A stretch of DNA of 55,170 nt from a virus. Lineage: Duplodnaviria; Caudoviricetes. Both the position numbers and the translations under genes were made by a program. The notes below the pieces were generated by a model, which saw nothing but the letters and a program-made list of their open reading frames with translations, was not told the origin of the DNA and did not search any database. The stretch is taken from IMG/VR virus record IMGVR_UViG_3300025607_000090, positions 1 to 55,170 of that record; one strand, written 5' to 3'. Of the stretch, positions 1-55,170 are shown piece after piece; the first letter of the stretch is position 1; each line of letters starts with the position of its first letter.

Positions 1-1323
1 TTAAGCCGATGATTTATAACGAATTGTTAGCTCGCTACAAAAAACTTGGTCTTGTAATGGTCTCACAGGAACCGAAAACCCTAACATTTGGCTTACCATA
101 GCCGCCATGTTAGGTGTTTCTTCCGACATCCATTTACCATAATGATCTTCTATCATTTTCGTTGTGGTATGACCGAGTTGAGTAGCCAACCATTCTTTTG
201 GAACCCCCTTAGTTAATAACTGACTTGCATATGTATGTCTAGCATTATTAGGCGGTCTATATCGAACACCCGATTCTTTGCATATTGTGTTAAAAAAACG
301 ATCTCTATATTGCATATCAGATGCCATCGGCTTTTGACTACGCGTATTGATCAATATTAACCTTAATTTCTCAGATCTAAATGATTTATTATCTTTTTGT
401 AAAATTGTTATTTCTACTGGTGGCAGCATCGATGTAAGCGCCATTAATTTCATTAGCACCCATCGCGCCGGTTCTAGCAAATCTATTTCACGGTTTCTGC
501 TTTCTTCTTTCGGTGTTTTGTAGCTACCTTGAACATTGGCGCGCCTGACTTTTAATCGCCACCTTTCTTTATCAAAATCTTCCCAAGCAACACCTAGCAA
601 TTCAGAAACACTCAATCCAGTCCAGCAAGCTAGTTCAAAACATAACAATTCGGTAATTCGATCTGTTTGGACGGTAACAAGGCGATAAATCTCATTCTGA
701 GTAAATGGATCGGGAGCATCCTTAACCGTTTTTAAATTATTAATCCTCGCGGTTGGATCCTTATTAATCACTTCATCTTGAAAGGCGTCACCCATCACGC
801 CGCGAACTATTGTCATAATGTCATTGATAGTTTTATTTGAGTAGGCGCAACTGTCTGCGTTATTCCATAATTCGACATTAATCCAGTGCTCTAGATCTGA
901 TTTTTTTATTTCATCTAAATATAAATGGCCCCACTTAGGGCGAACGTGATTAATAACTTTACTGTTGTAGCTGCGATATGTCGCTGGCGCTGTTTTCGAT
1001 TTCTTTACAGCAAGCCACTTATCCAGGCAGTCACTAAATAAGTGTTTACCTGGTCTATCAGAAAATTGCCTCGCAATTTTACTGTTTGGAAAATGAGCCG
1101 CGTAATCAAAAGTTCCTTTATCGATTTCATTAAGTATCGCTGCTCTTTTATTGGCTGCGAACTTTAAATTACTTTTAGATAGCGAGGTACCTTTGAGGGT
1201 CTCGTTGCGCTGGGCGCCGTAGAAGTAGAATCGAATTCTAATTACTTCTCCTCGAACCTCAACGCCCTTTAGCCGGTGATCTTTAATGTACTGCCTGAAC
1301 TCAGCTAGCTTCTTGGTATCCAT
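1..1323 (-). CDS. int: Tyrosine recombinase phage integrase with N-terminal arm-binding domain
   Basis: RHTYAS, LGH and catalytic Y (HYGKW) motifs; N-terminal IRIRFYF...FDYAAHFPNS arm-binding signature; the usual TGLR Arg reads TGLS. Confidence 0.93.
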   Translation of the reverse strand: MDTKKLAEFRQYIKDHRLKGVEVRGEVIRIRFYFYGAQRNETLKGTSLSKSNLKFAANKRAAILNEIDKGTFDYAAHFPNSKIARQFSDRPGKHLFSDCLDKWLAVKKSKTAPATYRSYNSKVINHVRPKWGHLYLDEIKKSDLEHWINVELWNNADSCAYSNKTINDIMTIVRGVMGDAFQDEVINKDPTARINNLKTVKDAPDPFTQNEIYRLVTVQTDRITELLCFELACWTGLSVSELLGVAWEDFDKERWRLKVRRANVQGSYKTPKEESRNREIDLLEPARWVLMKLMALTSMLPPVEITILQKDNKSFRSEKLRLILINTRSQKPMASDMQYRDRFFNTICKESGVRYRPPNNARHTYASQLLTKGVPKEWLATQLGHTTTKMIEDHYGKWMSEETPNMAAMVSQMLGFSVPVRPLQDQVFCSELTIRYKSSA

Positions 1324-1510
1324 TTATAACCCAGTCATCCATTGCTTCAAAATTGTAGAACAGTTTACCGTTGGGTGCTTTTTTCCAATGCTTCCCCTCG
1401 ACTAACTTACCAGCTGTTACCATGTTTTTTAATGCGCATTCGGTAATACCTTTATGTTGCTCTACAACACCAGGTCTTACCCAGCCTAACTTTATGTATA
1501 TTGATGTCAT
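1301..1510 (-). CDS. xis: Excisionase-like protein
   Basis: 69 aa, overlaps the int start, EGKHWKKAPNGKLFYN motif typical of phage Xis. Confidence 0.75.
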   Translation of the reverse strand: MTSIYIKLGWVRPGVVEQHKGITECALKNMVTAGKLVEGKHWKKAPNGKLFYNFEAMDDWVINGYQEAS

Positions 1511-1621
1511 AATGCCTCCGCATATGAATGATTATTTATCATTAAGTAATTTTTGGAACTTTAAAAGGGCAGGCGACTGCTATCACACAGCCCGACCGTA
1601 AAGGTTTAACCTGCCGTTTTT

Positions 1622-1894
1622 TTATAAGATGCTTACGTGTTTATCTTTAGGAACAAAACACAAGTCAACAATCTCAATCGCTCCCGTATAAGCGTTTTCA
1701 CCTTTCACCGCCAATTCTTCTTTTGCTTTTTTCATAATATTAAGAATCGACATTGTTTCGTTACAGTTCAAAAACATTTTGTCAGTATATGGCATTCCAC
1801 TACCGCCTTGATGGTTGTCAAACTTAATGGCTCTATAGTTCACTAGCACTATCATTGTAATTCCTCGTAGCTTTAGCGAGCAGTCATAACTCAC
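1622..1894 (-). CDS. Hypothetical phage protein
   Basis: ORF in the leftward early operon; start uncertain. Confidence 0.5.
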   Translation of the reverse strand: MSYDCSLKLRGITMIVLVNYRAIKFDNHQGGSGMPYTDKMFLNCNETMSILNIMKKAKEELAVKGENAYTGAIEIVDLCFVPKDKHVSIL

Positions 1895-1911
1895 CGCTCA
1901 CATGGTTGTAT

Positions 1912-2478
1912 TTACAGGCTGTACATCAGCTTCGGGTACTGCTTACATAGCGGCGCGAAGGGGATATCGTCATCCCAGCCGTCATCTAAGTGTGGAGCAT
2001 GGGCCTGTTGTGGCGGTGCTTGCTGGTTTTGGTTTTGATGCCTTGCTGGTTGCTGCTGGTACCCGCCTTGCTGCTGGTGCCGTTGATAACCTCCCTGTTG
2101 GGGAGCTTGACCATTTTGGCTTTGATTCCGCGAGCCAAGCATTTGCATCACACCATTAAAACCTTGTACGACGACTTCGGTGGTGTAACGGTCCTGACCA
2201 CTTTGATCTTTCCATTTTCGAGTTTGTAATTGACCTTCGATATAAACTTGAGAGCCTTTACGTAGGTACTCGCCAGCAACTTCAGCTAGCTTTCCAAAGA
2301 TCGCAACGCGGTGCCATTCAGTTTTTTCCTTCTGCTCACCCGTCGCTTTATCACGCCATGACTCGGATGTTGCTATTGTGATGTTCGCAACCGCACCGCC
2401 ATTTGGCATGTAGCGAATCTCAGGATCTTTCCCTAAATTTCCCACGATGATTACTTTATTAACGCCTTTGCTGGCCAT
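1912..2478 (-). CDS. ssb: Single-stranded DNA-binding protein
   Basis: [22 protein letters not shown]-fold start, Q-rich linker, DDDIPF followed by a short extension. Confidence 0.97.
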
Positions 2479-2512
2479 GGTGTTTCCTTGTTTTATTAAT
2501 GCATTTACCTAC

Positions 2513-2533
2513 AAAGCCGCGGTAAGCGGCTTT
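2513..2533 (-). terminator. Rho-independent terminator-like hairpin
   Basis: AAAGCCGC-GGTAA-GCGGCTTT inverted repeat in the intergenic gap. Confidence 0.6.
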
Positions 2534-2546
2534 ACGCTCCCGCTAT

Positions 2547-3235
2547 CTAATATTCAGATACGTAGATACTTTCGAATTCGGTACATGAACAATCAATATC
2601 AGCTCTCACTGCGTACAATCTGAAGAAGTAGCGAGCTAGTTCTCCGGCGTGGGTGATTCCGTCAATTGAATGGGTCATTCGAGTATCATTTTGAGAAATG
2701 TAACCGATGTGGAAATGCTCATCCCTGCTAAATTTGTAAAAAGTAACCTTAATGTCGTACCAGTCATATTCAGGATGTTTGAAGGTGACATAAAGAGCTT
2801 CACCATTATCGCTTTCGCAAACCTCGATTTCGATTTCTTCCTTGCCGTGCTCTCTGGCAGTATCCCCCATTCTTTTTGAACCTCATCAAGAATGTTCTGT
2901 ACTGTTTGGACGCCTTGAATAGCTTCGAGGTCTTCTTCAATTAACTTGGTCACGTTATTTAACGTTTGATCATGTAACGCTTCGGTGAAGCGGCCTTTAA
3001 CTACGCCTGCTATAAAGGAGTTGTATTCAGGCAGCTGTATGTCTCTGGCCGCCGCACCTATTGAACTTGATATTTTTTCACTCAACGCTTTACCGAAATC
3101 ACTGTAAGAGCGAAATGAATCATTTACAGCGGATGCAATGGACTCTTTTAGCTTTTCTTCGATCATTTTTTCCAACGTACCATCTGTGATCATTGCTTCG
3201 GTTTTTTGCGCGACTAATTCTTTAATTTCTAACAT
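2547..3235 (-). pseudogene. Hypothetical phage protein split by a 1-nt frameshift at a G5 run (ORFs 2675-3235 and 2547-2870)
   Basis: Adding one G at 2864-2868 joins ...VQKEWG to DTAREHGKEEIEIEV..., giving a single ORF of about 229 aa. Confidence 0.6.
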
Positions 3236-3323
3236 TATTATTTCCTTAAATAAATTTTATTTAACTGATTTGAACTGAGCCCAGCGAAGCTGTTTTTCTT
3301 GTTCTGCTGGGCGTGTTGGCCTG

Positions 3324-4223
3324 CTACGCTGCGACTCGTTCTGTTCCTTTCGGTGTTTTGTCGAGAAATTCAACGAGGCCGTCGATAATGCCAATAATCA
3401 ATTCAAGCTCTAGTTCTTGTTGTGCAATGTCGCGCTCGTTAATATCGTCATACTCATCATCTACCTGATCAGTCAGGTAGCTATCAACTTTAATTGACTT
3501 GATTTTGAATGAGTCGGTTAGGTCGAACGTTAGGCCGTCCCGTCGAAGCGTTACTAGCTCAACCCCAAATCCGTCACTGATTAGTTCAGCAATATGATCT
3601 AGTGTGTATTCTCCATTAAATTTGGCCTTACCATTGTTACTGTGGGAAAGATTGAGCTTGTCGGCATAAGAGAAACCAGCAAAACCTAAATCTTCGCCGC
3701 GCTGTATGCTTTGAAGCAAATTCTCAGCGAGGCCATTTGATACACCGTCAATATGCAATGTAGTGGTTTTTAATGAGCCAAATAATTTAAGTAGATAAGA
3801 AACAGCAAGCCCGGCTAGTTTTTCGTTACTTACATCAATAATTAGCTTTTCAGATTTTTCATGATAATAAGCACTGAAGGCTGTCAATTCAGTTAACGCT
3901 TTGTGGCAAAAATCAACCATCACTTCTTCTTTTATCGCGGTGCGTTGCTTCTTAACTACCTCTAAACCTTTAGATTCAAGCTGTTTTACTCGCTTGGCTA
4001 CTTCTTGATTGATTGACTTGGTAGAGATCTTCTTTTCTTCAAAAACGAAGTCAATACGATAACCATTAGCTAGCTTGGTCACTGAATTGGTCGGAGCAAA
4101 GCCAAACTTGCGGAAATCTTGTGACTCGCAATCGGTAAAAATAAGGGCGGAATTTTCTTTAAGCGCTAATTCGAGCGCGGCGATTGGTGCGATAATTGTG
4201 CTGAAGGTGTGAATGTTTTTCAT
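3324..4223 (-). CDS. rdgC: Recombination-associated protein RdgC-like
   Basis: 299 aa with FGFAP, EEKKI...INQEV...IKEEV motifs; located in the phage recombination region. Confidence 0.8.
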   Translation of the reverse strand: MKNIHTFSTIIAPIAALELALKENSALIFTDCESQDFRKFGFAPTNSVTKLANGYRIDFVFEEKKISTKSINQEVAKRVKQLESKGLEVVKKQRTAIKEEVMVDFCHKALTELTAFSAYYHEKSEKLIIDVSNEKLAGLAVSYLLKLFGSLKTTTLHIDGVSNGLAENLLQSIQRGEDLGFAGFSYADKLNLSHSNNGKAKFNGEYTLDHIAELISDGFGVELVTLRRDGLTFDLTDSFKIKSIKVDSYLTDQVDDEYDDINERDIAQQELELELIIGIIDGLVEFLDKTPKGTERVAA

Positions 4224-4269
4224 AGTCGTTCTCCAATAAATTTGAAATAAATAGCTTTCGGCTTCACGG

Positions 4270-4506
4270 TTACGCAGCCAATTCCTGCTGCAGTTTGCAA
4301 CTTAGTTGACGTTGCTTCTTCATGTGAAACTCACAACGCTCGATGCCAAATTGGCAGTGATATTCAGCTTCCACACGGCACAGTGACAATGCTTTAAGCC
4401 ACGCCACCTTCGCATCTAAATATTTATATTGCTGTTCTAACTGGATAGCTTGGTTTGCAAATCGCTTAGCTTCTTGTCGATCAACTGATTTAATTGTTTT
4501 TTTCAT
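4270..4506 (-). CDS. Small phage protein (ANR-like putative regulator)
   Basis: A..A..LE....Y..A...W.KA pattern; coupled to neighbouring genes. Confidence 0.5.
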   Translation of the reverse strand: MKKTIKSVDRQEAKRFANQAIQLEQQYKYLDAKVAWLKALSLCRVEAEYHCQFGIERCEFHMKKQRQLSCKLQQELAA

Positions 4507-5135
4507 TATGCTGCTGCCTTTTCTGCAATAAGTTTTGGCTGTGACTTTCTTTTAGCAATGCCACGATAAAAGTCTATGTACTGAGTTTGCTCGAAGTAGC
4601 CCGGTTCAAAAACAACGAAACAACTAGCGAAATTAACGCCTGATTTCTTTGTTTTTCCGTCAGTTTCGTAAAAGTTATAACGACCATCAGGTAAATAAAC
4701 TCGCGATGCCTGGTTGTGTATGTTCTTACGCCACCAAGTCGTATTTCGTTCGTATGGGAGTAACATCACAACCGGAATTTTGTTACCAACAGCCCTACAT
4801 ATATCAATAAACTCAAACTTGTTATCAAATGGTGGGTTACACCAAATTGCTGATTGTCGTAGGCTAGGGCGAATTGTGATTACGCTTCTAGCAAATTTAT
4901 CTTCAATTAGAGCGAGTTCTTGAACCCAATCAACAGTAAGTGCATTTTTGTATGCGCCATATTCAAAACCGTCAGGGCTAAGAAAGTTTGCGCATTTAGC
5001 CGTTGCTGTTTCAGCGCACGCATCGAGCATGAAAGCAAAGCCGGTTAACGCTTTAGCGTCGTTAATGCAATCCCATTGTGTTGCCCAGCGATTTTTATTC
5101 GACTTAGGCGTTTTACTTTTGATTAACTTGGCCAT
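4506..5135 (-). CDS. Phage DNA N6-adenine methyltransferase (Dam-like)
   Basis: W.T, LDACA and WCNPPF catalytic motif. Confidence 0.88.
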   Translation of the reverse strand: MAKLIKSKTPKSNKNRWATQWDCINDAKALTGFAFMLDACAETATAKCANFLSPDGFEYGAYKNALTVDWVQELALIEDKFARSVITIRPSLRQSAIWCNPPFDNKFEFIDICRAVGNKIPVVMLLPYERNTTWWRKNIHNQASRVYLPDGRYNFYETDGKTKKSGVNFASCFVVFEPGYFEQTQYIDFYRGIAKRKSQPKLIAEKAAA

Positions 5136-5281
5136 TACGCCACCTCAGTCATTTGTTCTACTACACGCTTAGCTTGCGCCTGTTTGGATGCTAACTTGTG
5201 ACTGGTTGTTTGAGTCATTGCATAAAACAACCTTGCTCGTAACTGGCTACCATTCTTCTTTTTCGCTCTAAACTTCTTCAT
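5135..5281 (-). CDS. Small basic protein (48 aa, below the ORF-track cutoff)
   Basis: AAGGA RBS; MKKFRAKKKNGSQLRAR...TEVA; stop overlaps the methylase ATG. Confidence 0.55.
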   Translation of the reverse strand: MKKFRAKKKNGSQLRARLFYAMTQTTSHKLASKQAQAKRVVEQMTEVA

Positions 5282-5389
5282 TGTAATTCCTTAAAAAGGG
5301 CGGGTAGGGTAAGTACCCGCCAAAAGTCCAAGAGAACTGGGATGACGTTGACCGCCCAGCGCGGATGGAAACCTCAACGCCAAGGTAAT

Positions 5390-7255
5390 TTAAGCGGCTT
5401 GAGCTTCGGCCAACCGAGCTTCTAATTGAGCAATTTCACGCTTCGTTAGATCTTCGGCCTGACGAGTATCAGCGTAAGGCAGTGATTTTTTAGCCAGGGC
5501 TATTTGCTCTTTAAGTGACTGAACTTGAGGATTGACAATAGCGACGCGGCTTACTTCAATTTTAAGCTCGTAGCGATTGCCGCTTTCGTCATAAAGAAGT
5601 TCACCAAATGAATTTTCACCGAAGATAGATGACAACTCTTGCATCATTGATACATTGTCAGTGCTAGACGATAGTGATTTAGCTTCAAAAGTCGGTATTG
5701 ATGTTTTCATCGCCGCGAGTGTAGGGGCTATGCTCGCCATCGTTTTAGCGATTGGTTGATTCTGCTTGAGTGTTTCAACCACGGGAGTTTGTTCACGTTG
5801 CTGCGCCGCTTGAGCTTCGTTAGCCAAGCGAACGCGCTCAGCTTCGGCATCGTGTTTAGCCTTTAAATCTGCGTTTATGCGATCCTGTTCAGCTTTTACT
5901 TCTAAATCGGCTTTAACCTTTGCCTTGCGTTCTTCTTCAAGGCGCATTTGTTCACGCTCTTGCTCTAAACGTGCTTTTTCTGCCTCAAGATGAGCATCGA
6001 CTCGCGATTTTACTGTCATGCGGAAGTGATCTGGCTCTTGAATAACAATATGGGCAATATCGTTAAACAAGAATTTGTAATCGGCGGCTATTTCTTCAAC
6101 TACTGCCAAGTTAGTTGAGTATTTGGCAAAGGTTGCATCAGCTTCAATTTTGCATTTTGCTAGATGGTCATTAGCTGCGCTATGGATTGACTCAACCGTG
6201 CGCTTGCCTTTGATTGCGCTGACAAAATCACTATCAACCATTACAGTAACGATACCGTTTAGCTTCTCATTCAGCTCACCAAGGTAGAAGTCAAGTTCAT
6301 TATGTGCGGCAGTAGTGATCTCTGTTTTAACTTCTGTTTTACGCAGCTTAACCGTCTTATCAAGTGACAGACGTTTTTGACGCATTTCTTCTTTTAAAAG
6401 ATCTAACTCAGCGAACAGGGTTTTGATATCAGCGGTGCTATCAAGGGCGCGTTGCTTTACCGCTTCAATTTCTTTTTCTGCTTTGGTACAAAACTTAACG
6501 ATGTTTTCAGCATCGGCAAAGTCTTGATCCGTTTGCAAGTTGGTATTGATGTTCTGGATGAACTCCAAAACGTTTTGCTTGTAAACAACCAAGTTACTGC
6601 TATTTACTTGGCCAGTTAGTTCAACCATCAACGCTGGCAATTCAGTCACATTCGTACCAACAACCTTTTCAACCTTGGCTTTTACTTCGTAATTAGCCAG
6701 GTCTTTTTCAAACTGGGCCCAGCCAGCAATTAAGAATTCACGGCGTTCTGGAATAGATCGGTATTCCATGCGCTCCATGTTTTCTGTAGTACCATTACTG
6801 GTAACAAAGATTGCCTTTTCGGCACCTGAAACTAGTAACTGTTGCTCTAATTGCCAGTAGTAGTGAGGCTCAAGAATAGAGTGGCGAACATTGTCAGCAA
6901 GCGCAGCGTTGTAAAGCTTATGCTCGAAGGCTATATCTTCAAGTAGCGTTAACCCGTCAAAACTTGCCAGTAGTTTGGTATTTTCAAGAATGCCAGTAAC
7001 AGGATATAAATCTTCCCCGATTAGCCCCTCAATAATAGGTCGCGCCATTTCTTCTGTTGCATGACCTTTATCAAAAATAGTCTGCTGATAAGAGCTGACA
7101 GGCTTAACTTCGCCCGTTGCTTTCATGTGAAGCAGTTGATCACGACTCATGTATTTTGAGTCATTCATCATTGCTGGCGCCTCGCTAGCAGTGAAATGTG
7201 TTGCGCGTAGCTCTAACCAGGCTGCGCTTCCTTGGATTACGTTGATAATTTTCAT
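5390..7255 (-). CDS. YqaJ-like viral recombination exonuclease with long coiled-coil C-terminus
   Basis: QGSAAWLELR, TASEA, ASFDG, FEHK and YYWQLEQQL motifs. Confidence 0.92.
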   Translation of the reverse strand: MKIINVIQGSAAWLELRATHFTASEAPAMMNDSKYMSRDQLLHMKATGEVKPVSSYQQTIFDKGHATEEMARPIIEGLIGEDLYPVTGILENTKLLASFDGLTLLEDIAFEHKLYNAALADNVRHSILEPHYYWQLEQQLLVSGAEKAIFVTSNGTTENMERMEYRSIPERREFLIAGWAQFEKDLANYEVKAKVEKVVGTNVTELPALMVELTGQVNSSNLVVYKQNVLEFIQNINTNLQTDQDFADAENIVKFCTKAEKEIEAVKQRALDSTADIKTLFAELDLLKEEMRQKRLSLDKTVKLRKTEVKTEITTAAHNELDFYLGELNEKLNGIVTVMVDSDFVSAIKGKRTVESIHSAANDHLAKCKIEADATFAKYSTNLAVVEEIAADYKFLFNDIAHIVIQEPDHFRMTVKSRVDAHLEAEKARLEQEREQMRLEEERKAKVKADLEVKAEQDRINADLKAKHDAEAERVRLANEAQAAQQREQTPVVETLKQNQPIAKTMASIAPTLAAMKTSIPTFEAKSLSSSTDNVSMMQELSSIFGENSFGELLYDESGNRYELKIEVSRVAIVNPQVQSLKEQIALAKKSLPYADTRQAEDLTKREIAQLEARLAEAQAA

Positions 7256-8094
7256 GCTGCCACTCCTTGAATTATTTGAACTTGCTGATCACTTAATGGA
7301 TATTTACTGCTAGCTTTGGCGATAACATCATTAGCCGTTAGCTTTCCGCTTTGAATGGCACCGGCCCACTTAGGTAAGTTGGCGTCAAATTGATCTTGTG
7401 GGTATTCGTTAACGACTTCAGGTGCTGGATTGATTTCTTTTTCCATAGGAGCGTGGCTATCAGTTTCAAAGTGCTTACCCTCCATTTCGTCAATGGTTGG
7501 TTCGTTGCCGATTTCCGGCCATGCTTTACGTAACGCTTGAGCTTCGGCACATTTTGCGATCTGGCCAAAAGGGCGCTTCTTCCACATTGAATTCGGGGCG
7601 TCTGTTCCTGCTTTTTGGATGGCGTAATTTTCTATCCAGTATTCTTTGGCAACGAACGCAACAATATTTCCACCAACAACTTTGCGAACGGTGTACTTGC
7701 ACCACTCTGGATATTTAATGCTAAACGCTTTGTTATAAGCGTCTGTTCCTTCCATTGTGATGATAGGGCCAAACTCGGGTTCGTCAGCACCAGCGTAGTT
7801 ACCTGAGCGATCAGCTTGAATGCGATACAAGCCAATGCCGGGCATAACAACATCGCGCCATGCCTTTTGATTGGTCTGTGCGTCTTTGACATTCATTGGC
7901 ACTAAATGAACTGGCTTTAACATGACGTCTAGGCCGCGTGCGGCGCAATAATCGATTGCCATAACAACTGAGTCAGGCTTTGCACCAGGATAAATAGTAG
8001 AAAGTAGCGCGTTCCATTTTGGCTCGTCGATACCGCGGCTAACCAAATACGGATTGGCCTGCTCAAATGTTTGAAGTTGAGTTGACTGATTCAT
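7252..8094 (-). CDS. bet: Bet/RecT single-strand annealing protein
   Basis: GIGLYRIQA, WKKRPFGQIAKCAEAQALRKAWP motifs; paired with the exonuclease. Confidence 0.92.
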   Translation of the reverse strand: MNQSTQLQTFEQANPYLVSRGIDEPKWNALLSTIYPGAKPDSVVMAIDYCAARGLDVMLKPVHLVPMNVKDAQTNQKAWRDVVMPGIGLYRIQADRSGNYAGADEPEFGPIITMEGTDAYNKAFSIKYPEWCKYTVRKVVGGNIVAFVAKEYWIENYAIQKAGTDAPNSMWKKRPFGQIAKCAEAQALRKAWPEIGNEPTIDEMEGKHFETDSHAPMEKEINPAPEVVNEYPQDQFDANLPKWAGAIQSGKLTANDVIAKASSKYPLSDQQVQIIQGVAA

Positions 8095-8096
8095 GA

Positions 8097-8468
8097 TTAG
8101 CCCTCCAACTTAACGATGCCGGACCAATCACCACCAACTTCGCCAACGAATGAGACTTCACCGCGATTGTTCATGTTAAATTCAAGATTACAGCGTCTAA
8201 AGTTTGAACCGGTCAAGGAAATTACGTGTTCTGACTCACTATTGATGGCGACATTTGCTACTACGTTAACGCGCTGTAGTGCCGCTTTAGCTTCACACTG
8301 AGCCTTAATAAGTGTTTCTTGCAGGAATTTAACAGACTGATACTTGGTGTTAAAATCGAATAATGCATTATCGAACGCGAAGTAGTTTGCCATGATAGGC
8401 CGACGTACTATTACTAATGGTAGCGATTGTGGTTGTAACTGATGTTGTGACATAATAACTTTCTCCAT
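8097..8468 (-). CDS. Hypothetical phage protein, first long ORF of the PL operon
   Basis: ORF coupled to bet. Confidence 0.55.
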   Translation of the reverse strand: MEKVIMSQHQLQPQSLPLVIVRRPIMANYFAFDNALFDFNTKYQSVKFLQETLIKAQCEAKAALQRVNVVANVAINSESEHVISLTGSNFRRCNLEFNMNNRGEVSFVGEVGGDWSGIVKLEG

Positions 8469-8622
8469 TTAACGCTGCTTGTGCCTTGGACAGTTTGGGC
8501 GGCGTTGGGGTTAGGGCGGCTTAGGTCGCCCGTTTCACTTCTTTTAGTTTTATCTTCTCACCAAACAAACCAACTTGATATTTGTTCCGCTTAGGGACTA
8601 ATTGGGTTGTTTTGATGAATAA

Positions 8623-8674
8623 AGTTTAGAACACTAAACCGCGTTAAGTCAACATAAAGTTTAGTTTATTAAAC
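8623..8674 (-). promoter_or_regulatory. PL promoter with two CI operators (OL)
   Basis: GTTTAG-N4-CTAAAC at 8624-8639 and GTTTAG-N4-TTAAAC at 8659-8674; minus-strand TTGACT-18-TAAACT; the same palindrome occurs between cI and cro. Confidence 0.8.
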
Positions 8675-9030
8675 TTCTGTTTGGTAAAATGTATATTTAG
8701 TTATTTGTGAGGAGTAAAAAGTGTCACTAACGAAAGGTTGATGCGTGATTTGATTTAGACTAAAGGGAGAGGCGCAAAAAATTACAAAATTTTGGAATGA
8801 GAATAATAGCCTGCCAACTCAAAGAGAGCCGAGATATTATGAGACTATAAAGCAGTTATTTGGCTGAGGGTATGACCAGTTGAAATCACCGCCCTAACTC
8901 GGTACAAATCAGAACAAGGTGTGTCAATTCTTTTTTTCGACAAAGGGACCGTTAGAGAATGGGGTCCGGTGCAATAATAATATCAGCTCAGGACACGCAA
9001 AGTGGTTCTGACATATTTGCTCCCGGAGGG

Positions 9031-9111
9031 ATCTAACACCTCACTAAGGAGTGTATATTAAGTTGTAGCACTACAATCTGGCTGTTATAGTTTTTTTAGT
9101 TTATGTTATTG
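9031..9111 (-). repeat. attC-like integron cassette site (left array, degenerate)
   Basis: Minus strand: stop TAG, then CAATAAC...ACTAA...CCTTAGTGAGGTGTTAGAT (R' fits GTTRRRY). Confidence 0.55.
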
Positions 9112-9112
9112 T

Positions 9113-9739
9113 CTAACTGAGCTTTTTATGGCACATTTTACACCACTTTGTTAGCCCGTCTGGCTGCTTATCGCTGGGGAAAAAGCTCGATTTGATCCTA
9201 TTGTTTTTGCACTTTGTACAGAACTTGATGTTGCGAGGCTTCTTTTTTCTTGATTCATGACAGCTTTTACACCACTTCGAAAGCCCATCTGGTTGCTTGT
9301 CGCTATTGAAGAACGAGTTATGAGGCTGGGAACGCGAACATTTGTTACATTCCTTATATGACCGACTACTTGATGGAGAAGTTAAACTTGTTTCTTTCGG
9401 CGAGATAGTATGCTCGTGGCTAACTGAAGTTCTAGCTCTAATAGGATGGTTTAATTGTCGTGGACTCGGAATAAGCTCCTTTGCCTGATGCGTTTTAGCC
9501 GACTCAATAGTCGCATGATGACTAGGGGGAACCCAATTGTTAGCCGTCTGAGTTCCATCGCTACAGTAATTAGACTTTGAATATGTTGCTTCATTAATCA
9601 CTTTTCTCTCGATGTAACCTGTTGGAGTGTCAAATCTATCATACCGAACAGTCTTCACTCTTTCTTTCTTTGAGTTCTTATTCTCCGAAAGGTAATACCA
9701 AAAGGCTGCTATCACAGCAAATACAATTAACCATTCCAT
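9113..9739 (-). CDS. Membrane-anchored protein with two CxxC...CxxC zinc-binding repeats (cassette cargo)
   Basis: N-terminal hydrophobic helix; duplicated C.KC...SFF.SDKQPDGL.KWCK.CH unit. Confidence 0.75.
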   Translation of the reverse strand: MEWLIVFAVIAAFWYYLSENKNSKKERVKTVRYDRFDTPTGYIERKVINEATYSKSNYCSDGTQTANNWVPPSHHATIESAKTHQAKELIPSPRQLNHPIRARTSVSHEHTISPKETSLTSPSSSRSYKECNKCSRSQPHNSFFNSDKQPDGLSKWCKSCHESRKKKPRNIKFCTKCKNNRIKSSFFPSDKQPDGLTKWCKMCHKKLS

Positions 9740-10240
9740 ATTTTCTCCTACAGCATCAATGCCATTTCAATCATATCTAAGTTATTCGAATATAACAAAG
9801 TTTACACAGCCATAGAACATTTCGATTATTATTTTTACACAATTTTATGATTAAATCATAAATGGCTACTTAGTTAAGTCAAACCAGACACTTTCAAAAG
9901 AAGATTTCAAATTTAATTTGGTTGCTTTAGAGCTGAAAAAGACAAAGATCTGAGACTCGAAAATACGGTCAATTTTTTTAATACGAATATGAATCGATCA
10001 AACAGATTAGTAATGTATTAGAAGAAGTACGGCGAACTAAACAAATGGCACAAACGGATTAAAACATCCCTAAGTCATTTTTGCGCGATAGCGTGTTAGA
10101 AATTCCAAGCCAAGTCTCATGTTCCGTGAAATGTCCTTTGATCGTGACTGCATAACAAGCTCAGCTCAAGGGCGCTAACCTTAACAAAACAGACTTCTAT
10201 ATAGACAAAGAGGCTTACCTCTTTAGCGGGGGTTTGAAGT

Positions 10241-10345
10241 GGTCAAATGAGCTATGCTTCAATCGTTGATACGATGAAGTACAGCCACTTTGCGCCTAAA
10301 CATTTAGATGATGCGATCAGGCTTAACCAGTTGAACACAAATTAA
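10241..10345 (+). pseudogene. C-terminal remnant of a P2/186-like integrase
   Basis: Translates to GQMSYASIVDTMKYSHFAPKHLDDAIRLNQ, resembling the GQ.SH...GH..I..TMRYAHFAP.HL..A..LNP end of P2/186/HP1 integrases with the middle deleted. Confidence 0.7.
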
Positions 10346-10448
10346 ATAAAAACATGACGTTAGTGTTTTAACGGGGTGATTGTAACCCCATTCGCAGAGG
10401 CTAGTTTTGACTGTTCAATCAGTAGGTTGACTAGATTCGTAGCGTCAG

Positions 10449-10471
10449 AAATGACTACACTTTGACTACAT
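10449..10471 (+). repeat. Direct repeat copy 1, AAATGACTACACTTTGACTACAT (arm-type integrase site-like)
   Basis: Tandem TGACTACA at 11-bp spacing; identical 23-mer at 11988-12010. Confidence 0.8.
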
Positions 10472-10500
10472 GGGTTAGGGCAGCCTGTGGTTGCTATGGT

Positions 10501-10584
10501 ATTTAACGCCCCTCTAATAAGTGAACCAAGGCTGGTATGACAGCCTTGGTGAATCTTAATTTAGAGGCTTGTGATCTGTTGGCT
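10501..10584 (-). repeat. attC-like integron cassette site (left array)
   Basis: Minus strand: R'' AGCCAAC overlapping the stop codon, CCTCTAA/TTAGAGG stem, ACCAAGGCTG/CAGCCTTGGT hairpin, R' GTTAAAT. Confidence 0.8.
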
Positions 10585-10807
10585 AGCCATTGCCGAATTC
10601 ATTACCTACAGCACCACCTGAATTGCCAGCCAAAACGTAAGACATATTGGTTTTGTTACAGTCAATCATTACACGACATGAAGGGCATTGCGCTTTATTG
10701 CCGCTAGTTGTTGCGGATTCAAATGTTGCAGTATCTCTAAAAAATATTGGAGAATTAAATCGATTTCCACATTTACATTTGATAAATGATTCTTTAATTT
10801 GGGTCAT
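10583..10807 (-). CDS. Small zinc-ribbon protein (cassette cargo); start moved to ATG 10807
   Basis: CKCG and CPSC motifs; AAGGA RBS; the longer start would lie inside the upstream attC. Confidence 0.7.
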   Translation of the reverse strand: MTQIKESFIKCKCGNRFNSPIFFRDTATFESATTSGNKAQCPSCRVMIDCNKTNMSYVLAGNSGGAVGNEFGNG

Positions 10808-10837
10808 TTCACTTTTCCTTGTTGATGATAAATTTGT

Positions 10838-10906
10838 TGCCAACGGCTGATTCATGATTAAACACAGCCAACTGTTTTTGTCCTTTTGAAAGACTTATAG
10901 TTAGCT
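10838..10906 (-). repeat. attC-like integron cassette site (left array, internally degenerate)
   Basis: Minus strand: R'' AGCTAAC containing the HNH stop, AAGTCTTTCAAAAGGACAAAAACAGTTGGCT arm, R' GTTGGCA complementary to the next cassette's GCCAAC. Confidence 0.65.
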
Positions 10907-11779
10907 GTAGTGTTCTTCAATACGATTCAAAGACTCTTTTTCAAATTTTAGAGCTTCTTTTCTGTTCCCCAAATATCGAGGTATGCCATCCATTGCCATA
11001 AAGCCACCAATTGGTTTATCGTGGTGACCAATAATTAAACCACCAAAACAATTTGACGCGCTGCAACCACTAATTACAGATGAATTATTTGTAATTAATA
11101 TATTTTTAGGGCGTACTAAAATTTCTACACCATTCCTTAAAAATCGACCTCGATTAATAATAACTTTGTTAGGAGGGCAAAATTTTATTTCAAATAAAAT
11201 TTTTCTATGAGCTTCTCTGACTGTCAATGTCGTGCCAACTAATTGAATATCCCAAGATTCAGTAGAGTAATAAAGTTGATTGTTTTTGATATGAAGAATT
11301 GGAGAATTGAATTCATCAAAAATAACAAGATTCAATAATAAATGCCCATCAGCCAAAATTAGAGCAATCAATGGTGTCCCATCAACACTAATTGGAACCA
11401 TTGCAGTGCCATACCCTTGATCTTGACAAGTAAAGGTATTACTACCAATTTCGACCGTTGCATTGTTTCCTGCGAAATGTAAGTTATATGGTTTAGAAAC
11501 ACCCTCCTTTAGATTATGCGGATTTTCATTAGCAAGGCTTACAACTTCTTTTGGTAATAAACCACCTGTTTTTTCTCTGTGATGTTGGTCGCAGAGTAAT
11601 GTTATTTCATCAGAAACATGTCGTTGAACTTCAGCCCACTCTTCCATGTGCTCATATTCATAAAGCGGTATTCCACAAATAACACAACCAAAACCACATC
11701 GTTGACGGACTTCTCTCTGAATTGGTAATGGAATATTTCTACTATTACATTGTTCTATAACTTTCAAGATAACCTCCAT
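10901..11779 (-). CDS. HNH endonuclease with beta-rich C-terminal domain (cassette cargo)
   Basis: R.IP..I.REVRQRCGFGCVICG...EYEH...ITLLCDQHH; alternative TTG start at 11767 after GGAGG. Confidence 0.88.
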   Translation of the reverse strand: MEVILKVIEQCNSRNIPLPIQREVRQRCGFGCVICGIPLYEYEHMEEWAEVQRHVSDEITLLCDQHHREKTGGLLPKEVVSLANENPHNLKEGVSKPYNLHFAGNNATVEIGSNTFTCQDQGYGTAMVPISVDGTPLIALILADGHLLLNLVIFDEFNSPILHIKNNQLYYSTESWDIQLVGTTLTVREAHRKILFEIKFCPPNKVIINRGRFLRNGVEILVRPKNILITNNSSVISGCSASNCFGGLIIGHHDKPIGGFMAMDGIPRYLGNRKEALKFEKESLNRIEEHYS

Positions 11780-11788
11780 GTGATGAAT

Positions 11789-11820
11789 GCAGCTAATATT
11801 TGTATATCAAACATGCTCAT
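11789..11820 (-). other. attI-like cassette entry site (left array)
   Basis: ATGAGCATGTTTGATATACAAAT-ATTAGCTGC; near-copy of 52088-52118; TTAGCTG complements the HNH cassette's R'' CAGCTAAC. Confidence 0.65.
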
Positions 11821-11987
11821 ACCATAAAAATAATTTATGAAATAATACATCTAAAAATAACGTATTAACTCTATTTCGGTGTGTAGGGTAAGCCGGAGAA
11901 ACGAGCATGCCTACTTTGTCGGCTTGTAACTAATTGACTATACGCAGTTATTTTAAACAGGCAATAAATAACTGAGCATAGCTTTAA

Positions 11988-12010
11988 AAATGACTACACT
12001 TTGACTACAT
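11988..12010 (+). repeat. Direct repeat copy 2, AAATGACTACACTTTGACTACAT
   Basis: Identical to 10449-10471; both copies are followed by TAGGGCA..TGTGGTTG. Confidence 0.8.
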
Positions 12011-12061
12011 AGAACGTAGACATTGTGGCTTATTTTGATAGGGCATGTGGTTGGCTGTTTT

Positions 12062-12074
12062 TAAGTTATTGATT
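12062..12074 (-). promoter_or_regulatory. IHF-binding consensus in the att-like region
   Basis: AATCAATAACTTA matches WATCAANNNNTTR; lies between the arm-type repeat and the tRNA fragment. Confidence 0.6.
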
Positions 12075-12088
12075 TTAGGTGCTCTATA

Positions 12089-12116
12089 GGCGGTTCAAGT
12101 CCCCCCGTCCACACCA
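12089..12116 (+). other. tRNA 3'-end fragment (tRNA-Leu-like att core), not a full tRNA
   Basis: GGCGG-TTCAAGT-CCCCC T-arm (one mismatch), 7-nt acceptor strand, ACCA end; no D or anticodon arm upstream. Confidence 0.75.
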
Positions 12117-12122
12117 AAATTA

Positions 12123-12155
12123 TAAAGCCCGTAACTCATTGAGTTACGGGCTTTT
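12123..12155. terminator. Bidirectional rho-independent terminator downstream of cI
   Basis: AAAGCCCGTAACTC-ATT-GAGTTACGGGCTTT perfect stem. Confidence 0.85.
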
Positions 12156-12222
12156 AGCTGTTTTTAGTCGCTTTGTGGCGTCAGGGGGTACGCTCCCTTC
12201 GTGAAATAGGTGTCTAAAATTT

Positions 12223-12873
12223 CTATTCCTGCATAAATGCGCCGATAACCAAGCCACAAACCTGGACCCCATCTTCGGGCTTTATTAGTTCATGCCTGTC
12301 ATTTAACGGTTTCAGGTATTGCTGGCCGCTTTCGTCTTCCATTAACTGCTTAAAAGTGCAGGCGCTACCAAGGCGGGCAACCACCCGCTGACCAGGCATT
12401 GCGCTTCGATCTGGATCTACAAAAATTATGGTGCCTTCTGGATAACTGCGCATACCTGGGAACGCTGCGGTCATCGAGTCGCCTTTAACTTGCAGCGCAT
12501 AAGTACGCGGACCGGCATTTCTTACCGGGCAGGGATAGTACTCGGTAGATTCATCCAACGGTGCTAATTGGCCTGCTTCACAAAAAGCACCGGCCTGAAT
12601 CCAACTGATTAAGGGAACTGGCTTAACATGAGGCACTGATATTGTATTTTCACTATCCACAGCCCTTGTTGGAGAGCCAGTGCCATAAAGCAACCAATCA
12701 GGATCAACGCCTAATACTTTACAAAGTAATATTAAATTTTTACCGCTAGGGTTTGCTGTGCCTTTTCTCCACTGGCTAATCGTACCTTTTGAGATACCTG
12801 TTTTATTTATAACATCAACGGAGCGGAGCTTTAACTCGCTCATTCTTTTAATTATGCGATCTGAAATATTCAT
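12223..12873 (-). CDS. cI: CI-like repressor (HTH plus S24 autopeptidase)
   Basis: HTH (GISKGTISQW), VPLISWIQAG cleavage site, GDSM and TFK catalytic dyad; ATG 12873 preferred over TTG 12882. Confidence 0.95.
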   Translation of the reverse strand: MNISDRIIKRMSELKLRSVDVINKTGISKGTISQWRKGTANPSGKNLILLCKVLGVDPDWLLYGTGSPTRAVDSENTISVPHVKPVPLISWIQAGAFCEAGQLAPLDESTEYYPCPVRNAGPRTYALQVKGDSMTAAFPGMRSYPEGTIIFVDPDRSAMPGQRVVARLGSACTFKQLMEDESGQQYLKPLNDRHELIKPEDGVQVCGLVIGAFMQE

Positions 12874-12874
12874 A

Positions 12875-12937
12875 GTTAACAATGCTAAACCTTTTTTGGT
12901 TTATTGTTATGGACTTATTGAGTTTAGACTGCTAAAC
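12875..12937. promoter_or_regulatory. OR operator region (three operators)
   Basis: GTTTAG-ACTG-CTAAAC (12922-12937), GTTAAC-AATG-CTAAAC (12875-12890), degenerate copy at 12899-12914. Confidence 0.8.
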
Positions 12938-12971
12938 TTTTTGGTAAATTAATGATTCGGCGGTAAGGGAA

Positions 12972-13166
12972 ATGAACAAGGTTGACGCTATACAACATTT
13001 TGGAACGCAGCAGAATTTAGCTAGAGCACTAGGGATAACAAAAAGCTCGATCTCCCAATGGGGCGACTCCATCCCAATGCGTCGCGCCTATGAATTGGAA
13101 CGGATCACTAATGGTGCCCTAAAGGCAATTTCACCAAGCGGTGACAAAAGACAGAAAGCCGCATAA
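12972..13166 (+). CDS. cro: Cro-like repressor
   Basis: FGTQQNLARALGITKSSISQWG HTH, divergent from cI. Confidence 0.92.
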   Translation: MNKVDAIQHFGTQQNLARALGITKSSISQWGDSIPMRRAYELERITNGALKAISPSGDKRQKAA

Positions 13167-13183
13167 GCAACGAGGAATTAGTC

Positions 13184-13411
13184 ATGAGTAAACCATTACA
13201 CAAGCAGCACACTAATGAATACAAAGTTCGGCTGATTGATGAAGATAGCGAAAACTTGCAACGCCTATCTGATTTAACCGGTATAGCGCCAGCAATCATT
13301 GCGCGTAACGCCATCAAATCTGCGTTGTTCCAAGCTCAATTAAAAGGCGCGCTTGCGTCTAGCGATAACAAGAACATCTTACCGTACAACTTCGCAGATA
13401 AAAGGGGCTAA
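13184..13411 (+). CDS. Small DNA-binding protein in the CII position (ribbon-helix-helix-like)
   Basis: KVRL..E...L..L...G..PA.IAR pattern; follows cro. Confidence 0.55.
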   Translation: MSKPLHKQHTNEYKVRLIDEDSENLQRLSDLTGIAPAIIARNAIKSALFQAQLKGALASSDNKNILPYNFADKRG

Positions 13412-13413
13412 CG

Positions 13414-13665
13414 GTGTCGAATATCACTTTAAATGCGCTGGACTTTGATTCCATTGAGCTAGAGCAACTTGATTCGTTAGCTAAGAAAAATAACCTAAGC
13501 GTTGAGCAAGTGTTGGGGCGCCTAATGTCTCAATTTATCGCTGAGCAAAAACAAGATATATACACCGATCTAACCGAGGGCCTAATAGCCTATCCGTCAA
13601 TAAAAATAGGGCCTAAGAGTACGACACTTGAATTGCCCGTGGCATGTAGAAGGGTCGTTCACTAA
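13414..13665 (+). CDS. Hypothetical protein (possible RHH)
   Basis: GTG start, coupled in the PR operon. Confidence 0.5.
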   Translation: MSNITLNALDFDSIELEQLDSLAKKNNLSVEQVLGRLMSQFIAEQKQDIYTDLTEGLIAYPSIKIGPKSTTLELPVACRRVVH

Positions 13666-13928
13666 TGGATAACGCAGATCGTGCAAGTGAACCACGAAAT
13701 AATTTCTCAGATGAAACGATAGAAAACTGTCGAGATGCGATGTATTCGATTCTTGTGGCTAGTGGCAACCATATACACATTTTTGAATATGAGGGCGTTT
13801 CGGGCCTAGAGAATGAGGAGTGGATACTCATACATAACAACGCCACGCCTCTGATGGATAGTTTACGAACTGAAATTGCTCAGTTAAAGCGCAAGGTAGC
13901 GATTCTTGAATCTGCCGTCTCCAGCTAA
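13665..13928 (+). CDS. Hypothetical protein
   Basis: TAATG coupling; shares its 5' end with the 14270 gene. Confidence 0.5.
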   Translation: MDNADRASEPRNNFSDETIENCRDAMYSILVASGNHIHIFEYEGVSGLENEEWILIHNNATPLMDSLRTEIAQLKRKVAILESAVSS

Positions 13929-14180
13929 TGGCTTAAATTTAACTAAGTTCTTTGGCGGCTCGCAAGGCTTGGCCCCTATTTTTCTGGCGATCTCCTCGAG
14001 TGTTGGCGTGAAAAGTAGTGTGGTAGTTACTGTTTCAGGGCAGTAGTTAGAAAACATGGCTATATCAGCCTCGCCGAGATTGTTTAGGTTGGCCTGAAAA
14101 TAAAGATTGATTTCAGACAGGATGTCTTTCATGTGAAGACCATGAAGATCATCTTGTGTGGTGGAGTACCAGTTCGACAT
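13884..14180 (-). CDS. Hypothetical moron-like protein, antisense to the PR operon
   Basis: GAGGT RBS, 98 aa. Confidence 0.6.
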   Translation of the reverse strand: MSNWYSTTQDDLHGLHMKDILSEINLYFQANLNNLGEADIAMFSNYCPETVTTTLLFTPTLEEIARKIGAKPCEPPKNLVKFKPLAGDGRFKNRYLAL

Positions 14181-14269
14181 AAGTTTACCTCAGTAGTTGT
14201 TGGTTGGGTTTTGTGTGGTAACAGCACTCTATCAGCAACTTCTGACTTTTCATATAAATAGGATAGAGC

Positions 14270-14461
14270 ATGGATAACGCAGACGTAGCAAGCAGAGAGC
14301 AAGCGCAGGAATTAAAGGCAGCACTCTCACATAAGAAGCCAGCATTAGGCCCGATTGGGATTTGTCGCAATTGTAATGAACCGATTAAAACTGGTTGTTT
14401 TTGTGATGGCGATTGCCGCGAGGATCATGAAAAACGCGAACGATTTAAAGGGGCTGCGTAA
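14270..14461 (+). CDS. TraR/DksA-like C4 zinc-finger protein
   Basis: MD.AD.AS..E start; CRNC...FCDGDC. Confidence 0.75.
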   Translation: MDNADVASREQAQELKAALSHKKPALGPIGICRNCNEPIKTGCFCDGDCREDHEKRERFKGAA

Positions 14462-14627
14462 TGGTAATAGGATTTTGGATTTATATCACTTTAGTGATTG
14501 GGGCTTACTTGTGTGTGATGCGCAATCTAGGTAAGGGATTAACACCGGCGCGAGTAGTAAACGCCAGATAAAGAAAAACCCTGTCGAGGTAGGACTCGTA
14601 TGACAGGGCTTCACCAGAGGAAACATT

Positions 14628-15491
14628 ATGACAAATACAGCGAAGGTAATCAACTTTCCAGTACGTAACACTGAGAGCGAGAATGAATACGTGAAAGCGG
14701 ATTTAGATAATGGTTACACGCGACTGGCCAATACCCTATTTGAAGCGTTGGCCAGTAATCCAGCTAAGCTGGCAGGGCGAGAATATCAGGTGTTTTGCGC
14801 AATCGTGTTAAAGACCTACCGTTTTCACAAAAAAACCGATTGGATAGCTCAGTCACAAATTGTTGAAATAACCGGCATTAGTAAAAGTAATGTCTCTGAT
14901 TTGATTAAATCACTTATAAACAAGTGTGTCGTAATTAAGTCTGGTAGAAATATTGGTGTAAACCCTGTGATTTCTGAGTGGAAGCAGTTCTCAAATCCAA
15001 GAACAAAAGTTCTCGAATCTAAGAACTCGAGTTCTCCAATTCAAGAACAAAAGTTCTCGAATTCGACCCCTACAATAAGAAAGAAACTTATACATAAGAA
15101 TATTAATAATATTACTTGTGCGTTAACCGCCATTTCACCCGTTGAGAAAACGAAACCTACTCGCATTAAAAAACCGCAGGCCTTTAAAGATTTCTTTTCG
15201 CTATACCCAGCTCACCGACGTGGTGGTTCAGATGCCCAGGCATGGAAAGTTTGGAAATCTGAAAAGTTAACAGACCAGGACTCCACCGATGTAATCAACT
15301 GGCTAACCGCAGCAGCTCAATCTAACTCGCAATGGCGAACCGATGCTAATGGCCAATTTGTTTTCGGCATCACTCGATTCATTCGAGAGCGCTTGTGGCT
15401 AACCCCAGTCCCTATTGCTCAGCAAGTTAAGCGCGACATCAACGCTGTCAGTCAATCAACCCAAGCAATACCAGCCGGCTTTAGGAGCTAA
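14628..15491 (+). CDS. Lambda O-like replication initiator
   Basis: ADLDNGYTRLAN.L, KTY.FHKK.DWIA motifs; internal iterons. Confidence 0.92.
   Translation: MTNTAKVINFPVRNTESENEYVKADLDNGYTRLANTLFEALASNPAKLAGREYQVFCAIVLKTYRFHKKTDWIAQSQIVEITGISKSNVSDLIKSLINKCVVIKSGRNIGVNPVISEWKQFSNPRTKVLESKNSSSPIQEQKFSNSTPTIRKKLIHKNINNITCALTAISPVEKTKPTRIKKPQAFKDFFSLYPAHRRGGSDAQAWKVWKSEKLTDQDSTDVINWLTAAAQSNSQWRTDANGQFVFGITRFIRERLWLTPVPIAQQVKRDINAVSQSTQAIPAGFRS
14987..15113 (+). repeat. Replication origin: four 22-bp-period iterons plus an AT-rich tract
   Basis: GTTCTC.AAT..AAGAAC at 14987, 15009 and 15031, partial copy at 15053, then AT-rich 15075-15113. Confidence 0.85.
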
Positions 15492-15501
15492 GGAGATCAT
15501 C

Positions 15502-16236
15502 ATGGGAACCATAACAACACAATCATTATTAATTCGAATGAATCGCATGATGCCAGCAACGGCTAAGAAATATGCATCAGGCAAGGATCGTGACGCCATC
15601 CGCGCAGAAATTGAAGCTGAAGGGAAACAAGCTGGTATCGATTGTGGTAATTCACTCAAGCACGCCCGTCTGAATAACGTAATTGGTCGGTCTGGAATTC
15701 TCCCTATCCATAAAAACAGTTCGTTCGATAATTACATTGTGAATAGTGATGATCAGGCTAAAGCACTAGAAGCAGCCAAGTCGTTTGCTTATGAATTTAA
15801 AGGCCGCGGTGGTTTTGTGTTTTCGGGCAGTTACGGTACGGGTAAAAACCATCTGGCGTCTGCGATTGGCAATCATTTATTACTCGAAGATTACCGGATC
15901 ATGATAGTCACTGTGGCCGACCTAATGGTTAAGTTTCGTGAGTGCTACGGCAAGAACGCCACTAAATCAGAAGAAAGGTTAATTGAACAAATGGTCTCGT
16001 TAGACTTACTTGTAATCGATGAAGTCGGCGTTCAGCACGGTTCGCCAAATGAACTAATTTTGCTTAACCAAATTATAGACCGGAGGTGTTCATACCTTCG
16101 GCCTACCGGCATCTTAACCAATTTAGGAGAGGGTGAATTATCTAACCTTCTTGGTGGCCGAGTGATTGAACGATTGAAAGATCGCGGTGGTATTTGGGTT
16201 AATTTTTATTGGGAATCATTCAGAGGGACCAAGTAA
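15502..16236 (+). CDS. DnaC/IstB-like helicase loader ATPase
   Basis: GSYGTGKNHLA Walker A, LLVIDEVG Walker B; AAGGAG RBS before ATG 15502. Confidence 0.92.
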   Translation: MGTITTQSLLIRMNRMMPATAKKYASGKDRDAIRAEIEAEGKQAGIDCGNSLKHARLNNVIGRSGILPIHKNSSFDNYIVNSDDQAKALEAAKSFAYEFKGRGGFVFSGSYGTGKNHLASAIGNHLLLEDYRIMIVTVADLMVKFRECYGKNATKSEERLIEQMVSLDLLVIDEVGVQHGSPNELILLNQIIDRRCSYLRPTGILTNLGEGELSNLLGGRVIERLKDRGGIWVNFYWESFRGTK

Positions 16237-16446
16237 ATGACTCATAACATCGCATTGAAAGTGCCAGCAGAGCAGCTATCACTCGAGCGTGATTTAAAAG
16301 CCAGCGCGATGATCTACAAGGTTCGCCACGGAATGATGGCCCGCAGCGATGTAACTGCAGAGCTTAATAAAATTAGCGATATTGACGAGTACAACGATAT
16401 GCGTAAACGAGTAAATAAATATCAACGAGTGAAGGTGGCAGCATGA
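16237..16446 (+). CDS. Small protein (DUF3283-like)
   Basis: NIAL....E....E.D..AS...YK pattern. Confidence 0.5.
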   Translation: MTHNIALKVPAEQLSLERDLKASAMIYKVRHGMMARSDVTAELNKISDIDEYNDMRKRVNKYQRVKVAA

Positions 16447-16721
16447 AAAACCAATTTAGCACGATGACTAATTTAACACCCCGTGGCCAACTGATTATTG
16501 GCGGTGTAAGCATAAACTGCGAGCGTCTAGCGCAAGAGCCTATTGATGCGGGCAAAGCCTTTTCAGATTTAGCTCAGGCAATCACGGTTGTTAGTGAAAA
16601 ATTCGATACCGGACCCGAAGTTCGCGATGCGCTTATCCAAGCTGGGGCGTTTATTAGAGGGACTATTAAGGCTAAAGCCGCAAACGATGGTCCGGTTAAA
16701 GAGGCTGAGACTGATGGCTGA
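16443..16721 (+). CDS. Hypothetical phage protein
   Basis: ATGA coupling with the upstream gene. Confidence 0.55.
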   Translation: MKNQFSTMTNLTPRGQLIIGGVSINCERLAQEPIDAGKAFSDLAQAITVVSEKFDTGPEVRDALIQAGAFIRGTIKAKAANDGPVKEAETDG

Positions 16722-17169
16722 GCTACTGCTAATGAAAACCCCACAAGGCTTAATCCCCACTGACGAGGAACAATCCGAGTTAATGAAGCGGGTAAAGGTT
16801 GGCAAAGTGATCAAAGTGAAATGGTCCGAAGTGCGCAATTATGATTTTCATAAGAAATTCTTTGCCATGTTAAACCTTGGCTTTGATGCGTTCGAGCCGC
16901 CAGAGCAAACATTCAGGGGAATGCGGGTCGAAAAGAACTTCGACAGATTTAGAAAAGACTGCGTTATTCAAGCCGGTTACTACGATGTTGCGGTAAATCT
17001 TAACGGTGATGTTAAGGCTGAAGCACATTCAATTAGCTTTGGCCGTATGAGCCAAGAAGAATTTGAAAAGGTTTATAACGCCGTAGCCAATGTGCTGCTC
17101 TTAAAGGTTTTAAGAAATTACACGCGGCCAGATTTAGATCGCGTTGTTGAACAGTTAATAAGGTTTTAG
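16714..17169 (+). CDS. DUF1367-family (NinB-like) protein
   Basis: RNYDFHKKFFAMLNLGF and SISFGRMSQEEF motifs. Confidence 0.85.
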   Translation: MAELLLMKTPQGLIPTDEEQSELMKRVKVGKVIKVKWSEVRNYDFHKKFFAMLNLGFDAFEPPEQTFRGMRVEKNFDRFRKDCVIQAGYYDVAVNLNGDVKAEAHSISFGRMSQEEFEKVYNAVANVLLLKVLRNYTRPDLDRVVEQLIRF

Positions 17170-17172
17170 TTA

Positions 17173-17460
17173 ATGGCAATTCGCAGCAAGAAAATCACCC
17201 AAAGCGCCAGGAATCAAGATTGCACATTACGATTACCGGGCATCTGTAATTTTAATCCTGAAACAACGGTTTTTGCACACATAGGGACTAATCGGGGCAT
17301 GGGCTTTAAATGCTCTGATGTCGTTGGCGTTTATGCCTGCAGTAATTGCCATAGCGAAATCGACGGCGTTAACCGACACGCGCTTGCTGCTGACAAGTTA
17401 CGAGCACTTGAAGAAACCTTGGGGATACTAATTAGCAACGCTTTGGTGAAAGTTGCATGA
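17173..17460 (+). CDS. DUF1364-family zinc-binding nuclease-like protein
   Basis: CTLRLPGICNFNPETTVFAH...ACSNCH. Confidence 0.85.
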   Translation: MAIRSKKITQSARNQDCTLRLPGICNFNPETTVFAHIGTNRGMGFKCSDVVGVYACSNCHSEIDGVNRHALAADKLRALEETLGILISNALVKVA

Positions 17461-17765
17461 GAAACAAGTATCGCGCAGTAAAAACCGTTGTAGGTGGCAT
17501 TAAGTTTGATTCAAAGAAAGAGGCTGCGCGGTACCAGGTGCTAAGAATGCTCGAGCGAACAGGGCATATCCAAGCGCTAAAGCTGCAACCTCGCTTTGAT
17601 TTGATCATTAACGGCGTTAAGTGCGGTTTTTATAAAGCAGATTTTGAATACATCGACAACGGCAACCGAGTTATCGAGGACGTAAAAGGTATGAAAACGC
17701 CAATATACAATTTAAAGAAAAAGCTCGTTAAAGCAATTCATAACATTGATATTCACGAAACATAG
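17457..17765 (+). CDS. DUF1064-family PD-(D/E)XK nuclease
   Basis: NKYRA.K...GIKFDSKKEA, Y.ADF.Y, IEDVKG. Confidence 0.88.
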   Translation: MRNKYRAVKTVVGGIKFDSKKEAARYQVLRMLERTGHIQALKLQPRFDLIINGVKCGFYKADFEYIDNGNRVIEDVKGMKTPIYNLKKKLVKAIHNIDIHET

Positions 17766-17773
17766 GACCAACA

Positions 17774-18325
17774 ATGCACGCAATCACATTGATTAGTAAA
17801 ATGGCACCAAAGGCAATCAACTATGATGCTGTCGGCGGTGGAAGCTCACTAGATGTTATCGATTGGAGGGATGCGGCGCATTCATTAGTAGGATTAAGCA
17901 CAGACGCGGGTAACTGGGCCTTGTATCGTTTTGCTGGGCAAGAAGAAAAGCGCCATCGTATTGTTCGGTCATTAGCAATGAATATCACCCTATTTATCAA
18001 GTTACGCCGCTACAAAATCAAGCAAGAAACTCTCGACGGTATCATCAACGCCGCAATCTTTGAATTTGAGTTACCACTTTGCGGCGTGTGCGATGGTAGC
18101 GGTATTAAAATAAATGCAGAACGAGAGTTTCGCGACTGTTCACCCTGCAGAGGGAGAGGGCGTAAATCACTATCAATGCGCAAGAGAGCCACAATCATCG
18201 GCATTGACCATACAAGCTACACCAACAATCATGATGAAGTAGCAAAGGCCCTGATGAGCATTATCGCGACTTGGGAACAGCAGATTATTAAGAATGTGAA
18301 TAAAAAGGCCGAGGATGTTGCATAG
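17774..18325 (+). CDS. Antitermination protein Q-like
   Basis: CGVCDGSG...CSPCRGRG zinc finger; last early gene before the lysis and late genes. Confidence 0.75.
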   Translation: MHAITLISKMAPKAINYDAVGGGSSLDVIDWRDAAHSLVGLSTDAGNWALYRFAGQEEKRHRIVRSLAMNITLFIKLRRYKIKQETLDGIINAAIFEFELPLCGVCDGSGIKINAEREFRDCSPCRGRGRKSLSMRKRATIIGIDHTSYTNNHDEVAKALMSIIATWEQQIIKNVNKKAEDVA

Positions 18326-18376
18326 AAAGTTCGTGTTAATGTATGTTTAAGTTATTGAATATGCAGGAGCGGTGAA

Positions 18377-18586
18377 ATGAAAAACGAAGATCTAGACGCT
18401 AAGGGGATAATAGCGGGCGCTGTCGTATGGCTAGTGCTCGTAAGTGTGATGGCCGGTGAATTTGTATGCGCAAAACTAAATGTGTGCGGCACCGACGATT
18501 TGATAATGAATAGCGTTATTGCTATCGGCTTCGTGGCTCCAGCATGGTTTGTGGCGCATCTCGTTAGTGGTGGGCCTCAAAAATAG
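18377..18586 (+). CDS. Small two-TM membrane protein
   Basis: AGGAG RBS, two hydrophobic segments. Confidence 0.55.
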   Translation: MKNEDLDAKGIIAGAVVWLVLVSVMAGEFVCAKLNVCGTDDLIMNSVIAIGFVAPAWFVAHLVSGGPQK

Positions 18587-18598
18587 CCACTGTGCAAA

Positions 18599-18653
18599 TG
18601 CGCAATACAAAGTGCGCACTGAATATTGTGCGCACTGCGCAACTAACTGCGCA
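18599..18653. repeat. Cluster of five TGCGCA palindromes
   Basis: Copies at 18599, 18613, 18629, 18636 and 18648. Confidence 0.8.
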
Positions 18654-18751
18654 AATTTATACATTCCGTAACCATATCCCCACGCCTATCATTTTTCCTA
18701 CTATCCTCAAATAAAACCGATGATTAATACTGAATTAGAGGAGCGTTATTT

Positions 18752-19549
18752 ATGGGGCCGATATTAACTAAAATAAAAAATTTGCAGAGGAAATTGAAGT
18801 CACAGTTGTCAGATTTTTTAAAGGATTCTAGGAATCCATTCATAACGAAGCTTAGGAGGTGGTATGAAAAACCACATCCACTTTTTTGCTGGTTTGTAAA
18901 GTTTTGTAGTGAGCATGAAGTGTCTGCCTATACGGGATACTTTACTTTTTGTGCGTCTATTTTCTTTGTTTATTTTTTACCAGACTCTTGGGCCGAAGCT
19001 AAGTTAGAGGGGGCTGAAAGTTCCCTTGGTTATTTGACCGTTTACTTTGGAATATGGATTTTCTTCTTATCGTTTTGCATCCTTATTATTACCCAGAATG
19101 CTTTCAAACTTCTTGGAGAAAGGGAGTTACCTGTTAGAAAGTTAGCTATTTATTACACTGCGATAATCCTCGTATATTCAGAAGTTTACCTTTGGTTTTT
19201 CCTGATTTATGGAAACGATATGATATGTGGTTTTTATGATTATGATAGAACATTGTTGTCTAGTCCTGAATCAGTATTAGCCGGGCAAAGCCTATATTAC
19301 GTTGAGATTACAAAAGTTATTCTTGACTCAGTTCACTTTTCTATAGTTACTTCGACAACTGTTGGGTATGGAGATATGTATCCAGTTCATAATTTTGTTA
19401 AAATTATGGTCGATATTCAGATTTTGATTACTGTCGGCATCGTGACGCTAGGGCTAAGCAGATTAGGGCGAGCGACAAATGTTAAACAAAATGAACCTAC
19501 TGAATTAAAGCCAATACCTATCAAAGATTTGATCCCCCCCAAAAAATAG
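18752..19549 (+). CDS. Potassium channel family protein (moron)
   Basis: HFSIVTSTTVGYGDMYP pore helix and selectivity filter flanked by TM helices; AT-rich. Confidence 0.88.
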   Translation: MGPILTKIKNLQRKLKSQLSDFLKDSRNPFITKLRRWYEKPHPLFCWFVKFCSEHEVSAYTGYFTFCASIFFVYFLPDSWAEAKLEGAESSLGYLTVYFGIWIFFLSFCILIITQNAFKLLGERELPVRKLAIYYTAIILVYSEVYLWFFLIYGNDMICGFYDYDRTLLSSPESVLAGQSLYYVEITKVILDSVHFSIVTSTTVGYGDMYPVHNFVKIMVDIQILITVGIVTLGLSRLGRATNVKQNEPTELKPIPIKDLIPPKK

Positions 19550-19570
19550 TGCATTATCCCTATGTTGAAG

Positions 19571-19602
19571 AAATCCGCTCATTAATTTGAAGCGGATTTT
19601 TT
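19571..19602 (+). terminator. Terminator after the K+ channel gene
   Basis: AAATCCGCT...AGCGGATTTTTT. Confidence 0.7.
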
Positions 19603-19686
19603 CGTTTAACTCTCCCAGCCAAAGTCCGGACCTATTAATTTAGCTCCGGACTTTTCTATTTCTAGCTCCGGACAAATGGGTAACAC

Positions 19687-20103
19687 ATGAAATTAACATT
19701 AAAGCGAACGTACACTTCCAAAGGCACATTTGGCGAATTAGATTGTGATGGCACTTTCATCTGTTACACGGTTGAGCGCGATTGGAAGAATAACGAGTCA
19801 TCAGTTTCTTGTATTCCCGAAGGTCAATATCAAATTACGCCACACGTTAGCCCTAAGTTCGGTAGCTGCTACATCGTTGAGCAACCAACGCTAGGTGTAA
19901 CCAAGTTTGGTCCGTCGCAGCGCAGTCATATATTAATCCATAAAGCTAATTACGCGGCGCAACTTCAAGGTTGTATTGCTCCGGGTTCAGCTTTAGGTGT
20001 GGTTGGTGGTCATTGGGCTGTTACTGACAGCCGTGGAGCGTTCGAGAAGCTAATGAGCTTGCTTGGTGGCAAATCAGCAACGCTTGAGATATCGAAAGCA
20101 TGA
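19687..20103 (+). CDS. Putative endolysin (DUF5675-like)
   Basis: TFGEL, SCIPEG.Y, ILIH..N and GCI..G motifs; lysis cassette position. Confidence 0.75.
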   Translation: MKLTLKRTYTSKGTFGELDCDGTFICYTVERDWKNNESSVSCIPEGQYQITPHVSPKFGSCYIVEQPTLGVTKFGPSQRSHILIHKANYAAQLQGCIAPGSALGVVGGHWAVTDSRGAFEKLMSLLGGKSATLEISKA

Positions 20104-20666
20104 ACCTATTGAAAATTCTAGGCAAGGTTGGCGCATCCGTCCTTGCTGATGTGATACCTGGTGGTAACACGATTCTTAATGTTGTGAATGGCTTCTTGTC
20201 TGATGATGACAAATTACCAACCAATGCAACTGGCGCACAAATTCAAGATGCGATCTCTACAATGCCAGTTAATTTGCAAGCTGAGTTAATGACTAAAGAG
20301 TTCGACGTTGAAATCACTGAAATTAAAGAGCATACGAACGTTATTAAGGCGCTGGGTGAAGTTGACTCAACTGGTAACTCTACGCGACCTGAGATAGCTA
20401 AGATGATGGCGACTATCGTTTCGTTCGCCGTCATTGTTCTTGTGAGCGTTTTAGCTGTAGCGGTCTACTCAAGCGATAAAGACACAATCAAATCCATTGG
20501 TGAAGCTTGGCCGCTTGTTGTGGCTATTCTAGGCACTCCAACTGCTTTGTTGCGCATGTATTTCGGATTGCGGACAAAAGAAAAGCAGCAAAAGTATCAA
20601 GCTGTTTCAAATACTCAGCCGAGCTCAAACATTGTTGAGTTAATCAAATCATGGAAATCTAAATAA
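20100..20666 (+). CDS. Putative holin (GTA 3TM-like)
   Basis: RP.I motif, two C-terminal TM helices, YFG.R end. Confidence 0.65.
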   Translation: MNLLKILGKVGASVLADVIPGGNTILNVVNGFLSDDDKLPTNATGAQIQDAISTMPVNLQAELMTKEFDVEITEIKEHTNVIKALGEVDSTGNSTRPEIAKMMATIVSFAVIVLVSVLAVAVYSSDKDTIKSIGEAWPLVVAILGTPTALLRMYFGLRTKEKQQKYQAVSNTQPSSNIVELIKSWKSK

Positions 20667-20974
20667 TGTCAGATCAACTTAGCCAAATTAATGCTCGTAT
20701 GACCGAAATGGGTGGATCATTAAACAAAATGGCTGAGGCTATCACTGAGCTGGCTGTAACATCAGCGCGTAATGAAGAACGTCACGCTAATCATTCTCAG
20801 CGAGTAGACAGAATTGAAAAGCGGATGGACACAATCAGCACAGACCTAGCTGATGTCAAAAAGAACCAACAGAGCAACACCATAATTAGCAGTGGTGTCG
20901 TTAAAGTAACTGGTATCGTGGTTGTGGCCTGCGTAGGTCTCGTTAGCTACGTTGTACGCGGCTCGTTAGTGTAG
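20666..20974 (+). CDS. Coiled-coil protein with C-terminal TM helix (lysis-associated)
   Basis: Heptad region plus hydrophobic C-terminus. Confidence 0.6.
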   Translation: MSDQLSQINARMTEMGGSLNKMAEAITELAVTSARNEERHANHSQRVDRIEKRMDTISTDLADVKKNQQSNTIISSGVVKVTGIVVVACVGLVSYVVRGSLV

Positions 20975-20981
20975 TGGTTTC

Positions 20982-21698
20982 GTGTCGAGCAAATGGGATG
21001 CGTTACAGGCTGAGTTTGTAACGGCTCACGAAGATACCGGCATTGGCGCTAAGGATTGGTGCGAAAGCAAAGGACTGAACTACTCAACGGCTAGGCGATA
21101 TATTAAGCCGGTTAAGGTGCCAAAAGAGTCAAAAGCAAAAGGTACTGCTAAGAAGCAAGCGCTGGTCATTAAGCCTGTAAAGAAAAAAGAAGTCGTTAAG
21201 AAGTCGCACAATGCAATAAAACACGGTGGTTACTCAAAGTATTTCAGTCGAAACATTAGTGAGCTCGTTGACGGTACAACGTTAGTTGATGAATTAGACC
21301 TGTGTCGCTCGCGCATTCATCTAGTTATAACGACAATCGAGCAGATACACGAAAAGTTAAAAGAATCACCTGATGCAGAAACAGCAGCCAGCTTATTCGA
21401 GTCACTGTTTAAAGCCGATAACGCATTAGATAGGAATATCGCTCGCGTTGAGTCGATTGTTAAAACGATGTCATCGATTGAGTTAGATAATTTAAACCAG
21501 CGCAAAATCATTGCTGATACTGACCGGATCATCAAAACAGCCAAAGCAACGGTTATCAATGCCAGAAAATCAGAAGTCCAAACGGAATTGGCTGAGCTGC
21601 AAGTAGCTCAGGCGCGTAAAGATGCTGGTGGCACTAGTAAACTTGATCAATTCATTGACGAGTTGACCGGTGGCAAAGTCGATCAGGTAGTTGGTTAA
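20982..21698 (+). CDS. terS: Terminase small subunit
   Basis: N-terminal HTH (DWCESKGLNYSTARRYIK), NAIKHGGY motif, upstream of terL. Confidence 0.85.
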   Translation: MSSKWDALQAEFVTAHEDTGIGAKDWCESKGLNYSTARRYIKPVKVPKESKAKGTAKKQALVIKPVKKKEVVKKSHNAIKHGGYSKYFSRNISELVDGTTLVDELDLCRSRIHLVITTIEQIHEKLKESPDAETAASLFESLFKADNALDRNIARVESIVKTMSSIELDNLNQRKIIADTDRIIKTAKATVINARKSEVQTELAELQVAQARKDAGGTSKLDQFIDELTGGKVDQVVG

Positions 21699-23437
21699 TG
21701 CAGCCTAAAACCGCTAAATACTCTCGCGATACCTGGTTAACGCCGGAAGAACGCATGGAATTGCGGCGCGATGAAGCAGAGTTGTTGAAGCGCTGTGCCC
21801 CTTACCTTGATTGCTGGTGGTGGCGAGTAAATAACTTGTACATCATCGCTGATGAATACGGTAACGAGGTGCTATTTCGGTGCCGCCCAGCACAAACCAT
21901 GCTGTTCATGGTGATGTGGTACCTCAATATTATATTGAAAGCCCGTCAACTGGGTTTTAGTACCGCCATTCAAATTTTTATATTAGATCACGCATTGTTT
22001 AACGATAACCGGCAATGCGGGGTCATTGCTCAGGGTATCAGTGAGGCGACGGCAATATTCGCTTCTAAAATACTTTATCCATACGAGCGGCTACCTAGTT
22101 GGTTAAAGACTGGAAAAAGGGCAGTTAAGAGTAAAACAAGCACCGCACTTTACCTAAGCAATGATAGCTATGTTCGCATCGCGGTTTCTTTTCGCTCGGG
22201 TACGCTACAGGTCTTGCACGTTTCCGAGTATGGAAAGATATGCGCTCAATATCCGCTAAGAGCAGATGAAGTTCAATCTGGTTCGCTTAATGCGGTCCAT
22301 AAAGGTTCACTCTTGTTTGTTGAATCAACGGCAGAGGGCGCAAGCGGCAACTTCTTTGACATGTCTATCGAAGCCATGGAAACAAAAGAGTCCGGCATCG
22401 ATTTGTCACAACAAGATTTCAAATTTCATTTTTTTCCGTGGTTTGATGATGCCAAATATGTCTTGGAGCTACCAGAGCGCGGGTTACAGCTCACTAAAGC
22501 GCAGGCCAAGTATTTTGATGCGGTTGAAAAAGCCAACGGCATTACGCTGAGTGACGAGCAAAAGAACTGGTACATCAATAAAGAACGCACACAGAAAGCG
22601 AAGATGAAACAAGAGTTTCCGTCAACGCCAATGGAAGCGTTTCTCACTTCTGGCCGTAAAGTATTCGATAGTGACGATTTGATGCGGGCAGAGGGGCGCT
22701 GTTCCAAGCCGCTTATTGTTTATGACGTTTGCCCGACCACAGGTAAACGCAAGAAAGTCACAGGTAAGGTTGATTTATCCAGTAAAGCCGCTGACAAGCT
22801 AACTTTGGCGACTGCTGGTTATCTCTTGGTTTGGGAATTGCCTGACGAAGATGAAGATTACGCTATCGGCGCTGACATTGCCGAAGGGCTCGAACATGGC
22901 GATAGAAGTTCATTCGATATTGTTGCCAAGTCAGATGGCCGTCAAGTAGCTCATTGGTTCGGCCATTTAGATACCAAGCGATTCGCCCGGTTACTGGCTC
23001 ATATCGGTGAGTGGTACAGCTGGGCTTATATCGGACCTGAGCGTAACAATCATGGTCATGCTGTTTTACAAGAGCTTGTTGATATTTACCCAACGAGCCG
23101 AATTTACACCGAAGAACATTTAGATCGCGAAGATACTGACCAAGAGACACAAAAAGTCGGTTGGCATACTTCAGCACAATCCAAGCCTATTTTGGTTTCT
23201 GGCTTAGAAGATTTACTGGCCAATGATGCAGATGGAATTCGTTGGCGCGGCACAGTTTCAGAACTAAACATATTCGTATTTGATAAAAAAGGTCGCATGG
23301 GTGCTCAGTCCGGCGGCTTTGACGATCAAGTAATGAGCTACATGATTGCTCAAGAAATGCGAGCTCGTATGCCGAAGCGTCGAGTTATCGATGATTCAAA
23401 CGCACCCCATAACCCTAACCACTGGATGGCACGATAA
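21698..23437 (+). CDS. terL: Terminase large subunit
   Basis: LKARQLGFST Walker A, LHVSE Walker B, ESTAEG, GADIAEG and DDQVM nuclease motifs. Confidence 0.95.
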   Translation: MQPKTAKYSRDTWLTPEERMELRRDEAELLKRCAPYLDCWWWRVNNLYIIADEYGNEVLFRCRPAQTMLFMVMWYLNIILKARQLGFSTAIQIFILDHALFNDNRQCGVIAQGISEATAIFASKILYPYERLPSWLKTGKRAVKSKTSTALYLSNDSYVRIAVSFRSGTLQVLHVSEYGKICAQYPLRADEVQSGSLNAVHKGSLLFVESTAEGASGNFFDMSIEAMETKESGIDLSQQDFKFHFFPWFDDAKYVLELPERGLQLTKAQAKYFDAVEKANGITLSDEQKNWYINKERTQKAKMKQEFPSTPMEAFLTSGRKVFDSDDLMRAEGRCSKPLIVYDVCPTTGKRKKVTGKVDLSSKAADKLTLATAGYLLVWELPDEDEDYAIGADIAEGLEHGDRSSFDIVAKSDGRQVAHWFGHLDTKRFARLLAHIGEWYSWAYIGPERNNHGHAVLQELVDIYPTSRIYTEEHLDREDTDQETQKVGWHTSAQSKPILVSGLEDLLANDADGIRWRGTVSELNIFVFDKKGRMGAQSGGFDDQVMSYMIAQEMRARMPKRRVIDDSNAPHNPNHWMAR

Positions 23438-23440
23438 ACG

Positions 23441-25537
23441 ATGGTTGATTACGTCAAATCTAACAAAGACGGTTTTACGCTAACACAGCTGTCAAGCCTC
23501 ATGGGCGCTATTGATGCGCAGCCAGAGTGGCGCGGGCCTGCATCAAGAGCTTGTGCTTATTACGATGGTGATCAACTAAGCACTACCATTCGTCAGGTAT
23601 TACAAGAGCGCGGTCAGCCAGAAATTGTTCACAACATGATTGGGCCAACTATTGACGGTGTACTTGGCCTTGAAGCCAAATCACGCGCTGATTTAATGGT
23701 GAGTGCTGATGATGACGATGGCGACGAAATGGCGCTGGCGCTTAATGAGCAATTTAAAGATGCTTGGCGCTTGTCTGGTGCTGATCGTGCTTGTTCCGAT
23801 GCGTATGCTGGCCAAATCAAGGCTGGCATTGGCTGGGTAGAAGTTACACGCAACCCCATTCCATTTGCTGCTGAGTTTCGGATCAAGAATATTCACCGTC
23901 GCAATATCTGGTGGGATTGGCACGCATCTGAGATTGACCGCAGTGACGCACGATGGATACTGCACAAAAAATGGATTGATTTTGATGAAGCTTTATCGAT
24001 ATTTCCTGATCACAAGGAAGTAATAAAGCAAACCATCAATTTGTGGGAGGACTTCGCGAACACGGAAGATTTGGATAGCATTAACACCGATCTACATGCC
24101 GCGTGGCATGAGTATGACAGCTGGGATCGTCAACAGTCTGACTGGATGGACACTCAACGTGAACGAGTGTTACTGCAGGTCGTTTATTACAAGACTTGGC
24201 GCAGGGCTCATGTGTTAAAGCTTAATGATGGCCGCGTAATTGAATACGATGCTAATAATAAAGTTCACGCTGCTGCTGTTCAAAGCGGCAAAGTCGAGCT
24301 GTCTTATGCATCATTCCCTAAAGTTCGAGAAGCGTGGTTTGTTGGTCCTCATCGTATTGTCGATCGCCCTTGTGATGCACCAGATGGTAAATATCCGCTG
24401 GTCCCGTTTATTGGTTACCAAAAAGACAGTAGTGGCGAACCATACGGACTGATTAGCCGCATGATTCCAGCGCAGGATGGTATCAATGCTCGCGTAATTC
24501 GACTTAACTATTTGCTGCAAGCACGTCGAATCATTGCTGATGAGGACGCGACGAACTTATCCGAACGTAAGCTAAAAGAGGAAGTCGAAAAACCAGACGG
24601 CTACATTCCTCTTAACCCTGAACGAAAAAACAAAAACAAATCAATCAATGAGTCGTTTTCGGTGCAAAACGATATAGGTATCGCGGCGCAGCAGTTTAAC
24701 CTGATGCAAAACGATATGAAGCTTATTCAAGACACTGCAGGTGTTTATAACTCGATGTTAGGGCAAGACTCTAATGCAACATCGGGCGTTGCTATTGCCA
24801 ATCTGGTAGAGCAGGGCACAACAACACTTGCAGAGGTTAACGACAACTTTCATTACAGCCGCAACAAGGTTGCTGACCTGTTGCTGGCCTATAAAGTCGT
24901 TGATTTAGTCAAGCGTGAGAACGTTAAAGTAACCGTCAATCGTAATGATAAAGCGCGTAAGAAAAACATCATGCTGAATAGTGTTGATGATGAAGGTCTA
25001 CGCACTAATGATGTGGCTCGTTTCCGTGGTCACATTGCGTTAATGCCTATCCCGGCAACGCCAACTTATCGCCAGCAGCAAGCACAATTACTTACTCAAG
25101 CCATGGGCCAAATACCAGCCGAAGCACAAGCAGCTGTTGTTCCAATGCTGATCGAGTTAATGGACGTTCCAAATAAGCAGGAAGTTTTAGACTCTATTCG
25201 CCAATCGCTCAATATCCCTAAAGCGCCAGAGGATATGACCGAAGAAGAACAGCAAGCCGCAGCTCAACAGCAGCAAAAGGCTCAAATGGCCGAGCAAATG
25301 CAAATGGAACAAATGCAAGGTGAGCTCGAAAAACTCAAACTTGATCGTGAATTACTAGTAGCTCGTATTGCTGAACTGCAAAAGAAAACAGAAACGGAAG
25401 ATGTTAAAGACGACAAGCTAATCGCTGAAACTGAGCAGATCCTACAAGACATTGAGCGCAGCAACGCCGAAGTAGCCGCGATGCGTTCGACTGTGACAAC
25501 CAATATTAAATCCCAACTAGACGCGATACAGGTGTAA
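23441..25537 (+). CDS. Portal protein (P22-like, with C-terminal barrel helix)
   Basis: YYDGDQ, N.I.P.ID.VLG motifs, Q-rich C-terminal coiled coil, follows terL. Confidence 0.9.
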   Translation: MVDYVKSNKDGFTLTQLSSLMGAIDAQPEWRGPASRACAYYDGDQLSTTIRQVLQERGQPEIVHNMIGPTIDGVLGLEAKSRADLMVSADDDDGDEMALALNEQFKDAWRLSGADRACSDAYAGQIKAGIGWVEVTRNPIPFAAEFRIKNIHRRNIWWDWHASEIDRSDARWILHKKWIDFDEALSIFPDHKEVIKQTINLWEDFANTEDLDSINTDLHAAWHEYDSWDRQQSDWMDTQRERVLLQVVYYKTWRRAHVLKLNDGRVIEYDANNKVHAAAVQSGKVELSYASFPKVREAWFVGPHRIVDRPCDAPDGKYPLVPFIGYQKDSSGEPYGLISRMIPAQDGINARVIRLNYLLQARRIIADEDATNLSERKLKEEVEKPDGYIPLNPERKNKNKSINESFSVQNDIGIAAQQFNLMQNDMKLIQDTAGVYNSMLGQDSNATSGVAIANLVEQGTTTLAEVNDNFHYSRNKVADLLLAYKVVDLVKRENVKVTVNRNDKARKKNIMLNSVDDEGLRTNDVARFRGHIALMPIPATPTYRQQQAQLLTQAMGQIPAEAQAAVVPMLIELMDVPNKQEVLDSIRQSLNIPKAPEDMTEEEQQAAAQQQQKAQMAEQMQMEQMQGELEKLKLDRELLVARIAELQKKTETEDVKDDKLIAETEQILQDIERSNAEVAAMRSTVTTNIKSQLDAIQV

Positions 25538-25540
25538 ATA

Positions 25541-26266
25541 ATGAGTGACGTAACAACGACAGAAAAGATTTTGCTTGTTGGAGACAACGCTGGAATGGTT
25601 CATATCAGCGAAGTGATGGCCGAGTTTCAATGCCATAAGGTGGTAATGGCTGCGGTGATTAAATCCGTTGCTGAACTAGCTGAACAGGAAGATTTATCGC
25701 TAATCATCTGTTTGCCGGGTACCGACATTGAAATGCCTTACTTGGCGTCGGTCGATATGGTTAATCGGTATATTCCTATTGCTGGTGATTACCTTGTGTT
25801 GTATGAAAACGATTATGTGTCTATCAGCCCCAAGCAGGCATTTGAAGATGGTTACAACCAAATTCAATTCACCTCAGTAGGGGGAGAAGGCGACGAGCTA
25901 TTAATTCCAGATGAGAACGTGGATCAAGTAACAGCAATCGCCAAAATGTGCCATGAAGTTAATCGCTCTTACTGTGAAGCGTTACGCGAACCAATGCCAG
26001 CGTGGGACGAAGCTGAGCAGCACCATCGCGATAAGGCCATTGCAGGTGTGGCACTTTATATCATGTACCCAACATTAGGCCCAAGCGCTCGCCATGATAA
26101 TTGGATGGCACAAAAGCTAGCCAAGGGTTGGTCTTACGGCAAGGTTATGGATCTCAAAGCCAAAAAACACCACAGCTTAAAGCCGTTCCATCATCTGCCA
26201 ATCGAGCAGCAAGCTAAAGACTTCATCTTCCATTCAATCGTTCATCAAGCCATTCATCAGGGGTAA
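25541..26266 (+). CDS. Two-domain protein with C-terminal RyR domain
   Basis: N-domain CHKVV...GDYLVLYENDYVSISPKQAFEDGY; C-domain H..WM..K...GW.YG...D...K.H..L.PF..LP..Q..KD. Confidence 0.8.
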   Translation: MSDVTTTEKILLVGDNAGMVHISEVMAEFQCHKVVMAAVIKSVAELAEQEDLSLIICLPGTDIEMPYLASVDMVNRYIPIAGDYLVLYENDYVSISPKQAFEDGYNQIQFTSVGGEGDELLIPDENVDQVTAIAKMCHEVNRSYCEALREPMPAWDEAEQHHRDKAIAGVALYIMYPTLGPSARHDNWMAQKLAKGWSYGKVMDLKAKKHHSLKPFHHLPIEQQAKDFIFHSIVHQAIHQG

Positions 26267-26268
26267 CT

Positions 26269-26466
26269 ATGGGTTTATTTCAAAAATTAGGTCGCTTAAT
26301 AGGCATCGGTAAAGAGCCAAAGCGTTACCCAAAGCAAAGAATTTCAGCGCCTATGACTGACGATAAGAACATTGCTCAACATAAAAAGCCAGTCAAGACA
26401 GGTAATCGAGTGCCTTACATTTCATGGGGTAGCTTCACACTCCAATTACGAAAACCCTACCGCTAA
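26269..26466 (+). CDS. Small basic hypothetical protein
   Basis: ORF with RBS ahead of a terminator. Confidence 0.45.
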   Translation: MGLFQKLGRLIGIGKEPKRYPKQRISAPMTDDKNIAQHKKPVKTGNRVPYISWGSFTLQLRKPYR

Positions 26467-26488
26467 TAACTAAACGCTAAGTAGACAC

Positions 26489-26523
26489 AAAGCCGCTTTC
26501 AAGAAATTGGAGGCGGCTTTTTT
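26489..26523 (+). terminator. Rho-independent terminator
   Basis: AAAGCCGCTT...GGCGGCTTTTTT. Confidence 0.7.
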
Positions 26524-26616
26524 GTGCCTAGCAATCAGAGACACAACCTCGCACTGGCAGCGATACGCCTGAACTTTAAATTTCGTAACCATACGTTAAA
26601 TGGTCGATGGAGAAAC

Positions 26617-27645
26617 ATGAGCACTAACTTTGATGAAATTCTTGAATCTGGTGATGAAGCCGCAATTGAAGCGGCTTTAGCCGAAATGGAAACCACTGGT
26701 GATGTGTTATTTGACGACGGCGACGCCGAAGAAGTAGCACCAGTCGTAGCGCAAAAGGAAGAAGTGCCGCAGGAAGCAGCACCAGCACAAGAAGTAGCAG
26801 CGACAGCAACTAGCGAAACCGACGTAGCAAATACCGAGTCGTCACCGGCGCAAGAGCAACCAGCAGCAACGGAAGAAAACCAGTCAATCGAAACTAAAAA
26901 CGGTAAAGGCACCATTCCTTTCGGCGTGTTAAGCGCAGCAAGAGAAGAAGCTAACACCGCCAAGGCCGCACTCGAAGTCGCGCAAGCGGAAGCTGAAACG
27001 CTTAAAAAGCAAATCGCTGAGTCAGATCAGATGAAGTCGCTTTATAGCCAGCAGTTAGATAAGGCAGGTATCGAACTAGGTTTAACTCCGGAGCAAATGC
27101 TAAGCGATCCGAAAGTCATGGATCAACTCAAAGAAGACTATCCCGGTATTGGTGAAGCAGTGGCAGCGATAGCAGCTCAACTGCAGCCACAACAACCAGA
27201 AGTTAAACCGCAAGCACCGCAAGAGCAAGGTCCAGATGATGCGACACAAACAGCCTTTGATGGCTCAGCGCATTTAAAGAACTGGCTCGACAGCGATGCT
27301 GAACGCTGGCAACTAGCCCAACAGATAGATCAACGACTCGCGAATGACCCATCGTTTGCAAACAAAACAATCACGGAGCGATTCACTGAAGTTGAAAAGC
27401 GCGTAATGAGCGCCTTTGGCGATGCTGTACCTGCTACTGCAACCACAGAGCAACCAGCAGCCACTACCAAACCTCAAACCGCTCCCATCCCAAACACTCC
27501 ATCCGATATCGGACACCAAGGCGCTGACAACAGCCGTAACGCTCAATTGCTTGACCAAGACGCAGCTTCATTGACTGCGCAAATGGCCAATATGAGTGAT
27601 GCGGATATTGAAGCTGCTTTGGCTGAAGCGTCGGACTTTCTATAG
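26617..27645 (+). CDS. Capsid scaffolding protein
   Basis: Acidic, Ala/Glu-rich, KNGKGTIPF motif, directly upstream of the capsid gene; GGAG RBS at ATG 26617. Confidence 0.8.
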   Translation: MSTNFDEILESGDEAAIEAALAEMETTGDVLFDDGDAEEVAPVVAQKEEVPQEAAPAQEVAATATSETDVANTESSPAQEQPAATEENQSIETKNGKGTIPFGVLSAAREEANTAKAALEVAQAEAETLKKQIAESDQMKSLYSQQLDKAGIELGLTPEQMLSDPKVMDQLKEDYPGIGEAVAAIAAQLQPQQPEVKPQAPQEQGPDDATQTAFDGSAHLKNWLDSDAERWQLAQQIDQRLANDPSFANKTITERFTEVEKRVMSAFGDAVPATATTEQPAATTKPQTAPIPNTPSDIGHQGADNSRNAQLLDQDAASLTAQMANMSDADIEAALAEASDFL

Positions 27646-27656
27646 GAACATAAACA

Positions 27657-28868
27657 ATGTCCACAATTACTAGAGCTCAGGCGGCTAAAGCATTTGGCGC
27701 AGCCCTGTTTACACACACACGCCGTCAAAATTCATTCGTGAATATGTTGACTGGTGCCGCTCCACAATCTGCTAAGAAAGATAAGAATCACGGCAAGTCA
27801 CAGACCGAAAAAGGCGCACCAATCGTTATGATTAACGACTTGGCTAGTCAAGCTGGTGACGGGGTTGAAATGGATTTATTCCACAACTTAAACGGCCTAC
27901 CAACAATGGGCGATAAAAAGCTTGCTGGTCGTGGTGAAGATTTATCTAAAACCACTTTCGAGCTGAACATTGACCAAGGTCGTAAGATGGTTGATAGCGG
28001 TGGCAAGATGTCGCAAAAGCGTACTAAGCATAACTTGCTTAGCACAGCTAAAACGTTGCTTGCTAACTACTTCAACGATTTACAGGATGAAATCGTTACT
28101 TATCACTTAGCTGGTGCGCGTGGCTCATATCAAGCAGAAGGTATTATCGTACCACAAGCTGATCATGAAGATTTTAAAGAAATCATGGTTAATGATGTGC
28201 TAGCTCCAACGTATGATCGTCACGTTTTTGGTGGTGATGCGACTAGCTTTGCAACCATCGATGCTGCTGACATCATGACTTTGGACAAGCTTGAAGATCT
28301 AGCGTTAATGCTAGAAGAACAAGCGAACCCAATGAAGCACATTTCGTTCGAAGCGGATCAGATGGCAAATGAATCGCCATTCTTCTTGCTGTTCGTCACA
28401 CCACGCCAAATGAAAGATTTGCGTAAATCTGCTGGTGATAAGGGTATTCGTGAGCTACAAGCTAACGCAATGACTCGTAGCAAAGGATTTGCTCACAAAG
28501 TCTTTAGCGGTGACACGTTAATGTGGCGCAACATCTTAGTGCGTACTTACAGCAAGCCGGTTCGTTTCTATGCTGGTGATAACATTGCTGTATCAAACAA
28601 CGATAAGCTGGCTACCACATCGCTTCAAACTGCTGGTGTTGATATCGATCGCGCAATCTTGCTTGGCGGTCAAGCACTTGCTAACGCTTATGGTGGCGCA
28701 AGCTCAGGCAGTCATTTTGCGATGACTACTGAAAAGAACGATCACGGCAACGGTCGCGAAACTTCAATCGCATGGATGAACGGTTGTAAGAAGGTTCGTT
28801 TCGCAGAGAAGAACGGTCGCGTCAACGATTACGGCACTATGATCCTCGATACTGCTGTCACGCTTTAA
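27657..28868 (+). CDS. Major capsid protein (N4-gp56/DUF4043-like)
   Basis: DL...AGD.V, G.KMSQKRT.HNL, RAILLGGQAL, DHGN and DYG motifs. Confidence 0.9.
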   Translation: MSTITRAQAAKAFGAALFTHTRRQNSFVNMLTGAAPQSAKKDKNHGKSQTEKGAPIVMINDLASQAGDGVEMDLFHNLNGLPTMGDKKLAGRGEDLSKTTFELNIDQGRKMVDSGGKMSQKRTKHNLLSTAKTLLANYFNDLQDEIVTYHLAGARGSYQAEGIIVPQADHEDFKEIMVNDVLAPTYDRHVFGGDATSFATIDAADIMTLDKLEDLALMLEEQANPMKHISFEADQMANESPFFLLFVTPRQMKDLRKSAGDKGIRELQANAMTRSKGFAHKVFSGDTLMWRNILVRTYSKPVRFYAGDNIAVSNNDKLATTSLQTAGVDIDRAILLGGQALANAYGGASSGSHFAMTTEKNDHGNGRETSIAWMNGCKKVRFAEKNGRVNDYGTMILDTAVTL

Positions 28869-28924
28869 TCAAAATATGGCGGCTTATTAGGTCGCTTTTT
28901 ATTTAATCTATTGGAGTAATTCCC

Positions 28925-29305
28925 ATGAAAAAACCTTTTTACAAAGGCGCGCAAGGTAATTTTTCCTTGCACACTATCACCGTTGCTTTAGTCGCACTTG
29001 CTGCTGGCGCAAAGCAAACCATTGAAGAAATGTTGCCAATTGGTACCGAGATAGTTGGTATTCGACATATCACCCCAAATCTTGGCGCGTTAACGGCGAT
29101 TAAGATTGAAGCGGTTGACGCAGCTAGCACTGCAACTGAGCTTTTAACGGTTGCTACCACTGCTGCTGATACCGGCGTAACACCTCTTAAGCGGCTATAT
29201 ATTGGCGATACTGGTCCTAGTGACATTGTACTGACTAATACCGGTACTGGCGCGGCAACTGGCGAAGTTCAGATTGAGCTTGAGTACCGCTTCAAAGGCT
29301 ATTAA
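28925..29305 (+). CDS. Putative capsid decoration protein
   Basis: Small Ala/Thr-rich beta protein after the MCP. Confidence 0.6.
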   Translation: MKKPFYKGAQGNFSLHTITVALVALAAGAKQTIEEMLPIGTEIVGIRHITPNLGALTAIKIEAVDAASTATELLTVATTAADTGVTPLKRLYIGDTGPSDIVLTNTGTGAATGEVQIELEYRFKGY

Positions 29306-29334
29306 GCCAATACCGTTAAATTCCCGTTTGTTAT

Positions 29335-29358
29335 AGCCCGGCATAGTCCGGGCTTTTT
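29335..29358 (+). terminator. Rho-independent terminator
   Basis: AGCCCGG-CATAGT-CCGGGCTTTTT. Confidence 0.75.
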
Positions 29359-29372
29359 ATTGGAGACATAAC

Positions 29373-29825
29373 ATGTCAAAAGTTGAAATTGTTTATATCG
29401 GTCCAAAGAAAGTCAAAAAAGACACCGTGACCGGTTCGCGCCAAATCTTCCCGCGTCATAAGGCCGTGCCGGTAGAAGCTGATATCGCTCACCGCTTGCT
29501 TGATTACCCGGATGTATTCGTCTTAGCCGAAGATGCCAAGGACGTTATCGCCAAGCAAGAAAAGCACGCCAAAGCACTAGCTGACGCTAAAACCAAGCTT
29601 GAAGAAGATCAAAAAGCTTCTCGATTGAGTGAAAGTATGCTGGTTGTTGTTAATGGTGAATCGCTAGATATTGCCAAATACAGCTCTCGCCAATTAGCAA
29701 CCTTAGTTGAAGCGGAAGATTTAACAATCATTGAACAGCAAAAGCCGGTCAGCCCTTATCGTGAAGCTGTACGTGATGCGTTGCGCGAAAAGAATGGTAC
29801 TCCTGAATTAGACGATCAGGAGTAA
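29373..29825 (+). CDS. Hypothetical virion-module protein
   Basis: YIGPK..K.D.VTGS motif; GGAG RBS. Confidence 0.7.
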   Translation: MSKVEIVYIGPKKVKKDTVTGSRQIFPRHKAVPVEADIAHRLLDYPDVFVLAEDAKDVIAKQEKHAKALADAKTKLEEDQKASRLSESMLVVVNGESLDIAKYSSRQLATLVEAEDLTIIEQQKPVSPYREAVRDALREKNGTPELDDQE

Positions 29826-29830
29826 GTTAA

Positions 29831-30403
29831 ATGGCGCTATTAAGTGAACTACTGCCGTTGCTGCGTGAGAAGTGTTCAGGAATGCTCGACAAGATGGCAA
29901 ACGATCAGCTTAAAAAGGCTTATCGCAAGTTTTGCATTGAATCTGGCTATGTTCAGCGCACCGAAACATTAACGGTTGCTGCTGATGGCTCAGTCATACT
30001 CACACCTGATGCTGGTCATTACGTCCATGCTATTAGCAGTGTTGATGATATTAATGGCAAAGAGCTAAACGCTGGTGTTGATTATAAAGTCACATCAGGC
30101 AATAGCGTTACTGTTGCTGCTGGGTATACGCAAGCGGTAGTTACTTATTCGATAGCGCCAAAACTACCCATGGCCGACGGTGCCATTGTGGACGATGAAT
30201 TGTTGCAACGTTGGCCCGATGAAATTGCGGCTGGTGCTGCATCGTTATTGCGGATTATGCCTAATCAAAAATGGACTGATGTTGGCTTAAGCGATTATTA
30301 CCAGCGCGATTTCGTTAAAGGGCATCGAGAAGCCTTTCGCGCTCGCGTCAATGCGAATGACGAACGCCAATTCCAGCCTATATCTAAGCGAGTATTCTTT
30401 TAA
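29831..30403 (+). CDS. Head-tail adaptor-like protein
   Basis: Position; FC.ES, I.AGA...L..MP...W motifs. Confidence 0.65.
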   Translation: MALLSELLPLLREKCSGMLDKMANDQLKKAYRKFCIESGYVQRTETLTVAADGSVILTPDAGHYVHAISSVDDINGKELNAGVDYKVTSGNSVTVAAGYTQAVVTYSIAPKLPMADGAIVDDELLQRWPDEIAAGAASLLRIMPNQKWTDVGLSDYYQRDFVKGHREAFRARVNANDERQFQPISKRVFF

Positions 30404-31056
30404 TGTCTTTAGTTACTTCTGATGAAATCCTATCGAGCGTCAACTCGCTTTTAAATGATCCGGGCTTTGTGCGCTGGACCAAAGCTGAGTTACTTGGCTA
30501 CTTTAATGATGCTCAACGGGCGATTGTGTTGCGGCGACCTGATGCGTATTGCGCTGATGTTGATGATTTTAGCTGTGTTGCTGGCACTAAACAGTCATTG
30601 CCTGCCGATGGTTTACGTTTGGTTGATATTGTCCGTAACGCAGCAGGGCGAGCCATTAAAGGGCCATCTGACCGCGCGGTGATTGATGATAATTACCCTG
30701 AGTGGTACGCAGAAAATACGGCAACGGCTGTCGAGCTTTTCTTTTATGACGAGCGCAATCCCAAAACATTTTATGTTTACCCAGGTGTTTTAGCCGGTAC
30801 CGCGTTAACCGTTGTTTACTCCAAGGCACCGCCAACAATTACGATGCTGCAAAACGATGCCGCGCAAACTATATCGATTGATGACATTTTTACTAATGCC
30901 GCTATCGAGTGGATATTGTATCGATGTTACGTCAAAGATGCGGAATATGCCGCCAACCCTAGTAAATCTCAAACCCACCTCAACGCATTTAAAGCTCAGC
31001 TTGGTGAAAAATCACAGGCTGATGTAGCGATGGCCGGTCAGCAAATTAAGGAATAG
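30403..31056 (+). CDS. Head-tail adaptor / tail tubular protein A-like
   Basis: L.D....RWT..ELL.Y.N.AQ..I...RPD motif. Confidence 0.7.
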   Translation: MSLVTSDEILSSVNSLLNDPGFVRWTKAELLGYFNDAQRAIVLRRPDAYCADVDDFSCVAGTKQSLPADGLRLVDIVRNAAGRAIKGPSDRAVIDDNYPEWYAENTATAVELFFYDERNPKTFYVYPGVLAGTALTVVYSKAPPTITMLQNDAAQTISIDDIFTNAAIEWILYRCYVKDAEYAANPSKSQTHLNAFKAQLGEKSQADVAMAGQQIKE

Positions 31057-31058
31057 TT

Positions 31059-33866
31059 ATGGAAAGCTCTGGCGCGTGGTATCGAACAGGTACCGTAAAT
31101 GTAACTAATGGTGCTAAGGCCATTGTTGGTGTTGGTACCACTTGGAAAACGGCCTTAATTGCGATTGCCGTGGGTGATATCTTCACCTTGGATATGAAAA
31201 CTTGGTATGAAGCGATTGCCGTTGATACAGATACCGGCATTACACTTGATCGAAATTACGAAGGTGGAACTGTAAACGGTGCAAGTTACGCGATTATTCG
31301 TAACACTTCCGGCACCATATTGACTAGAATCGCTGGTCAAATCGCAGTCCAGTTTAATCAAAAGCAGCTTTTACTTGATGAGTTGCGTATATGGCTAAAT
31401 TCGAGCAATGCGACTGAGAACGTTACTGATAGCCACGGTGTCACCAGCGCCATTACTACACCAAAGCAGATGGCCGCCGATTACGCCGTAAAAATAGCTC
31501 AAGTGGATTCGTTGATTGTTAATGTTCAGGTTATGACCAAGGCCGAACATGAGGGACTAGCCGAAATTCAGCGCCAGATTGATGCTGGTTCGGGTGTTGA
31601 TTTAAAAGATCCCCGAATGGAGCTGGTGCTAAAAGAAGTGACCGGCACAGCGGACGTAATACATGCGCCGGCGAATACTTTTCATGTTCATGGTTATAAG
31701 ATAAAGAAAGCGCCGTTTAACATTCCACAAGCACCCGCGCCAAACGGGTTGCAGCGTACTGATGGCGGCACGGATTTCGCTGATATTGCAGCGGCTATCG
31801 TGGCAGGCGGTACAAATTTATCGTTGTCGATTTTGTCGCGTCAAGATTTGCCGGGCTTAGAGCCATTTTTTGAAAAGGTTTCAAAGCTTGACCGGTTATA
31901 TCCCAATGGCGACATTAACTATGATCAGCCAACGTGGCTAGGCGTAACGCTGGCTAAAAACGGCCCACAATCATTTCACGCGGTTGGTCCGTACGACACT
32001 GTTACTCACGGCTACAGCCTAAAAATATCAACGGCAAGCGCCGAAGATTTGGCGGTGTTTTACGCTCACTCGATTAACCTTCACACAGATAATGGTGTGT
32101 TAGTTGATGTTTATTCGCGCTGGCGGATGATTAGTGGGCTGGGTGATAATTGGGCTAATGCAGATAATTCAAATTTTAAGAATGCGGCCCCTTATGGTTA
32201 TGTTGCGTATAGTGCACCTGATAATTATGTACAACCGCAAGGTTCATCAAACACGGCCGCAACATTCACAAAACAAGACCCACGATTTAAAGCACATGAT
32301 TATGCGGGCCACACAGGAGGAGGCACAAATATAGGGGCGTGGAAAGCTAATGCAGGAAACAATACAGAGTTCGCTAATGCCCACAACGGTTTATGTTTCT
32401 TAATTACTTTCCGATTAATTCAGCGGAGAAACCAAGGTGTTGGTCATCCTTTAAATACTGTGGGAACTAAGGCCATACGTGACGCTACATCAGGTGTTGC
32501 ATATAGACAATGGTACGCTGATGTAAACAGTTTAGTTAATTCACTATCTGACTGCTTTATGTCTAGTGATAGCGGTGCTATTGCTAGTGGACAGGAATTA
32601 GGCCGCTACCAATTCGACGGTAAATTTTACGACCAAATCCTACAATCAGATATCCTAGCCACTCACGTTATGAGCTGTCAGAAATCAGATGATGTCATGT
32701 TTAATGGTATTGTTAATGATTCGATTGCGGGGCGGGCTGGTTATGGTGAAGGGGTCAGTACTACTATGATCGGCAGCTCCACTATCACTAAAAGCGGCGC
32801 TGGTATTTTTGAAGCTGGTGCGGGAGGCCGTATCCGAATAGTCAGTGGTGGTACTAATTGGCTTGGGAGTATAGGAGGTAACGGTCTTTCCGGCATAAAC
32901 GCCTCTTCAACACAAAAATTGTATCTTGTCGGTGATAACGGGAGTGTCCACTCAATACCCAAAGGCACATATGGTGATATATATCAGACGGGTAGTTATA
33001 CTTACTTCGGTGCTACGGAGCTAGGGTCATTTAACACTGACTTTCCTGACGGCACTGTAATTCATGTAGTCCGTACATCCACCCCGTCTGCCCATCAATC
33101 CCTAGAACCTTCATGGGCCGATGTAATAGGGCCGCCTGCTAAGATCCAAGCGACTATGGCAACGTTAGGAATTACGGAACTTGAGGCTCAGTGGATTGAT
33201 ACGGTTCCTAATGGGGATCCTGCTAGTTATATGTTAAATCGTAAAAGCCTAGATAATCCTATAATCAATACTAGAACCCTTGATAATGGCGGGTCATGGG
33301 CCTCAGCTGACTTGGCTATTAACAATACTTTGAATGGTTTCGATGCTTCGCTAGTCCCTAATTATGTAGCACTACGCTTTTACAAAACCCAAGCCCATTT
33401 CACCGAGTCTAGCGACCGCTTGGCCTTGGTTGGTGAGCCTAAGTTTGTTTACGCTGGCTGTTCAGACACCCTACAGGTAGGGTGTCTGTTATTCAGCTCT
33501 TTACTAGGAAAGATATTCACGACGATTGGAAGCCCTTCGACCCCAGTGCGTTGGGTTACAGGATTAATCTCGACTGATAAGTATTTTAACGACCTGATAT
33601 ATAACAACGGCTACACTGCGCCAACAGAGCATCACCCAATCAACCTAGGGGGCGTAGGCCCAGCAGCTAAGACCCTGATAATTGAGATCGAGGTCAATGG
33701 TAAGCGGGCTATCGGCTGGCACTATAAAGAGATCGTGCATAATGGGACATCTTGGGGTGATGACAACCAGTTCCAACCTACCGACAACCAGACCAGTGTT
33801 AATGATCTAAATGGTAATCCTGCACTACGCGGATTTTCTGTAACTGAAACGTGCTATTGGAGCTAA
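31059..33866 (+). CDS. Tail fibre / receptor-binding protein
   Basis: WYRTGTVNVTNG...VGVGT.W N-terminal anchor; Gly/Asn/Thr-rich distal part. Confidence 0.85.
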   Translation: MESSGAWYRTGTVNVTNGAKAIVGVGTTWKTALIAIAVGDIFTLDMKTWYEAIAVDTDTGITLDRNYEGGTVNGASYAIIRNTSGTILTRIAGQIAVQFNQKQLLLDELRIWLNSSNATENVTDSHGVTSAITTPKQMAADYAVKIAQVDSLIVNVQVMTKAEHEGLAEIQRQIDAGSGVDLKDPRMELVLKEVTGTADVIHAPANTFHVHGYKIKKAPFNIPQAPAPNGLQRTDGGTDFADIAAAIVAGGTNLSLSILSRQDLPGLEPFFEKVSKLDRLYPNGDINYDQPTWLGVTLAKNGPQSFHAVGPYDTVTHGYSLKISTASAEDLAVFYAHSINLHTDNGVLVDVYSRWRMISGLGDNWANADNSNFKNAAPYGYVAYSAPDNYVQPQGSSNTAATFTKQDPRFKAHDYAGHTGGGTNIGAWKANAGNNTEFANAHNGLCFLITFRLIQRRNQGVGHPLNTVGTKAIRDATSGVAYRQWYADVNSLVNSLSDCFMSSDSGAIASGQELGRYQFDGKFYDQILQSDILATHVMSCQKSDDVMFNGIVNDSIAGRAGYGEGVSTTMIGSSTITKSGAGIFEAGAGGRIRIVSGGTNWLGSIGGNGLSGINASSTQKLYLVGDNGSVHSIPKGTYGDIYQTGSYTYFGATELGSFNTDFPDGTVIHVVRTSTPSAHQSLEPSWADVIGPPAKIQATMATLGITELEAQWIDTVPNGDPASYMLNRKSLDNPIINTRTLDNGGSWASADLAINNTLNGFDASLVPNYVALRFYKTQAHFTESSDRLALVGEPKFVYAGCSDTLQVGCLLFSSLLGKIFTTIGSPSTPVRWVTGLISTDKYFNDLIYNNGYTAPTEHHPINLGGVGPAAKTLIIEIEVNGKRAIGWHYKEIVHNGTSWGDDNQFQPTDNQTSVNDLNGNPALRGFSVTETCYWS

Positions 33867-33871
33867 TAACG

Positions 33872-34576
33872 ATGCAAGATATTTCATATTTTCAAGATGA
33901 AGATGGCGTGTTATTGCCGCGCCCACACACCGATGAGCTATCGACTTTACAACAAAGCATTTCAGACAACAGACCAATGAAAGGTTTGTTATCTACCGCG
34001 CAGTATGTAGCAGATGGCGAGCAATGGCAGTGGTTTAGAGATTACATTAATCACTGCTATGACACGGCGATCGTGATGGATAAAAACCTGAATCTGGCCG
34101 TCATTGGTCAAGATGAACATGGTGCTGATATTCACGCTGAGCCCCAAGAGCTACCTCCACCGCTACGGTTACCGCCTACGGTTCGAACGGCCGACCAAGT
34201 GTTAACCGCGACCGGTTACTATAAAACCAAATTCAAAGCTGAACGCGCAAGAAAGGTTGAGGCGATTAAAGTTCAAGTCGGTGATGTCTTGCTCGACGGT
34301 GACGAAACCAGCCAAAACCGACTAGTTCGCGCCATTGTAGTCATGCAAGGCATGAAATTGTCAGCGATGAATCAAGCCATTGTGACGGCAGCTGCCAGTC
34401 CCGCGGTCACGGTGGCTGATTTATTAGCCAGCCTTGTGACGTCGATTAATGAGTCGAACATTACCATTCCGTGGAAAACCGCCGATGACCAGACCGTTCT
34501 GTTGGATTTGGCAACGGCAGAGCAAGCACTGGCGGCATCAGGTGGGCAACAAACCGCCGTCTGGGGCGTAAATTAG
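33872..34576 (+). CDS. Tail fibre assembly-like protein (DUF4376-like C-terminus)
   Basis: K.ER...V.AI.V.....DGDE.SQ.R...A motif; follows the tail fibre. Confidence 0.65.
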   Translation: MQDISYFQDEDGVLLPRPHTDELSTLQQSISDNRPMKGLLSTAQYVADGEQWQWFRDYINHCYDTAIVMDKNLNLAVIGQDEHGADIHAEPQELPPPLRLPPTVRTADQVLTATGYYKTKFKAERARKVEAIKVQVGDVLLDGDETSQNRLVRAIVVMQGMKLSAMNQAIVTAAASPAVTVADLLASLVTSINESNITIPWKTADDQTVLLDLATAEQALAASGGQQTAVWGVN

Positions 34577-34599
34577 CCAGCACTACACCATCAATTTTA

Positions 34600-35037
34600 A
34601 TGATATCAGCCTCGATTGTCGGGGCTTTTTTATGGGAGCTTTTCGTGGGATACATTAAAGGTTTGCTTGCATTACTACTCATCGGCGTTATCTGGACGTT
34701 GTTTTTAATTTCTAACCCAGTCGGCTGGCATCGGTTAGTTATCGCGCTGATTGCCGTTTTTCGACCCTCGTTGCGTAACTATGCAATGACACGTTGGGAA
34801 AAAGACGATGAGATATTAAATCGGTTACTAGGTGGCATGAAAGACCACACGATTAGCGGCCGTACTGGTTATGGTGCCATTTCAACAGGTGAAAGGCGGT
34901 TTCTGGTGGTCCAGCGTGTAGTCGATACGATGTTTTGGTTTCAGCCGCACCACTGTTTTAACGCAATAAACTGGAAACTCTATCCAGCCGATGAACGATC
35001 GCTCAAAGAAAAACACAACCAACTCCACGCCAGCTAA
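34600..35037 (+). CDS. Membrane-associated phage protein
   Basis: Hydrophobic N-half; N.LLGG..D.TISGR.G...HC motif. Confidence 0.65.
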   Translation: MISASIVGAFLWELFVGYIKGLLALLLIGVIWTLFLISNPVGWHRLVIALIAVFRPSLRNYAMTRWEKDDEILNRLLGGMKDHTISGRTGYGAISTGERRFLVVQRVVDTMFWFQPHHCFNAINWKLYPADERSLKEKHNQLHAS

Positions 35038-35068
35038 ACCTTCACTTTCTGCAATATAGAGATAATCC

Positions 35069-36673
35069 ATGCCTGCCATATCACTTAATACATTTGCCGG
35101 TGAGCGGCCTAAACTCGATCCCCGTCATTTACCCAACGAAGCGGCCCAAAGTGCCAAAGGTTGTCATTTTTATAACGGCAACTTATCTCCACTAAAATCG
35201 CCATTGTTAACCGATGAATCAGTAATTAGTGACGCCAAAACCATTTTTAAATACCTCAATCAGCACTGGTTCGCATGGAACGTTGATGTTGACGCAGTGA
35301 ACAGCCCAGTTGCTAGCGATCCATGGCAGCGGGTGTATTTTAGCGGCGATGGCTATCCAAAAGTTACTAATAATGCGGCGTTTGGTGGCCCAGCGATGCC
35401 AGCGGTCTCGTACCGTTTAGGCGTTCAGGCGCCAGAAATTGCAATAATTGGCGTGGTTACAGAGTCGGCAGGGCCAGAAGATGACCCAAACGATGATGAA
35501 ACCCGATTTTACACTCATACCTTTGTCACTGAGCAGGGCGAGGAAAGTGCGCCGGGCAAATCGTCTGCTCAAATTGAGATACTTTACCCGGAAGAAGTTG
35601 GAACATTTGTTACGCTGGCTCTAACACCACCGAACGTTAACGCATCCAATATCACGCATCGGCGCATTTATCGCAGTGTGACCGGAGGTGGCAGTGCTGA
35701 TTATCTGTTGGTAGCAGAAGTGCCAATTGCCAATGCCACATTTGTCGATAACATTCGCGGCGACCAGCTAGGTGCACCACTAGAAACCTATGGCTACGAG
35801 TTGCCACCAACTGATTTGGCGGGATTAACAAGTATGGCGAATGGCATTATGGCTGGTTTTACTGGTAATACCGTTTGTTTCAGTGAGGCATATTTACCTT
35901 ACGCGTGGCCAACAGATTACCAGATGACCACTGAGCATAACATTGTTGCTATTGTCGCCATGGGCAACTCTCTGGCCGTACTTACCGAGGGTTATCCGTA
36001 TATTTTTAGTGGCTCGACGCCAGCTGCAATGACAGGTCAGAAACTTGAATCTAATCAAGCTTGCGTCAATAAGCGCAGCGCGATAATAGTGAATGGCACT
36101 TTGATTTATGCTAGCCCCGATGGTTTGGTCGCATTAACCGGTAGCGGTGCCGTGCCATTGACCGACAAGATAATCACTCGCGAGCAATGGCAGGGCTATC
36201 AACCATCGACTGTTGAAGCGTATTTTCAAGAAGGGCGATATGTCGCATTTTATGGCGTCGCGCTAAATAAAGTTTTTATCTTTGATCCTGCCACTGGCGA
36301 TTTTCGACATTTTGATACAACGGCTTATTGCGGCTTCAACAGCTTACTTGATGATGCGCTCTACCTTAGTGATGGCGGCAACATTAGCCGGTGGGAAGCT
36401 GGCAGCGCAACATCATACACATGGCGGTCGAAAGAATTCATAACATCAGGCATAAGCTTTTCTTGTGTAAAAGTTACAGGGGAAAACCTCGCTGGCAGCG
36501 GGATAAAAATCATTGCCGACGGTGTGGAAGTCCTTGATATGGCGCCCGGCAACATTCCTAAGTATTCATTCCGACTGCCGTCAGTAAGGGGGGAGAGCTG
36601 GGAATTTGAATTGCATGGTACGGGGGAAATACATTCTGTTGCTATTGCCACATCAATGCAGGAGATAATTTAA
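35069..36673 (+). CDS. Tail nozzle / DNA stabilisation protein (tubular B-like)
   Basis: F.GE.P...P..LP..A start, FSE.YLPYAWP, beta-propeller-like; podovirus tail position. Confidence 0.75.
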   Translation: MPAISLNTFAGERPKLDPRHLPNEAAQSAKGCHFYNGNLSPLKSPLLTDESVISDAKTIFKYLNQHWFAWNVDVDAVNSPVASDPWQRVYFSGDGYPKVTNNAAFGGPAMPAVSYRLGVQAPEIAIIGVVTESAGPEDDPNDDETRFYTHTFVTEQGEESAPGKSSAQIEILYPEEVGTFVTLALTPPNVNASNITHRRIYRSVTGGGSADYLLVAEVPIANATFVDNIRGDQLGAPLETYGYELPPTDLAGLTSMANGIMAGFTGNTVCFSEAYLPYAWPTDYQMTTEHNIVAIVAMGNSLAVLTEGYPYIFSGSTPAAMTGQKLESNQACVNKRSAIIVNGTLIYASPDGLVALTGSGAVPLTDKIITREQWQGYQPSTVEAYFQEGRYVAFYGVALNKVFIFDPATGDFRHFDTTAYCGFNSLLDDALYLSDGGNISRWEAGSATSYTWRSKEFITSGISFSCVKVTGENLAGSGIKIIADGVEVLDMAPGNIPKYSFRLPSVRGESWEFELHGTGEIHSVAIATSMQEII

Positions 36674-39540
36674 TGGGACTGTTCTCAGGTATTCCACGCA
36701 ACAAACAGCGCGATGCGGCACAAGATGCTGTAGTTGAAAATATTGAAATATTAACCGGTCAGCGCGGTAATAATAGGGCGCTACTGGTTAGTGATTTAGT
36801 TGATCTTGATGCAATGCAAAAAAAAGCATTAATCACATCTGCAAAAAACAAAATAAATACCAAAAACGGTTTGCCTATTGTTGGTGGCCGCGGTATCGAG
36901 CGGCCCCACTCACCGGTTAATGTTAGCGGTACCGGAGGCTTTACTTTTATTGCGCTGACGTGGGATAGGCCAACTTATAAAGGCCATGCTTACGCTGAAA
37001 TTTGGCGCAGTAGCGACAATATTTTTGCCAATGCGGTAAAAGTAGCAACCGAAGTGACCGACATTTTTAGCGATAGCGTTAATATGGGTAGTAGTTACTA
37101 TTATTGGGTCCGGTTCGTTAACAAAGCCGATATGAAAGGACCAACGCAGGGTGCCAACGGGGTTTTCGTTGTTACGCAAGAGTCTGCTGATGCCATACTG
37201 GCAGAACTTGGCGGGCAGATTGAGAGTAGTCATCTTGGCGCGTTCTTAACTAGTGAAATCGGTAAAATACCTGACATCTCTCAGTCTATTGTCGATGTCG
37301 ATGCAATTGCGTTGTCTGCTAAAGCTGATGCCCAGGCGATGAAAGAGAACACCGACGCAATGGCATTACGATTGATCGACGCCGCGCTAATTGGCGACAT
37401 AAACTGGGCTAGCAACACCACCAAATTAATTGATCTGGAATCGGCGGTTGATGGTATTAACGCCACTATTGCACTTGAATTTATTACAAAAACCGATGCG
37501 AATACTGCTATTTCGACCGCAGGTTTAACGCTTCAAACTCAGATTGAAGAATCTCTAGGTATATCGATTTCCGGAGATTTGGCCAACACTTACTATACCA
37601 AATCTACTGCCGATCAAGCGATTGCGCTGGCTGACACAGCGCTCAAGGCCGTGATTGAAAATCCGCTAGGCACCAGCATTGGCGCGACCTTGAATAATGA
37701 TTATTACACCAGCGCCGACACAGACAGTGCTATTTCAACCTATGGCAATACACTAAAGACAGCGATTGAAAATCCGGCTGGCACTTCGTTAGGCGCAACG
37801 TTAACCACTAATTACTACACTAAAACCGCTGCGGATCAGGCTATTTCCGAAGCAGGTTTATTATTAAAGGCTGAAATAGAAGATCCTAATGGCACTGGTA
37901 TGGCGGCTGACTTTGTATTGAATTATTACACCAAAGTTGACGCAGACAAGTCGGTAGCAAAGTCATTATCACAGCTAAGCAGTGAGTTTGACGTCGGTGT
38001 TCATGCTAGCCTTGAAAATGCCGTAGCCAATGATATTGCAGCTGATCGTCAACGCGCCAGCACCGCAGGCATAACGAGTCAGCAGCAAACATTGACCGAT
38101 ACGCAGCAAGCGCTAGCCGAAAGCTTTACTCTGCTCGAATCACAGTTTGATGCCAGCGAAGCCAGTGTAATCAAATTAACTCAGTCTATCGCTACCAATA
38201 TCACCGCTACGGCGCAAGATTTATTGCAGTTAGATAGTAGCATTGGCAATGTCAGTGCTGATTTAGAGCGAAATTATTACACGACAGTTGCTGCTGATAG
38301 CGCCATTAGTAATGCCACTACCCAGTTAAAGAGCGATATAGAAAATCCCGCAGGCACTAGTATTGGCGCTGACTTATATAATAATTACTACACTAAAACC
38401 ACAACCGACAGTGCCATCGCCTTCGAGAGTACGATGTTAAAATCTGAAATCGAGGACGTTAACGGCACATCAATTGGCGCAGCTCTGCAAACGCTTAGCC
38501 AAACCGTAGCAGATAACGATGGTGATGTATGGGCCTTATGGGGCATAAAAACAACTGTCGCCGGACTAACCTCATCAATTGGCTTAGTTAACGACGGTGA
38601 CAATCCGATATTTGCTGTCAAAGGCGCTAAGTTCTCAGTGATTACGGACCAGAACCCAACCGTCACAACACCGGTGTTTTCGGTAGTCGGAGGCAAGACA
38701 GTGATGGCCAGTGCATTAATTGACGATGCTTACATTAAAACCTTAGTTACAGATGATTTAATCTCTAACCGGCTTTTGGTTGGTATGGAGTTAGCAACCC
38801 CATCGATTAACTATAACCCTGTCACCGGAATGAGGAGCGGTAATTTCTCTATTGACCCCGCAGGTAATATGGAGGTAAAAAACGCCAAAATTCAAGGCCA
38901 TATTGAGGCGGAAACTGGTTACTTCAAGGGGACGGTCTACGCAGAGCAGATAGTCGGTGATGTGTTTAATGCTAGGCGTATTAAAGTGCCTGCTGCTGGG
39001 CACTGGACTGATCATAGGTACACCCCTGCTGGAGGTACTGCTTTCCCGCCTGCTCCGAAGCGATTACTACGAGTAGAAATGCCTGCTTTGCCGTTAGCAC
39101 GCGAGCTTACGTTTGAAAATCTAGCTATAGGTTTCGGGGGGTTCAGTAGATACGACTATATGGGTATAAACGGGCATATTGAGGCTAGAGATGTCAGTGG
39201 AAATGTTCTGATTAAATGGAAGATCGGACATGATATTTTGACATCTTCTAGCGCAGGGACTTGGAGGCCAAACGCAGGTGAAAGCACGGAGCTGCATACT
39301 AAGGGAGGGACGAGTATTATTATAGATGTGCCTCGCCTTTCTGCTATACCACTCGCCGCCAATAGTACTATCATTGAGTTCTGGTTTGTTGCTATGAGTC
39401 AATTCGCACCATCCGGCGGGTACTGGGACCACTATGATGTGAGCGCTGGGGTGCATTCCGGTCTTATAGATTTAGGGATCGATTACGTCGATGTGCATAG
39501 CTCTATAGTAGGGGTTTCAAGCGGTGTTACTTTTACGTAA
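36673..39540 (+). CDS. Tail tip / second fibre protein (Fn3-like, coiled-coil repeats, J-like C-terminal segment)
   Basis: LTWD.P.Y.GHAY.EIWR...YYWVRFVN; 37-aa YYTK repeats; F.V.G...V...A.I..A.I. Confidence 0.8.
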   Translation: MGLFSGIPRNKQRDAAQDAVVENIEILTGQRGNNRALLVSDLVDLDAMQKKALITSAKNKINTKNGLPIVGGRGIERPHSPVNVSGTGGFTFIALTWDRPTYKGHAYAEIWRSSDNIFANAVKVATEVTDIFSDSVNMGSSYYYWVRFVNKADMKGPTQGANGVFVVTQESADAILAELGGQIESSHLGAFLTSEIGKIPDISQSIVDVDAIALSAKADAQAMKENTDAMALRLIDAALIGDINWASNTTKLIDLESAVDGINATIALEFITKTDANTAISTAGLTLQTQIEESLGISISGDLANTYYTKSTADQAIALADTALKAVIENPLGTSIGATLNNDYYTSADTDSAISTYGNTLKTAIENPAGTSLGATLTTNYYTKTAADQAISEAGLLLKAEIEDPNGTGMAADFVLNYYTKVDADKSVAKSLSQLSSEFDVGVHASLENAVANDIAADRQRASTAGITSQQQTLTDTQQALAESFTLLESQFDASEASVIKLTQSIATNITATAQDLLQLDSSIGNVSADLERNYYTTVAADSAISNATTQLKSDIENPAGTSIGADLYNNYYTKTTTDSAIAFESTMLKSEIEDVNGTSIGAALQTLSQTVADNDGDVWALWGIKTTVAGLTSSIGLVNDGDNPIFAVKGAKFSVITDQNPTVTTPVFSVVGGKTVMASALIDDAYIKTLVTDDLISNRLLVGMELATPSINYNPVTGMRSGNFSIDPAGNMEVKNAKIQGHIEAETGYFKGTVYAEQIVGDVFNARRIKVPAAGHWTDHRYTPAGGTAFPPAPKRLLRVEMPALPLARELTFENLAIGFGGFSRYDYMGINGHIEARDVSGNVLIKWKIGHDILTSSSAGTWRPNAGESTELHTKGGTSIIIDVPRLSAIPLAANSTIIEFWFVAMSQFAPSGGYWDHYDVSAGVHSGLIDLGIDYVDVHSSIVGVSSGVTFT
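37480..38490 (+). repeat. 37-codon (111-bp) internal repeats in the tail protein
   Basis: YYT..AD.AI....LK..IE.P.GT..GA.L units at 37591, 37702, 37813, 37924 (partial), 38275 and 38386. Confidence 0.85.
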
Positions 39541-39627
39541 AATCAGGCTCCCCGTCGGGAGCTAAGATCTGCATAATAGTACCCCCTTCTAGCCAAACCC
39601 GACAAAAAAAGGTAGTATTTCCCCACT

Positions 39628-40038
39628 ATGGAAAACTTCACTCTGGTTAAAGCGGAGTGGTCAGAACATCGACAACGGCTGAAAGAGCCGATTGAACGTA
39701 TTGGCAAAGTAGCCGATGACCACGACCTTTTCACCAATATCGACAAAGCCTGCTCAAATGAGCAGGCTTTTTTGTTTCTATCGCCTGATGGTTTTATGGT
39801 TTTACGACCTCGCCATCAGTCCGGCGAACCTTATATTGAGATTACGGTTGCCTCCTGCCATGGCGGCAATGCCGTTATTCGCTATCAAAACTTAATAGCT
39901 GAACTTGCCCGGCGTGGTAACGCTAAATTTATCGAGTTTCTAACAGTTCGTAAGGGTTGTGAGAAAGTCGCGCCACGTCATGGTTGGATTAAGCATGGCT
40001 ACCATCAACATCTCGCCATCTGGCGATATTATCTCTAG
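39628..40038 (+). CDS. GNAT-like virion assembly protein
   Basis: Position before the ejection genes; AFLF...DGF.VL.P, F.T.RKG. Confidence 0.55.
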   Translation: MENFTLVKAEWSEHRQRLKEPIERIGKVADDHDLFTNIDKACSNEQAFLFLSPDGFMVLRPRHQSGEPYIEITVASCHGGNAVIRYQNLIAELARRGNAKFIEFLTVRKGCEKVAPRHGWIKHGYHQHLAIWRYYL

Positions 40039-40047
40039 GAATCCTAC

Positions 40048-40677
40048 ATGGGTAAATCTAGCAGCACAGTTAAAGAAACCGCTTACGAAAAAGAGCTAGC
40101 CGCAGTTTACAAGGAGCAGTGGGATTATTACGAGGCAAACATTGTTCCAGTCGAAAACCAAGTCATAGGTGAGGCTAAAGCTAGCAATGACAAGTCGGTA
40201 TATCAAGGCATTAGTGATGATGTAAATCTTGGTTATCAGCGATCGTTTGCCGAGGCAAGTGGTGGAACCGCAGAAAACCTAGCGGCCAATGGCGTAGATC
40301 CAAGTTCAGGGAAATTTAAAAGTGCGATTAGCTCGTTAGCAGACATTGAAGGTTCTGTGTCTGCTGATGCTACAGCTCGTTCTGAAGTCGCAGGGCAAGA
40401 ACGTTATATCGACAAAATGAGTAATGTCATGGCGATGGGCCAAGGTGAGGCGCAAGAGTCGGTTTCATCATTAAGCGATATTGCAGCCAAGTCACAGAGT
40501 AAAGCTTTTAACGACGCCAGCATTTCACAGCAGAATAAAAATAGCACATTAGGATCAATTGGCGCTGTCGCAGGTGCTTACGCCAGTAATTCGCTAAATA
40601 GTCCTGCAGTCACTTATAGTAATACTGGCACTGTCGGAGCTGGATTTAATGACAATAACGACTTTAGAGGCCGCTAA
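40048..40677 (+). CDS. Internal virion / ejection protein
   Basis: MGK.SS start, GVDPSSG, Gly/Ala C-terminal helix. Confidence 0.65.
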   Translation: MGKSSSTVKETAYEKELAAVYKEQWDYYEANIVPVENQVIGEAKASNDKSVYQGISDDVNLGYQRSFAEASGGTAENLAANGVDPSSGKFKSAISSLADIEGSVSADATARSEVAGQERYIDKMSNVMAMGQGEAQESVSSLSDIAAKSQSKAFNDASISQQNKNSTLGSIGAVAGAYASNSLNSPAVTYSNTGTVGAGFNDNNDFRGR

Positions 40678-40679
40678 AC

Positions 40680-41126
40680 ATGAGCTATGAAGATAGGAAC
40701 TATGGCAGCAACAAAAACGAGGTAGAAGTATCAGCGCCAAAATCGACAAGCTATCAAGACACGATGGCGCAGTTGACCCGCGATCAATGGACTGATTTTC
40801 AAACTCGCTACTTACCCGTTCAGAATGATCTTTTAGCCTTAGCAAGTAATGACACTTTGCTAACAGAGCAGTTGGGCCGTAATCAGGCCAACGTCGACAA
40901 TTCGTTTAACCTGGCTAAACAAAACGAATCTATGCGCTTGGGGCGTTACGGTCTAACTCCCGATAGCTCAGCACAAGATAATACCAACAATTCGCTATTA
41001 AAAAATCTGACTAACGCCTCGGTAAACAATGAAACACGTTCGTCCGTAGATGACTTACAAAACAAGATCATTACAGGGCAAGGTGGCGCACCTAAAACAC
41101 TTGCAGACATAGGGGGTAATGGCTAA
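40680..41126 (+). CDS. Internal virion protein
   Basis: Gln/Asn-rich helical protein in the ejection cluster. Confidence 0.6.
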   Translation: MSYEDRNYGSNKNEVEVSAPKSTSYQDTMAQLTRDQWTDFQTRYLPVQNDLLALASNDTLLTEQLGRNQANVDNSFNLAKQNESMRLGRYGLTPDSSAQDNTNNSLLKNLTNASVNNETRSSVDDLQNKIITGQGGAPKTLADIGGNG

Positions 41127-41374
41127 TGAGCTATTCAATCATGCAAATGGGTAACAGCACCAAAGCTCAATCCAAGCAGGCGCTAAACACGCTAGCAAGT
41201 ATGGAGAATAATCGCGAAATGGTTAACGATCAAAATAAACAGCAAAAGAAAAGCAATCAAATGAGCGGTGCTGCGTCTGGCGCGATGATGGGCTACATGA
41301 TGGCGGGTTCTGCAGCTGGGCCAATGGGCATGGCTGTTGGTGCTGCTGTTGGTTTGTTAGCTGGTTCACTTTAG
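41126..41374 (+). CDS. Glycine-zipper ejection protein
   Basis: GAASGAMMG...GPMGMAVGAAVGLLAG. Confidence 0.7.
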   Translation: MSYSIMQMGNSTKAQSKQALNTLASMENNREMVNDQNKQQKKSNQMSGAASGAMMGYMMAGSAAGPMGMAVGAAVGLLAGSL

Positions 41375-41383
41375 GAGAAGTAC

Positions 41384-42532
41384 ATGGGTTCAGCATTAGT
41401 ACAAGGCGCATTGCAGGGTTTTAACATGATGGAGCGGCACCAATCGCGCATAAACGGTGAGCGGCGTCTATCAGATATGGATAAGCGTAACGAACAACGC
41501 TATCAAGATGGTCAAGGGCGGCTTGCTGATATGGATAAGAGAAATGATGATCGCTACCAAGACACTCTCGAGTATCGCAATCAGACAACGGCTAACACCG
41601 CCGCCTACCGTAAACAGACCGCAGATAATACTGAAAAATATCGTGATTGGCAGATAGCGAAATCCGAAAGTGATACGCAGTGGACTAAAGATCAGAAAAT
41701 GCTTGGCACTGGGTGGGATTACTTTCGAGTCAATGGTCAAGTAGCACTAGAGCATGAAGAAATGTTTAAGCGGAATGCTGGTTATGATCCCCGTACTTTT
41801 CAAAAACCTGAAATGCGCGCAGCGGTCAAAGGGCTTGGTGAAAAAATGCAACAAGCCGTATCTAGCGGCAAAGTAAGCGAAGTAAACAACCCCGAAACCA
41901 TCAAGCTATTTGACACGGTATTTAAAGACAAGTTTTCGTCATCTATTGGCAAGTTCGATCATGTGGTTGGCGCTGAAATCAACGATGTTAGTTTTGCTGG
42001 TTTTGTACCTACCGACAGTAAGGACGGCAGTGTTTCGTTTGCGTTAAAAGTAACGTATGACAACGGAAAGAGCGAAATAAAACCCATGACTCAGGGGCGG
42101 TCAACCGACCAAGACGATCCTGTCTTGCAAATGAAGCCTGAAGAATTAGTTAACACCATTCGTAGCAAGATGATGATGGCGGATATGATTGAACGGCCGG
42201 AATACTGGGACAAGATGGGTCATGGCATTGGGAAGTCTCTTAGTAAACGCAAGACGGATGGGCAGAATCAAAAGGATAAATCACAGGCAGCTTATCGCAA
42301 ATAAAGCGCAGCCATAGAGCGTGATATGACCAATGCAATGGCAAAAATTCAAAGCGATCCAAATATTTTTAGTAAAGAAGATCGGGCAGCTGCTATTGGG
42401 CGAGTTGAATCCGTATTTGGTGAACGAAAAGCAGCATTAGCGAAAACTTATGGGCTAAAGCCAGTCACCGAGAAAAACGGCGTTAGCGATGATGAGTTGA
42501 TGGCGTTCCTAAACGAGTCAATGCCAGATTAA
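41384..42532 (+). pseudogene. Ejection protein interrupted by an in-frame TAA at 42302-42304 (ORFs 41384-42304 and 42326-42532)
   Basis: Both ORFs are in the same frame and the frame is open on both sides of the single TAA. Confidence 0.6.
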
Positions 42533-42604
42533 AACAATTAAACTCTAAATCAACAATCCCGCTGGCGAATAACCGCCAAAAAACACCTGATAAGAGAATA
42601 GCTA

Positions 42605-45600
42605 ATGACTACCAGAGCTGAATATTTAATTGAGCAAAACAACCAAGGTTTATTGACTGGACGAGAAAAGCAAATGTTCGACATCGCCGTTGAACGAGGA
42701 TTGATTAAGCCGCCACAAGTAGATACAGAAACCACAGAGTCAGAAGATAAAGGCGGCATGACGGCGGCTTTCGGTGCTGGTGTGGATAAAGTTCAGGAAC
42801 TTGGCTATCGTGCTGTCAAAGGCTTTACTGATGTTGGCGCTCCAGAAGAAGAACAAACAAACGTTGTTGGTCGCGCCATCGGACAGGGTGGGTCACTGTC
42901 TAAGTGGGCGCAAGAAGGTATCGATCGCAACATTGATGAACAAAAGGATTACGAACCAACCGTTGGATCTTATAAGGACGTAGACTCGATTAACGATGCT
43001 GGCTCTTATGTTGGTGAAATGGTTGCTGGCTCTTTGCCATATATGGCTGCTGCAGTGTCGGGTGTCGGTGCTTTTGGTATGGCTGGCGGTTTGTCAGAGG
43101 AAGCTTACGACAAACAGCCAGAAACAGAAAAGAACGCTGCTCGCGCCGTGGCGTCCGGTGCTGGTCAAATGGCGCTTGAGCGTCTTGGCATTAGAGGCTC
43201 AATGGGGCAAATTGGCAAAGACATTCTTAAAGATGGTGTATTAAAGACTGCTCAGCGCTATGGCAAGGGCGATCTTGTTGATGCAGTTAAAGATCCAAAC
43301 GTTGCCCGTCGTTTGCTTAAAGGTGCGACTTGGGAAGGCATGACGGAAACTGGCCAAGAAGCATTGGCCCAATGGGGCGCGGGTGCGTCACTTGATCAAA
43401 TTCATGGGCTAGATGAAGCATTTGTTGGAGGCTTTGTAGTTGGTGGTACTGTCCGTTCAGGAGCCGAAAGCGCTCAGCGCATTATCACTTGGCAACAAAA
43501 AGCGGGCGAAGTGGCCGAGAATGGTATTAACGCACTTGTTGAACAAGGTATACCTCAAGATCAAGCTATAGAACAGGTTCGAGCGCAAATTATTGAATCA
43601 GCGATAAAACAAGGGCAGAGTGAAGCTGTGGCAGCCGGTACCGCTGCTAGAATGATGAAAGAGCGTTATGGTATCGACCATGAAATATTTACCCCGGTAG
43701 CCAATGACGTTGCTGAGCAGCGCAGAGTTTGGGAGGAAAACCGCGATCAAAAAATGCAAGCGAACCGCCAGCGCTCTGAGCAAATGCGGGTAAAACATGA
43801 AACTCAAGATTTAGACGATGCACTTAATGGTGATTCGGCGCCAACAGTTGACGATCTTTTAGGTGATGCGGGTAACATTCAAGGCCCATTACCAAGCGAG
43901 CAAGTAGCGACTGAAATCGTAGAAGATGCTCCGTTATCCGTCAGCGAGCGTCGCGAACTAATGAATCTGCGCCTTGAGAAGCAACGAGTTGAAGGCGGTG
44001 TTGGTAGCATACAAGACAAGTTGTCTGAAAAAAGCGCGCCAACGGCAACTGATCTTATTGGCGAAGCAGGCTATGTTCAAGGTCCGGTACCGAGTGAGCA
44101 ATATGCTAATGTTCAAAACACAGTTGTTGATCCGTTTAATGGTGAGCAGTCAATAAAACCCACCGAGGAAAGCGCAGCTGTACCGCCAACGGTAGCGGAG
44201 CGCCGACAGGCATTGAATGATAAACTGGAAAAACAGCGAGTCGAGGGCGGCATTGGTGATGCTCAGCAGAAGCTTGCTGGAGACACTGCACCAACGGTTA
44301 GCTATTTACTAGGCGATGCTGGCCGCGTTAAAGATCCAGATGAAATAACTGATTACAACAATAGCGACGATAGTATATTAGCGCCGCCTGATATTCCGAT
44401 AATTAAATCAAACGAAGATAATAAAGCGCCCTCAATCGAGGGCGTTGTTGTTTCTGAAGGGGAATTACCAATAGATTTGGCAGAGAACTCTATTGGGAAG
44501 GTGGAGGCTCCGGTGCCAAGCTTAGAAACCAACAATAAAATTGATATAGCGGCGCATGAAGCTGCTACTAGCCCAACGAATGACCAGGCTGAACCAAGCC
44601 AGGCGCAAAAGGATGCTGGCAATTATAAAATGGGGCGTATAGAGCACAGCGGCTTTAAAATTGGTATAGAAAACCCACAAGGTTCAACGCGCTCGGGTCA
44701 AGACAAAGGTGGAAAGGATTGGTCTGTGACCATGAAATCACACTATGGCGACATCACTGGCACCAAAGGGGCTGATGGTGATGCGTTAGATGTGTTTGTT
44801 AAGCCATCAACTGAGCATAGCGATAAAGTATTTGTGATTGATCAAATAGAGCCAAGTAATGGCAAGTTTGATGAACATAAGATCATGATGGGCTATGACT
44901 CTAAAAAAGAAGCTCAAGAGGCATATTTAGCTAACTACGGTAAGGACTGGCAAGGTATTGGTAACATTACCGAGTCACCGATCAGTGAGTTTAAAGATTG
45001 GGTTAAAAACGGCGAAACGACAAAACCATTTACGGTCACGCCTCAGCCAGGCTCTAATCAGGCTAAAATCGATAATTTGTCCAGTAGCTTAGAAACCAAG
45101 CAAGCTGACAACAGCGTAGTATCCTATAAAAGGGAAGTCGCCAGCACTGTCATTCGCACAGGTAATAAACCCATCAAAGGCATTAGCCTTGTCGAGGCCA
45201 AAACCATTGCTAAAGAGTTTATGGATGAATACAACGGAAATATCAAACTAGCTCCCATTGTTATAAAGAATCAAGAGGATATTTATGGATCAGAGGGAAC
45301 TGCAGAAAAATTCGGAGTGCTCAAAGGTGCGTACCATGGCGAACAAGGCGTATTTACCCTTACCGCGAGTAATCTGTCAAATAGGGCTGACGCGCGAGAA
45401 ACGCTACGGCATGAAATACTCGGTCACTACGGTTTGGACACGTTTAAAAAAGCAGATAAACAGGCTGTTATCGACAAAATAATTGCATCAGAGAATGAGC
45501 CAAACCTAAAAGTCATTTGGGGTAAAATTAAAGCCGATAGCCACTACAAAACATTAACACCTGAACTTCAAGCCGAAGAAGTGTTTGCGCACATAATAGA

Positions 45601-48565
45601 AAATCATCGCAATGGCTTTCAGCGCATTTATGATCGAATCATTGCATGGTTAAAGCAAGCAATGCGTAAGGCAGGGTTAAATAAGTACCCATCATCAGTT
45701 AGCGAACTTCACCGCCTAGCTGAAACTATTTCCAAGCAGATTAAACAGGGCAAGCAAGGTCGAGCTCAGTCGTTAGGATCTAGTAGTAAAACCCCTGAGC
45801 AAAAAAAAGAATCGACCATGTTGCGCAGGGCTACCGAAAATTCATCAATAGCAGACGAAGAAAAATATTCTAAAGATTACTTTATTCGCCGCGTTCAAGA
45901 CAAATTCCAGCGTCTACTTGTTATCCAGCGTTCTTTAGCCGTCAACGAAGATAACGACGCTTACATGGCAGAGGAGGCCTTTCACGGAAAAGTAAGTGAG
46001 GATTTGCGAAAACTAGAGCTCGAGCGTACAGATAAGATAGCTAACACCATGGCTAAGCATCAATTATCACAAGATGAAGTTGATTTATACTTAATTGCAA
46101 AGCACGCCAAAGAGCGTAATGCTTATATCGATACCATCAATCCAGAACTAAAAGGCGAAGGCTCAGGCATGAGCAATGAGCAGGCGCAATCGATTTTAGA
46201 TAAGGCCATTTTTGAAGAAAAATACCCCGCACTAGAAGCTGTCTCGGATTTGGTTTATTCGATGCTTAAGCAAAACCGAAAAATGATGGTTGAGTTTGGC
46301 CTTGAAGCGCAGGATGCGATCGATAACTGGCAATCTCAATATAAGTTTTATGTACCGCTAAAAGGTTACGCTAAAGATGAAGAAACCCACGCTAAGGATG
46401 ACAACGGTAAACAAGTAACACGCTATGGTGCTGGCAAGGGCTTTAACATTAAAGGTCGCGAAACCATAAAGGCGATGGGGCGTCGTTCTTTAGCTGAATC
46501 GCCGTTGCTTCATTCCATCCAAGATACGACTCAAGCGATTATTCGCGCACGTAAGAATGAGGTTGGTAATACTTTCCTAAAATTAGTAAACGACAACCCA
46601 GATAGCGATTTATGGGAAGTGTTTACCGCCCAAAAGCCAGACATAACGCGTGGCGAAATAACTAAGGACGGTAAAGCAACAATCGGTCCGGTCAAGATGA
46701 CAGCAATGGCCATGAAAAACAGTGATGATTATTTCAAGGTTAAAGTTGATGGAGTGGAGAGTTACATCAAAATTAAAGATGTTGTGCTCAAAGATACTAT
46801 GGCCAACTTAGGTGTTGACGAAATGGGAGCCTTTGTTAGGAATATTGGAAAGGTTACACGAACACTAAGCGCTTTAGTTACAACTTGGAACCCTGAATTC
46901 ATGCTGACTAACTTTACGCGCGACGTTCAAGCGGCGGTTGCTAATGTATTAGCTGAAACTCAAGTCGCCGATGGCAAGGCACTTAATACTGAAAATCTGG
47001 CGCGCAAGATGGTTGGATCCATGCCTAAGGCGATGGTGGTTTTACGCCAGGGATTCAGAAACAACAAGTTTGATGGCAGCGGTAAGTTTAATGATCCTAA
47101 ATGGAGTAATTACCTAAAAGAATTCCTCGAGTCTGGCGCTAAAACTGGCTGGGTTAATCAAAAAGACGTTAAGGAATTGGCCAGCGAACTCAAAAGCTCA
47201 ATATCGCGCGCGAGCAAGACTAAGGCTGGTAAGGTTCGGCGCCTTGGTAAAAACGTCGCAGATTTTGTTAGTGACTATAATGATATCGTTGAAAACTCGG
47301 CACGTTTTAGTGTTTATTACCACGCCAGAGAGCAGGGTATAAGTGTAAAGCAAGCCAGTAGCTTAGCCAAAAACTTAACGATTAACTTTAATCGTAAAGG
47401 TGAAATGGGCGCTACGATGAATGCCCTATACATGTTCTCGAATGCCAGCGTTCAAGGTACGGCTAATATGTTACGCGCACTGGGTACCCCAAAAGACAGA
47501 TCTAAGTCGATGTGGGATCCTAAATTCTACAATTTATCGCAAAAATTGGCCGTGGGTTCGATTTTTGGCACGATTGCCATGGCACAAGTCATGCGAGAAA
47601 TGGGCGGTGATGATGAAGATGGCATTGCATTTTACGATAAGGTACCCGATTACGTTAAGGCAACCAATTACGTGATTATGACAGGTGGTAAGGATTACAT
47701 AGCGATACCAATGCCCTATGGCTATAATTTTTTGGCAGGCTTGGGTCATTCTTTAGATGGTTTAATTCAAGGCGAGTCAGTGGGAAGGCAAGCGACCAAA
47801 ATAGCATTGTCGGCGGTTGGTACCTTTTCTCCACTAGGTATTACAGAATCTGAAAATACGGCAGTATCAATGGTTAAAATGGCGGCTCCGACCGTTATAA
47901 AACCATTCGTTGAAATGGCCGTAGACGAGAAGTTTACCGGCGGGAATATCTACCCTGATCAGCGTGGCTACAATGTTAAAAAAGCCGATGCCAATCGTGG
48001 GGGTAAGCATACTTGGGAGTGGTCTAAAAACTTTACTTCTTGGCTAAATGAAGCCAGCGGTGGTACTGAATATAAAAGCGGAGGCATGGATATTGCGCCT
48101 CAGTCTATTGATCACATGGTTAAGTTTATGGGGGGAGGTGTATTACAGTTCGGGTTGCGCTGGCAGAACTTAGCTGCCAAGGCTATGGCAGGGAAAGAAA
48201 TTGAATCCCGAGACATTCCTTTTTGGCGGCGCTTCCATAAGCAGTTAAATCCTAAGCAAACGATTGGCGAATTCTATGATGTTAAAGAAAGTTTAGCGGC
48301 TTACAAAGCTGATTTAAATTACATGCGCGGTGCTGACCGGGCTAATTATCTATCAAAGTACAGAAATCATCTGATGTTAAATAATTACGCTTCTGGTATC
48401 GATAAGCAATTACGCGCACTTAATAAGCGAAAGCGGGGCATTGAAGCTAGCCGTTTATCAGATAATGAAAAAGAGATAAGCTTGCAGCGTATTGAAGATC
48501 TAAAAATTGACCACACTATGCGCTTCGCCAAGAAACGCCATCAGTTGGGAGTTAAGTATCTTTGA
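42605..48565 (+). CDS. Large polyvalent / ejection protein (inorganic pyrophosphatase-like, zincin HExxxH, LPD38-like C-terminus)
   Basis: GNYKMG...IENP.GS.RSG...HYG...GADGD.LDVF...FDEHK; LRHEILGHYG..AEE; VPDY.K..N....IPMPYG. Confidence 0.85.
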   Translation: MTTRAEYLIEQNNQGLLTGREKQMFDIAVERGLIKPPQVDTETTESEDKGGMTAAFGAGVDKVQELGYRAVKGFTDVGAPEEEQTNVVGRAIGQGGSLSKWAQEGIDRNIDEQKDYEPTVGSYKDVDSINDAGSYVGEMVAGSLPYMAAAVSGVGAFGMAGGLSEEAYDKQPETEKNAARAVASGAGQMALERLGIRGSMGQIGKDILKDGVLKTAQRYGKGDLVDAVKDPNVARRLLKGATWEGMTETGQEALAQWGAGASLDQIHGLDEAFVGGFVVGGTVRSGAESAQRIITWQQKAGEVAENGINALVEQGIPQDQAIEQVRAQIIESAIKQGQSEAVAAGTAARMMKERYGIDHEIFTPVANDVAEQRRVWEENRDQKMQANRQRSEQMRVKHETQDLDDALNGDSAPTVDDLLGDAGNIQGPLPSEQVATEIVEDAPLSVSERRELMNLRLEKQRVEGGVGSIQDKLSEKSAPTATDLIGEAGYVQGPVPSEQYANVQNTVVDPFNGEQSIKPTEESAAVPPTVAERRQALNDKLEKQRVEGGIGDAQQKLAGDTAPTVSYLLGDAGRVKDPDEITDYNNSDDSILAPPDIPIIKSNEDNKAPSIEGVVVSEGELPIDLAENSIGKVEAPVPSLETNNKIDIAAHEAATSPTNDQAEPSQAQKDAGNYKMGRIEHSGFKIGIENPQGSTRSGQDKGGKDWSVTMKSHYGDITGTKGADGDALDVFVKPSTEHSDKVFVIDQIEPSNGKFDEHKIMMGYDSKKEAQEAYLANYGKDWQGIGNITESPISEFKDWVKNGETTKPFTVTPQPGSNQAKIDNLSSSLETKQADNSVVSYKREVASTVIRTGNKPIKGISLVEAKTIAKEFMDEYNGNIKLAPIVIKNQEDIYGSEGTAEKFGVLKGAYHGEQGVFTLTASNLSNRADARETLRHEILGHYGLDTFKKADKQAVIDKIIASENEPNLKVIWGKIKADSHYKTLTPELQAEEVFAHIIENHRNGFQRIYDRIIAWLKQAMRKAGLNKYPSSVSELHRLAETISKQIKQGKQGRAQSLGSSSKTPEQKKESTMLRRATENSSIADEEKYSKDYFIRRVQDKFQRLLVIQRSLAVNEDNDAYMAEEAFHGKVSEDLRKLELERTDKIANTMAKHQLSQDEVDLYLIAKHAKERNAYIDTINPELKGEGSGMSNEQAQSILDKAIFEEKYPALEAVSDLVYSMLKQNRKMMVEFGLEAQDAIDNWQSQYKFYVPLKGYAKDEETHAKDDNGKQVTRYGAGKGFNIKGRETIKAMGRRSLAESPLLHSIQDTTQAIIRARKNEVGNTFLKLVNDNPDSDLWEVFTAQKPDITRGEITKDGKATIGPVKMTAMAMKNSDDYFKVKVDGVESYIKIKDVVLKDTMANLGVDEMGAFVRNIGKVTRTLSALVTTWNPEFMLTNFTRDVQAAVANVLAETQVADGKALNTENLARKMVGSMPKAMVVLRQGFRNNKFDGSGKFNDPKWSNYLKEFLESGAKTGWVNQKDVKELASELKSSISRASKTKAGKVRRLGKNVADFVSDYNDIVENSARFSVYYHAREQGISVKQASSLAKNLTINFNRKGEMGATMNALYMFSNASVQGTANMLRALGTPKDRSKSMWDPKFYNLSQKLAVGSIFGTIAMAQVMREMGGDDEDGIAFYDKVPDYVKATNYVIMTGGKDYIAIPMPYGYNFLAGLGHSLDGLIQGESVGRQATKIALSAVGTFSPLGITESENTAVSMVKMAAPTVIKPFVEMAVDEKFTGGNIYPDQRGYNVKKADANRGGKHTWEWSKNFTSWLNEASGGTEYKSGGMDIAPQSIDHMVKFMGGGVLQFGLRWQNLAAKAMAGKEIESRDIPFWRRFHKQLNPKQTIGEFYDVKESLAAYKADLNYMRGADRANYLSKYRNHLMLNNYASGIDKQLRALNKRKRGIEASRLSDNEKEISLQRIEDLKIDHTMRFAKKRHQLGVKYL

Positions 48566-48625
48566 TGGAGTTACAATTAAATTGTTTGGAGAAAGCAAGC
48601 TGCCGTTAAAGGGATTAAGCAAAGA

Positions 48626-48946
48626 TTAATTTGTTAGTTTTTGTTTACTCATAAGTTTTTTGATAAGAAATATTGGCGAGTAAAAAACGTATAGAGCAAT
48701 CAGTCCGCTAAATATAAACCATGGAATTTCTATTACGTACACTATATTGCCAGCAAAGCCTGAGTTGAATATGTAGCAGCTTGCTATAAAGCTGCTAGAT
48801 AAGGTGTAAAGAAAAATACGCTTTTCAGGGTTGTTTATCACCCTATTGATTAGCCAGCCAAACAGGATATAAGTGAGCAACATTACTATTACGCGCAAAA
48901 GCGCCTTAGAGCTGACATAAACAATTTTAGTCTTTTCCCTATTCAT
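48626..48946 (-). CDS. Three-TM membrane protein (moron, possible superinfection exclusion)
   Basis: Hydrophobic, AT-rich, convergent with the ejection gene. Confidence 0.55.
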   Translation of the reverse strand: MNREKTKIVYVSSKALLRVIVMLLTYILFGWLINRVINNPEKRIFLYTLSSSFIASCYIFNSGFAGNIVYVIEIPWFIFSGLIALYVFYSPIFLIKKLMSKQKLTN

Positions 48947-49118
48947 CGTACTTTTTCTAATACTAAACTGATATCAAAGCAACCAGAAAATGCATGTTGT
49001 AAGTGAGCCACCAAGATACAACACCAAAATTAGAATATTCTATTTATTTAACACATTGTTTGTTATAGATTATTAGTATAATCTAGTATGAATTATGAAA
49101 TGTCGGATCTCGGGGTTA

Positions 49119-49149
49119 TCGAGCAATTCGACTAATATACTGTTATACG
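49119..49149 (+). other. attI-like cassette entry site (right array, first)
   Basis: GAGCA-N16-GTT; GACTAAT-ATACT-GTTATAC simple-site layout; TATAAT at 49077 upstream. Confidence 0.6.
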
Positions 49150-49162
49150 TTTTAGGGGCTAT

Positions 49163-49582
49163 ATGATTTCAATATCTCAGAAAATAAGAACATTGTTTGA
49201 ATTAGGCGGGGAGAAAATTGATCTTCCTTACTTTTCTGGGTTTCCAAGAAATGCGTGTGAGGGAGCATCACTATTTCTTGGCGCTACTCTAAAAGAAATA
49301 TTTCCAATGTCTCATATAGAGTATCTGAAAGGATATGATGAAAACGGGGCTATTCATTTTTGGCTAGAAGTTGACGCTAAGGTTTTCGATATCACAGCGG
49401 ATCAGTTTCCTGAAATACCAGAACCACTTTTTGGAGTTGCTCATCAACCTTTAGCTGAAATTTATCGTGATATTGAAAGGAAAGAAATAACTGATGCGCT
49501 CAGAGAATCTGATGTGACAACAGAAACATATAAACATTCGCTAATGATGGACATTAGGCATTATTTAAGCATAAACGTATAA
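49163..49582 (+). CDS. Cys-His-Asp (transglutaminase/papain-like) protein (cassette cargo)
   Basis: FPRNAC, HFWLE and DITADQF motifs. Confidence 0.75.
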   Translation: MISISQKIRTLFELGGEKIDLPYFSGFPRNACEGASLFLGATLKEIFPMSHIEYLKGYDENGAIHFWLEVDAKVFDITADQFPEIPEPLFGVAHQPLAEIYRDIERKEITDALRESDVTTETYKHSLMMDIRHYLSINV

Positions 49583-49623
49583 ACAAAAACCTCAATCGTA
49601 CGGCTTTTAGGTTGGTGTTAGGT
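49577..49623 (+). repeat. attC-like site 1 (very short)
   Basis: GTATAAAC-AAA-AACCTCAA...ACGGCT..TTAGGTT-GGT-GTTAGGT; stop codon inside R''. Confidence 0.75.
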
Positions 49624-49657
49624 TATTACCAGATTAATTCACTTTAAGGGGAAATAC

Positions 49658-50116
49658 ATGAGTTGGACTTTTGAGAGCATAAAAACATCACTCGAAGAAA
49701 TGACGTTTGAACTAGATGATGAGAAAAGTTGTTCTAATGGAAGAGTAGTTAAGAGTAATTATTTGCCGCTTTCTAAAGATGTAAATGAAGTTAATACCGT
49801 CGCATCATACATTTATGGCGAAGACAACGTTAATGCTGATTTGATACAGCTTTCAGCTAGTAAAGGGAATAAAAATGATTTAAGTGAAACTGAATTAAAT
49901 TTTTATGCGCTTGTAAAAAAAATAACCTCACTTTTTGCTGATACAGATTTTAATCTTCCTGACATATTTAATTTGGGTTCTGAAGATTTCTTAGTCGGTA
50001 ATTACACATTACGAGTTGATAATGAAGAAAACCAATGTAATGCTTTTATCGCACTGTCGAGTTCTTTTGAGCAGGCAATGGATGTTCGTTCAAGACACTT
50101 ATATTCCGCAGAGTAA
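49658..50116 (+). CDS. Acidic hypothetical protein (cassette cargo)
   Basis: AGGGG RBS; bounded by GTTAGGTTATT and AATAACCTAGC. Confidence 0.75.
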   Translation: MSWTFESIKTSLEEMTFELDDEKSCSNGRVVKSNYLPLSKDVNEVNTVASYIYGEDNVNADLIQLSASKGNKNDLSETELNFYALVKKITSLFADTDFNLPDIFNLGSEDFLVGNYTLRVDNEENQCNAFIALSSSFEQAMDVRSRHLYSAE

Positions 50117-50119
50117 ATA

Positions 50120-50221
50120 ACCTAGCAAGAACCTAAACCAGACGGCTAGAACTATCACACTTTTAGCAACAAAGACGCAAAAAACTGCGCCAGCACGTCG
50201 CAGGTTAGGTTGGCGTTGCGG
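50120..50221 (+). repeat. attC-like site 2
   Basis: Near-copy of 50994-51094; AACCT/AGGTT stem; GACGCAAAAAACTGCGCCA shared. Confidence 0.85.
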
Positions 50222-50399
50222 CTGGATAATTTATAGTTTTGTTTAAAACAGGTAAAAAACGAGCTCCTGTAACGCAAAATAAGCGACGCACTCAGTGTGG
50301 GTAATACATTTTATACCCTTATTTTGACGTGTTTTTGTAATTTTTTATAAATTCTACAGCCTTATAGTTAGCTGCCAATGTTTCAGCAGTTCACTACTA

Positions 50400-50879
50400 C
50401 TAAATTTTTACAAATTTAGATGGGTCCGAATTAACTATGGTGTTTATTGTTGATTGAGGTTTTCTGTAATCACTTGCAAGCATATCTTGAGTGACGTCAG
50501 TGCTACCGTGATACGCGTGATAAATCTCCTTTTTTTCATTATCGTTTAATTTTTCTTTACGTGTAGGTAAATCTGAAAAACGACTTTTTACAGCTTTATC
50601 AAAGGTTGCTGCTGTTTCAATTGTTTTCTCTACAGCTCCTATATTTTTAGTTATCTCCATAACCTGATTCCAATTCTGCTCGCGTGAATACTTGCGTAAT
50701 TGTCGGTTTAGATCGTCATTTAGTATTACGGCATGTTGTTTTAGTTCACGTGCCGATTTTTTTATTTTTGCTTCTTCAGAAGCAGAAAGTTCTTCTTGGT
50801 TAATTTGTTCAAAGCGTTGATTTACTACTTCAGGGTTTAGTAAACTAGAAGGGTTGTTGGGGTCAAATAGTCCGCTCAT
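50400..50879 (-). CDS. Coiled-coil protein with C-terminal HTH, inverted inside a cassette
   Basis: TQDMLASDYRKPQSTINTIV HTH-like; lies between GTTAGCTGC (50367) and GCAGCTAAC (50992). Confidence 0.7.
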   Translation of the reverse strand: MSGLFDPNNPSSLLNPEVVNQRFEQINQEELSASEEAKIKKSARELKQHAVILNDDLNRQLRKYSREQNWNQVMEITKNIGAVEKTIETAATFDKAVKSRFSDLPTRKEKLNDNEKKEIYHAYHGSTDVTQDMLASDYRKPQSTINTIVNSDPSKFVKI

Positions 50880-50899
50880 TGAATTTCTCTCTAATAAAT

Positions 50900-50923
50900 T
50901 GATAATCTGATATCAGGTTATCA
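50900..50923. promoter_or_regulatory. Imperfect palindrome upstream of the HTH gene (candidate operator)
   Basis: TGATAATCTGA-TA-TCAGGTTATCA. Confidence 0.5.
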
Positions 50924-50993
50924 GAAATCAGATTGCTGTCAAATTATATTTAACAATCAGTTGGTCAGCGAATTTATTCATGAGAGAGTAAGC

Positions 50994-51094
50994 AGCTAAC
51001 AAGCACCTCAACTAGACGGCTAAAGCTGTCACATTTTTTAGCAAAGAGACGCAAAAAACTGCGCCAACACGCCGCGGTTAGGTGGGTGTTAAGC
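50994..51094 (+). repeat. attC-like site 3 (best preserved)
   Basis: R'' AGCTAAC, CACCTCAAC/GTTAGGTG L-box stem with an extra C, central hairpin, R' GTTAAGC. Confidence 0.9.
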
Positions 51095-51140
51095 ATTCTA
51101 CGCTTGTTTCAACAAACGTAATTTAAATGGGAATTGAGTA

Positions 51141-51881
51141 TTGAAATTTAAAGATATAAAACCTGAAGTTTTAGGAGTGATTTATGGCCTTCTTGTATTA
51201 AACCTCTGGTATGTATCCTCATTGGCAATAGAGCACAGAATTGTGCCAAGTACATACGACTACTTTTTGCAAGCTATTGTAGTATTGTCTGCAGCATTTT
51301 TCGGTTCCTTTTCTGCATTCTATTTAAACACCAGAAAAGAAAAACTTGGGAAAATACAAGGGAATATTTCCGCATTAAACTCTGCTCTGTTTTTAACGCT
51401 AAGGCAAATAAATGCTCTGTTAAATCTAAAAAAAGCAATAGAGCCTCTAGAAAGTGACAATATACGGTTTCTAAAGTTACCAGCAATGTATGCTGCGGAT
51501 TATAGCGATTTAAAAATAGAGTTAAATCGCTTGGAATTTTTGCTAAAAGACCACCCAAATTTATTGTTAAATTTATCTATTGAGCAAGGGAGGTTCGAAA
51601 ATGCAATTCGAATTACCAATATGAGAGCAGAATTCCATCACGAAGATCTGCAGAAATCTCTAAACGATAATAACTTTTGCATTGAGCATCCCTCTCTTGA
51701 AGAATTAGTTACAGCAGTAGGCCCTAGAGTGGTCGGTAACGCAATTAAACTTACCGATGGTATGTATGAACAAATATTTTTAAGTGTCGACAGTTTAACT
51801 GAGGTTCACGAAAGACTTTTTGAAATAGCAAAAGAGAACTTTCCAAATGAGCGATTCGTTAAATTTCAACAAAATGCCTAA
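51141..51881 (+). CDS. Two-TM membrane protein with helical cytoplasmic domain (cassette cargo)
   Basis: TTG start; bounded by GTTAAGCATT and AATGCCTAAT with the stop inside R''. Confidence 0.75.
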   Translation: MKFKDIKPEVLGVIYGLLVLNLWYVSSLAIEHRIVPSTYDYFLQAIVVLSAAFFGSFSAFYLNTRKEKLGKIQGNISALNSALFLTLRQINALLNLKKAIEPLESDNIRFLKLPAMYAADYSDLKIELNRLEFLLKDHPNLLLNLSIEQGRFENAIRITNMRAEFHHEDLQKSLNDNNFCIEHPSLEELVTAVGPRVVGNAIKLTDGMYEQIFLSVDSLTEVHERLFEIAKENFPNERFVKFQQNA

Positions 51882-51931
51882 TAAGAAGCTCAACCAGACG
51901 GCTAACCCCACCTAAAAAGGTAGTGTTACTG
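51876..51931 (+). repeat. attC-like site 4 (left arm, truncated)
   Basis: GCCTAAT-AAGAA-GCTCAACCAGACGGCTAA matches the left arms of sites 2 and 3. Confidence 0.7.
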
Positions 51932-52087
51932 CTTTGGGGATACATTCTGACAAGCTCATTTATTGATTGATATCGAATATGGCTCATATATCAGTGCAAC
52001 TCACAAGTAATGCTTGCCATAAGTGACATAAGAGTTCATTTTGTAACGCTAATTTACAGGATTTCTGCGTATATCTAAAATAGGTAA

Positions 52088-52118
52088 ATGAGCATACCTG
52101 TTATACAAATGTTATGCC
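52088..52118 (+). other. attI-like cassette entry site (right array, second)
   Basis: ATGAGCATACCTGTTATACAAAT-GTTATGCC; near-copy of minus-strand 11789-11820. Confidence 0.7.
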
Positions 52119-52136
52119 TAAGGAAGTTAATCACGT

Positions 52137-53891
52137 ATGAATCAAGATTGGATTCTCCAAAAAAAAGAGACTCGTCGCACTTTTTCAAAATCAACTTGGG
52201 TTCCTTTGAGAGCTGCTTTTGGTAACGAAAAAGGTAACGTTAAAAAGATAGGTTATACAAACGAATTTTTTGGATGTGGTTCTGTTGCATTTTCTCCGGA
52301 TCATCGCGATATCGCGGAAAAATTGAGTTGGAGTGATATCGGAATCAGCTCAACTATCGGTCCATATGCATACGAAGATGGCTACTACTCAACCATAGAT
52401 GAATATCAATATCATGATAAAGAGCCGATCGGTGTTCATCTCGTCCTTGAATTATCTCTACCTGTAGTCGGTGGGCGACAATGGACATTGACCCCTGATC
52501 TTGTTGCTGCACTCCGCCTCATAAAAGAGGGAGATAATTGGGTAAGGCCGGAAGAAAATTTTGTAGTAGTGGCTCGGGAAGTTCTTGATGAAAAAGGTGA
52601 TCAGCGCCTGATCGAAATCAAGAGAGAATTTCTTCTCGACTATTTAGCTGCTAGGAACCTAGCTCTCCGACTTTCTTACTACCGTCAACGAGTGGAAAAT
52701 GTAACCGCTCTTGAAACCAGTGAATACGCTGACTTGGAAAACCATCAAGAAGAGCGCGATGATGGACGATATGAGTTACTGATTCGTGATGTAAATGACG
52801 TTTTTGGCGGAAGCTGGGCGATGTTCCGTGCTTGGCGAACTGATGTTGATGAAGATGAAGACGCACCGGTGATGGGACGAGAAAATAACGAAAACACTGA
52901 TTATGAAAAATCTGAGGGAACTCGTGGTGGGTTTCATGGCGTACGAGTCGAGGGCGAGTTTTGGCGCGATGAATGGATAGAGCACAAAGGCGTAAGTAAT
53001 CGCGTTCGTGGGGATGTAGACACAAACTTGCCTCAATTTATAGTTGAGACTGATGGCATGCGTTTGGCGTCTGCCGAGTTAAACAACGAAGATGTTGGTC
53101 GGTGGCTCTGGTTTCGCTCAGGTATAGTAAATGAGCTTCTAGGGCTTCGCGGATTTTCTCTCAATTGGTATACGGCACAAACAGGTGAAATTAAATCCAC
53201 ATCTGGGTATTCAATTCATATTGGTATAAATATTTCAGATTTAATAACAGTCTACGCCTATGACATTGCTCGCCTGCCGGCTTGGGAACAGCATATTTGG
53301 GCAGCTCAGAATGTTGTTCCTGATGGAAAGGTTTCAAATGAATTATTAGCAGCACAGGTTAAAGCTGAACCTGCCTCTACCCATGCGGTTGAGGAGCTTC
53401 TTTTCAAGGTGATGGAGATGCTTGAGGGCGGGTTTAGGCAGACATTCAATGTTTCACTTTACTCACATGATCTAGATCGCACTGAAACTGAAAAGTATAT
53501 CTCCCGTTTCGCGAGCAAGGATCAAGCATCATTGCTGAGATTGGCAAAAGAGCTAGTTCGTGTTTTTTCCGACCGGCTTGATGTACGTGAACTTCGAAAA
53601 CTATCAACACACTTAAATAAGGATAAATTGGGCTCAAATAAGCTCCTGCAGGATGTACTTGCTCAGAAAGTTGGCGCTGATAAGGCCCGGGAAGTCTTTG
53701 GCCCAATTGTGGGGGCGTATGATATGCGAATAGGTGACGCTCACCCTACTAGCTCCAAGATTGGAGATGCTTTGAAGCTCGCTGGAATCGACGATAGTGA
53801 GTCATTTTTGCGACAAGGTGAGCAATTGATTTCCAATTTTAGCCAATCGATTTGGTGGGTTGGGAAACTACTATTTGAAGAACCAGAGTGA
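52137..53891 (+). CDS. 584-aa protein with C-terminal RxxxxH (HEPN-like) motif (cassette cargo)
   Basis: Helical C-terminus with LGSNKLL...YDMRIGDAH; bounded by GTTATGCC and GGCATAA. Confidence 0.7.
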   Translation: MNQDWILQKKETRRTFSKSTWVPLRAAFGNEKGNVKKIGYTNEFFGCGSVAFSPDHRDIAEKLSWSDIGISSTIGPYAYEDGYYSTIDEYQYHDKEPIGVHLVLELSLPVVGGRQWTLTPDLVAALRLIKEGDNWVRPEENFVVVAREVLDEKGDQRLIEIKREFLLDYLAARNLALRLSYYRQRVENVTALETSEYADLENHQEERDDGRYELLIRDVNDVFGGSWAMFRAWRTDVDEDEDAPVMGRENNENTDYEKSEGTRGGFHGVRVEGEFWRDEWIEHKGVSNRVRGDVDTNLPQFIVETDGMRLASAELNNEDVGRWLWFRSGIVNELLGLRGFSLNWYTAQTGEIKSTSGYSIHIGINISDLITVYAYDIARLPAWEQHIWAAQNVVPDGKVSNELLAAQVKAEPASTHAVEELLFKVMEMLEGGFRQTFNVSLYSHDLDRTETEKYISRFASKDQASLLRLAKELVRVFSDRLDVRELRKLSTHLNKDKLGSNKLLQDVLAQKVGADKAREVFGPIVGAYDMRIGDAHPTSSKIGDALKLAGIDDSESFLRQGEQLISNFSQSIWWVGKLLFEEPE

Positions 53892-53912
53892 TATGAATAA
53901 CCAGTTCAGCGG

Positions 53913-53963
53913 GCATAAGGCAATATAGTCAATCGGACGGCTAAAGCTGTCGCTGCGTTAATT
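53913..53963 (+). repeat. attC-like site 5 (degenerate)
   Basis: GCATAA(GG)C-AATAT-AGTCAATCGGACGGCTAAAGCTGTC shares GACGGCTAAAGCTGTC with site 3. Confidence 0.7.
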
Positions 53964-54135
53964 CTCATAGTTCCCATACAAACCCTAATGCCTAAACCAA
54001 CATTGGCACGATAAATTCTATGGCGCTTTATGCCCCATAACGCCTTAGGCTGAAACATTAATTATGCAGGATGAATGTGCTTGTAATCCATTGTGTGTAA
54101 ACTGTCGGTTAACTCGCATTAACTGACGTAAAACA

Positions 54136-54819
54136 ATGAAAAATCTATTCTTAGTATTTCTGCTTGTGCCGACGCTAGCATTCGCAGCAGATCCATTGAG
54201 CTTTGGCCGGGCTAAAACTCAACTTAAAAAAATTTACAAAGCCGCGCCGGAGTCATTCTATTGTGGCTGTGATATAAAATGGCTGTCAAAAAAGAAGTTA
54301 GTGCCGGTTTGGAACTCATGTGGTTTTAAGCCGCGTAAACAACATAAACGCGCCTCTCGCATCGAATGGGAACACGTAGTTTCAGCATGGGAGTTTGGGC
54401 ATCAACTACAATGTTGGCAGAACGGTGGTCGTAAAGCATGTAAAAAGGTTACTGCGTTTAAAGCCATGGAAGGAGATTTACATAACTTGGTACCTGCGAT
54501 CGGTGAAGTGAACGGTGACCGCTCAAATTTCAGGTTTAATATGATCTCCGGTGAGAAGCGTGTTTATGGTCAATGCGATGCTGAAGTTTATTTTAAGGGG
54601 CGAGTATTTGAACCAGCGCCAAATGTGCGCGGCGACATAGCCCGGACGTACTTTTATTTTTCGCAGCAATACGGATTGAAGATCAGCAAGAAACAGCGAC
54701 AGCTATTTACGGCTTGGAACAAATTAGATCCAGTTGACGCCAGTGAATGTTTAATTCACGATAAAAAAGCGCGAGTGCAGGGGAATGTTAACCCGTTTGT
54801 AGAAAATAATTGTAACTAG
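54136..54819 (+). CDS. endA: Endonuclease I family secreted/periplasmic DNase (EndA/Dns/Vvn-like)
   Basis: Signal peptide (AFA), [45 protein letters not shown]. Confidence 0.93.
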
Positions 54820-54840
54820 AATTAATAGGGAAATGAAAGT

Positions 54841-55170
54841 ATGGCATGGGAAGTTGTTTTATATTTGATCAGTGGTGCTATTTTGGGTCTTTTGATCCAT
54901 CAGGCAGTTATGTATGGGGCATGCTATCTGTTTGATTCAACAACAGCTGAAAGCTGTGTTTTGTTTAGTATCGTAATATTGATGTTAATAGTTGGTTTTA
55001 AATTTAATTTTTCTTTACAGCAATTTTTCTTCACTATACAAGAAACTGATAAATCAGAATATGGCTTCGTTGCTCCATTATTCGTTATGGTTAAATATTT
55101 TGGATTTGTTGCTAGCGCGGGGTTAGGCATTAAATCTTCACATACCTATTTCTTTCGGAGTCCAATGTAA
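54841..55170 (+). CDS. Three-TM membrane protein
   Basis: Hydrophobic ORF ending at the window edge. Confidence 0.55.
   Translation: MAWEVVLYLISGAILGLLIHQAVMYGACYLFDSTTAESCVLFSIVILMLIVGFKFNFSLQQFFFTIQETDKSEYGFVAPLFVMVKYFGFVASAGLGIKSSHTYFFRSPM

Follow-up and report, generated by a model that had tools for sequence, protein, structure and literature searches.

A probable integron-cassette-derived unit beside the repressor gene of a marine lambdoid prophage

The locus described here raises the question of how a set of small genes came to lie directly beside the repressor gene of a lambdoid prophage, and in particular whether they arrived there as integron cassettes. In phage lambda, the repressor gene is adjoined by rexAB, which are exclusion genes expressed by the lysogen. 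The window, i.e. the entire 55,170-nt stretch of IMG/VR record IMGVR_UViG_3300025607_000090 (Duplodnaviria; Caudoviricetes), carries three minus-strand genes in the corresponding slot between cI and the likely PL/OL (about 8620-8675), and a first-pass annotation of the sequence had interpreted them as an array of three integron cassettes headed by an attI-like site. Our analysis upholds the presence of integron cassettes within the prophage for two of these genes, which encode an HNH-like and a zinc-ribbon protein, whereas the three-cassette array with its attI is not sustained. The reading we prefer, to which we assign a probability of roughly two in three, is that about 1.3 kb of the minus strand (11796-10501) constitutes an integron-cassette-derived unit inserted in the cI-PL slot. 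The unit would begin at TTAGCTG and proceed through the HNH-like gene, a decayed internal attC and the 74-aa zinc-ribbon gene to a well-formed attC (Table 1).

The accessory slot between cI and the probable PL

As had been proposed, the genes of interest are enclosed by core phage genes, with the cI-type repressor gene on one side and the recT/recE-like genes on the other. The operator-like repeats at the left border contain a promoter-like match (8652-8623; pattern scan and repeat search) and share words with the cI-cro intergenic repeats, and they probably mark OL/PL. The rexAB-like position claimed for the genes is borne out for the HNH and zinc-ribbon genes, which lie between cI and this probable PL. 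All three minus-strand open reading frames were recovered at the coordinates first given for them, except that 10807 is the more likely start of the zinc-ribbon gene, judging from the start calls of its homologues. G+C content is 0.31-0.37 across the HNH and zinc-ribbon genes, compared with 0.42-0.50 in the flanking phage genes.

No close relatives of the surrounding prophage were recovered. Relatives of cI are at most 46% identical, orf123 has no relative at all, an exact-word scan with the 32-nt direct repeat found no relative, and the interval yielded zero matches to phage records by megablast and blastn. Rfam at gathering thresholds likewise returned nothing in the window. In a search of sequencing runs, three metagenome runs contained 5% of the words and no RNA run appeared, a result that carries no weight for or against expression.

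Table 1. Features of the cI-PL slot and its borders (positions in the window)
Feature	Position	Strand	Remarks
recT/recE-like genes	5390-8094		Core phage side
Operator-like repeats and promoter-like site	8619-8674		Left slot border; in front of orf123-recT-recE
Third gene, 208 aa	9113-9739	-	N-terminal hydrophobic stretch and duplicated CxxC zinc module; phrog_6762 8e-24
P2-type tyrosine integrase remnant	10238-10342	+	Open for 35 codons, C-terminus; upstream frames (about 9980-10240) broken
Direct repeat copy B	10440-10471		Pairs with copy A
Well-formed attC	10498-10584	-	Top R2 match of the window; fold z -5.6
Zinc-ribbon gene, 74 aa	10583-10807	-	Two CxxC pairs; 9 homologues, called 74-76 aa
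Vestigial attC of the HNH cassette	10835-10906	-	Inverse core AGCTAAC, left arm and GTTGGCT kept; right arm and R' decayed
HNH (His-Me finger)-like gene, 292 aa	10901-11779	-	Beta-rich C-terminal domain; phrog_6544 1.4e-45; HNH phrogs 1e-6
Cassette 5' boundary TTAGCTG	11790-11796	-	DNA homology with Colwellia copy begins at about 11799
Promoter-like site upstream of HNH gene	11937-11964	-	TTGCCT-16-TATAGT, 9/12 positions; consensus match only
Direct repeat copy A	11979-12010		32 nt, 91% to copy B; two TGACTACAY words 11 nt apart
tRNA-Leu 3'-end-like fragment	12089-12116	+	T arm and acceptor, ending CCA; 24/28 identical to Colwellia marinimaniae tRNA-Leu(GAG)
Terminator-like hairpin	12124-12154	-	Directly 3' of cI; 14-bp stem then T run (pattern scan); perfect 15-nt inverted repeat
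cI-type repressor gene	12223-12882	-	Right slot border; Pfam Peptidase_S24 3.5e-20 and HTH_3 2.7e-10; phrog_4 repressor 1.9e-45

Cassette ends and attC sites

The complementary cassette ends noticed in the first-pass annotation do exist: read on the minus strand, TTAGCTG (11796-11790) is complemented by CAGCTAAC (10907-10900) and GTTGGCT (10872-10866) by AGCCAAC (10584-10578). Seven copies of AGCCAAC/GTTGGCT occur in the window, three of them within 10578-12056. TTAGCTG and its complement CAGCTAA occupy the homologous position, but CAGCTAA is over-represented window-wide (21 copies versus 9.2 expected). The base preceding TTAGCTG is an A, where an IntI crossover should have a G, and TTAGCTG departs from the TTRRRY start motif by a C at the third R position. 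DNA homology between the window and a Colwellia copy of the HNH gene (92% identity at the amino acid level) is confined to 11799 to 10866, which corresponds to the cassette start through mid-attC. The HNH gene in the window retains the TTAGCTG start as well as an inverse core at its stop, precisely where the copies residing in arrays have their cassette ends.

Two covariance models were used to score attC sites. The first of these, R1, is a general model derived from 12 attCs of mostly GC-rich lineages, which detects Vibrio and Photobacterium sites at 15-25 bits. In the window, it yielded 5.4 bits at the middle site and nothing at the terminal site, while also missing the repeats of the right-hand array. 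Since the right-hand sites were missed too, R1 was judged insensitive for this lineage and set aside. The second model, R2, was trained on 15 Colwellia marinimaniae attCs (83% of cells paired; equalled by 0 of 500 shuffles); its training sites all derive from one genome, its effective sequence number is 1.72 and its E-values are rough. True attCs from other genera that were not used in training scored 14-29 bits, with 32/32 matches on the array strand. Among other phage loci serving as negative controls (172 kb in total), the maximum scores were 15.5 bits over 92 kb and 16.4 bits over 80 kb.

With 31.7 bits (E 2.9e-5), the stretch 10498-10579 is the best R2 match of the entire window, and it is matched on the minus strand alone; sites of the right-hand array follow at 19.1, 16.0 and 14.0 bits. 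Its parts are R'' AGATCAC, AAG, L'' CCTCTAA, a 10-bp apical stem, L' TTAGAGG, GGC and R' GTTAAAT (10507-10501), and the match takes in both spacers as well as R' besides the stem. The R'' reads CAC where AAC is expected, and AGCCAAC, the complement of GTTGGCT, lies 8 nt out of register with the site. The hairpin at 10501-10584 is strong (dG -15.9, z -5.6, 0/200 shuffles), and an attC proposed at these positions is upheld by both the fold and the lineage-specific model. A scan of the minus strand, which had been suggested as a check, returns this hairpin as an attC and not merely as a hairpin, and by model score it ranks as an attC of the Colwellia type. It is also correct that its type is unlike that of the right-hand family (31.7 bits versus 14-19 bits with the Colwellia model). 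For all its strength, the hairpin has a tail, TTCACTTATT, that fails the T-run rule of the pattern scan; the attC hairpin may double as a terminator.

The attC placed between the two genes, at 10838-10906, stands only in part. Homology with the attC family of Colwellia is evident for the left half, the likeness to the Colwellia repeats being limited to 10866-10913, but the site folds no better than shuffles (z -0.28) and receives just 10.4 bits from R2 (10835-10905, E 5.7), compared to 71.4 bits for the orthologous Colwellia site. Because only its left half is recognizable, we regard this site as a vestige and not as a full attC belonging to the HNH gene. Folding z is itself a poor test of attC identity, as two true array attCs gave values of only -1.3 and -1.6, and little can thus be read from the low value at the middle site. 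An energy-ranked search for RYYYAAC...GTTRRRY pairs was also attempted and provided no discrimination.

The cargo genes and their relatives

The HNH-like protein has no match in Pfam or NCBIfam, and the Atlas clusters matching it carry the HNH name. Its invariant CxxxCxxC...H...CxxHH motif (C28, C32, C35, H44, H54, C63, H66 and H67) would fit a beta-beta-alpha metal finger, for which zinc-binding Cys pairs and a catalytic His are expected. In the AF2 model, the C-terminal beta domain is confident, whereas the N-terminal part has pLDDT below 50. The beta domain found no match in the PDB (Foldseek best E 0.07; VIA-align best Z 4.2), which does not imply a novel fold, and PADLOC gave no meaningful match on the window. 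Homologues are abundant (n=905 at E<1e-5), with identities of 73-94%, the closest being 93-94% identical, and their hosts include Colwellia, Vibrio, Shewanella, Acinetobacter, Pseudomonas, Halomonas, Burkholderiales, Nitrospirales and Rubrobacteraceae. Such a wide taxonomic spread fits a highly mobile gene.

Judging by its genomic surroundings, the HNH family exists elsewhere as a genuine integron cassette. The Vibrio hibernica copy is located 7.3 kb from intI on a single contig, within a series of attC repeats of 100 nt that numbers 16 copies; the encoded IntI passes TIGR02249 (466 bits), and R2 assigns 24.1 bits to the attC of the HNH gene itself. Of 52 homologous HNH loci, 18 have a GTTRRRY-like core (for the most part GTTAGCT, GTTAGCC or GTTAGTT) no more than 25 nt from the projected start. 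An inverse core overlaps the stop in 13 of the HNH loci, and both cores are complementary at 7/7 positions in 6 loci. IntI passes the cut-off in four of the five host genomes examined, Colwellia included. The first-pass annotation had treated its proposal as untenable if homologues of these genes never occurred in attC-bounded cassettes; HNH homologues do occur in such cassettes of real integrons, and so this objection falls away. Nonetheless, a cassette past is not obligatory for the HNH gene, as none of the nine IMG/VR loci, and none of those in Acinetobacter, has cassette ends.

The same expectation is not borne out for the zinc-ribbon gene, as none of the three contexts seen (two GC-rich phages and one chromosome fragment) contains an attC near the homologue. 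The protein belongs to no family in Pfam, PHROGs, NCBIfam or PADLOC, and its closest homologues are 82-85% identical. The HNH and zinc-ribbon genes did not co-occur as a conserved pair in any fetched locus, and for this reason we do not claim a two-gene system.

Origin of the unit and its relation to known systems

As the internal site is decayed, the HNH and zinc-ribbon genes can be viewed as one fused two-gene cassette. Neither flank resembles an attC, and each junction coincides exactly with a cassette boundary, from which we infer insertion by an integrase; presumably, a host integron integrase acted in trans upon a non-canonical (secondary) site. Since a terminator follows cI, transcription in the lysogen would originate from a promoter in the upstream phage DNA and would end at the attC hairpin. 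The predicted role of the nuclease would be that of a lysogen-expressed exclusion or defence gene.

Several other explanations for the locus can be envisaged. A working array of three cassettes, gaining and losing members in place next to its own attI-like site, would explain the three co-oriented small genes, the one good attC and the TTAGCTG junction at the head. Against it, no integron integrase is present in the record (TIGR02249 is without a match in its whole length, and apart from the phage integrase at 1-1323 there is no intact tyrosine recombinase). The proposed attI-like site (11789-11820) is devoid of structure (z -0.57), of any R1 or R2 match and of likeness to Colwellia intI-proximal DNA; we know of no general model for attI sites. 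Besides the decay of the middle attC, the third gene fails as a cassette: it lies beyond a decayed P2-type integrase gene, which is carried by the stretch of about 760 bp between it and the other two genes, and neither R1 nor R2 finds an attC for it, while the weaker attC suggested at 9031-9111 has a z of -0.51 and no minus-strand model match. This explanation is largely refuted and we consider it very improbable. CALINs comprise at least two attC sites without an integrase (IntegronFinder usage). Because one site passes here and the other is a vestige, the locus is better termed a single attC without an integrase than a CALIN.

The third gene has an internal 60-nt repeat and a promoter-like site (9882-9855). 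The 35-aa frame of the integrase remnant retrieved 313 phage records by tblastn (best E 1e-5), with the corresponding features annotated as integrase; the decayed pieces have no Pfam match, nor did the window's own integrase, used as a probe, match them. ARAGORN reports no whole tRNA in the window, and the tRNA-Leu-like fragment is possibly a relic attachment core. Together with the 32-nt repeats, the third gene, the integrase remnant and this fragment would appear to be separate debris of one recombination hotspot.

A rather improbable alternative is that the two genes are ordinary prophage morons with their own promoter and terminator hairpin, the cassette-like words and model score being by-products of that hairpin and of gene ancestry. 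The apical stem of the hairpin is indeed G+C-rich and succeeded by a T-rich tail, hairpins can reach 16.4 bits with R2, R1 finds nothing, and none of the nine IMG/VR copies of the HNH gene has cassette ends, their neighbours being lysis genes, integrases or prophage ends. However, the strand-specific terminal score is about twice the best obtained from the control phage DNA and extends over AAG, GGC and GTTAAAT beyond the stem, TTAGCTG and AGCTAAC are found exactly at the cassette-end positions of the array copies, and the terminator pattern scan makes no call on this hairpin. It is also conceivable, albeit unlikely, that genuine cassettes were acquired from the host chromosomal integron through illegitimate recombination or imprecise prophage excision instead of integrase-mediated insertion at a secondary site. 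Towards its right end (49.5-54 kb), the record contains attC-like repeats of one family, which suggests that the prophage resides beside or within a host cassette array, and prophages of Vibrio anguillarum are described as excising with pieces of the chromosomal integron (PMC9892861). The A at the junction and the direct repeats bracketing the unit could be explained in this way as well. What speaks against such a capture is the placement of both junctions on cassette boundaries with no neighbouring attC fragment on the left flank, the mid-prophage position of the unit and the difference in attC type from the adjacent right-hand array. On balance, insertion of a cassette-derived unit by an integron integrase remains the reading we favor.

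Phage-borne cassettes and attC clusters have already been described, and the HNH/zinc-ribbon unit would be a further case. Qi et al. 2023 report 3 complete integrons, 1 In0 and 17 CALINs in 10,705 phage genomes (PMC9892861). Like the CALINs and SALINs of that account, the unit has attC cassettes without an integrase, a host-lineage attC type and small genes; unlike them, it is located in the cI-PL slot, has one intact attC and has two genes fused. The part of the survey available to us names no preferred position in phage genomes. A single dfrA14 cassette inside strA is presented as an insertion at a secondary site outside an integron (PMC11213556), the consensus for such sites being given as GWTMW/GNT (PMC4618277). 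In both cases, a cassette with its own attC is found outside an integron with its junctions on cassette boundaries, whereas the junction reads A|TT here as opposed to G|TT and the target is a prophage as opposed to a plasmid resistance locus.

With lambda rexAB, the unit shares a location directly downstream of cI, on the same strand and in the cI-PL interval, as well as a G+C content below that of neighbouring phage genes. Unlike rexAB, its co-transcription with cI is doubtful, because a terminator separates the genes from cI, and an origin in the integron cassette pool is recognizable. It shows no sequence relation to RexA or RexB, PADLOC giving no match. In the preprint of Darracq et al. 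(bioRxiv 10.1101/2024.07.02.601686), anti-phage systems are reported as cargo of cassettes in sedentary chromosomal integrons, among them Sirona and Nemetona, two HNH-like systems of a single gene each. By description, the HNH-like protein resembles these in being a single-gene His-Me finger protein that is found in a Vibrio chromosomal-integron cassette, in many genera and in prophage copies; Sirona and Nemetona are anti-phage systems, whereas the protein described here is not known to confer a defence phenotype.

A more far-reaching and doubtful scenario is that the cassette pool feeds the repressor-adjacent slot, with the phage serving as a two-way carrier between integron defence "biobanks" and prophage morons. 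The SOS signal that induces the prophage would also induce the host integron integrase, and circular cassettes could then enter non-canonical prophage sites. As the terminal attC is intact, the fused cassette might later be cut out of the prophage and passed on to the integron of a subsequent host.

The integron-derived reading makes a testable prediction, namely that one defined 85-nt site would be recombined by an integron integrase. For searches of this kind, attC models must match the host lineage, given that the general model missed every site in the window. Repressor-adjacent morons are usually without a traceable origin, but here the origin may be read from the DNA. The unit would link chromosomal integrons, as stores of small and possibly defensive genes, with the accessory slots of prophages, and it also ties in the wide horizontal spread of one HNH-like protein, which is 73-94% identical across phyla. 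More generally, phages would draw some of their accessory genes from the cassettes of bacteria, and the HNH/zinc-ribbon unit of this marine prophage is a probable example.

Layout of the cI-PL interval

The gene layout of the window is that of a lambdoid prophage (a 55,170-bp IMG/VR provirus record), with replication, packaging and tail genes downstream of the Cro gene (Table). The cI-cro spacer contains the word TGCTAAACYTTTT... twice, while its core recurs in inverted orientation at 8619-8674 together with a promoter-like site directed at orf123, and it is for these reasons that we consider 8619-8674 to be the probable OL/PL. In lambda, rexAB sits between PL and cI, and the 3.5-kb slot running from PL to cI in the window, which holds the HNH-like, zinc-ribbon and third genes, occupies this same place. 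Across the HNH and zinc-ribbon genes, G+C is 0.31-0.37 vs 0.42-0.50 in the surroundings. The first-pass annotation had viewed this slot as a three-cassette integron array, an observation that is partly confirmed and an interpretation that is partly supported: what the slot holds, within a prophage, is a single fused cassette that derives from an integron and has one good attC.

Features of the prophage left half and of the slot, listed from the integrase gene to the Cro gene
Feature	Position	Strand	Remark
Integrase gene	1-1323	minus	
SSB, RdgC, Dam genes		minus	between integrase and RecE-like gene
RecE-like gene	5390-7255	minus	
recT	7252-8094	minus	
orf123	8097-8468	minus	
Third gene	9739-9113	minus	
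Promoter-like site before third gene	9882-9855	minus	good
Stretch without open frame on minus strand			~760 bp, beyond copy B
35-codon frame in that stretch	10238-10342	plus	P2-type integrase C-terminus
32-nt direct repeat, copy B	10471-10440		
Terminal site	10584-10501	minus	strong hairpin
Zinc-ribbon gene	start 10807	minus	start placed because homologues are called at 74-76 aa
Spacer, HNH to zinc-ribbon gene			93 nt
HNH-like gene	11779-10901	minus	
Promoter-like site upstream of HNH gene	11964-11937	minus	
32-nt direct repeat, copy A	11979-12010		
tRNA-Leu-like fragment	12089-12116	plus	28 nt, ends in CCA, directly beside cI terminator
Terminator-like hairpin	12124-12154		strong, directly after cI
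cI-type repressor gene	12223-12882	minus	
Cro gene	12972-13166	plus	

Recombination sites and the third gene

When the slot was searched against the Colwellia genome, the 48 nt following the HNH stop (10866-10913) proved to belong to a repeat present elsewhere in that genome, where at least 32 matches are spread over many small contigs. From 15 of the 16 distinct full copies, we derived an alignment with a four-helix structure (R boxes, L boxes, an A/T helix and GTTGGYT/ARCCAAC), which holds in 83% of cells, a value reached by 0/500 shuffles, and whose L-box pairs exhibit changes on both sides in 4/7. We searched the whole window, without filters, with R2, the covariance model built from this alignment. 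Its top match, 10498-10579 on the minus strand (31.7 bits, E 2.9e-5), is the site after the zinc-ribbon gene, where an attC had been proposed at 10501-10584; the next three are repeats near the right end of the record (50118-50224 at 19.1 bits, 50992-51097 at 16.0 and 49576-49626 at 14.0), and noise lies at 12.4 bits and below. The terminal site aligns in the order R'' AGATCAC, AAG, L'' CCTCTAA, apical stem, L' TTAGAGG, GGC and R' GTTAAAT, the sole flaw being CAC where AAC is expected. Control sequences reached a maximum of 15.5 bits (92 kb around distant cI relatives) and 16.4 bits (80 kb around zinc-ribbon/HNH homologues in viral contigs, a plain hairpin), and true attCs outside the training set, from Vibrio, Photobacterium, Burkholderiales, Marinobacter, Pseudomonas, Salinisphaera and Halomonas arrays, scored 14-29 bits, with all 32 matches on the array strand. 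Given its score relative to both groups, the terminal site is an attC by the best test built here. The clustering of GTTGGCT/AGCCAAC in this part of the slot (3 of 7 window copies) is explained as well, since both words form the inner stem of the Colwellia attC family.

The site between the two genes is another matter. Although the left half of the attC proposed at 10838-10906 is indeed homologous to the Colwellia family and retains AGCTAAC, the left arm and GTTGGCT, the site scores only 10.4 bits with R2 (E 5.7), its AGCC..AAC is split by six bases, and the ribosome-binding region of the zinc-ribbon gene now stands where its right arm and R' should be. Judged from its sequence, this middle site is a vestige; consequently, the HNH and zinc-ribbon genes are no longer separable cassettes and form one unit, with the terminal site as its sole good recombination site.

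Other proposed parts of the array were not recovered. The attI-like site (11789-11820) has no structure (z -0.57), no match with R2 or the earlier model R1, and no resemblance to the sequence next to intI in Colwellia; within it only TTAGCTG is meaningful. The weaker attC (9031-9111) has a folding z of -0.51 and no minus-strand model match, its R1 score of 8.8 bits being on the wrong strand. The third gene, counted as a cassette in the first-pass annotation, belongs to the phage family phrog_6762, has its own promoter-like site, and is separated from the HNH and zinc-ribbon genes by an integrase remnant. It contains an internal 60-nt repeat (9125-9184 / 9254-9313, 77% identical) encoding a duplicated CxxC...WCKxCH zinc module, and its protein may be membrane-anchored, since it begins with a hydrophobic stretch. 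No integron integrase was found in the whole 55,170-bp record.

Distribution and possible function of the HNH family

The HNH protein has 905 homologues at E<1e-5, which are 73-94% identical and range from Colwellia, Vibrio, Shewanella, Acinetobacter and Pseudomonas to Burkholderiales, Nitrospirales and Rubrobacteraceae; the gene is very widely travelled. By script, we scored the DNA bordering the gene in 43 species genomes and 9 IMG/VR contigs, 52 homologous loci in all. Just upstream of the start, 18/52 have a GTTRRRY-like core, in most cases GTTAGCT, GTTAGCC or GTTAGTT; an inverse core spans the stop in 13/52, and the two are 7/7 complementary in 6/52. Cassette ends were absent from the scored flanks of all nine viral loci and of the Acinetobacter loci, where the gene adjoins integrases, lysis genes or prophage ends. 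In Vibrio hibernica, an attC repeat of 100 nt occurs in 16 copies around the gene, and the same contig encodes, at a distance of 7.3 kb, an integron integrase that passes the TIGR02249 cut-off (the two loci share a 197-nt overlap). IntI exceeded the cut-off in 4/5 genomes tested, including Colwellia marinimaniae. The first-pass annotation would have been refuted by a complete lack of homologues in attC-bounded cassettes, and this array and the cassette ends show that, for the HNH gene, such a lack does not hold.

Colwellia marinimaniae has the closest genomic copy (92% aa), situated between epmA and cysHIJ, a place that is neither integron nor prophage. DNA homology with the window is limited to 11799-10866, starting 3 bases before TTAGCTG and ending mid-site after the stop codon, and by this comparison the window copy keeps the ends of the cassette. 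The base preceding TTAGCTG is A in the window and T in Colwellia, the canonical crossover G being present in neither. The same cassette stands alone on the Colwellia contig (1429-2424), flanked by epmA and by a two-gene module that precedes cysHIJ, and its attC is intact (71.4 bits with R2, outside the training set). It is a second lone cassette at a non-integron site with a non-G base before TTAGCTG.

The HNH protein exhibits an invariant Cys/His pattern of the His-Me finger type (residues 28-67), weak HNH PHROG matches, Atlas neighbours named HNH, and a confidently predicted beta-rich fold in its C-terminal 160 residues, for which fold searches found no clear solved relative. Many family members are named "cell division protein" at NCBI and some "trigger factor" at JGI; no domain match found here supports either name, and hence the two look like misannotations that have spread between records. 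Nine relatives of the zinc-ribbon protein are known, and it matched no family in Pfam, PHROGs, NCBIfam or PADLOC. Chromosomal-integron cassettes are described as encoding anti-phage systems, including HNH-like single genes also in prophages, by Darracq et al. (bioRxiv 10.1101/2024.07.02.601686). By analogy with such reports, and from the position of the slot, the two genes may serve lysogen exclusion or defence.

Arrival of the unit in the prophage

We favour integrase-mediated insertion, whereby a host integron integrase would have inserted a circular two-gene cassette at a non-canonical site of the prophage, because the two junctions, A|TTAGCTG and G|TTAAAT, coincide with the ends of the cassette and the DNA on the left does not resemble an attC. 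Secondary-site cassettes have been described before (PMC4618277, PMC11213556). A rival that gains weight is capture of the unit from a host array, for which speak the attC-like repeats at the right end of the record and the known cases of prophages that take away chromosomal integron pieces (PMC9892861). At 49500-54100, repeats of ~90-105 nt follow successive small ORFs (at 49579, 50121, 50995, 51877 and 53929); two look complete (50118-50224, 50992-51097) and three truncated. This region, after the gene for a 1986-aa tail protein, probably represents a cassette array of the host chromosome, situated at or past the prophage right end; in that case, an integron array adjoins or encloses the prophage. 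Its R2 scores of 14-19 bits vs 31.7 agree with the earlier view that the attC types of slot and right-hand array differ.

The slot also carries putative traces of another recombination module. The 35-codon frame matches the P2-type integrase C-terminus in 313 phage records (best E 1e-5) and is preceded by broken frames back to ~9980; by homology, they represent the 3' part, now decayed, of a gene for a P2-type tyrosine integrase, mid-prophage and unrelated to the prophage's own integrase. The 32-nt direct repeats, 91% identical, bracket both cassette genes, and each copy has two TGACTACAY words 11 nt (one helical turn) apart, with a fifth word at 11935-11943; these words look like putative recombinase arm-type or regulator binding sites. 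The tRNA-Leu-like fragment shares 24/28 bases with a tRNA-Leu gene of Colwellia, at the 3' end of that gene, and may be a relic attachment core. Together with a 15-nt inverted repeat (10858-10872 / 12050-12064), these elements look like the wreck of a candidate int-attP module. The best R1 match in the window, at 79-115, is non-significant (14.5 bits, E 0.78) and may be part of the phage attachment region.

Integron parts in phages have already been published (Qi et al. 2023, PMC9892861). What is added here is the position of a cassette next to a repressor gene and an HNH gene that is very widely travelled.

Follow-up and report, generated by a model that had tools for sequence, protein, structure and literature searches.

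An integrase-less and mostly decayed integron cassette array at the edge of a prophage record

The window (the whole stretch of 55,170 nt that was analysed) is a prophage record with a short integrase-less string of gene cassettes at its end, most of it decayed, of a kind already described in phages; phage CALINs are not a new idea, as the available part of Qi et al. 2023 (PMC9892861) sets out. Between 49.1 and 54.0 kb lie five single-gene units, each ending in a repeat of one attC family (Table 1), and these repeats are genuine integron recombination sites. Since a TIGR02249 search of the whole 55-kb record for an integron integrase gave 0 matches, the array is a CALIN. It consists of two sub-arrays, 49142–51935 with four cassettes and 52111–54031 with one. 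Our overall reading, to which we give an even chance, is that of a largely fossil CALIN of chromosomal-integron pool cassettes in two attI-headed sub-arrays, likelier phage-borne than chromosomal.

Table 1. Coordinates of the array, the inner cassette pair and neighbouring genes in the window
Feature	Position	Strand	Description
attC_B	10501–10577	-	Second subfamily; R'' TCAC; R1 19.6 bits, E 0.0025; fold z -3.8
Junction B, attI-like	11794–11820	-	Before 292-aa HNH-like gene (10901–11779)
Last virion gene	42605–48565		
Membrane-like ORF, 106 aa	48626–48946	-	Between last virion gene and array
Junction C, attI-like	49119–49145	+	TAATATACTG/TTA, directly before cassette 1
Cassette 1	49142–49584	+	ORF 49163–49582, 139 aa; ends GTTATACGTT / AACGTATA(A)AC
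attC1	49578–49623	+	R1 23.0 bits, E 2e-4
Cassette 2	49617–50126	+	ORF 49658–50116, 152 aa; ends GTTAGGTTAT / ATAACCTAGC
attC2	50120–50221	+	Full-length; R1 90 bits, E 4e-25; R'' TAGC instead of TAAC
MITE, decayed	50219–50363	+	Inserted at GTT of attC2 R'; splits attC2 from cassette 3
Cassette 3	50367–51000	+	ORF 50400–50879, opposite strand, 159 aa; ends GTTAGCTGCC / AGCAGCTAAC
attC3	50994–51094	+	R1 99.1 bits, E 6e-28; R'' GCTAAC, R' GTTAAGC
Cassette 4	51088–51882	+	ORF 51141–51881, 246 aa; ends GTTAAGCATT / AATGCCTAAT
attC4 remnant	51876–51935	+	Left half only: R'' TAAT, L'', ACGGCTAA
Junction A, attI-like	52088–52114	+	ATGAGCAT..TATACAAATG/TTA, directly before cassette 5
Cassette 5	52111–53919	+	ORF 52137–53891, 584 aa; largest cassette
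attC5	53915–54031	+	Divergent; R1 16.5 bits, E 0.02; R'' TAAG, CTT instead of GTT
Endonuclease I (EndA) gene	54136–54819	+	PF04231 E 1.5e-41; phrog_6861 E 5e-54; flanks array

Recombination sites, cassettes and cargo

A sequence-only reading of this DNA had described five repeats as attC sites that form a single homogeneous family of the sedentary-integron type, two of them full imperfect palindromes of about 100 nt, bounding units with complementary ends and with stop codons in or beside R'', and no integron integrase; all of this was borne out. The five repeats were located where they had been placed, and the two palindromes are attC2 and attC3. A repeat search of the window recovered direct-repeat families D2 (at 49579, 50121, 50995 and 51877) and D3 (at 50134, 51008, 51890 and 53929), which centre on ...CAAC-N-AGACGGCTA, as well as D6, which is TTAGGTKGGYGTT (at 49607, 50205 and 51078).

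The same family is found in arrays outside the record. A pattern scan of metagenome contigs matched 35 contigs, 33 of which were assigned to the family by eye (L078 and L107 were dropped). The arrays are dense and co-oriented, with R box TAAC/GTTA and covarying stems; one contig (L103) has 7 family sites within 4.2 kb, and three others (L075, L098 and L099) each have adjacent sites with cassette-specific complementary ends. Mean identity among the 31 distinct outside sites is 89%, TAAC being present in 29 and AAC in 30. In the consensus fold an unpaired spacer separates a 4-bp R box from an L box that contains a bulged base, and one pair shows covariation (AU18/CG12). For 119 model hits, in an alignment that is model-fitted and includes both strands of some sites, 95.5% of cells were paired versus 79.4% in shuffles, and compensatory changes occurred at 22 of 28 pairs, a level reached by 0 of 500 shuffles.

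A covariance model (R1) trained on outside sites only, without any window sequence, was applied to the window. It matched four of the five repeats, the exception being attC4 with no match at E<=10; the best unrelated match in the window scored 11.9 bits (E 0.58). On intI-linked attC sites of other subfamilies in a related genome, G410, which has three intI above the cut-off, R1 gave 36.8, 20.8 and 18.7 bits, and the weaker sites of the window score within the range of these. Family contig L092 carries a truncated intI whose 72 C-terminal residues are 78% identical to a G410 IntI. In bottom-strand folding, the second check proposed, attC3 (-18 kcal/mol, z -2.3) forms an R box and an L box, the latter with a bulged G, on either side of an unpaired spacer; the folds of the other four were no better than shuffles (z -0.67, -0.13, -0.85 and +0.90). 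These four folds, together with two terminator-like hairpins within the repeats, would suit some other intergenic repeat (REP- or terminator-like). We find that reading hardly credible against the intI linkage in G410, the truncated intI in L092 and the agreement of family arrays with TAAC/GTTA boxes, covarying stems, the outside-built model and cassette-specific complementary ends.

These complementary ends support the units as integron cassettes. When the family alignment is used to set the positions, gap-free matches are seen at 21 of the 30 that are cassette-specific (binomial 7e-6), which 0 of 50,000 random-start sets reached, and the count rises to 26 of 30 if the one extra A of the first unit is skipped. 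The stop codon TAA falls within R'' in two units (1 and 4), immediately ahead of R'' in unit 2 and 20 nt ahead of it in unit 5.

For the cassette 1 protein the sole match was to YunG, weak and below cut-off (E 0.005), and that of cassette 4 matched phrog_21267, of unknown function (E 1e-7). The product of cassette 5 is a widespread Rx4H (HEPN-like) protein with a beta-rich N-terminal domain and a helical C-terminal domain containing R531 and H536, which are invariant in 76 sequences. It has 1402 homologues; the 119 among the matches listed are all 81–93% identical, and the named ones among the matches listed span many genera, with many on contigs of 1.8–2.5 kb. No sequence match was found in Pfam, PADLOC, NCBIfam or PDB. 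The predicted structure (pLDDT 94) matches Avs3 residues 1852–2076 (Z 11.3, rmsd 3.4, 165 aligned), and HEPN fold matches are weak (Z 4.0–5.5). It is a candidate anti-phage protein with a modelled Avs3-sensor-like N-terminal fold and the invariant Rx4H.

Decay and predicted residual mobility

Only attC3 is fully canonical. In attC1 the central 55 model positions are deleted and R'' has one extra A, AAC and GTT being kept; its left part is 91% identical to L090:3238–3271. The element in attC2 is 83% identical over 240 nt to L101:953–1191, a copy with 19-bp perfect terminal inverted repeats and GTT/GTT flanks, and transposase-bearing copies with the same end at the same GTT occur in L098, L104 and L106. 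The approximately 145 nt between attC2 and GTTAGCTGC had been considered as a spacer, which was rejected in favour of this MITE with terminal inverted repeats. The right half of attC4 is absent or diverged, and its family match is limited to 51867–51906. The outer arms of attC5 are complementary (GGGCATAAGG / CTTTATGCCC), and the site probably extends to 54031, which corrects the first reading; the end of array contig L097 shows 81.5% identity with 53973–54037.

The R'' AAC is intact in two of the five window sites versus 82 of 84 outside sites on 31 contigs (Fisher p 8.5e-4), or in two of six when attC_B is counted (p 8.5e-5), both values being approximate because the 84 sites were not de-duplicated across overlapping contigs. 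Given the loss of AAC in three sites, the damaged right halves of two and the MITE in the GTT of another, most cassettes are unlikely to be still sampled by IntI in trans. Such decay is typical of chromosomal CALINs as well and so provides no argument for a phage location.

The earlier proposal, that a phage-borne array still swaps cassettes with the integron of its host by means of trans-supplied IntI, implies active sites and is accordingly not upheld; we consider it improbable. In its favour are the canonical attC3, an attC1 that retains AAC, GTT and L box and is possibly usable, the attI-like junctions that head both sub-arrays, and the occurrence of integrons in relatives of the likely host group (G410). 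Against it, three of the five sites are without AAC (TAGC in attC2, TAAT in attC4, TAAG in attC5), two are without a proper right half or GTT, one is split by the MITE, and a search for a second copy or variant of the phage with other cargo, which would display turnover, found none. Most of the cassettes would instead have been immobilised since insertion by point changes in R'' AAC, losses of right halves and the MITE. Some mobility may persist: cassette 1 could move via junction C x attC1, and cassettes 2 and 3 as a single block via attC1 x attC3, with cassettes 4 and 5 presumably locked.

Junctions and location of the array

Both sub-arrays begin at an attI-like junction, a thin reading that rests on short matches. 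Junction C is 13/13 identical to the attI junction in G410 contig C112 (L136), which lies 358 nt away from where a full intI starts. It is the sole window match at <=1 mismatch (0.13 expected), and its score of 13 against that attI in a 70x70 comparison is the null 99th percentile. Junction A is 22/27 identical to junction B read on the minus strand (11820–11794) and has a local score of 20 against L100:733–759, which precedes a first-in-array cassette; TATACAAATRTTA has two window matches versus 0.35 expected. A search for an intI-linked counterpart of the A/B type found none.

A second cassette pair, at 10.5–11.8 kb, lies inside the phage, with RecE/RecT/SSB on one side, a CI-type repressor on the other and a methylase among the bracketing genes. 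In this immunity region attC_B follows a 90-aa gene (10583–10855), and array contigs L095 and L096 contain sites homologous to it. We infer that the cassettes came from the sedentary chromosomal integron pool of a marine gammaproteobacterium and would have been inserted by an integron integrase in trans, by attI x attC and then attC x attC recombination; the same phage has two more cassettes from that pool, situated between the recombination genes and the repressor. Arrival en bloc, by aberrant excision beside a chromosomal array or with another integrative element landing in the phage, seems unlikely. It would account for the 32-nt direct repeat (10440–10471 and 11979–12010, 91% identical) that brackets the inner pair and for the nearby tRNA-like 3' end. 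The L100 array, of the same junction type, comes right after a tRNA gene together with three repeated remnants of tRNA 3' ends, and Qi et al. (PMC9892861) inferred capture of integron segments on excision for V. anguillarum phages. However, three separate junctions fall exactly at G/TT with a cassette-complementary end, as predicted for IntI insertion, and no repeat bracket was found around 49.1–54.0 kb.

The location of the array is a matter of probability because attL lies outside the record, to its left. The record starts at the int stop codon, and its right boundary is the predictor's call; the phage genes found include those for the portal, the terminase, a tail fibre and a virion protein of 1986 aa. 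The 106-aa ORF had no match in Pfam, PHROG, PADLOC or NCBIfam. It is quite possible, though short of an even chance, that the array belongs to the chromosome beside the prophage, as a CALIN or as what is left of a host integron's decayed tail, with attR at 48566–49119, and was never packaged, the record being over-extended. EndA, which begins 100 nt past the last site, may be cargo of the host or of a mobile element: among 50,697 phage records only 8 have homologues, its best genome relatives are 69% identical, and the closest of them (L001) lies 1.6 kb from an attC (R1 32 bits) in a chromosome-scale record. The recurrence of 53973–54037 in L097 points the same way, as does provirus record G001, whose family sites near both ends fit a prophage seated in a chromosomal array, similar to the V. 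anguillarum prophage with flanking attC sites (PMC9892861).

Several observations argue against a chromosomal array. No intI remnant was found between phage and junction C, cassettes of the same pool are undeniably inside the same phage, and junction A resembles the in-phage junction B. EndA has a full-length PHROG match, and the L001 EndA adjoins an integrase fragment. Phage relatives carry a variable accessory block at the corresponding position (2.5–3.3 kb of unrelated genes after the large gene in G010 and G004), although a search for a close relative of the right end itself found none. We lean somewhat towards an array in the right-end accessory region of a 933W-like prophage rather than in the adjacent chromosome.

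Comparison with known systems

The attC family is shared with dense, co-oriented metagenome arrays, as in sedentary chromosomal integrons, whereas the sites of the record are few, irregularly spaced and degenerate, with no integrase or Pc identified. IntI is described as placing cassettes in non-integron DNA at attG, outside att sites (Loot et al., 10.1101/2022.09.11.507474, available part), a possible route to GTT-containing non-integron sites; the junctions here are attI-like rather than arbitrary genomic GTT. Homologues of cassette-borne defence systems occur in prophages (10.1101/2024.07.02.601686), and one single-gene cassette here likewise encodes a candidate protein for anti-phage defence with a predicted HEPN-type motif; the systems that the available part of that paper names do not include it ('ApeA' 0 times).

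CALINs were defined in 2016 as at least two neighbouring attC sites without a nearby intI, with a mean of five attC sites, and integrase loss, rearrangement or secondary-site insertion were offered as origins (PMC4889954, available part). The present array is similar in its clustered attC sites, absence of intI nearby, small size and unknown cargo; it differs in its position at a prophage record edge, its two attI-headed sub-arrays and its mostly mutated R'' boxes. The closest parallels are the 17 CALINs and 3 complete integrons that Qi et al. (PMC9892861) reported in 10,705 phage genomes, among them a Shewanella prophage M16-3 CALIN that begins with its own attI and a V. anguillarum prophage with attC sites from a chromosomal integron on both sides. 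Five of the six phage attC sites tested there recombined with IntI1, whereas the sites here look mostly inactive; this record also differs in lacking any intI and in having three attI-like junctions of two sequence types. It shares with those phages the arrangement of attC-flanked cassettes in a temperate phage record.

attC sites of the array and their outside family

The sequence-only reading had described five related repeats at the array, two of them full imperfect palindromes of ~100 nt, and all five are present in that form. That the repeats (attC1 to attC5, ending cassettes 1 to 5) are attC sites and the units integron cassettes is supported by a model of an outside family, by covariation and by the cassette-specific complementarity of the unit ends. 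Relatives were sought with a pattern made of the conserved left core and the right end, which found one further provirus record (G001) and 35 metagenome contigs, 33 of which were assigned to the family by eye (L078 and L107 were excluded). The 31 distinct outside sites have a mean identity of 89% when aligned, with TAAC in 29/31 and AAC in 30/31, and vary from site to site in the three bases preceding TAAC and in the bases following GTTA. Between neighbouring sites on three contigs (L075, L098, L099), the bases after the GTT of the first are the reverse complement of those preceding the next AAC.

RNAalifold of the outside sites gave the textbook attC layout, in which one pair alternates between A-T and C-G (18/12). 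Both this consensus fold and that of attC3 show the imperfect palindrome R''-L''...L'-R', its spacer unpaired and one base of L'' extrahelical; the bottom strand of attC3 has an unpaired spacer between its R and L stems, a G bulged out of the L stem, and a distal hairpin. The expected bottom-strand folding was obtained for attC3 (z −2.3), and the remaining single-sequence folds were no better than shuffles. The covariance model R1 was built from the 31 outside sites, without any sequence from the window. Run unfiltered over the window, it matched four of the five repeats at E ≤ 0.02, the best unrelated match scoring 11.9 bits (E 0.58). R1 also matched attC3 on its opposite strand (22.0 bits, E 0.00044), which is expected of an imperfect palindrome. 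No R1 match to attC4 appeared in the window scan, and its family resemblance is confined to the left 40 nt.

Features of the provirus record, with R1 scores and R'' cores of its attC sites
Feature	Position	Strand or direction	R1 match	R'' core	Remarks
Provirus record (IMG/VR)					55,170 bp; CheckV completeness 100
Tyrosine integrase, 440 aa	record begins at stop codon of its gene				arm-binding and SAM-like domains
Early genes		leftward			SSB, recombination exonuclease, methylase, RecE-like and RecT-like proteins
Inner cassette pair	11820-10501	minus			bracketed by phage recombination genes and repressor
attC_B	10577-10501	minus	19.6 bits, E 0.0025	TCAC
Junction B	11794-11820	minus			type A/B: TATACAAAT joined to GTTA
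CI-type repressor	12223-12882
Late genes		rightward			terminase, portal, tail fibre, 1986-aa virion protein (end = 48565)
Junction C	49119-49145				before cassette 1
attC1	49578-49623		23.0 bits, E 2e-4	TAAAC
attC2	50120-50221		90 bits, E 4e-25	TAGC
attC3	50994-51094		99.1 bits, E 6e-28	TAAC
attC4				TAAT
Junction A	52088-52114				type A/B; before cassette 5
attC5	53915-54031		16.5 bits, E 0.02	TAAG
Endonuclease I (EndA) gene	54136-54819				right flank of array

R1 was also run over 31 of the 35 outside contigs, omitting the unrelated L078 and L107 and the duplicates of L102 (L083 and L091), and its 119 matches correspond to 85 sites counted per contig. The sites are co-oriented within every contig, and L103 has seven in 4.2 kb. 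An alignment of the 119 matches, which is fitted to the model and includes both strands of some sites, has compensatory changes in 22 of 28 pairs; the stems and L box covary, and no change occurs in the R box. An 18-mer from the attC centre had no match in IMG/VR, and an Rfam scan of 48500-55170 returned only two sub-threshold chance matches. As for the complementary unit ends, which had also been proposed, cassette starts and R'' slots were fixed by alignment, and the ends pair with their own R'' at 21/30 cassette-specific positions ungapped and at 26/30 when one indel is allowed (0 of 50,000 random controls did as well).

The family is tied to integron integrases through genome G410 and contig L092. 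G410 is the sole genome with family sites among the 401 family-level genomes searched (the pattern read backwards as a control gave three matches over the 401) and carries three intI genes that pass the NCBIfam cut-off, with adjoining attCs that score 18.7-36.8 bits with R1; on L092 an intI remnant of 72 residues adjoins a family site. The three G410 integrases are full-length and lie on small contigs (C99, C110, C112; L134-L136), each with a different attI region that has its own direct repeats.

Array heads, damaged sites and cargo

The record contains no integron integrase, in agreement with what had been read from the sequence: TIGR02249 gave 0 matches, and tblastn with the three IntI proteins of G410 found nothing in the window. 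A complete integron (intI with adjacent attI and Pc) is not found in the window. There are at least two clustered attC sites with intI absent nearby (within the record), and because the window has no integron integrase the array is a CALIN, an attC cluster without an integron integrase, in the sense of Cury et al. (2016).

Neither cassette 1 nor cassette 5 has an attC upstream. The three junctions that head cassettes in this record are attI-like by position, and junction C also by sequence: 13 nt at cassette 1 are identical (13/13) to the attI junction of G410 contig C112, which lies 358 nt from the intI start and whose position is fixed by the R'' of the first cassette itself. Junction A, the 27 nt before cassette 5, shares 22 of 27 positions with junction B, the equally long stretch preceding the minus-strand HNH-like gene at 11779; their local score is 17, and random pairs reach 13 at the 99.9th percentile. 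A sequence related to junction A (score 20) also occurs on contig L100, where it precedes a cassette with a start complementary to its end TTTACCTAAC; upstream of this first cassette are a tRNA gene and three repeated remnants of a 3' end, and no intI lies within 750 nt of the array head. By eye, L100 1-760 comprises the tRNA gene, three copies of its 3' end that each carry a hairpin resembling a terminator, and then the first cassette of the array, with three ORFs.

No intI adjoins junction A, B or C in the record, and searches of IMG/VR and G410 found no intI-linked counterpart of type A/B. In IMG/VR this type had 11 matches, about the number expected by a rough prior estimate and none with an R1-detected attC; in G410 it had 9 matches versus 5 for the control. 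A promoter scan of the array region gave 11 sites versus 15.9 in shuffles, fewer than chance, so no promoter is claimed; in this region, which is poorer in such sites than shuffles, 52053-52081 reads as a promoter-like TTTACA-17-TAAAAT (10/12) just 5' of junction A.

The cores of the record's sites are frequently damaged. AAC and GTT are both intact in attC3 and attC1; AAC is replaced in attC2 (AGC), attC4 (AAT) and attC5 (AAG). As for GTT, attC5 has lost it, attC4 lacks it, and a MITE interrupts it in attC2. In attC1, 55 central model positions are deleted, the centre missing between ACGGCTTTTA and TTAGGTTGG. The outer arms of attC5 are complementary (GGGCATAAGG/CTTTATGCCC), and the right part of this site has a counterpart at the end of array contig L097. 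Outside array sites have AAC intact in 82/84 and GTT in 81/84, and retention of AAC in the record is lower, 2/5 (Fisher p 8.5e-4) or 2/6 with attC_B (p 8.5e-5), these p values being approximate as the 84 sites include overlapping contigs without de-duplication. The three sites of provirus record G001 read TAAT, TCAAC and TAGC. AAC is thus lost in 4/6 sites here and 2/3 in G001, versus 2/84 in arrays. The attC sites of the record are family members by descent and, with core triplets lost at most of them, probably mostly dead. Mostly dead sites are a poor fit with ongoing sampling of a cassette pool, and the earlier proposal that the phage samples the host integron through IntI supplied in trans is unlikely for most cassettes.

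The ~145 nt after attC2 are a decayed MITE, of which the L101 copy (83% identical) has 19-bp perfect terminal inverted repeats and GTT on each side. Transposase-bearing copies with the same end lie at the same GTT on L098, L104 and L106. Recognition of the MITE restores R' of attC2 to GTTAGCT and explains the start of cassette 3 at 50367. This IS and its MITE derivative (window 50219-50363; L101:953-1100; L098, L104, L106), with terminal inverted repeats beginning GAGGCTGTAGAATTTAT, are located at the GTT of attC R' boxes in the window and in four outside contigs.

Cassettes 1-4 gave no informative match beyond a weak YunG (below cut-off) and one PHROG of unknown function. The 584-aa protein of the array has 1402 homologues among 8000 candidates scored, all 119 relatives listed being 81-93% identical. 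The homologues come from Oceanisphaera, Vreelandella, Vibrio, Shewanella, Yersinia, Pectobacterium and others; some records are titled 'ApeA N-terminal domain-containing', and many of their contigs are about the size of a cassette. ApeA is an anti-phage protein. Records of the identical protein exist for 8 contigs of up to 91,473 bp, and a library clustered at 50% identity contains 713 related clusters; an Atlas search returned unnamed clusters only.

Residues D168, E402, E419, R457, R531 and H536 are invariant in 76 aligned members, and R531-x4-H536 is a HEPN-type motif (Rx4H). These 76 members gave nothing against Pfam beyond 2 stray matches, and the protein had no PADLOC match. Its AlphaFold model (pLDDT 94, pTM 0.85) had no Foldseek match in the PDB at E ≤ 0.001. 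Residues 1-285 resemble the C-terminal part of Avs3 (8dgc_A 1852-2076; Z 11.3, rmsd 3.4, 165 aligned; next entry 6.4). The hits of the C-terminal helical domain are to HEPN chains (Z 4.0-4.7) and to a Cas nuclease chain (Z 5.5), values that the tool itself places at noise level. We infer that this is a candidate single-protein defence gene.

When ten window proteins were compared by tblastn with 160 loci, the 584-aa protein alone matched, in L149 of Vibrio genome G449, where nucleotide similarity to its gene is confined to the coding region. The gene upstream of this homologue (L149 3478-4071) is 24% identical over 200 residues to its C-terminal half and may be a tandem paralogue. Contig L102 (2026-5498) has a family attC followed by a pair of genes of 567 and 543 aa, which by eye resemble an ATPase and a helicase.

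Phage genes and the location of the cassettes

The inner cassette pair is flanked by phage genes, so the phage does carry integron cassettes. This block (10440-12010, minus strand) is bounded by two copies of a 32-nt direct repeat, 91% identical (10440-10471 and 11979-12010), and is ordered as junction B, a gene for a 292-aa HNH-like protein (phrog_6544/7785), a rearranged attC remnant, a 90-aa gene and attC_B. The remnant (10838-10907) had no R1 match; the attC_B subfamily occurs also in array contigs L095 and L096. GCCAAC at 10584 was considered as R'' of attC_B and rejected, as the subfamily alignment puts R'' at ATCAC, 8 nt further on. On the plus strand, ~12075-12120, just left of the terminator of the repressor, resembles a tRNA 3' end (T arm, acceptor stem, CCA); ARAGORN found no whole tRNA in the window.

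The 49.1-54.0 kb array lies between the genes of the 1986-aa virion protein and EndA, and G+C, ~45% in the phage, drops to 34-36% at 49-52 kb. The portal is 52-58% identical to those of Vibrio and Stx-converting phages, and 24 loci were found as phage relatives through it (69-74% identity). A homologue of the large virion protein is present in only 2/10 portal-relative records searched (41% and 26% identity), and their right ends gave no R1 match better than E 0.69. No match was returned by megablast of 30000-49100 against the phage collection, by an IMG/VR search with the last 986 residues of the large virion protein or by a search of sequencing runs for 47000-55170.

We lean slightly towards the array being phage-borne. 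Junction A in the array resembles junction B inside the phage, no intI remnant lies between the phage and junction C, relatives G010 and G004 have a variable accessory block at the same place, and EndA matches a PHROG over its full length. The evidence is split, and the array may instead be chromosomal flank beside a prophage: EndA homologues are rare in phages (8/50,697 phage records), the closest EndA (L001, 69%) has an integrase fragment next to it and an attC 1.6 kb away, G001 carries family sites near each record end, and a V. anguillarum prophage in Qi et al. (2023) is a precedent. Against one genome per species the best EndA identity was likewise 69%; none of 69 EndA loci checked has the repeat motifs, and the phage and a close endA are both absent from G410 and 22 genomes of its genus.

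On L001 (9935-12340) the EndA homologue is accompanied by a 214-aa Phage_integrase fragment and a C-5 methylase; the attC there scores 32 bits with R1, and the following cassette ends ACATAAT, not ACATAAC. In G001 (L072 1-2500; L073 11600-14016) each end has an attC close by, a family member at one and a weaker site at the other, the latter beside a 360-aa integrase; a 338-nt segment occurs twice (1-338 and 2166-2502, 88% identical), and a 235-aa ORF contains TTVGYGD, by eye a potassium-channel filter.

Implications and relation to known systems

This locus documents leakage of the cassette pool of a sedentary integron into a temperate phage, with one pair of cassettes certainly inside the phage, five more at its edge and, among them, one widely travelled candidate anti-phage gene. 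Array sites retain the AAC/GTT core, whereas provirus-associated sites are mostly without it; if this contrast holds in more genomes, it would inform how cassettes become fixed outside integrons. A further, rather improbable reading is that temperate phages of this host group, with integrase-less attI docking junctions, act as one-way sinks for integron cassettes lacking AAC. The docking junctions, three in this genome, would capture cassettes from the host chromosomal integron upon expression of the host IntI. IntI expression and prophage induction respond to the same SOS signal, so that under such a scheme the phage line would retain only those cassettes whose attC has lost the R'' AAC. Cassettes, defence cassettes among them, would in this way become fixed in phages and be carried from host to host, and selection for locked cassettes would have left its footprint in the higher rate of AAC loss at the sites of provirus records.

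CALINs are common, and Cury et al. (2016; PMC4889954) give 279 of them in the genomes surveyed, with a mean of 5 sites. Phage-borne CALINs and integrons have already been published by Qi et al. (2023; PMC9892861), whose Table S1 lists 17 phage CALINs, perhaps with closer relatives among them, and who describe, in the portion consulted here, a prophage CALIN with an attI of its own at the head and prophages located between attC sites. Our locus is a further example of this phenomenon of phage-associated CALINs. To the cases in that portion of the paper it adds three integrase-less attI-like junctions in a single phage record, a marked excess of R'' core loss and an attC-targeting MITE/IS.

Follow-up and report, generated by a model that had tools for sequence, protein, structure and literature searches.

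Integron fragments without an integrase in a lambda-like provirus, and the probable decay of their attC sites

Introduction

Does a phage that carries integron cassettes hold on to them by damaging their recombination sites? The question is raised by a 55,170-nt IMG/VR provirus (the window, i.e., the whole stretch of DNA analyzed), in which an initial annotation described six attC-like sites with an altered R'' box and proposed that selection against excision, or an atypical mode of insertion, was responsible. The letters it described (at 49576, 50124, 51880, 53912, 10897, and 10571, and an ATT in the left attI-like site) are all present. As discussed below, our preferred reading, which we hold to be the probable one, is that the provirus carries integrase-less integron fragments whose attC sites have decayed, with many cassettes probably stuck as a by-product. 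Selection for "locking" the cassettes into the phage is not supported.

The provirus and its host

The window is a lambda-like provirus with a marine gammaproteobacterial host of the Psychrobium/Shewanella group. The record was computed as a provirus; its two ends coincide with stop codons, that of the integrase on the left and that of the last ORF on the right, and its completeness is 100% (CheckV). Its backbone features relevant here are:

1–1323, minus strand: phage tyrosine integrase at the left record end (Pfam Arm-DNA-bind_2, Phage_integrase, and SAM-like domains)
8623–8675: OL-like region, two palindromic operator-like sites upstream of the early-left operon
12223–12882, minus strand: cI-like repressor (Pfam HTH_3 and Peptidase_S24)
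12921–12938: OR-like operator near the cI-like gene, matching the operator pattern

The operator pattern AGTTTAG-N5-TAAAC has six matches (three sites, both strands) against 0.34 expected, and the three palindromes, together with cI, bracket the left cargo cluster. This cluster, situated between the operators and cI, is truly internal to the phage. The gene at 1–1323, with its phage-type Pfam domains, is not an integron integrase. TIGR02249 has no match anywhere in the record, and tblastn with host IntI as the query detected no intI remnant in the window. The phage integrase is 75% identical to an integrase of the host metagenome-assembled genome (MAG) G002, where the homologous gene lies 8 nt away from tRNA-Ser(GGA); this relative points to a putative tRNA attachment site for the phage. 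ARAGORN called no whole tRNA in the window.

Known moron positions in lambdoid phages are that of rexAB, between cI and OL, and the region between the tail fibers and att. By comparison with lambda, the left fragment would occupy the rexAB position, and the window cargo likewise lies downstream of cI between the operators, and after the tail-fiber gene. In place of known exclusion genes, the window cargo consists of integron cassettes of unknown function, with no confident PADLOC or NCBIfam match. The reading frame is open in each of the ten cassette ORFs examined, which would also fit selection for keeping the cargo.

Two integron fragments, each opening with an attI-like site

Neither cluster has an integron integrase, and both are integron fragments that open with an attI-like site. 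The left cluster comprises:

9113–9739, minus strand: 208-aa ORF of the left cargo region, without a family match
10449–10471, minus strand: 23-nt repeat made of two TGTAGTCA units, second copy (first copy: 11990–12012)
10499–10579, minus strand: attC site F
10583–10855, minus strand: 90-aa cassette ORF, without a family match
10866–10906, minus strand: site G, remnant attC 5′ arm of the 292-aa cassette, 3′ arm missing
10901–11779, minus strand: 292-aa cassette gene with Cys/His motifs, HNH-like by eye
11794–11818, minus strand: attI-like core c, with a conserved leader to about 12012
12089–12117, plus strand: tRNA-Leu(GAG) 3′ end fragment
12124–12161, plus strand: terminator, found in a host MAG downstream of tRNA-Leu(GAG)

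The 23-nt direct repeat, of which 22 nt match host locus L185 exactly, and the tRNA fragment flank this cluster. The fragment is 90% identical to the tRNA 3′ end in contig G003:C325, the terminator is 95–100% identical to the terminator there, and a 320-nt module of the cluster is also found in G003:C470 (75% identity). The left fragment would have passed from host to phage as one block, including a host-island end joined to the tRNA-Leu fragment. The core c pattern has two matches against 0.00 expected. Core c is homologous to G002:C322 and G003:C470 and, in two blocks, to the intI-adjacent region of G002:C154. As the initial annotation stated, it carries ATT (11797–11795), and two homologues carry GTT there.

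The right cluster and its surroundings comprise:

48626–48946, minus strand: 106-aa ORF between the tail-fiber gene and attI-like element a, with no family match and no relatives
49041–49145, plus strand: attI-like element a (GTT at 49142–49144; first cassette from 49143)
49576–49625, plus strand: attC site A, short, after a 139-aa ORF (49163–49582)
50118–50223, plus strand: attC site B, after a 152-aa ORF (49658–50116)
50171–50362, plus strand: 3′ half of site B and the 145-nt element that opens the next cassette, multi-copy in host arrays
50400–50879, minus strand: 159-aa ORF, after site B
50992–51096, plus strand: attC site C, intact
51877–51906, plus strand: site D, orphan 5′ arm, after a 246-aa ORF (51141–51881)
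52090–52114, plus strand: attI-like core b (GTT at 52111–52113), 23 nt before the start of a 584-aa ORF
52137–53891: 584-aa ORF after core b
53913–54055, plus strand: site E, family 5′ arm and a dispersed host repeat
54136–54819, plus strand: endonuclease I gene (Pfam Endonuclease_1, E 1.5e-41)
right end to 55170, plus strand: 109-aa ORF, its stop codon ending on the final base of the record (...AATGTAA)

Element a is 79% identical to G002:C55, the homology stopping at GTTA, and over its final ~35 nt it aligns with G198:C117 and G142, at sites that lie between the first cassette and intI. Both attI-like sites with GTT, element a and core b, are intact. Just upstream, 48889–48964 is 79% identical to G003:C88, and the best host match of the endonuclease I is at 60% amino acid identity. 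No homologues of the 152-, 246-, 584-, and 90-aa proteins were found in five host genomes, or of the 152-aa protein in a metagenome scan.

State of the attC-like sites

The window was searched with a covariance model (R1) built from 26 host attC sites, which is family-specific and distinct from IntegronFinder. Among the seven attC-like sites, two have an intact core (A and C), two have one mismatch (B and F), and in three (D, E, and G) a pairing 3′ arm is missing. The aligned R'' thus lacks AAC in four of seven sites, not in six as first described. Site C is intact, as originally reported, with AAC (50998–51000), GTT (51088–51090), and a fully paired R box (93.4 bits, fold z −2.2). It is not the only one. 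Site A, annotated as damaged by an insertion in R'', has the R'' TATAAAC at 49578–49584, and its AAC (49582–49584) and GTT (49617–49619) pair, with both spacers 5 nt long under model R1; the outer four R-box pairs are broken, and the model score is 16.1 bits (E 0.15). Across 32 nt, the 5′ arm shares 94% identity with a host site.

Site B (91.5 bits) has the AGC described earlier, at 50124–50126, opposite an R' GTT at 50215–50217, i.e., one change that breaks AAC/GTT pairing. However, only one of its 18 differences from the host consensus lies in R'', and the intact site C has 17. Sites B and C belong to an attC family with 85–91% identity to sites in Shewanella atlantica, a Psychrobium MAG, and a Psychrobiaceae MAG. 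In site F (29.4 bits, E 5e-5), which forms a strong hairpin (z −4.5) with an unpaired R box, the R' GTTAAAT (10507–10501) faces an in-register CAC (10573–10571), again one change that breaks the pairing. An AAC is present 7 nt further out (10580–10578), so that GCCAAC is followed by AGATCAC (10577–10571). These are the letters annotated as a 7-nt insertion; the in-register CAC is the simpler description, and the two are indistinguishable here.

The remaining sites are damaged well beyond R''. The AAT of site D (51880–51882) was found where described, but it belongs to an orphan 5′ arm: nhmmer aligns it to model positions 4–33 (E 0.008) and a host 5′ arm agrees with it at 25 of 27 letters, with no complementary 3′ arm and no full-site hit by model R1. 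Site E (19.6 bits, E 0.019) has the R'' CATAAGGC at 53914–53921; where a GG insertion was annotated, each arm has two extra letters, and these still pair (AAGGC with GCTTT). nhmmer detects its 5′ arm only, and the distal part (~53955–54055) is a dispersed host repeat with at least 23 matches in G002, G003, and G198. D and E are orphan 5′ arms, and no orphan 3′ arm was found anywhere in the window. Site G, not detected by model R1, has an intact AGCTAAC followed directly by the annotated TAT (10899–10897). Relative to locus L082, where this cassette has an intact 99-nt attC, the TAT is an insertion, but the 3′ arm is also lost; the L082 attC folds at −22.1 kcal/mol and site G at −1.3 or −4.5.

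In attCaadA7, one unpaired triplet position cut attC × attI recombination from 2.2e-3 to 6e-6, ~370-fold, in the assays reported by Frumerie et al. (2009). Since D, E, and G are without a pairing 3′ arm and B and F have a triplet mismatch, several sites probably recombine poorly or not at all. This part of the proposal that the cassettes are locked stands; uniform locking does not, given A, C, and the two attI-like GTT sites.

R'' changes in chromosomal arrays and in the 292-aa cassette

As a baseline we used chromosomal arrays of the same attC family in nine host genomes (51 sites), found by models trained on good sites, so that the baseline may favor intact sites. R'' is non-canonical (without AAC) in 10 of the 51 sites, or 12 counting two ambiguous ones, and R' in 4/49. 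The R'' variants include AGC (L049:95–192) and AAT (L057:9803–9908), as in the phage, and at least four host hits consist of a 5′ arm only; such damage is therefore not special to the phage. In the window, R'' is non-canonical in 4/7, 4/6, or 3/5 sites depending on the sites counted. Fisher tests against the host R'' gave p values of 0.03–0.11 on this small sample, with one of five tests reaching 0.027 and 4/7 versus 10/51 giving about 0.05; the counts are too small to exclude a real R'' excess in the window. In the hosts, too, R'' is altered more than R' (p 0.15), an excess that pure neutrality does not explain.

Comparison with copies elsewhere, as suggested in the initial annotation, was possible for one cassette only. 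The 292-aa gene, with relatives encoded at 75 metagenome loci, is a widespread integron cassette. Its homology to four close loci (L082, L083, L085, and L150) begins exactly at TTAGCTG (window 11796), and the coding sequence is, judging from dN/dS of 0.06–0.13 and dS of 0.28–0.60 against these relatives, under strong purifying selection. At a dS of ~0.3 relative to close relatives, unselected flanks are expected to have drifted, and an unselected triplet would more probably have been hit than spared. The attC of L082 is intact, and L085 has AAT in R'' and L083 has ATT in R', i.e., the same kinds of change as in the window. Changes spread across the sites, which had been named as the pattern of neutral decay, are largely what was found.

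Origin and fate of the fragments

In our preferred reading, each fragment, an attI-like site followed by cassettes, is a CALIN (a cluster of attC sites without an integron integrase). Nothing in the phage maintains recombination sites, so these would drift and rearrange even as purifying selection acts on the cassette genes. The outcome would be the mixture of working-looking, mismatched, and armless sites described above. The anatomy, the host baseline, the divergence of gene and flank, and the block structure come from the data, whereas lost function at single sites, host-to-phage transfer, and neutrality are inferred.

That R'' is repeatedly altered because selection favors non-excisable cassettes in the phage is improbable. 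The borderline Fisher result, the reported effect of a triplet mismatch, and the open cassette ORFs, one under strong purifying selection, would agree with it, as would sites B and F, where the only core defect is in R'' and R' GTT is intact. However, the same variants occur in chromosomal arrays of a family that adjoins intI in G142, G198, and G002, the differences in site B are scattered over the whole site, whole arms are gone in D, E, and G, and A, C, and the two attI-like GTT sites are intact. Moreover, excision needs IntI, which the phage lacks. The host baseline and the spread of changes likewise lend no support to an atypical insertion. CALIN creation at secondary sites is among the origins described by Cury et al. 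(2016, PMC4889954), and one upstream junction is ATT, but scars left where IntI inserted individual cassettes into secondary (non-attI) phage sites are highly improbable here. The clusters open with attI-like sequence common to intI-adjacent sites instead of phage sequence, a 23-nt direct repeat and a tRNA fragment flank the left one, and, considering the strand-exchange point in R', the cassette's own attC would stay whole, with neither R'' changes nor orphan 5′ arms. Somewhat less unlikely, though still doubtful, is that orphan attI sites are kept as landing pads where host IntI, SOS-induced along with the prophage, inserts host cassettes, with older distal cassettes decaying. Three attI-like cores, two with GTT, each directly precede a different cassette; where the window is homologous to host or prophage copies, the match ends exactly at G|TT; site A, nearest element a, is intact and sites further along are worse; and the match of element a to G002:C55 spans only ~105 nt, the size of an attI, unlike a random fragment. 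Yet the activity of these sites is putative, and the cassettes could have turned over in chromosomes before capture. The left module and the tRNA-Leu junction form one block, suggesting that an already assembled array was captured, IMG/VR scanned for the patterns of two cores gave matches at chance level only, and the G002 evidence is one 8.6-kb MAG contig.

What follows the tail-fiber gene, in one fragment or more, is either cargo of the phage or flanking host DNA included by the provirus caller. That the right cluster (~48.6–55.2 kb) is host chromosome taken in by the provirus caller, leaving only the left cluster in the phage, is a serious possibility, which we rate at somewhat below even. 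The caller would have included it on meeting only unannotated genes, and the computed record is bounded by two stop codons. Two host sites have AATGTAA, the terminal letters of the record, ahead of the C in R'', so the array may continue past the record. The region contains the dispersed host repeat and the multi-copy element at 50171–50362 (nine matches in G002 and G003, 80–94% identity), a type of endonuclease I gene present in 179/301 host-order genomes, and a G+C content that falls from 0.43–0.47 to 0.35–0.37. Against this, the window contains no 12-mer of the tRNA-Ser that adjoins the G002 integrase, and hence shows no attR before the cluster; in a G002 contig, homologues of this phage's terS/terL are joined to three cassettes and a homologous attI-like element; the left cluster, with the same low G+C, shows that the phage carries such modules; and CheckV reports a complete record.

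Relation to known systems

CALINs are defined in IntegronFinder by the presence of two or more attC sites without an intI nearby, and their proposed origins include intI loss and rearrangement as well as secondary-site insertion (Cury et al. 2016). In that survey 95% had no recognizable intI pseudogene nearby, as is the case for the window arrays, whose sites were called by a family-specific model. The Shewanella/Psychrobium sedentary chromosomal integrons share the attC family of B and C; those are chromosomal and have an integrase, whereas the window arrays are short, composite, and partly truncated.

The supplements of Qi et al. (2023; Qi, Rajabal, Ghaly, Tetu, and Gillings, Front Microbiol, PMC9892861) list 17 phage CALINs, likewise cassette arrays with attC sites that lie in records of temperate phages or prophages and lack an integron integrase. 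Compared with the CALINs as presented there, the window has no intI anywhere in the record, three attI-like cores of two sequence types, and one array in the immunity region, from the operators to cI. The same paper describes the functional temperate Vibrio anguillarum phage Va_90-11-286_p16, which captured part of the host sedentary chromosomal integron, lies within it, excises at two attC sites, and has intIA; for the window, the G002 relative of the phage integrase points to a tRNA attachment site, and no intI was captured. In its account of Shewanella prophage M16-3, tail, capsid, and terminase genes flank a CALIN that opens with its own Shewanella-type attI, the end of which (...CTAATAAAATGTT) resembles the ends of the three attI-like cores in the window.

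A lambda-like prophage with two attC clusters

The record is classed in IMG/VR as a provirus with a CheckV completeness of 100%. Its left end coincides with the stop codon of a gene for a phage-type tyrosine integrase (1-1323, minus strand), and its right end with that of the last ORF. Provirus-calling tools trim ends at genes, and both ends look like such a computed, gene-trimmed boundary. The lambda-like temperate phages are marked by an integrase, recombination genes in the early-left operon, cI/cro sharing operators, and a lambda order of the late genes, and the element groups with them. This assignment draws on Int, SSB, RdgC, Dam, YqaJ, RecT, the S24 repressor, the operators, and terminase homology to a Psychrobium MAG (G002), while the structural genes were taken as a group. 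The features discussed here are as follows.

up to 8468, minus strand: early-left genes (integrase, SSB, RdgC, Dam, YqaJ-type exonuclease, RecT)
12223-12882, minus strand: S24/HTH repressor
ending at 48565, plus strand: rightward genes up to a tail-fibre-like ORF (1986 aa)
10499-10579 and 10866-10906, minus strand: attC-like sites F and G
11794-11818, minus strand: attI-like core c
49041-49145 and 52090-52114, plus strand: attI-like element a and core b
49576-49625, 50118-50223, 50992-51096, 51877-51906, and 53913-54055, plus strand: attC-like sites A to E

The palindrome AGTTTAG-N5-TAAAC occurs at 8623-8640, 8658-8675, and 12921-12938 (six strand-matches versus 0.34 expected), and we read these copies as OL-like and OR-like operators. 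Since they bracket the stretch from 8.7 to 12.2 kb, the left cluster (c, G, and F) lies inside the immunity region. In this region, a 208-aa ORF (9113-9739, minus strand) is hydrophobic over an N-terminal segment and twice carries a motif similar to KQPDGL.KWCK.C, a repetition visible in the DNA as a 60-nt direct repeat (9125-9184 and 9254-9313, 77% identical).

The Psychrobium MAG carries an integrase 75% identical to that of the window, 8 nt from tRNA-Ser(GGA), and tail and terminase genes 65-76% identical to those of the window. Megablast of 49000-55170 and 14001-39000 against phage databases gave no match, scans of the window for Rfam families and tRNAs found nothing, and no sequencing run containing 45500-55170 was found. 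In IMG/VR, the tail-fibre protein has relatives at three loci (at most 56% identity) and cI at ten (at most 46%), none near enough for a comparison of record ends; for the integrase and a 106-aa ORF, no relatives were found there.

The clusters lack an integron integrase

The only integrase of the record carries phage-type arm-binding and SAM-like domains. The IntI-specific domain TIGR02249 has no match in the record, and tblastn with host IntI returned a weak match to the phage integrase alone (E 0.19), with no IntI remnant. A 35-aa peptide (10238-10342) that by its look might have been an integrase C-terminus has no Pfam match and no likeness to the phage integrase. Hence neither cluster is a complete integron, in which an IntI gene adjoins the array. 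Both have the composition of a CALIN, that is, two or more attC sites that share a strand and a span of a few kb, and no intI nearby: on the right, B and C score above 90 bits, with A and E weaker and all on the plus strand, and on the left, F (E 5e-5) is accompanied by the remnant G. A cassette inserted at a secondary site would have a non-integron target upstream and its own whole attC downstream. The clusters differ from this, because the upstream junctions are attI-like and the attC downstream of the 292-aa cassette is truncated.

Passages in Qi et al. 2023 (PMC9892861) describe phage-borne CALINs, one of them with its own attI in a Shewanella prophage, and a section of Cury et al. 2016 (PMC4889954) discusses the general origins of CALINs. 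Through cassette arrays on phages, the genes stored in chromosomal integrons, a large pool of mostly unknown kind, can pass from cell to cell. The present record adds a clear case, with one array within the immunity region of a lambda-like prophage and links to a host attC family and host islands.

Structure and state of the attC sites

A search with a 19-nt core common to B and C gave 20 loci. Three of them, in Shewanella atlantica, the Psychrobium MAG, and a Psychrobiaceae MAG, are true matches, with whole-site identities of 85-91%, and the others arose by chance. Among 301 genomes sampled from the host order, 20 carry a match. Integron integrases above the family cut-off are present in the host genomes G142, G198, and G002, and in the first two they adjoin arrays of the B/C attC family; therefore at least these baseline host sites come from real integrons.

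We aligned 26 full-length host sites, folded the bottom strand of the consensus with DNA parameters, and built a covariance model from the alignment. The consensus forms a textbook attC hairpin (-25.7 kcal/mol), and 84% of the alignment cells are paired, compared with 35-43% when the partners are slid. RNAalifold did not recover the attC fold on either strand, and the DNA-parameter fold of the bottom strand was used in its place.

The model was run over the window with filters off. C scores 93.4 bits with the whole R box paired, and B 91.5 bits with GCT for GTT on the bottom strand (AGC in R″). F (29.4 bits, E 5e-5) has CAC in register. A (16.1 bits, E 0.15) keeps the AAC/GTT pairing and 5-nt spacers, and its R box has lost just the four outermost pairs; within arrays, these outer letters are part of the next cassette, given the established crossover point. 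E (53913-54033; 19.6 bits, E 0.019) has two extra letters in each pairing arm (AAGGC with GCTTT). D is a 5′ arm alone (nhmmer model positions 4-33), with 25 of 27 letters as in a host 5′ arm. A search of the window for the 3′ arm of the B/C family found A, B, C, and one chance match, so D and E are orphan 5′ arms. In summary, the AAC/GTT pairing in the folded bottom strand is present in A and C and absent in B (AGC), F (CAC), D (AAT, without a partner), and E, while G has AAC with no convincing partner. The L″/L′ box with an extrahelical base and 5-nt spacers is present in A, B, C, and F by model alignment, doubtful in E, and absent in D and G.

The distal part of E (about 53955-54055) is an ~80-100-nt dispersed host repeat, with 23 matches listed in G002, G003, and G198 (79-91% identity). 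Several copies lie on long contigs remote from known arrays, and in G198:C53 one follows directly after an attC site. The repeat may be REP-like, MITE-like, or the start of a cassette.

The 292-aa cassette

The 292-aa protein (10901-11779, minus strand) contains Cys/His motifs that by eye resemble HNH, and it is the product of a very widespread cassette gene, with relatives at 75 metagenome loci (47-95% identity). Nucleotide homology to four close loci begins exactly at TTAGCTG (window 11796), and in one of these, L082, the upstream attC ends ...GGCG immediately before this point. A sharp start of this kind marks a cassette boundary. In L082, the gene is followed by a 99-nt attC with a canonical fold (-22.1 kcal/mol). 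The window copy, G, corresponds to the first ~45 nt of such a site, with TAT inserted directly after AGCTAAC and ~78% identity otherwise (counted by eye). It lacks the 3′ arm and folds at -1.3 or -4.5 kcal/mol. The 3-nt insertion that the initial annotation noted in G is thus real relative to L082 and is the lesser part of the damage. The comparison with L082 also disposes of G as a complete 41-nt mini-attC (AGCTAAC ... GTTGGCT), as G is the 5′ part of the 99-nt site.

Against the four close loci, the gene has a dN/dS of 0.06-0.13 at a dS of 0.28-0.60, and by these ratios it is under strong purifying selection. In many relatives the stop codon sits within the R″ box (GCTAAC), followed by a GTTAG-type R′. 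The protein has no Pfam, NCBIfam, or confident PADLOC family match. PADLOC and NCBIfam searches with ten cassette proteins gave two weak PADLOC matches (E 0.003 and 0.009), which we distrust. The cassette proteins of 152, 246, 584, and 90 aa have no homologues in G002, G003, G198, G142, or G035, and the 152-aa protein has none in metagenome contigs. Twelve proteins in or beside the clusters (ten cassette ORFs and the 123-aa and 227-aa ORFs) had no match in the loci with which they were compared.

Loss of the R″ triplet in the phage and in its hosts

The initial annotation noted recurrent damage at R″ in six sites, took the cassettes to be apparently locked into the phage, and proposed either selection against the excision of useful cargo or scars of an atypical mode of insertion. 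The letters on which this rested were read correctly, and some attC sites of the window are very likely disabled, judging from the lost pairing; in an attC × attI conjugation assay in Frumerie et al. 2009, one unpaired triplet position lowers recombination to 6e-6 from 2.2e-3. The pattern is not particular to R″, and chromosomal arrays and metagenomic copies show it too.

The covariance model was run over 28 host loci (221,609 bases, nine genomes), giving 52 matches at E ≤0.01, 26 of which are training sites. R″ is readable in 51, and ten depart from AAC: five are of TAT/TAC types, AAT, AGC, ATC, and GAC occur once each, and in locus L052 both triplets differ; two further sites are ambiguous. 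One-sided Fisher tests against 10/51 give p 0.051 for 4/7 window sites, 0.076 for 3/5 (model matches alone), and 0.027 for 4/6, and with a host baseline of 12/51 p becomes 0.08-0.11. The earlier count of six altered sites of seven, which we do not accept, would give p 0.001. B has 18 differences from the host consensus; one falls in an invariant column (the middle A of AAC) and two fall in columns with ≥90% conservation. The intact C has 17, of which two fall in invariant columns and one in a 90% column. At least four matches in host arrays consist of the 5′ arm only. Among the four loci closest to the 292-aa cassette, R″ is AAT in L085 and R′ is ATT in L083.

The damage pattern fits the drift expected at the measured synonymous divergence. 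About one-fifth of the chromosomal attC sites in the B/C family are already without the canonical R″ triplet, which provides a usable baseline. Because chromosomal sites show a similar loss, "damaged" sites in a mobile element are not readable as adaptation without such a control. Nor would the arrays be uniformly locked: from how cassettes are excised, a host IntI could release the first cassette via site a and attC A, and B together with the next cassette via attC A and attC C.

Host R′ departs from GTT in 4/49 sites; R″ is altered more often (10/51, p 0.15, not significant), and the direction is the same in the window. The cassette gene frequently has its stop codon in overlap with R″, and this might have a bearing on the excess.

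attI-like elements and the origin of the left module

Each cluster opens with a conserved element ending at G|TT, beyond which other copies are no longer homologous. Comparison with the stretch from intI to the first cassette in three host genomes revealed three attI-like cores; one of them, c, has ATT, as had been pointed out. Element a is 79% identical to contig C55 of the Psychrobium MAG, and its last 35 nt align with intI-to-first-cassette sequences of G198 (contig C117) and G142. Cores b and c (11818-11794, minus strand) have 20 of 25 letters in common, and their pattern matches only these two places in the window (0.00 expected). Core c, together with a leader of 200 nt, has matches in G002:C322 and G003:C470 and, in two blocks, also in the intI-adjoining region of G002:C154. 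The Shewanella attI quoted in an excerpt of Qi et al. 2023 (PMC9892861) ends ...TAATAAAATGTT. We call a, b, and c attI-like because their ends resemble this sequence and because they match regions adjoining host intI. IMG/VR scans for two of the cores returned 27 loci and 1 locus, none with extended similarity or attC nearby.

Next in the left module come a 3′ fragment (29 nt) of tRNA-Leu(GAG) and the terminator located after this tRNA in G003:C325, and the entire 320-nt arrangement recurs in G003:C470 at 75% identity. This recurrence suggests that the left cargo arrived as a block from a host island end at tRNA-Leu, not cassette by cassette. The tRNA fragment and terminator (12089-12161) lie 60 nt from the cI stop codon, and relative to the host locus ~60 nt between two CACCAA repeats are missing. 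The two-cassette unit of the left cluster lies between the copies of a 23-nt direct repeat (11990-12012 and 10449-10471, minus strand), which consists of two TGTAGTCA units. Host locus L185 also has one copy, beside a tRNA-Leu fragment; the units might serve an island integrase as arm-type binding sites, or they might belong to the attI-like leader.

It is unlikely, on the sequences compared here, that the prophage retains orphan attI sites at which a host IntI lands cassettes. If it did, the SOS response would induce both the prophage and the host integron integrase, and host cassettes would enter the phage at the attI sites and reach new hosts. The gradient in which the first attC (A) is intact and the distal sites are decayed would be a trace of this process, and the ATT site c would be a dead landing pad. 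Temperate phages would then actively sample the cassette banks of chromosomes and need no integrase of their own for it, and activity of the attI-like sites with a host integrase would sharply raise the interest of the record. We favor integrase-less fragments worn by ordinary decay.

Composition and origin of the right cluster

The right cluster is composite: site a with four cassettes (A, B, C, and D), core b with a 584-aa gene and site E, and an endonuclease I gene with one ORF. In the cassette after attC B, the first 145 nt (50218-50362) are multi-copy in host arrays (9 matches, 80-94%, in G002 and G003), and host copies always begin right after R′ as TTGAGGCT... This element may be a conserved non-coding cassette leader; the ORF (50400-50879) is on the opposite strand.

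We consider it possible, if short of probable, that the right cluster is host flank and not phage cargo. The record boundary is computed, G+C falls in the cluster, and it contains host dispersed repeats. Moreover, the record ends ...AATGTAA (55164-55170), which precedes the C of R″ in two host attC sites; because these start AATGTAAC, the last ORF may belong to a cassette that lost its attC at the record boundary. However, no 12-mer of the tRNA-Ser 3′ end occurs in the window, which rules out the attR candidate from that source. The left cluster, too, is a proof of principle for phage-borne arrays, and G002:C55, a single MAG contig, joins a homologous element and three cassettes to the terminase genes of a related prophage. 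A search of 301 genomes with endonuclease I gave a best match of 60% identity, which does not settle the right boundary.

On G002:C55 (locus L077, 1-8610), the attI-like element and three cassettes, with attC matches at 1032-1135 and 2367-2453, are joined to spanin-like ORFs (by eye) and to homologues of the window's terS (52% aa identity) and terL (76%). The related prophage would thus have a cassette cluster ahead of its lysis genes, at a third moron position.

Follow-up and report, generated by a model that had tools for sequence, protein, structure and literature searches.

The window that we analysed (55,170 bases) represents one provirus record of IMG/VR in full, and its genes follow a lambdoid order. 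The phage integrase gene occupies 1-1323 on the minus strand and is followed by ssb, rdgC, dam, a YqaJ-type exonuclease gene, and recT, all likewise on the minus strand; a cI-type repressor gene with an S24 peptidase domain lies at 12223-12882, and the rightward early, lysis, packaging, and virion genes extend up to a 1986-aa protein encoded at 42605-48565. In PHROGs, this large ORF matches giant virion proteins, with a DarB-like antirestriction family and an endolysin-like segment among the matches, and its product is more than a tail fibre. Two further ORFs have internal repeats: the one at 14628-15491 contains three 22-nt tandem repeats (AGTTCTC..AAGAAC, 14986-15062), which resemble the origin iterons inside the lambda O-type replication gene, and a 208-aa ORF (9113-9739) without a family match carries a Cys-rich motif repeated twice internally. 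Palindromes of the AGTTTAG-N4-CTAAAC type are found beside cI (12921) and ahead of the leftward operon (8623 and 8658); the operator-like AGTTTAG-N4-CTAAAC(T/C) sequences at 8623-8676 and 12884-12938 are the presumed PL and PR. The two palindrome-bearing arms enclose a low-GC stretch from 8.7 to 12.2 kb, and because the shared palindromes point to one repressor acting on both arms, this stretch should lie inside the prophage. A second low-GC stretch begins right of 48.6 kb and holds a repeat family shaped like integron attC sites. Scanning of the record found no tRNA genes or known RNA families, and no integron integrase gene (intI) is present anywhere in it; the only tyrosine-recombinase match (139-702) is the phage integrase, so that the absence of an adjacent intI, already stated in the original prediction, holds for the record as a whole.

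Three attI-like sites lie in this provirus, two of them in the right-hand low-GC stretch. Site 3 is the attI-like core of a second sequence type (49116-49145, plus strand, GTT at 49142-49144) and is preceded by a leader at 49041-49115; together, 49041-49145 are 79% identical over 105 nt to G153:C55:3461-3567, where the similarity likewise stops at GTTA and other cassettes with the same attC type follow. Behind site 3 runs a four-cassette array (49146-51933, plus strand) with ORFs at 49163-49582, 49658-50116, 50400-50879 (minus strand), and 51141-51881, and with attC sites at about 49583-49625, 50119-50219, 50993-51095, and 51875-51933. These attC sites were found as repeat families D2, D4, and D7; their identification rests on repeats and folds and used neither IntegronFinder nor HattCI. 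The attC core GACGGCTA occurs seven times, against 0.98 expected, the site at 50993-51095 folds end to end (z -2.55), and about 25 copies of the same attC family are present in each of the genomes G169 and G213. With at least three full attC sites of one family, the right-hand array meets the CALIN definition (at least two attC sites and no intI nearby). The non-coding start of its third cassette (50212-50362) is 85-89% conserved at no fewer than four places in G169 and may represent a regulatory element carried by cassettes or else a small family of genes. Upstream of site 3, a 76-nt segment at 48889-48964, overlapping the start of a 106-aa ORF, is 77-79% identical to sequences in G169 C88 and G213 C21; a similar stretch lies behind a tyrosine recombinase gene in G169 C248, before a leader of the site 1 type, and the segment could be an attachment or junction sequence.

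Site 1, an attI-like core of the type known from Shewanella, follows at 52085-52114 (plus strand) with its putative crossover GTT at 52111-52113 and a module leader at 51968-52084. The leader segment 52006-52055 is 88% identical to G169:C248:4296-4344, which directly follows a GCATGC palindrome box, and a sigma-70-like match, TTTACA-17-TAAAAT, lies at 52053-52081, upstream of the core. The cassette behind site 1 (52112-53968, plus strand) consists of a 584-aa ORF (52137-53891), for which family searches gave no match, and a weak or partial attC at about 53925-53968; the attC core is present at 53936, and the attC-like site as a whole folds no better than shuffled sequences (z +0.8). Past the cassettes, the right edge of the record contains a dispersed repeat of about 100 nt (53955-54055) and then the Endonuclease I gene (endA). 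The repeat has at least 12 copies that are 75-91% identical on many G169 and G213 contigs, including large ones, and looks like a host REP- or MITE-like element. The closest relative of this endA is just 69% identical, and the attC type of the window was not found in the retrieved flanks of endA relatives.

Site 2 lies in the immunity region, flanked by cI and the early-left operon, at 11794-11823 on the minus strand. Its core is of the same type as site 1, and the triplet at the crossover position (11797-11795) is ATT, not GTT. Reading along the minus strand, the order is cI, a terminator hairpin (12124-12154), a tRNA-3'-like fragment (12085-12112, plus strand), repeat copy A (12010-11979), a GCATGC box (11917-11899), site 2, two genes, an attC, and repeat copy B (10471-10440). 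The elements from the terminator to the GCATGC box belong to a conserved left block (11824-12155), and copy B to a conserved right block (10342-10507), both on the minus strand. The stretch between the blocks (10508-11796, minus strand) contains a 292-aa HNH-like ORF (10901-11779, start probably TTG at 11767) and a 90-aa ORF (10583-10855), both on the minus strand; results from Pfam, PADLOC, and NCBIfam were empty or weak for these two, and the HNH assignment is a lead only. The stretch ends in an attC at about 10578-10501 (minus strand, R' GTTAAAT at 10507-10501) whose bottom strand folds at -16.1 kcal/mol (z -5.17), which none of 200 shuffles equalled. Copies A and B form a 32-nt direct repeat (family D18, 91% identical) that contains the 19-nt TGTAGTCAAAGTGTAGTCA; the latter was also found in four unrelated viral contigs, but in other contexts. 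The same layout of repeat A, tRNA-like fragment, and repeat B is present in G135 C33 and G169 C470, an arrangement of unexplained role that resembles attP arm sites.

The left block is homologous to G135 C33 (L141:5569-5904) and shows 83% column identity to G169 C470, where it adjoins chromosomal genes. In G135 C33, other cassettes with an attC of another kind stand behind the left block, and the sequence becomes homologous to the window again precisely at the GTT of the last attC, for a further 150 nt or so, with an overall column identity of 83%. Since the flanks are conserved while the cassettes differ and both junctions fall at GTT, we interpret this layout, on the strength of the alignments, as the footprint left by an attI x attC insertion. 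The ATT of the window copy, where its relatives have GTT, indicates that this copy may no longer recombine, and site 2 may therefore be a frozen copy.

The original prediction had singled out a 22-of-27 match between the sequence at 52088 (plus strand) and that running leftward from 11820 (minus strand), and a recount gave the same identity, with arms at 52088-52114 and 11794-11820 that are 81% complementary; at any other position of the window, either 27-mer reaches no more than 17-18 of 27. A third site with GAGCA, 16 nt, and GTT is also present as described, at 49121-49144. What could not be upheld was the loose pattern GAGCA-N16-RTT as a statistical handle, as it is not enriched: eight matches stand against 5.02 +/- 1.99 in shuffled sequences, and 7 of 100 whole-window shuffles reach eight. 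We also compared the 80 nt upstream (5') of 65 non-overlapping ORFs, in gene orientation and in all pairs, and here the pair scored highest (22, with runners-up at 20, 19, and 19); one of 250 mononucleotide shuffles and two of 250 Markov resamples attained a score of 22, but this comparison was devised post hoc, with the region length and k=27 picked after the match had been seen. The proteins downstream of sites 1 and 2 are unrelated to each other (best E 3.3), and the motif is absent upstream of 16 homolog loci of these two proteins in viral contigs (7 for the 584-aa ORF of site 1 and 9 for the other, one locus having merely 18 nt of upstream sequence). The evidence within the window alone would have left the case undecided.

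Further evidence came from copies in other genomes. We scanned 401 genomes, from the order to which a Pseudoalteromonas genome belongs, for the attC-core pattern; nine matched, G169 and G213 with three matches each on small contigs. A 27-mer pattern with mismatches then gave additional copies in G169, and in the family of this genome copies are present in 3 of 12 genomes (six in G135, three in G169, and one in G153), while reversed-pattern controls gave no match. All copies have in common the consensus A[TC]GAGCATGC[CT]TGnTATACAAATGTTA, with unrelated sequence beyond it. The claim that the similarity ends at the cassette start was thus borne out by independent copies, as 13 of 14 pairwise local alignments stop 0 to +4 nt after GTTA, the exceptional pair extending to +40. 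On the 5' side, the reach of the similarity varies by subfamily; site 1 shares its last 27-41 nt with other copies and, with G169 C248, the 50-nt leader segment described above. The genes behind the copies differ at every copy. Their upstream neighbours are ordinary genes of the chromosome, encoding an AsnC regulator, a chemoreceptor, a pilin-like protein, and a lipase, and downstream lie genes of accessory types (HEPN, DUF7946/7947, an IS91 transposase, a 2'-5' RNA ligase, and unknowns), several with an attC end behind them. In one of these cassette arrays (L116, G169:C444:3653-4792), the IS91-family transposase gene is the first behind a core of the Shewanella type. Every copy has GTTAC or GTTTAC 110-240 nt upstream; a cassette without an ORF, bounded by GTTAC and GTTA, was considered and dropped, since the similarity passes GTTAC in several copy pairs. 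An assignment of sites 1 and 2 as attC was likewise rejected: in four modules (site 1, site 2 on both strands, L139, and L141), the five module-strand combinations gave folds that did not surpass shuffled sequences (z -0.11 to -1.92), and the site 1 and site 2 modules of the window show no end-to-end stem.

We built a weight matrix from the 10 copies in G135, G153, and G169, excluding the window copies and leaving out the gapped copy of C470. Applied to the window, it gave 36.2 bits for site 1 and 26.8 bits for site 2, the next position scoring 7.4 and the 99.99th percentile lying at -4.0; among 1,270,161 unrelated positions the maximum was 10.8, and none reached 15. The same matrix finds attI positions beside integron integrase genes. 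In G153 C154 it gives a single strong match (19.0 bits, next -7.1). This match is located some 290 nt upstream of an intI with a score of 402 bits and heads the first cassette, which ends in attC. The family of genome G003, which holds Shewanella inventionis, has intI in 36 of 51 genomes, and we examined 25 intI loci out of 47 listed matches. In nine of the 25, the top match of the matrix lies 319-368 nt from the intI start and on the cassette strand, with 16.0-26.7 bits in five loci and 1.6-5.9 in four; in L174, which belongs to these nine, the printed Shewanella-type 28-mer is itself present, 319 nt from the intI start. In the other 16 loci there was no match at the attI position, the top scores (4.2 or less) being located elsewhere, and this attI type is thus not universal.

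For the reverse test, 30-mers taken from the attI position beside intI served as probes against the 110,282 positions of the window. Site 1 was the best position for all seven Shewanella-type references (19-24 of 30), with L174 giving a tie between it and site 3, and site 2 ranked 2, 2, 2, 3, 5, 6, and 140 among the same seven. Site 3 was the best position for all three references of the second type (22-25 of 30), with 25 of 30 for the attI of G213 C117, 23 for that of G135 C7, and 22 for L175. Genome G213 has two integron integrases above the curated cut-off; in its contig C117, the site-3-like sequence lies about 315 nt from the intI start and can be aligned for about 45 nt up to the GTTA at which the first cassette begins, and in G135 C7 a site-3-like sequence lies about 345 nt from another intI. 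A LexA-box-like CTGT-N8-ACAG stands beside intI in two of the three loci that were read (G213 C117 and G153 C154, in both of which the site lies beyond it), and the corresponding motif of G135 C7 is one base off. In the second G213 integron (L092, G213:C123:144048-144361), the attI region is of another kind: it contains two direct repeats (ACCAGAAATACGGAATG...), and the LexA-box-like motif beside intI is TACTGT-N8-ACAGTA. Some comparisons were less discriminating. The G153 C154 attI matches sites 1 and 2 at just 17 of 30 positions (rank 5), the printed 28-mer matches sites 1 and 3 at 18 of 28, as do two unrelated positions, and outside the core of about 30 nt, 12 of 13 comparisons of the leaders with the G153 intI-attI spacer were unremarkable, one giving a z of 3.4.

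The original prediction was to be abandoned if the sites resembled no attI adjacent to an intI; this outcome did not occur, and the ranks point in the opposite direction, so that matrix scores and intI-adjacent references both support the attI reading of the three sites. Measured against the properties expected of an attI, a position beside a divergent intI is lacking in the record, but homologs elsewhere do hold that position; homology to an intI-linked class is met for all three; a GTT where conservation ends is met at sites 1 and 3, site 2 with its ATT being the exception; and attC-ended cassettes follow the sites, site 1 having a weak or partial attC only. A complete integron (intI, attI, and cassettes at one locus) is not present, because intI is absent. 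On these comparisons, sites 1 and 2 are assigned to the published Shewanella type (a GCGCA-type box, 16 nt, and GTT) and site 3 to a second type, seen beside intI in two genomes of another family. GAGCA, 16 nt, and GTT agree with the architecture of this attI type, whose printed site has GCGCA at the same spacing, but the evidence for a putative attI identity is the family profile together with the position beside intI, not this pattern.

The best overall explanation, which we consider probable though it is inferred from sequence comparison, is that an intI-less provirus carries three attI-type sites of two related types, each heading at least one cassette. The host chromosome would supply the integron integrase in trans, IntI would recombine the GTT of a site with the folded attC of a free cassette, and the cassette would land directly behind the site, as in an ordinary integron; in this way the phage may gain exchangeable slots for accessory genes without an intI of its own. 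The action of IntI on the present copies, promoters in the leaders, and a coincidence of capture with SOS induction are inferred; the observations that bear on SOS are the LexA-box-like motifs beside intI and the S24 peptidase domain of the phage repressor. One objection, that the 22-of-27 match is a coincidence between two AT-rich upstream regions, can draw on the sixteen longer inverted pairs in the window (the pair ranks 17th among 589) and on the loose pattern being at chance level, but independent copies predict both sites at 26.8 and 36.2 bits where the background maximum is 10.8, and we give this objection almost no weight. It is also conceivable, although in our view improbable, that the shared 27-30 nt are a promoter, an operator, or a 5'-leader element unrelated to recombination. 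At sites 1 and 2, a ribosome-binding site and start codon follow after 22-27 nt, the sigma-70-like match of site 1 ends 7 nt before ATGAGCAT and 4 nt before the 30-nt core, and the core holds a GCATGC palindrome that a regulator could bind. However, site 2 has no promoter match at that position, the operators of the phage itself are a different motif, and such an element would leave unexplained the stop at GTTA in 13 of 14 pairs, the attI position beside intI, and the attC-ended cassettes. Moreover, the roles of promoter and attI can coexist; in the accessible part of PMC3948777, the cassette promoter of Vibrio cholerae is placed 65 bp upstream of attI. Readings of the 27-mer as a sigma-70, LexA-box, CRP, or quorum-regulator sequence, made by eye and by scan, were rejected, only site 1 having a neighbouring promoter-like match.

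A weightier question is whether sites 1 and 3 belong to the phage at all, because both lie at the right edge of the record, past the last clearly phage gene. These two sites with their cassettes could be host chromosome, with the prophage lying beside or between a chromosomal intI and attI and the provirus caller having continued over cassettes of unknown function, so that only site 2 would be phage-borne; we regard this as a serious possibility, though not the favoured one. The record ends at gene boundaries, as gene-level cuts would produce, the dispersed repeat has many copies in the G169 and G213 chromosomes and is followed by the Endonuclease I gene, and a credible copy in provirus G404 is likewise at the extreme edge of its record. 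On the other hand, no intI remnant was found upstream of site 3, where the 106-aa ORF has no family match, the array has just five cassettes, and a related phage in G153 has a homologous site at a different map position, 3.5 kb upstream of the small terminase gene. This phage (52% protein identity to the window in TerS and 76% in the TerL region) carries its site-3-type site with other cassettes beside the lysis and terminase genes. The C-terminus of the 1986-aa protein, which might have marked the right prophage boundary, has no relatives in viral contigs. Exact-pattern scans of viral contigs gave four Shewanella-type matches, of which two are credible and lie in intI-less provirus records, the other two falling inside an ORF; these scans found no copy of the site 3 type, and three stricter exact motif patterns had no match in viral contigs. 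We lean towards sites 1 and 3 being phage-borne, as roughly twice as probable as not, and the question remains open.

Even if the three sites are of attI origin, they may be fossils, that is, genuine attI descendants that came with their first cassettes by illegitimate or homologous recombination and no longer recombine. The ATT crossover of site 2, the degenerate look of the attC behind the 584-aa gene, and the lack of intI in the record all fit this. Yet the cassettes in the site 2 slot of the window are not those found in G135 C33 between identical junction positions, and at four places with a site-3-type site the first cassette is a different one each time, which indicates repeated turnover, at least in the lineage; we therefore think it possible but unlikely that fossils are the whole account. 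The attI-type sites may, in a wider and still tentative interpretation that we would not yet put above even chances, be portable slots scattered over chromosomes and built into temperate phages. Each slot would consist of a 30-nt attI core between a leader and a conserved right flank; one subfamily also has a tRNA-like fragment and paired 19-32-nt repeats. A single host integrase, activated by the SOS signal that also induces the phage, would serve these slots as a distributed network. If this is true, phages could reload accessory or defence genes from the cassette bank of the host shortly before leaving the cell.

Integron cassette arrays are now seen as banks of accessory and anti-phage genes, and the routes by which cassettes get into other mobile elements are not settled. 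Three docking sites without intI in one prophage offer a concrete and testable route from the cassette bank to the phage, and at several chromosomal loci these cores stand where core genes give way to accessory ones. Our results also suggest that attI searches limited to the neighbourhood of intI have missed part of the system.

Sites at which cassettes are placed away from attI, termed attG, are short and degenerate, whereas the copies described here share a conserved 30-nt core homologous to true attI, at six loci in one genome. The available part of the attG study (bioRxiv 10.1101/2022.09.11.507474) describes these secondary sites as places where IntI puts cassettes outside the canonical integron platform. 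A different comparison is offered by the fragments of class 1 and class 2 attI in clinical resistance integrons, where, as far as the descriptions at hand go, an attI lies inside an array, like site 1 behind the four-cassette array, and where such architectures recombine with IntI1. In contrast to these, the sites of the window are of environmental chromosomal-integron types, and no resistance genes were seen.

The closest known sequence is the Shewanella-type attI, the site beside the integron integrase of Shewanella oneidensis MR-1, which is printed in PMC9892861 with a citation of Drouin et al. 2002. In the form given in the accessible text, it has the same length and register as the window copies, with a GCGCA/GAGCA box, a GCATGC-type palindrome, 16 nt, and GTT, and it matches the copies of the dispersed family at 17-20 of 28 positions and site 1 at 18 of 28. 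The window copies differ from it in having no intI, in the ATT of site 2, and in their leader sequences. The closest known arrangement, reported in the same paper, is that of the Shewanella prophage M16-3, which has a CALIN with its own attI and thus resembles our record as a prophage array without intI that starts with a host-type attI. M16-3 additionally carries a complete integron with intI, whereas this record has none and instead has three sites of two sequence types, one of them in a conserved-flank module of the immunity region. Compared with what the consulted sections say of this single published prophage CALIN with its own attI, which our analysis extends, three things are new: several sites of two types in one record without intI, a site in the immunity region within a module with conserved flanks, and the presence of the same cores at a number of dispersed loci in chromosomes.
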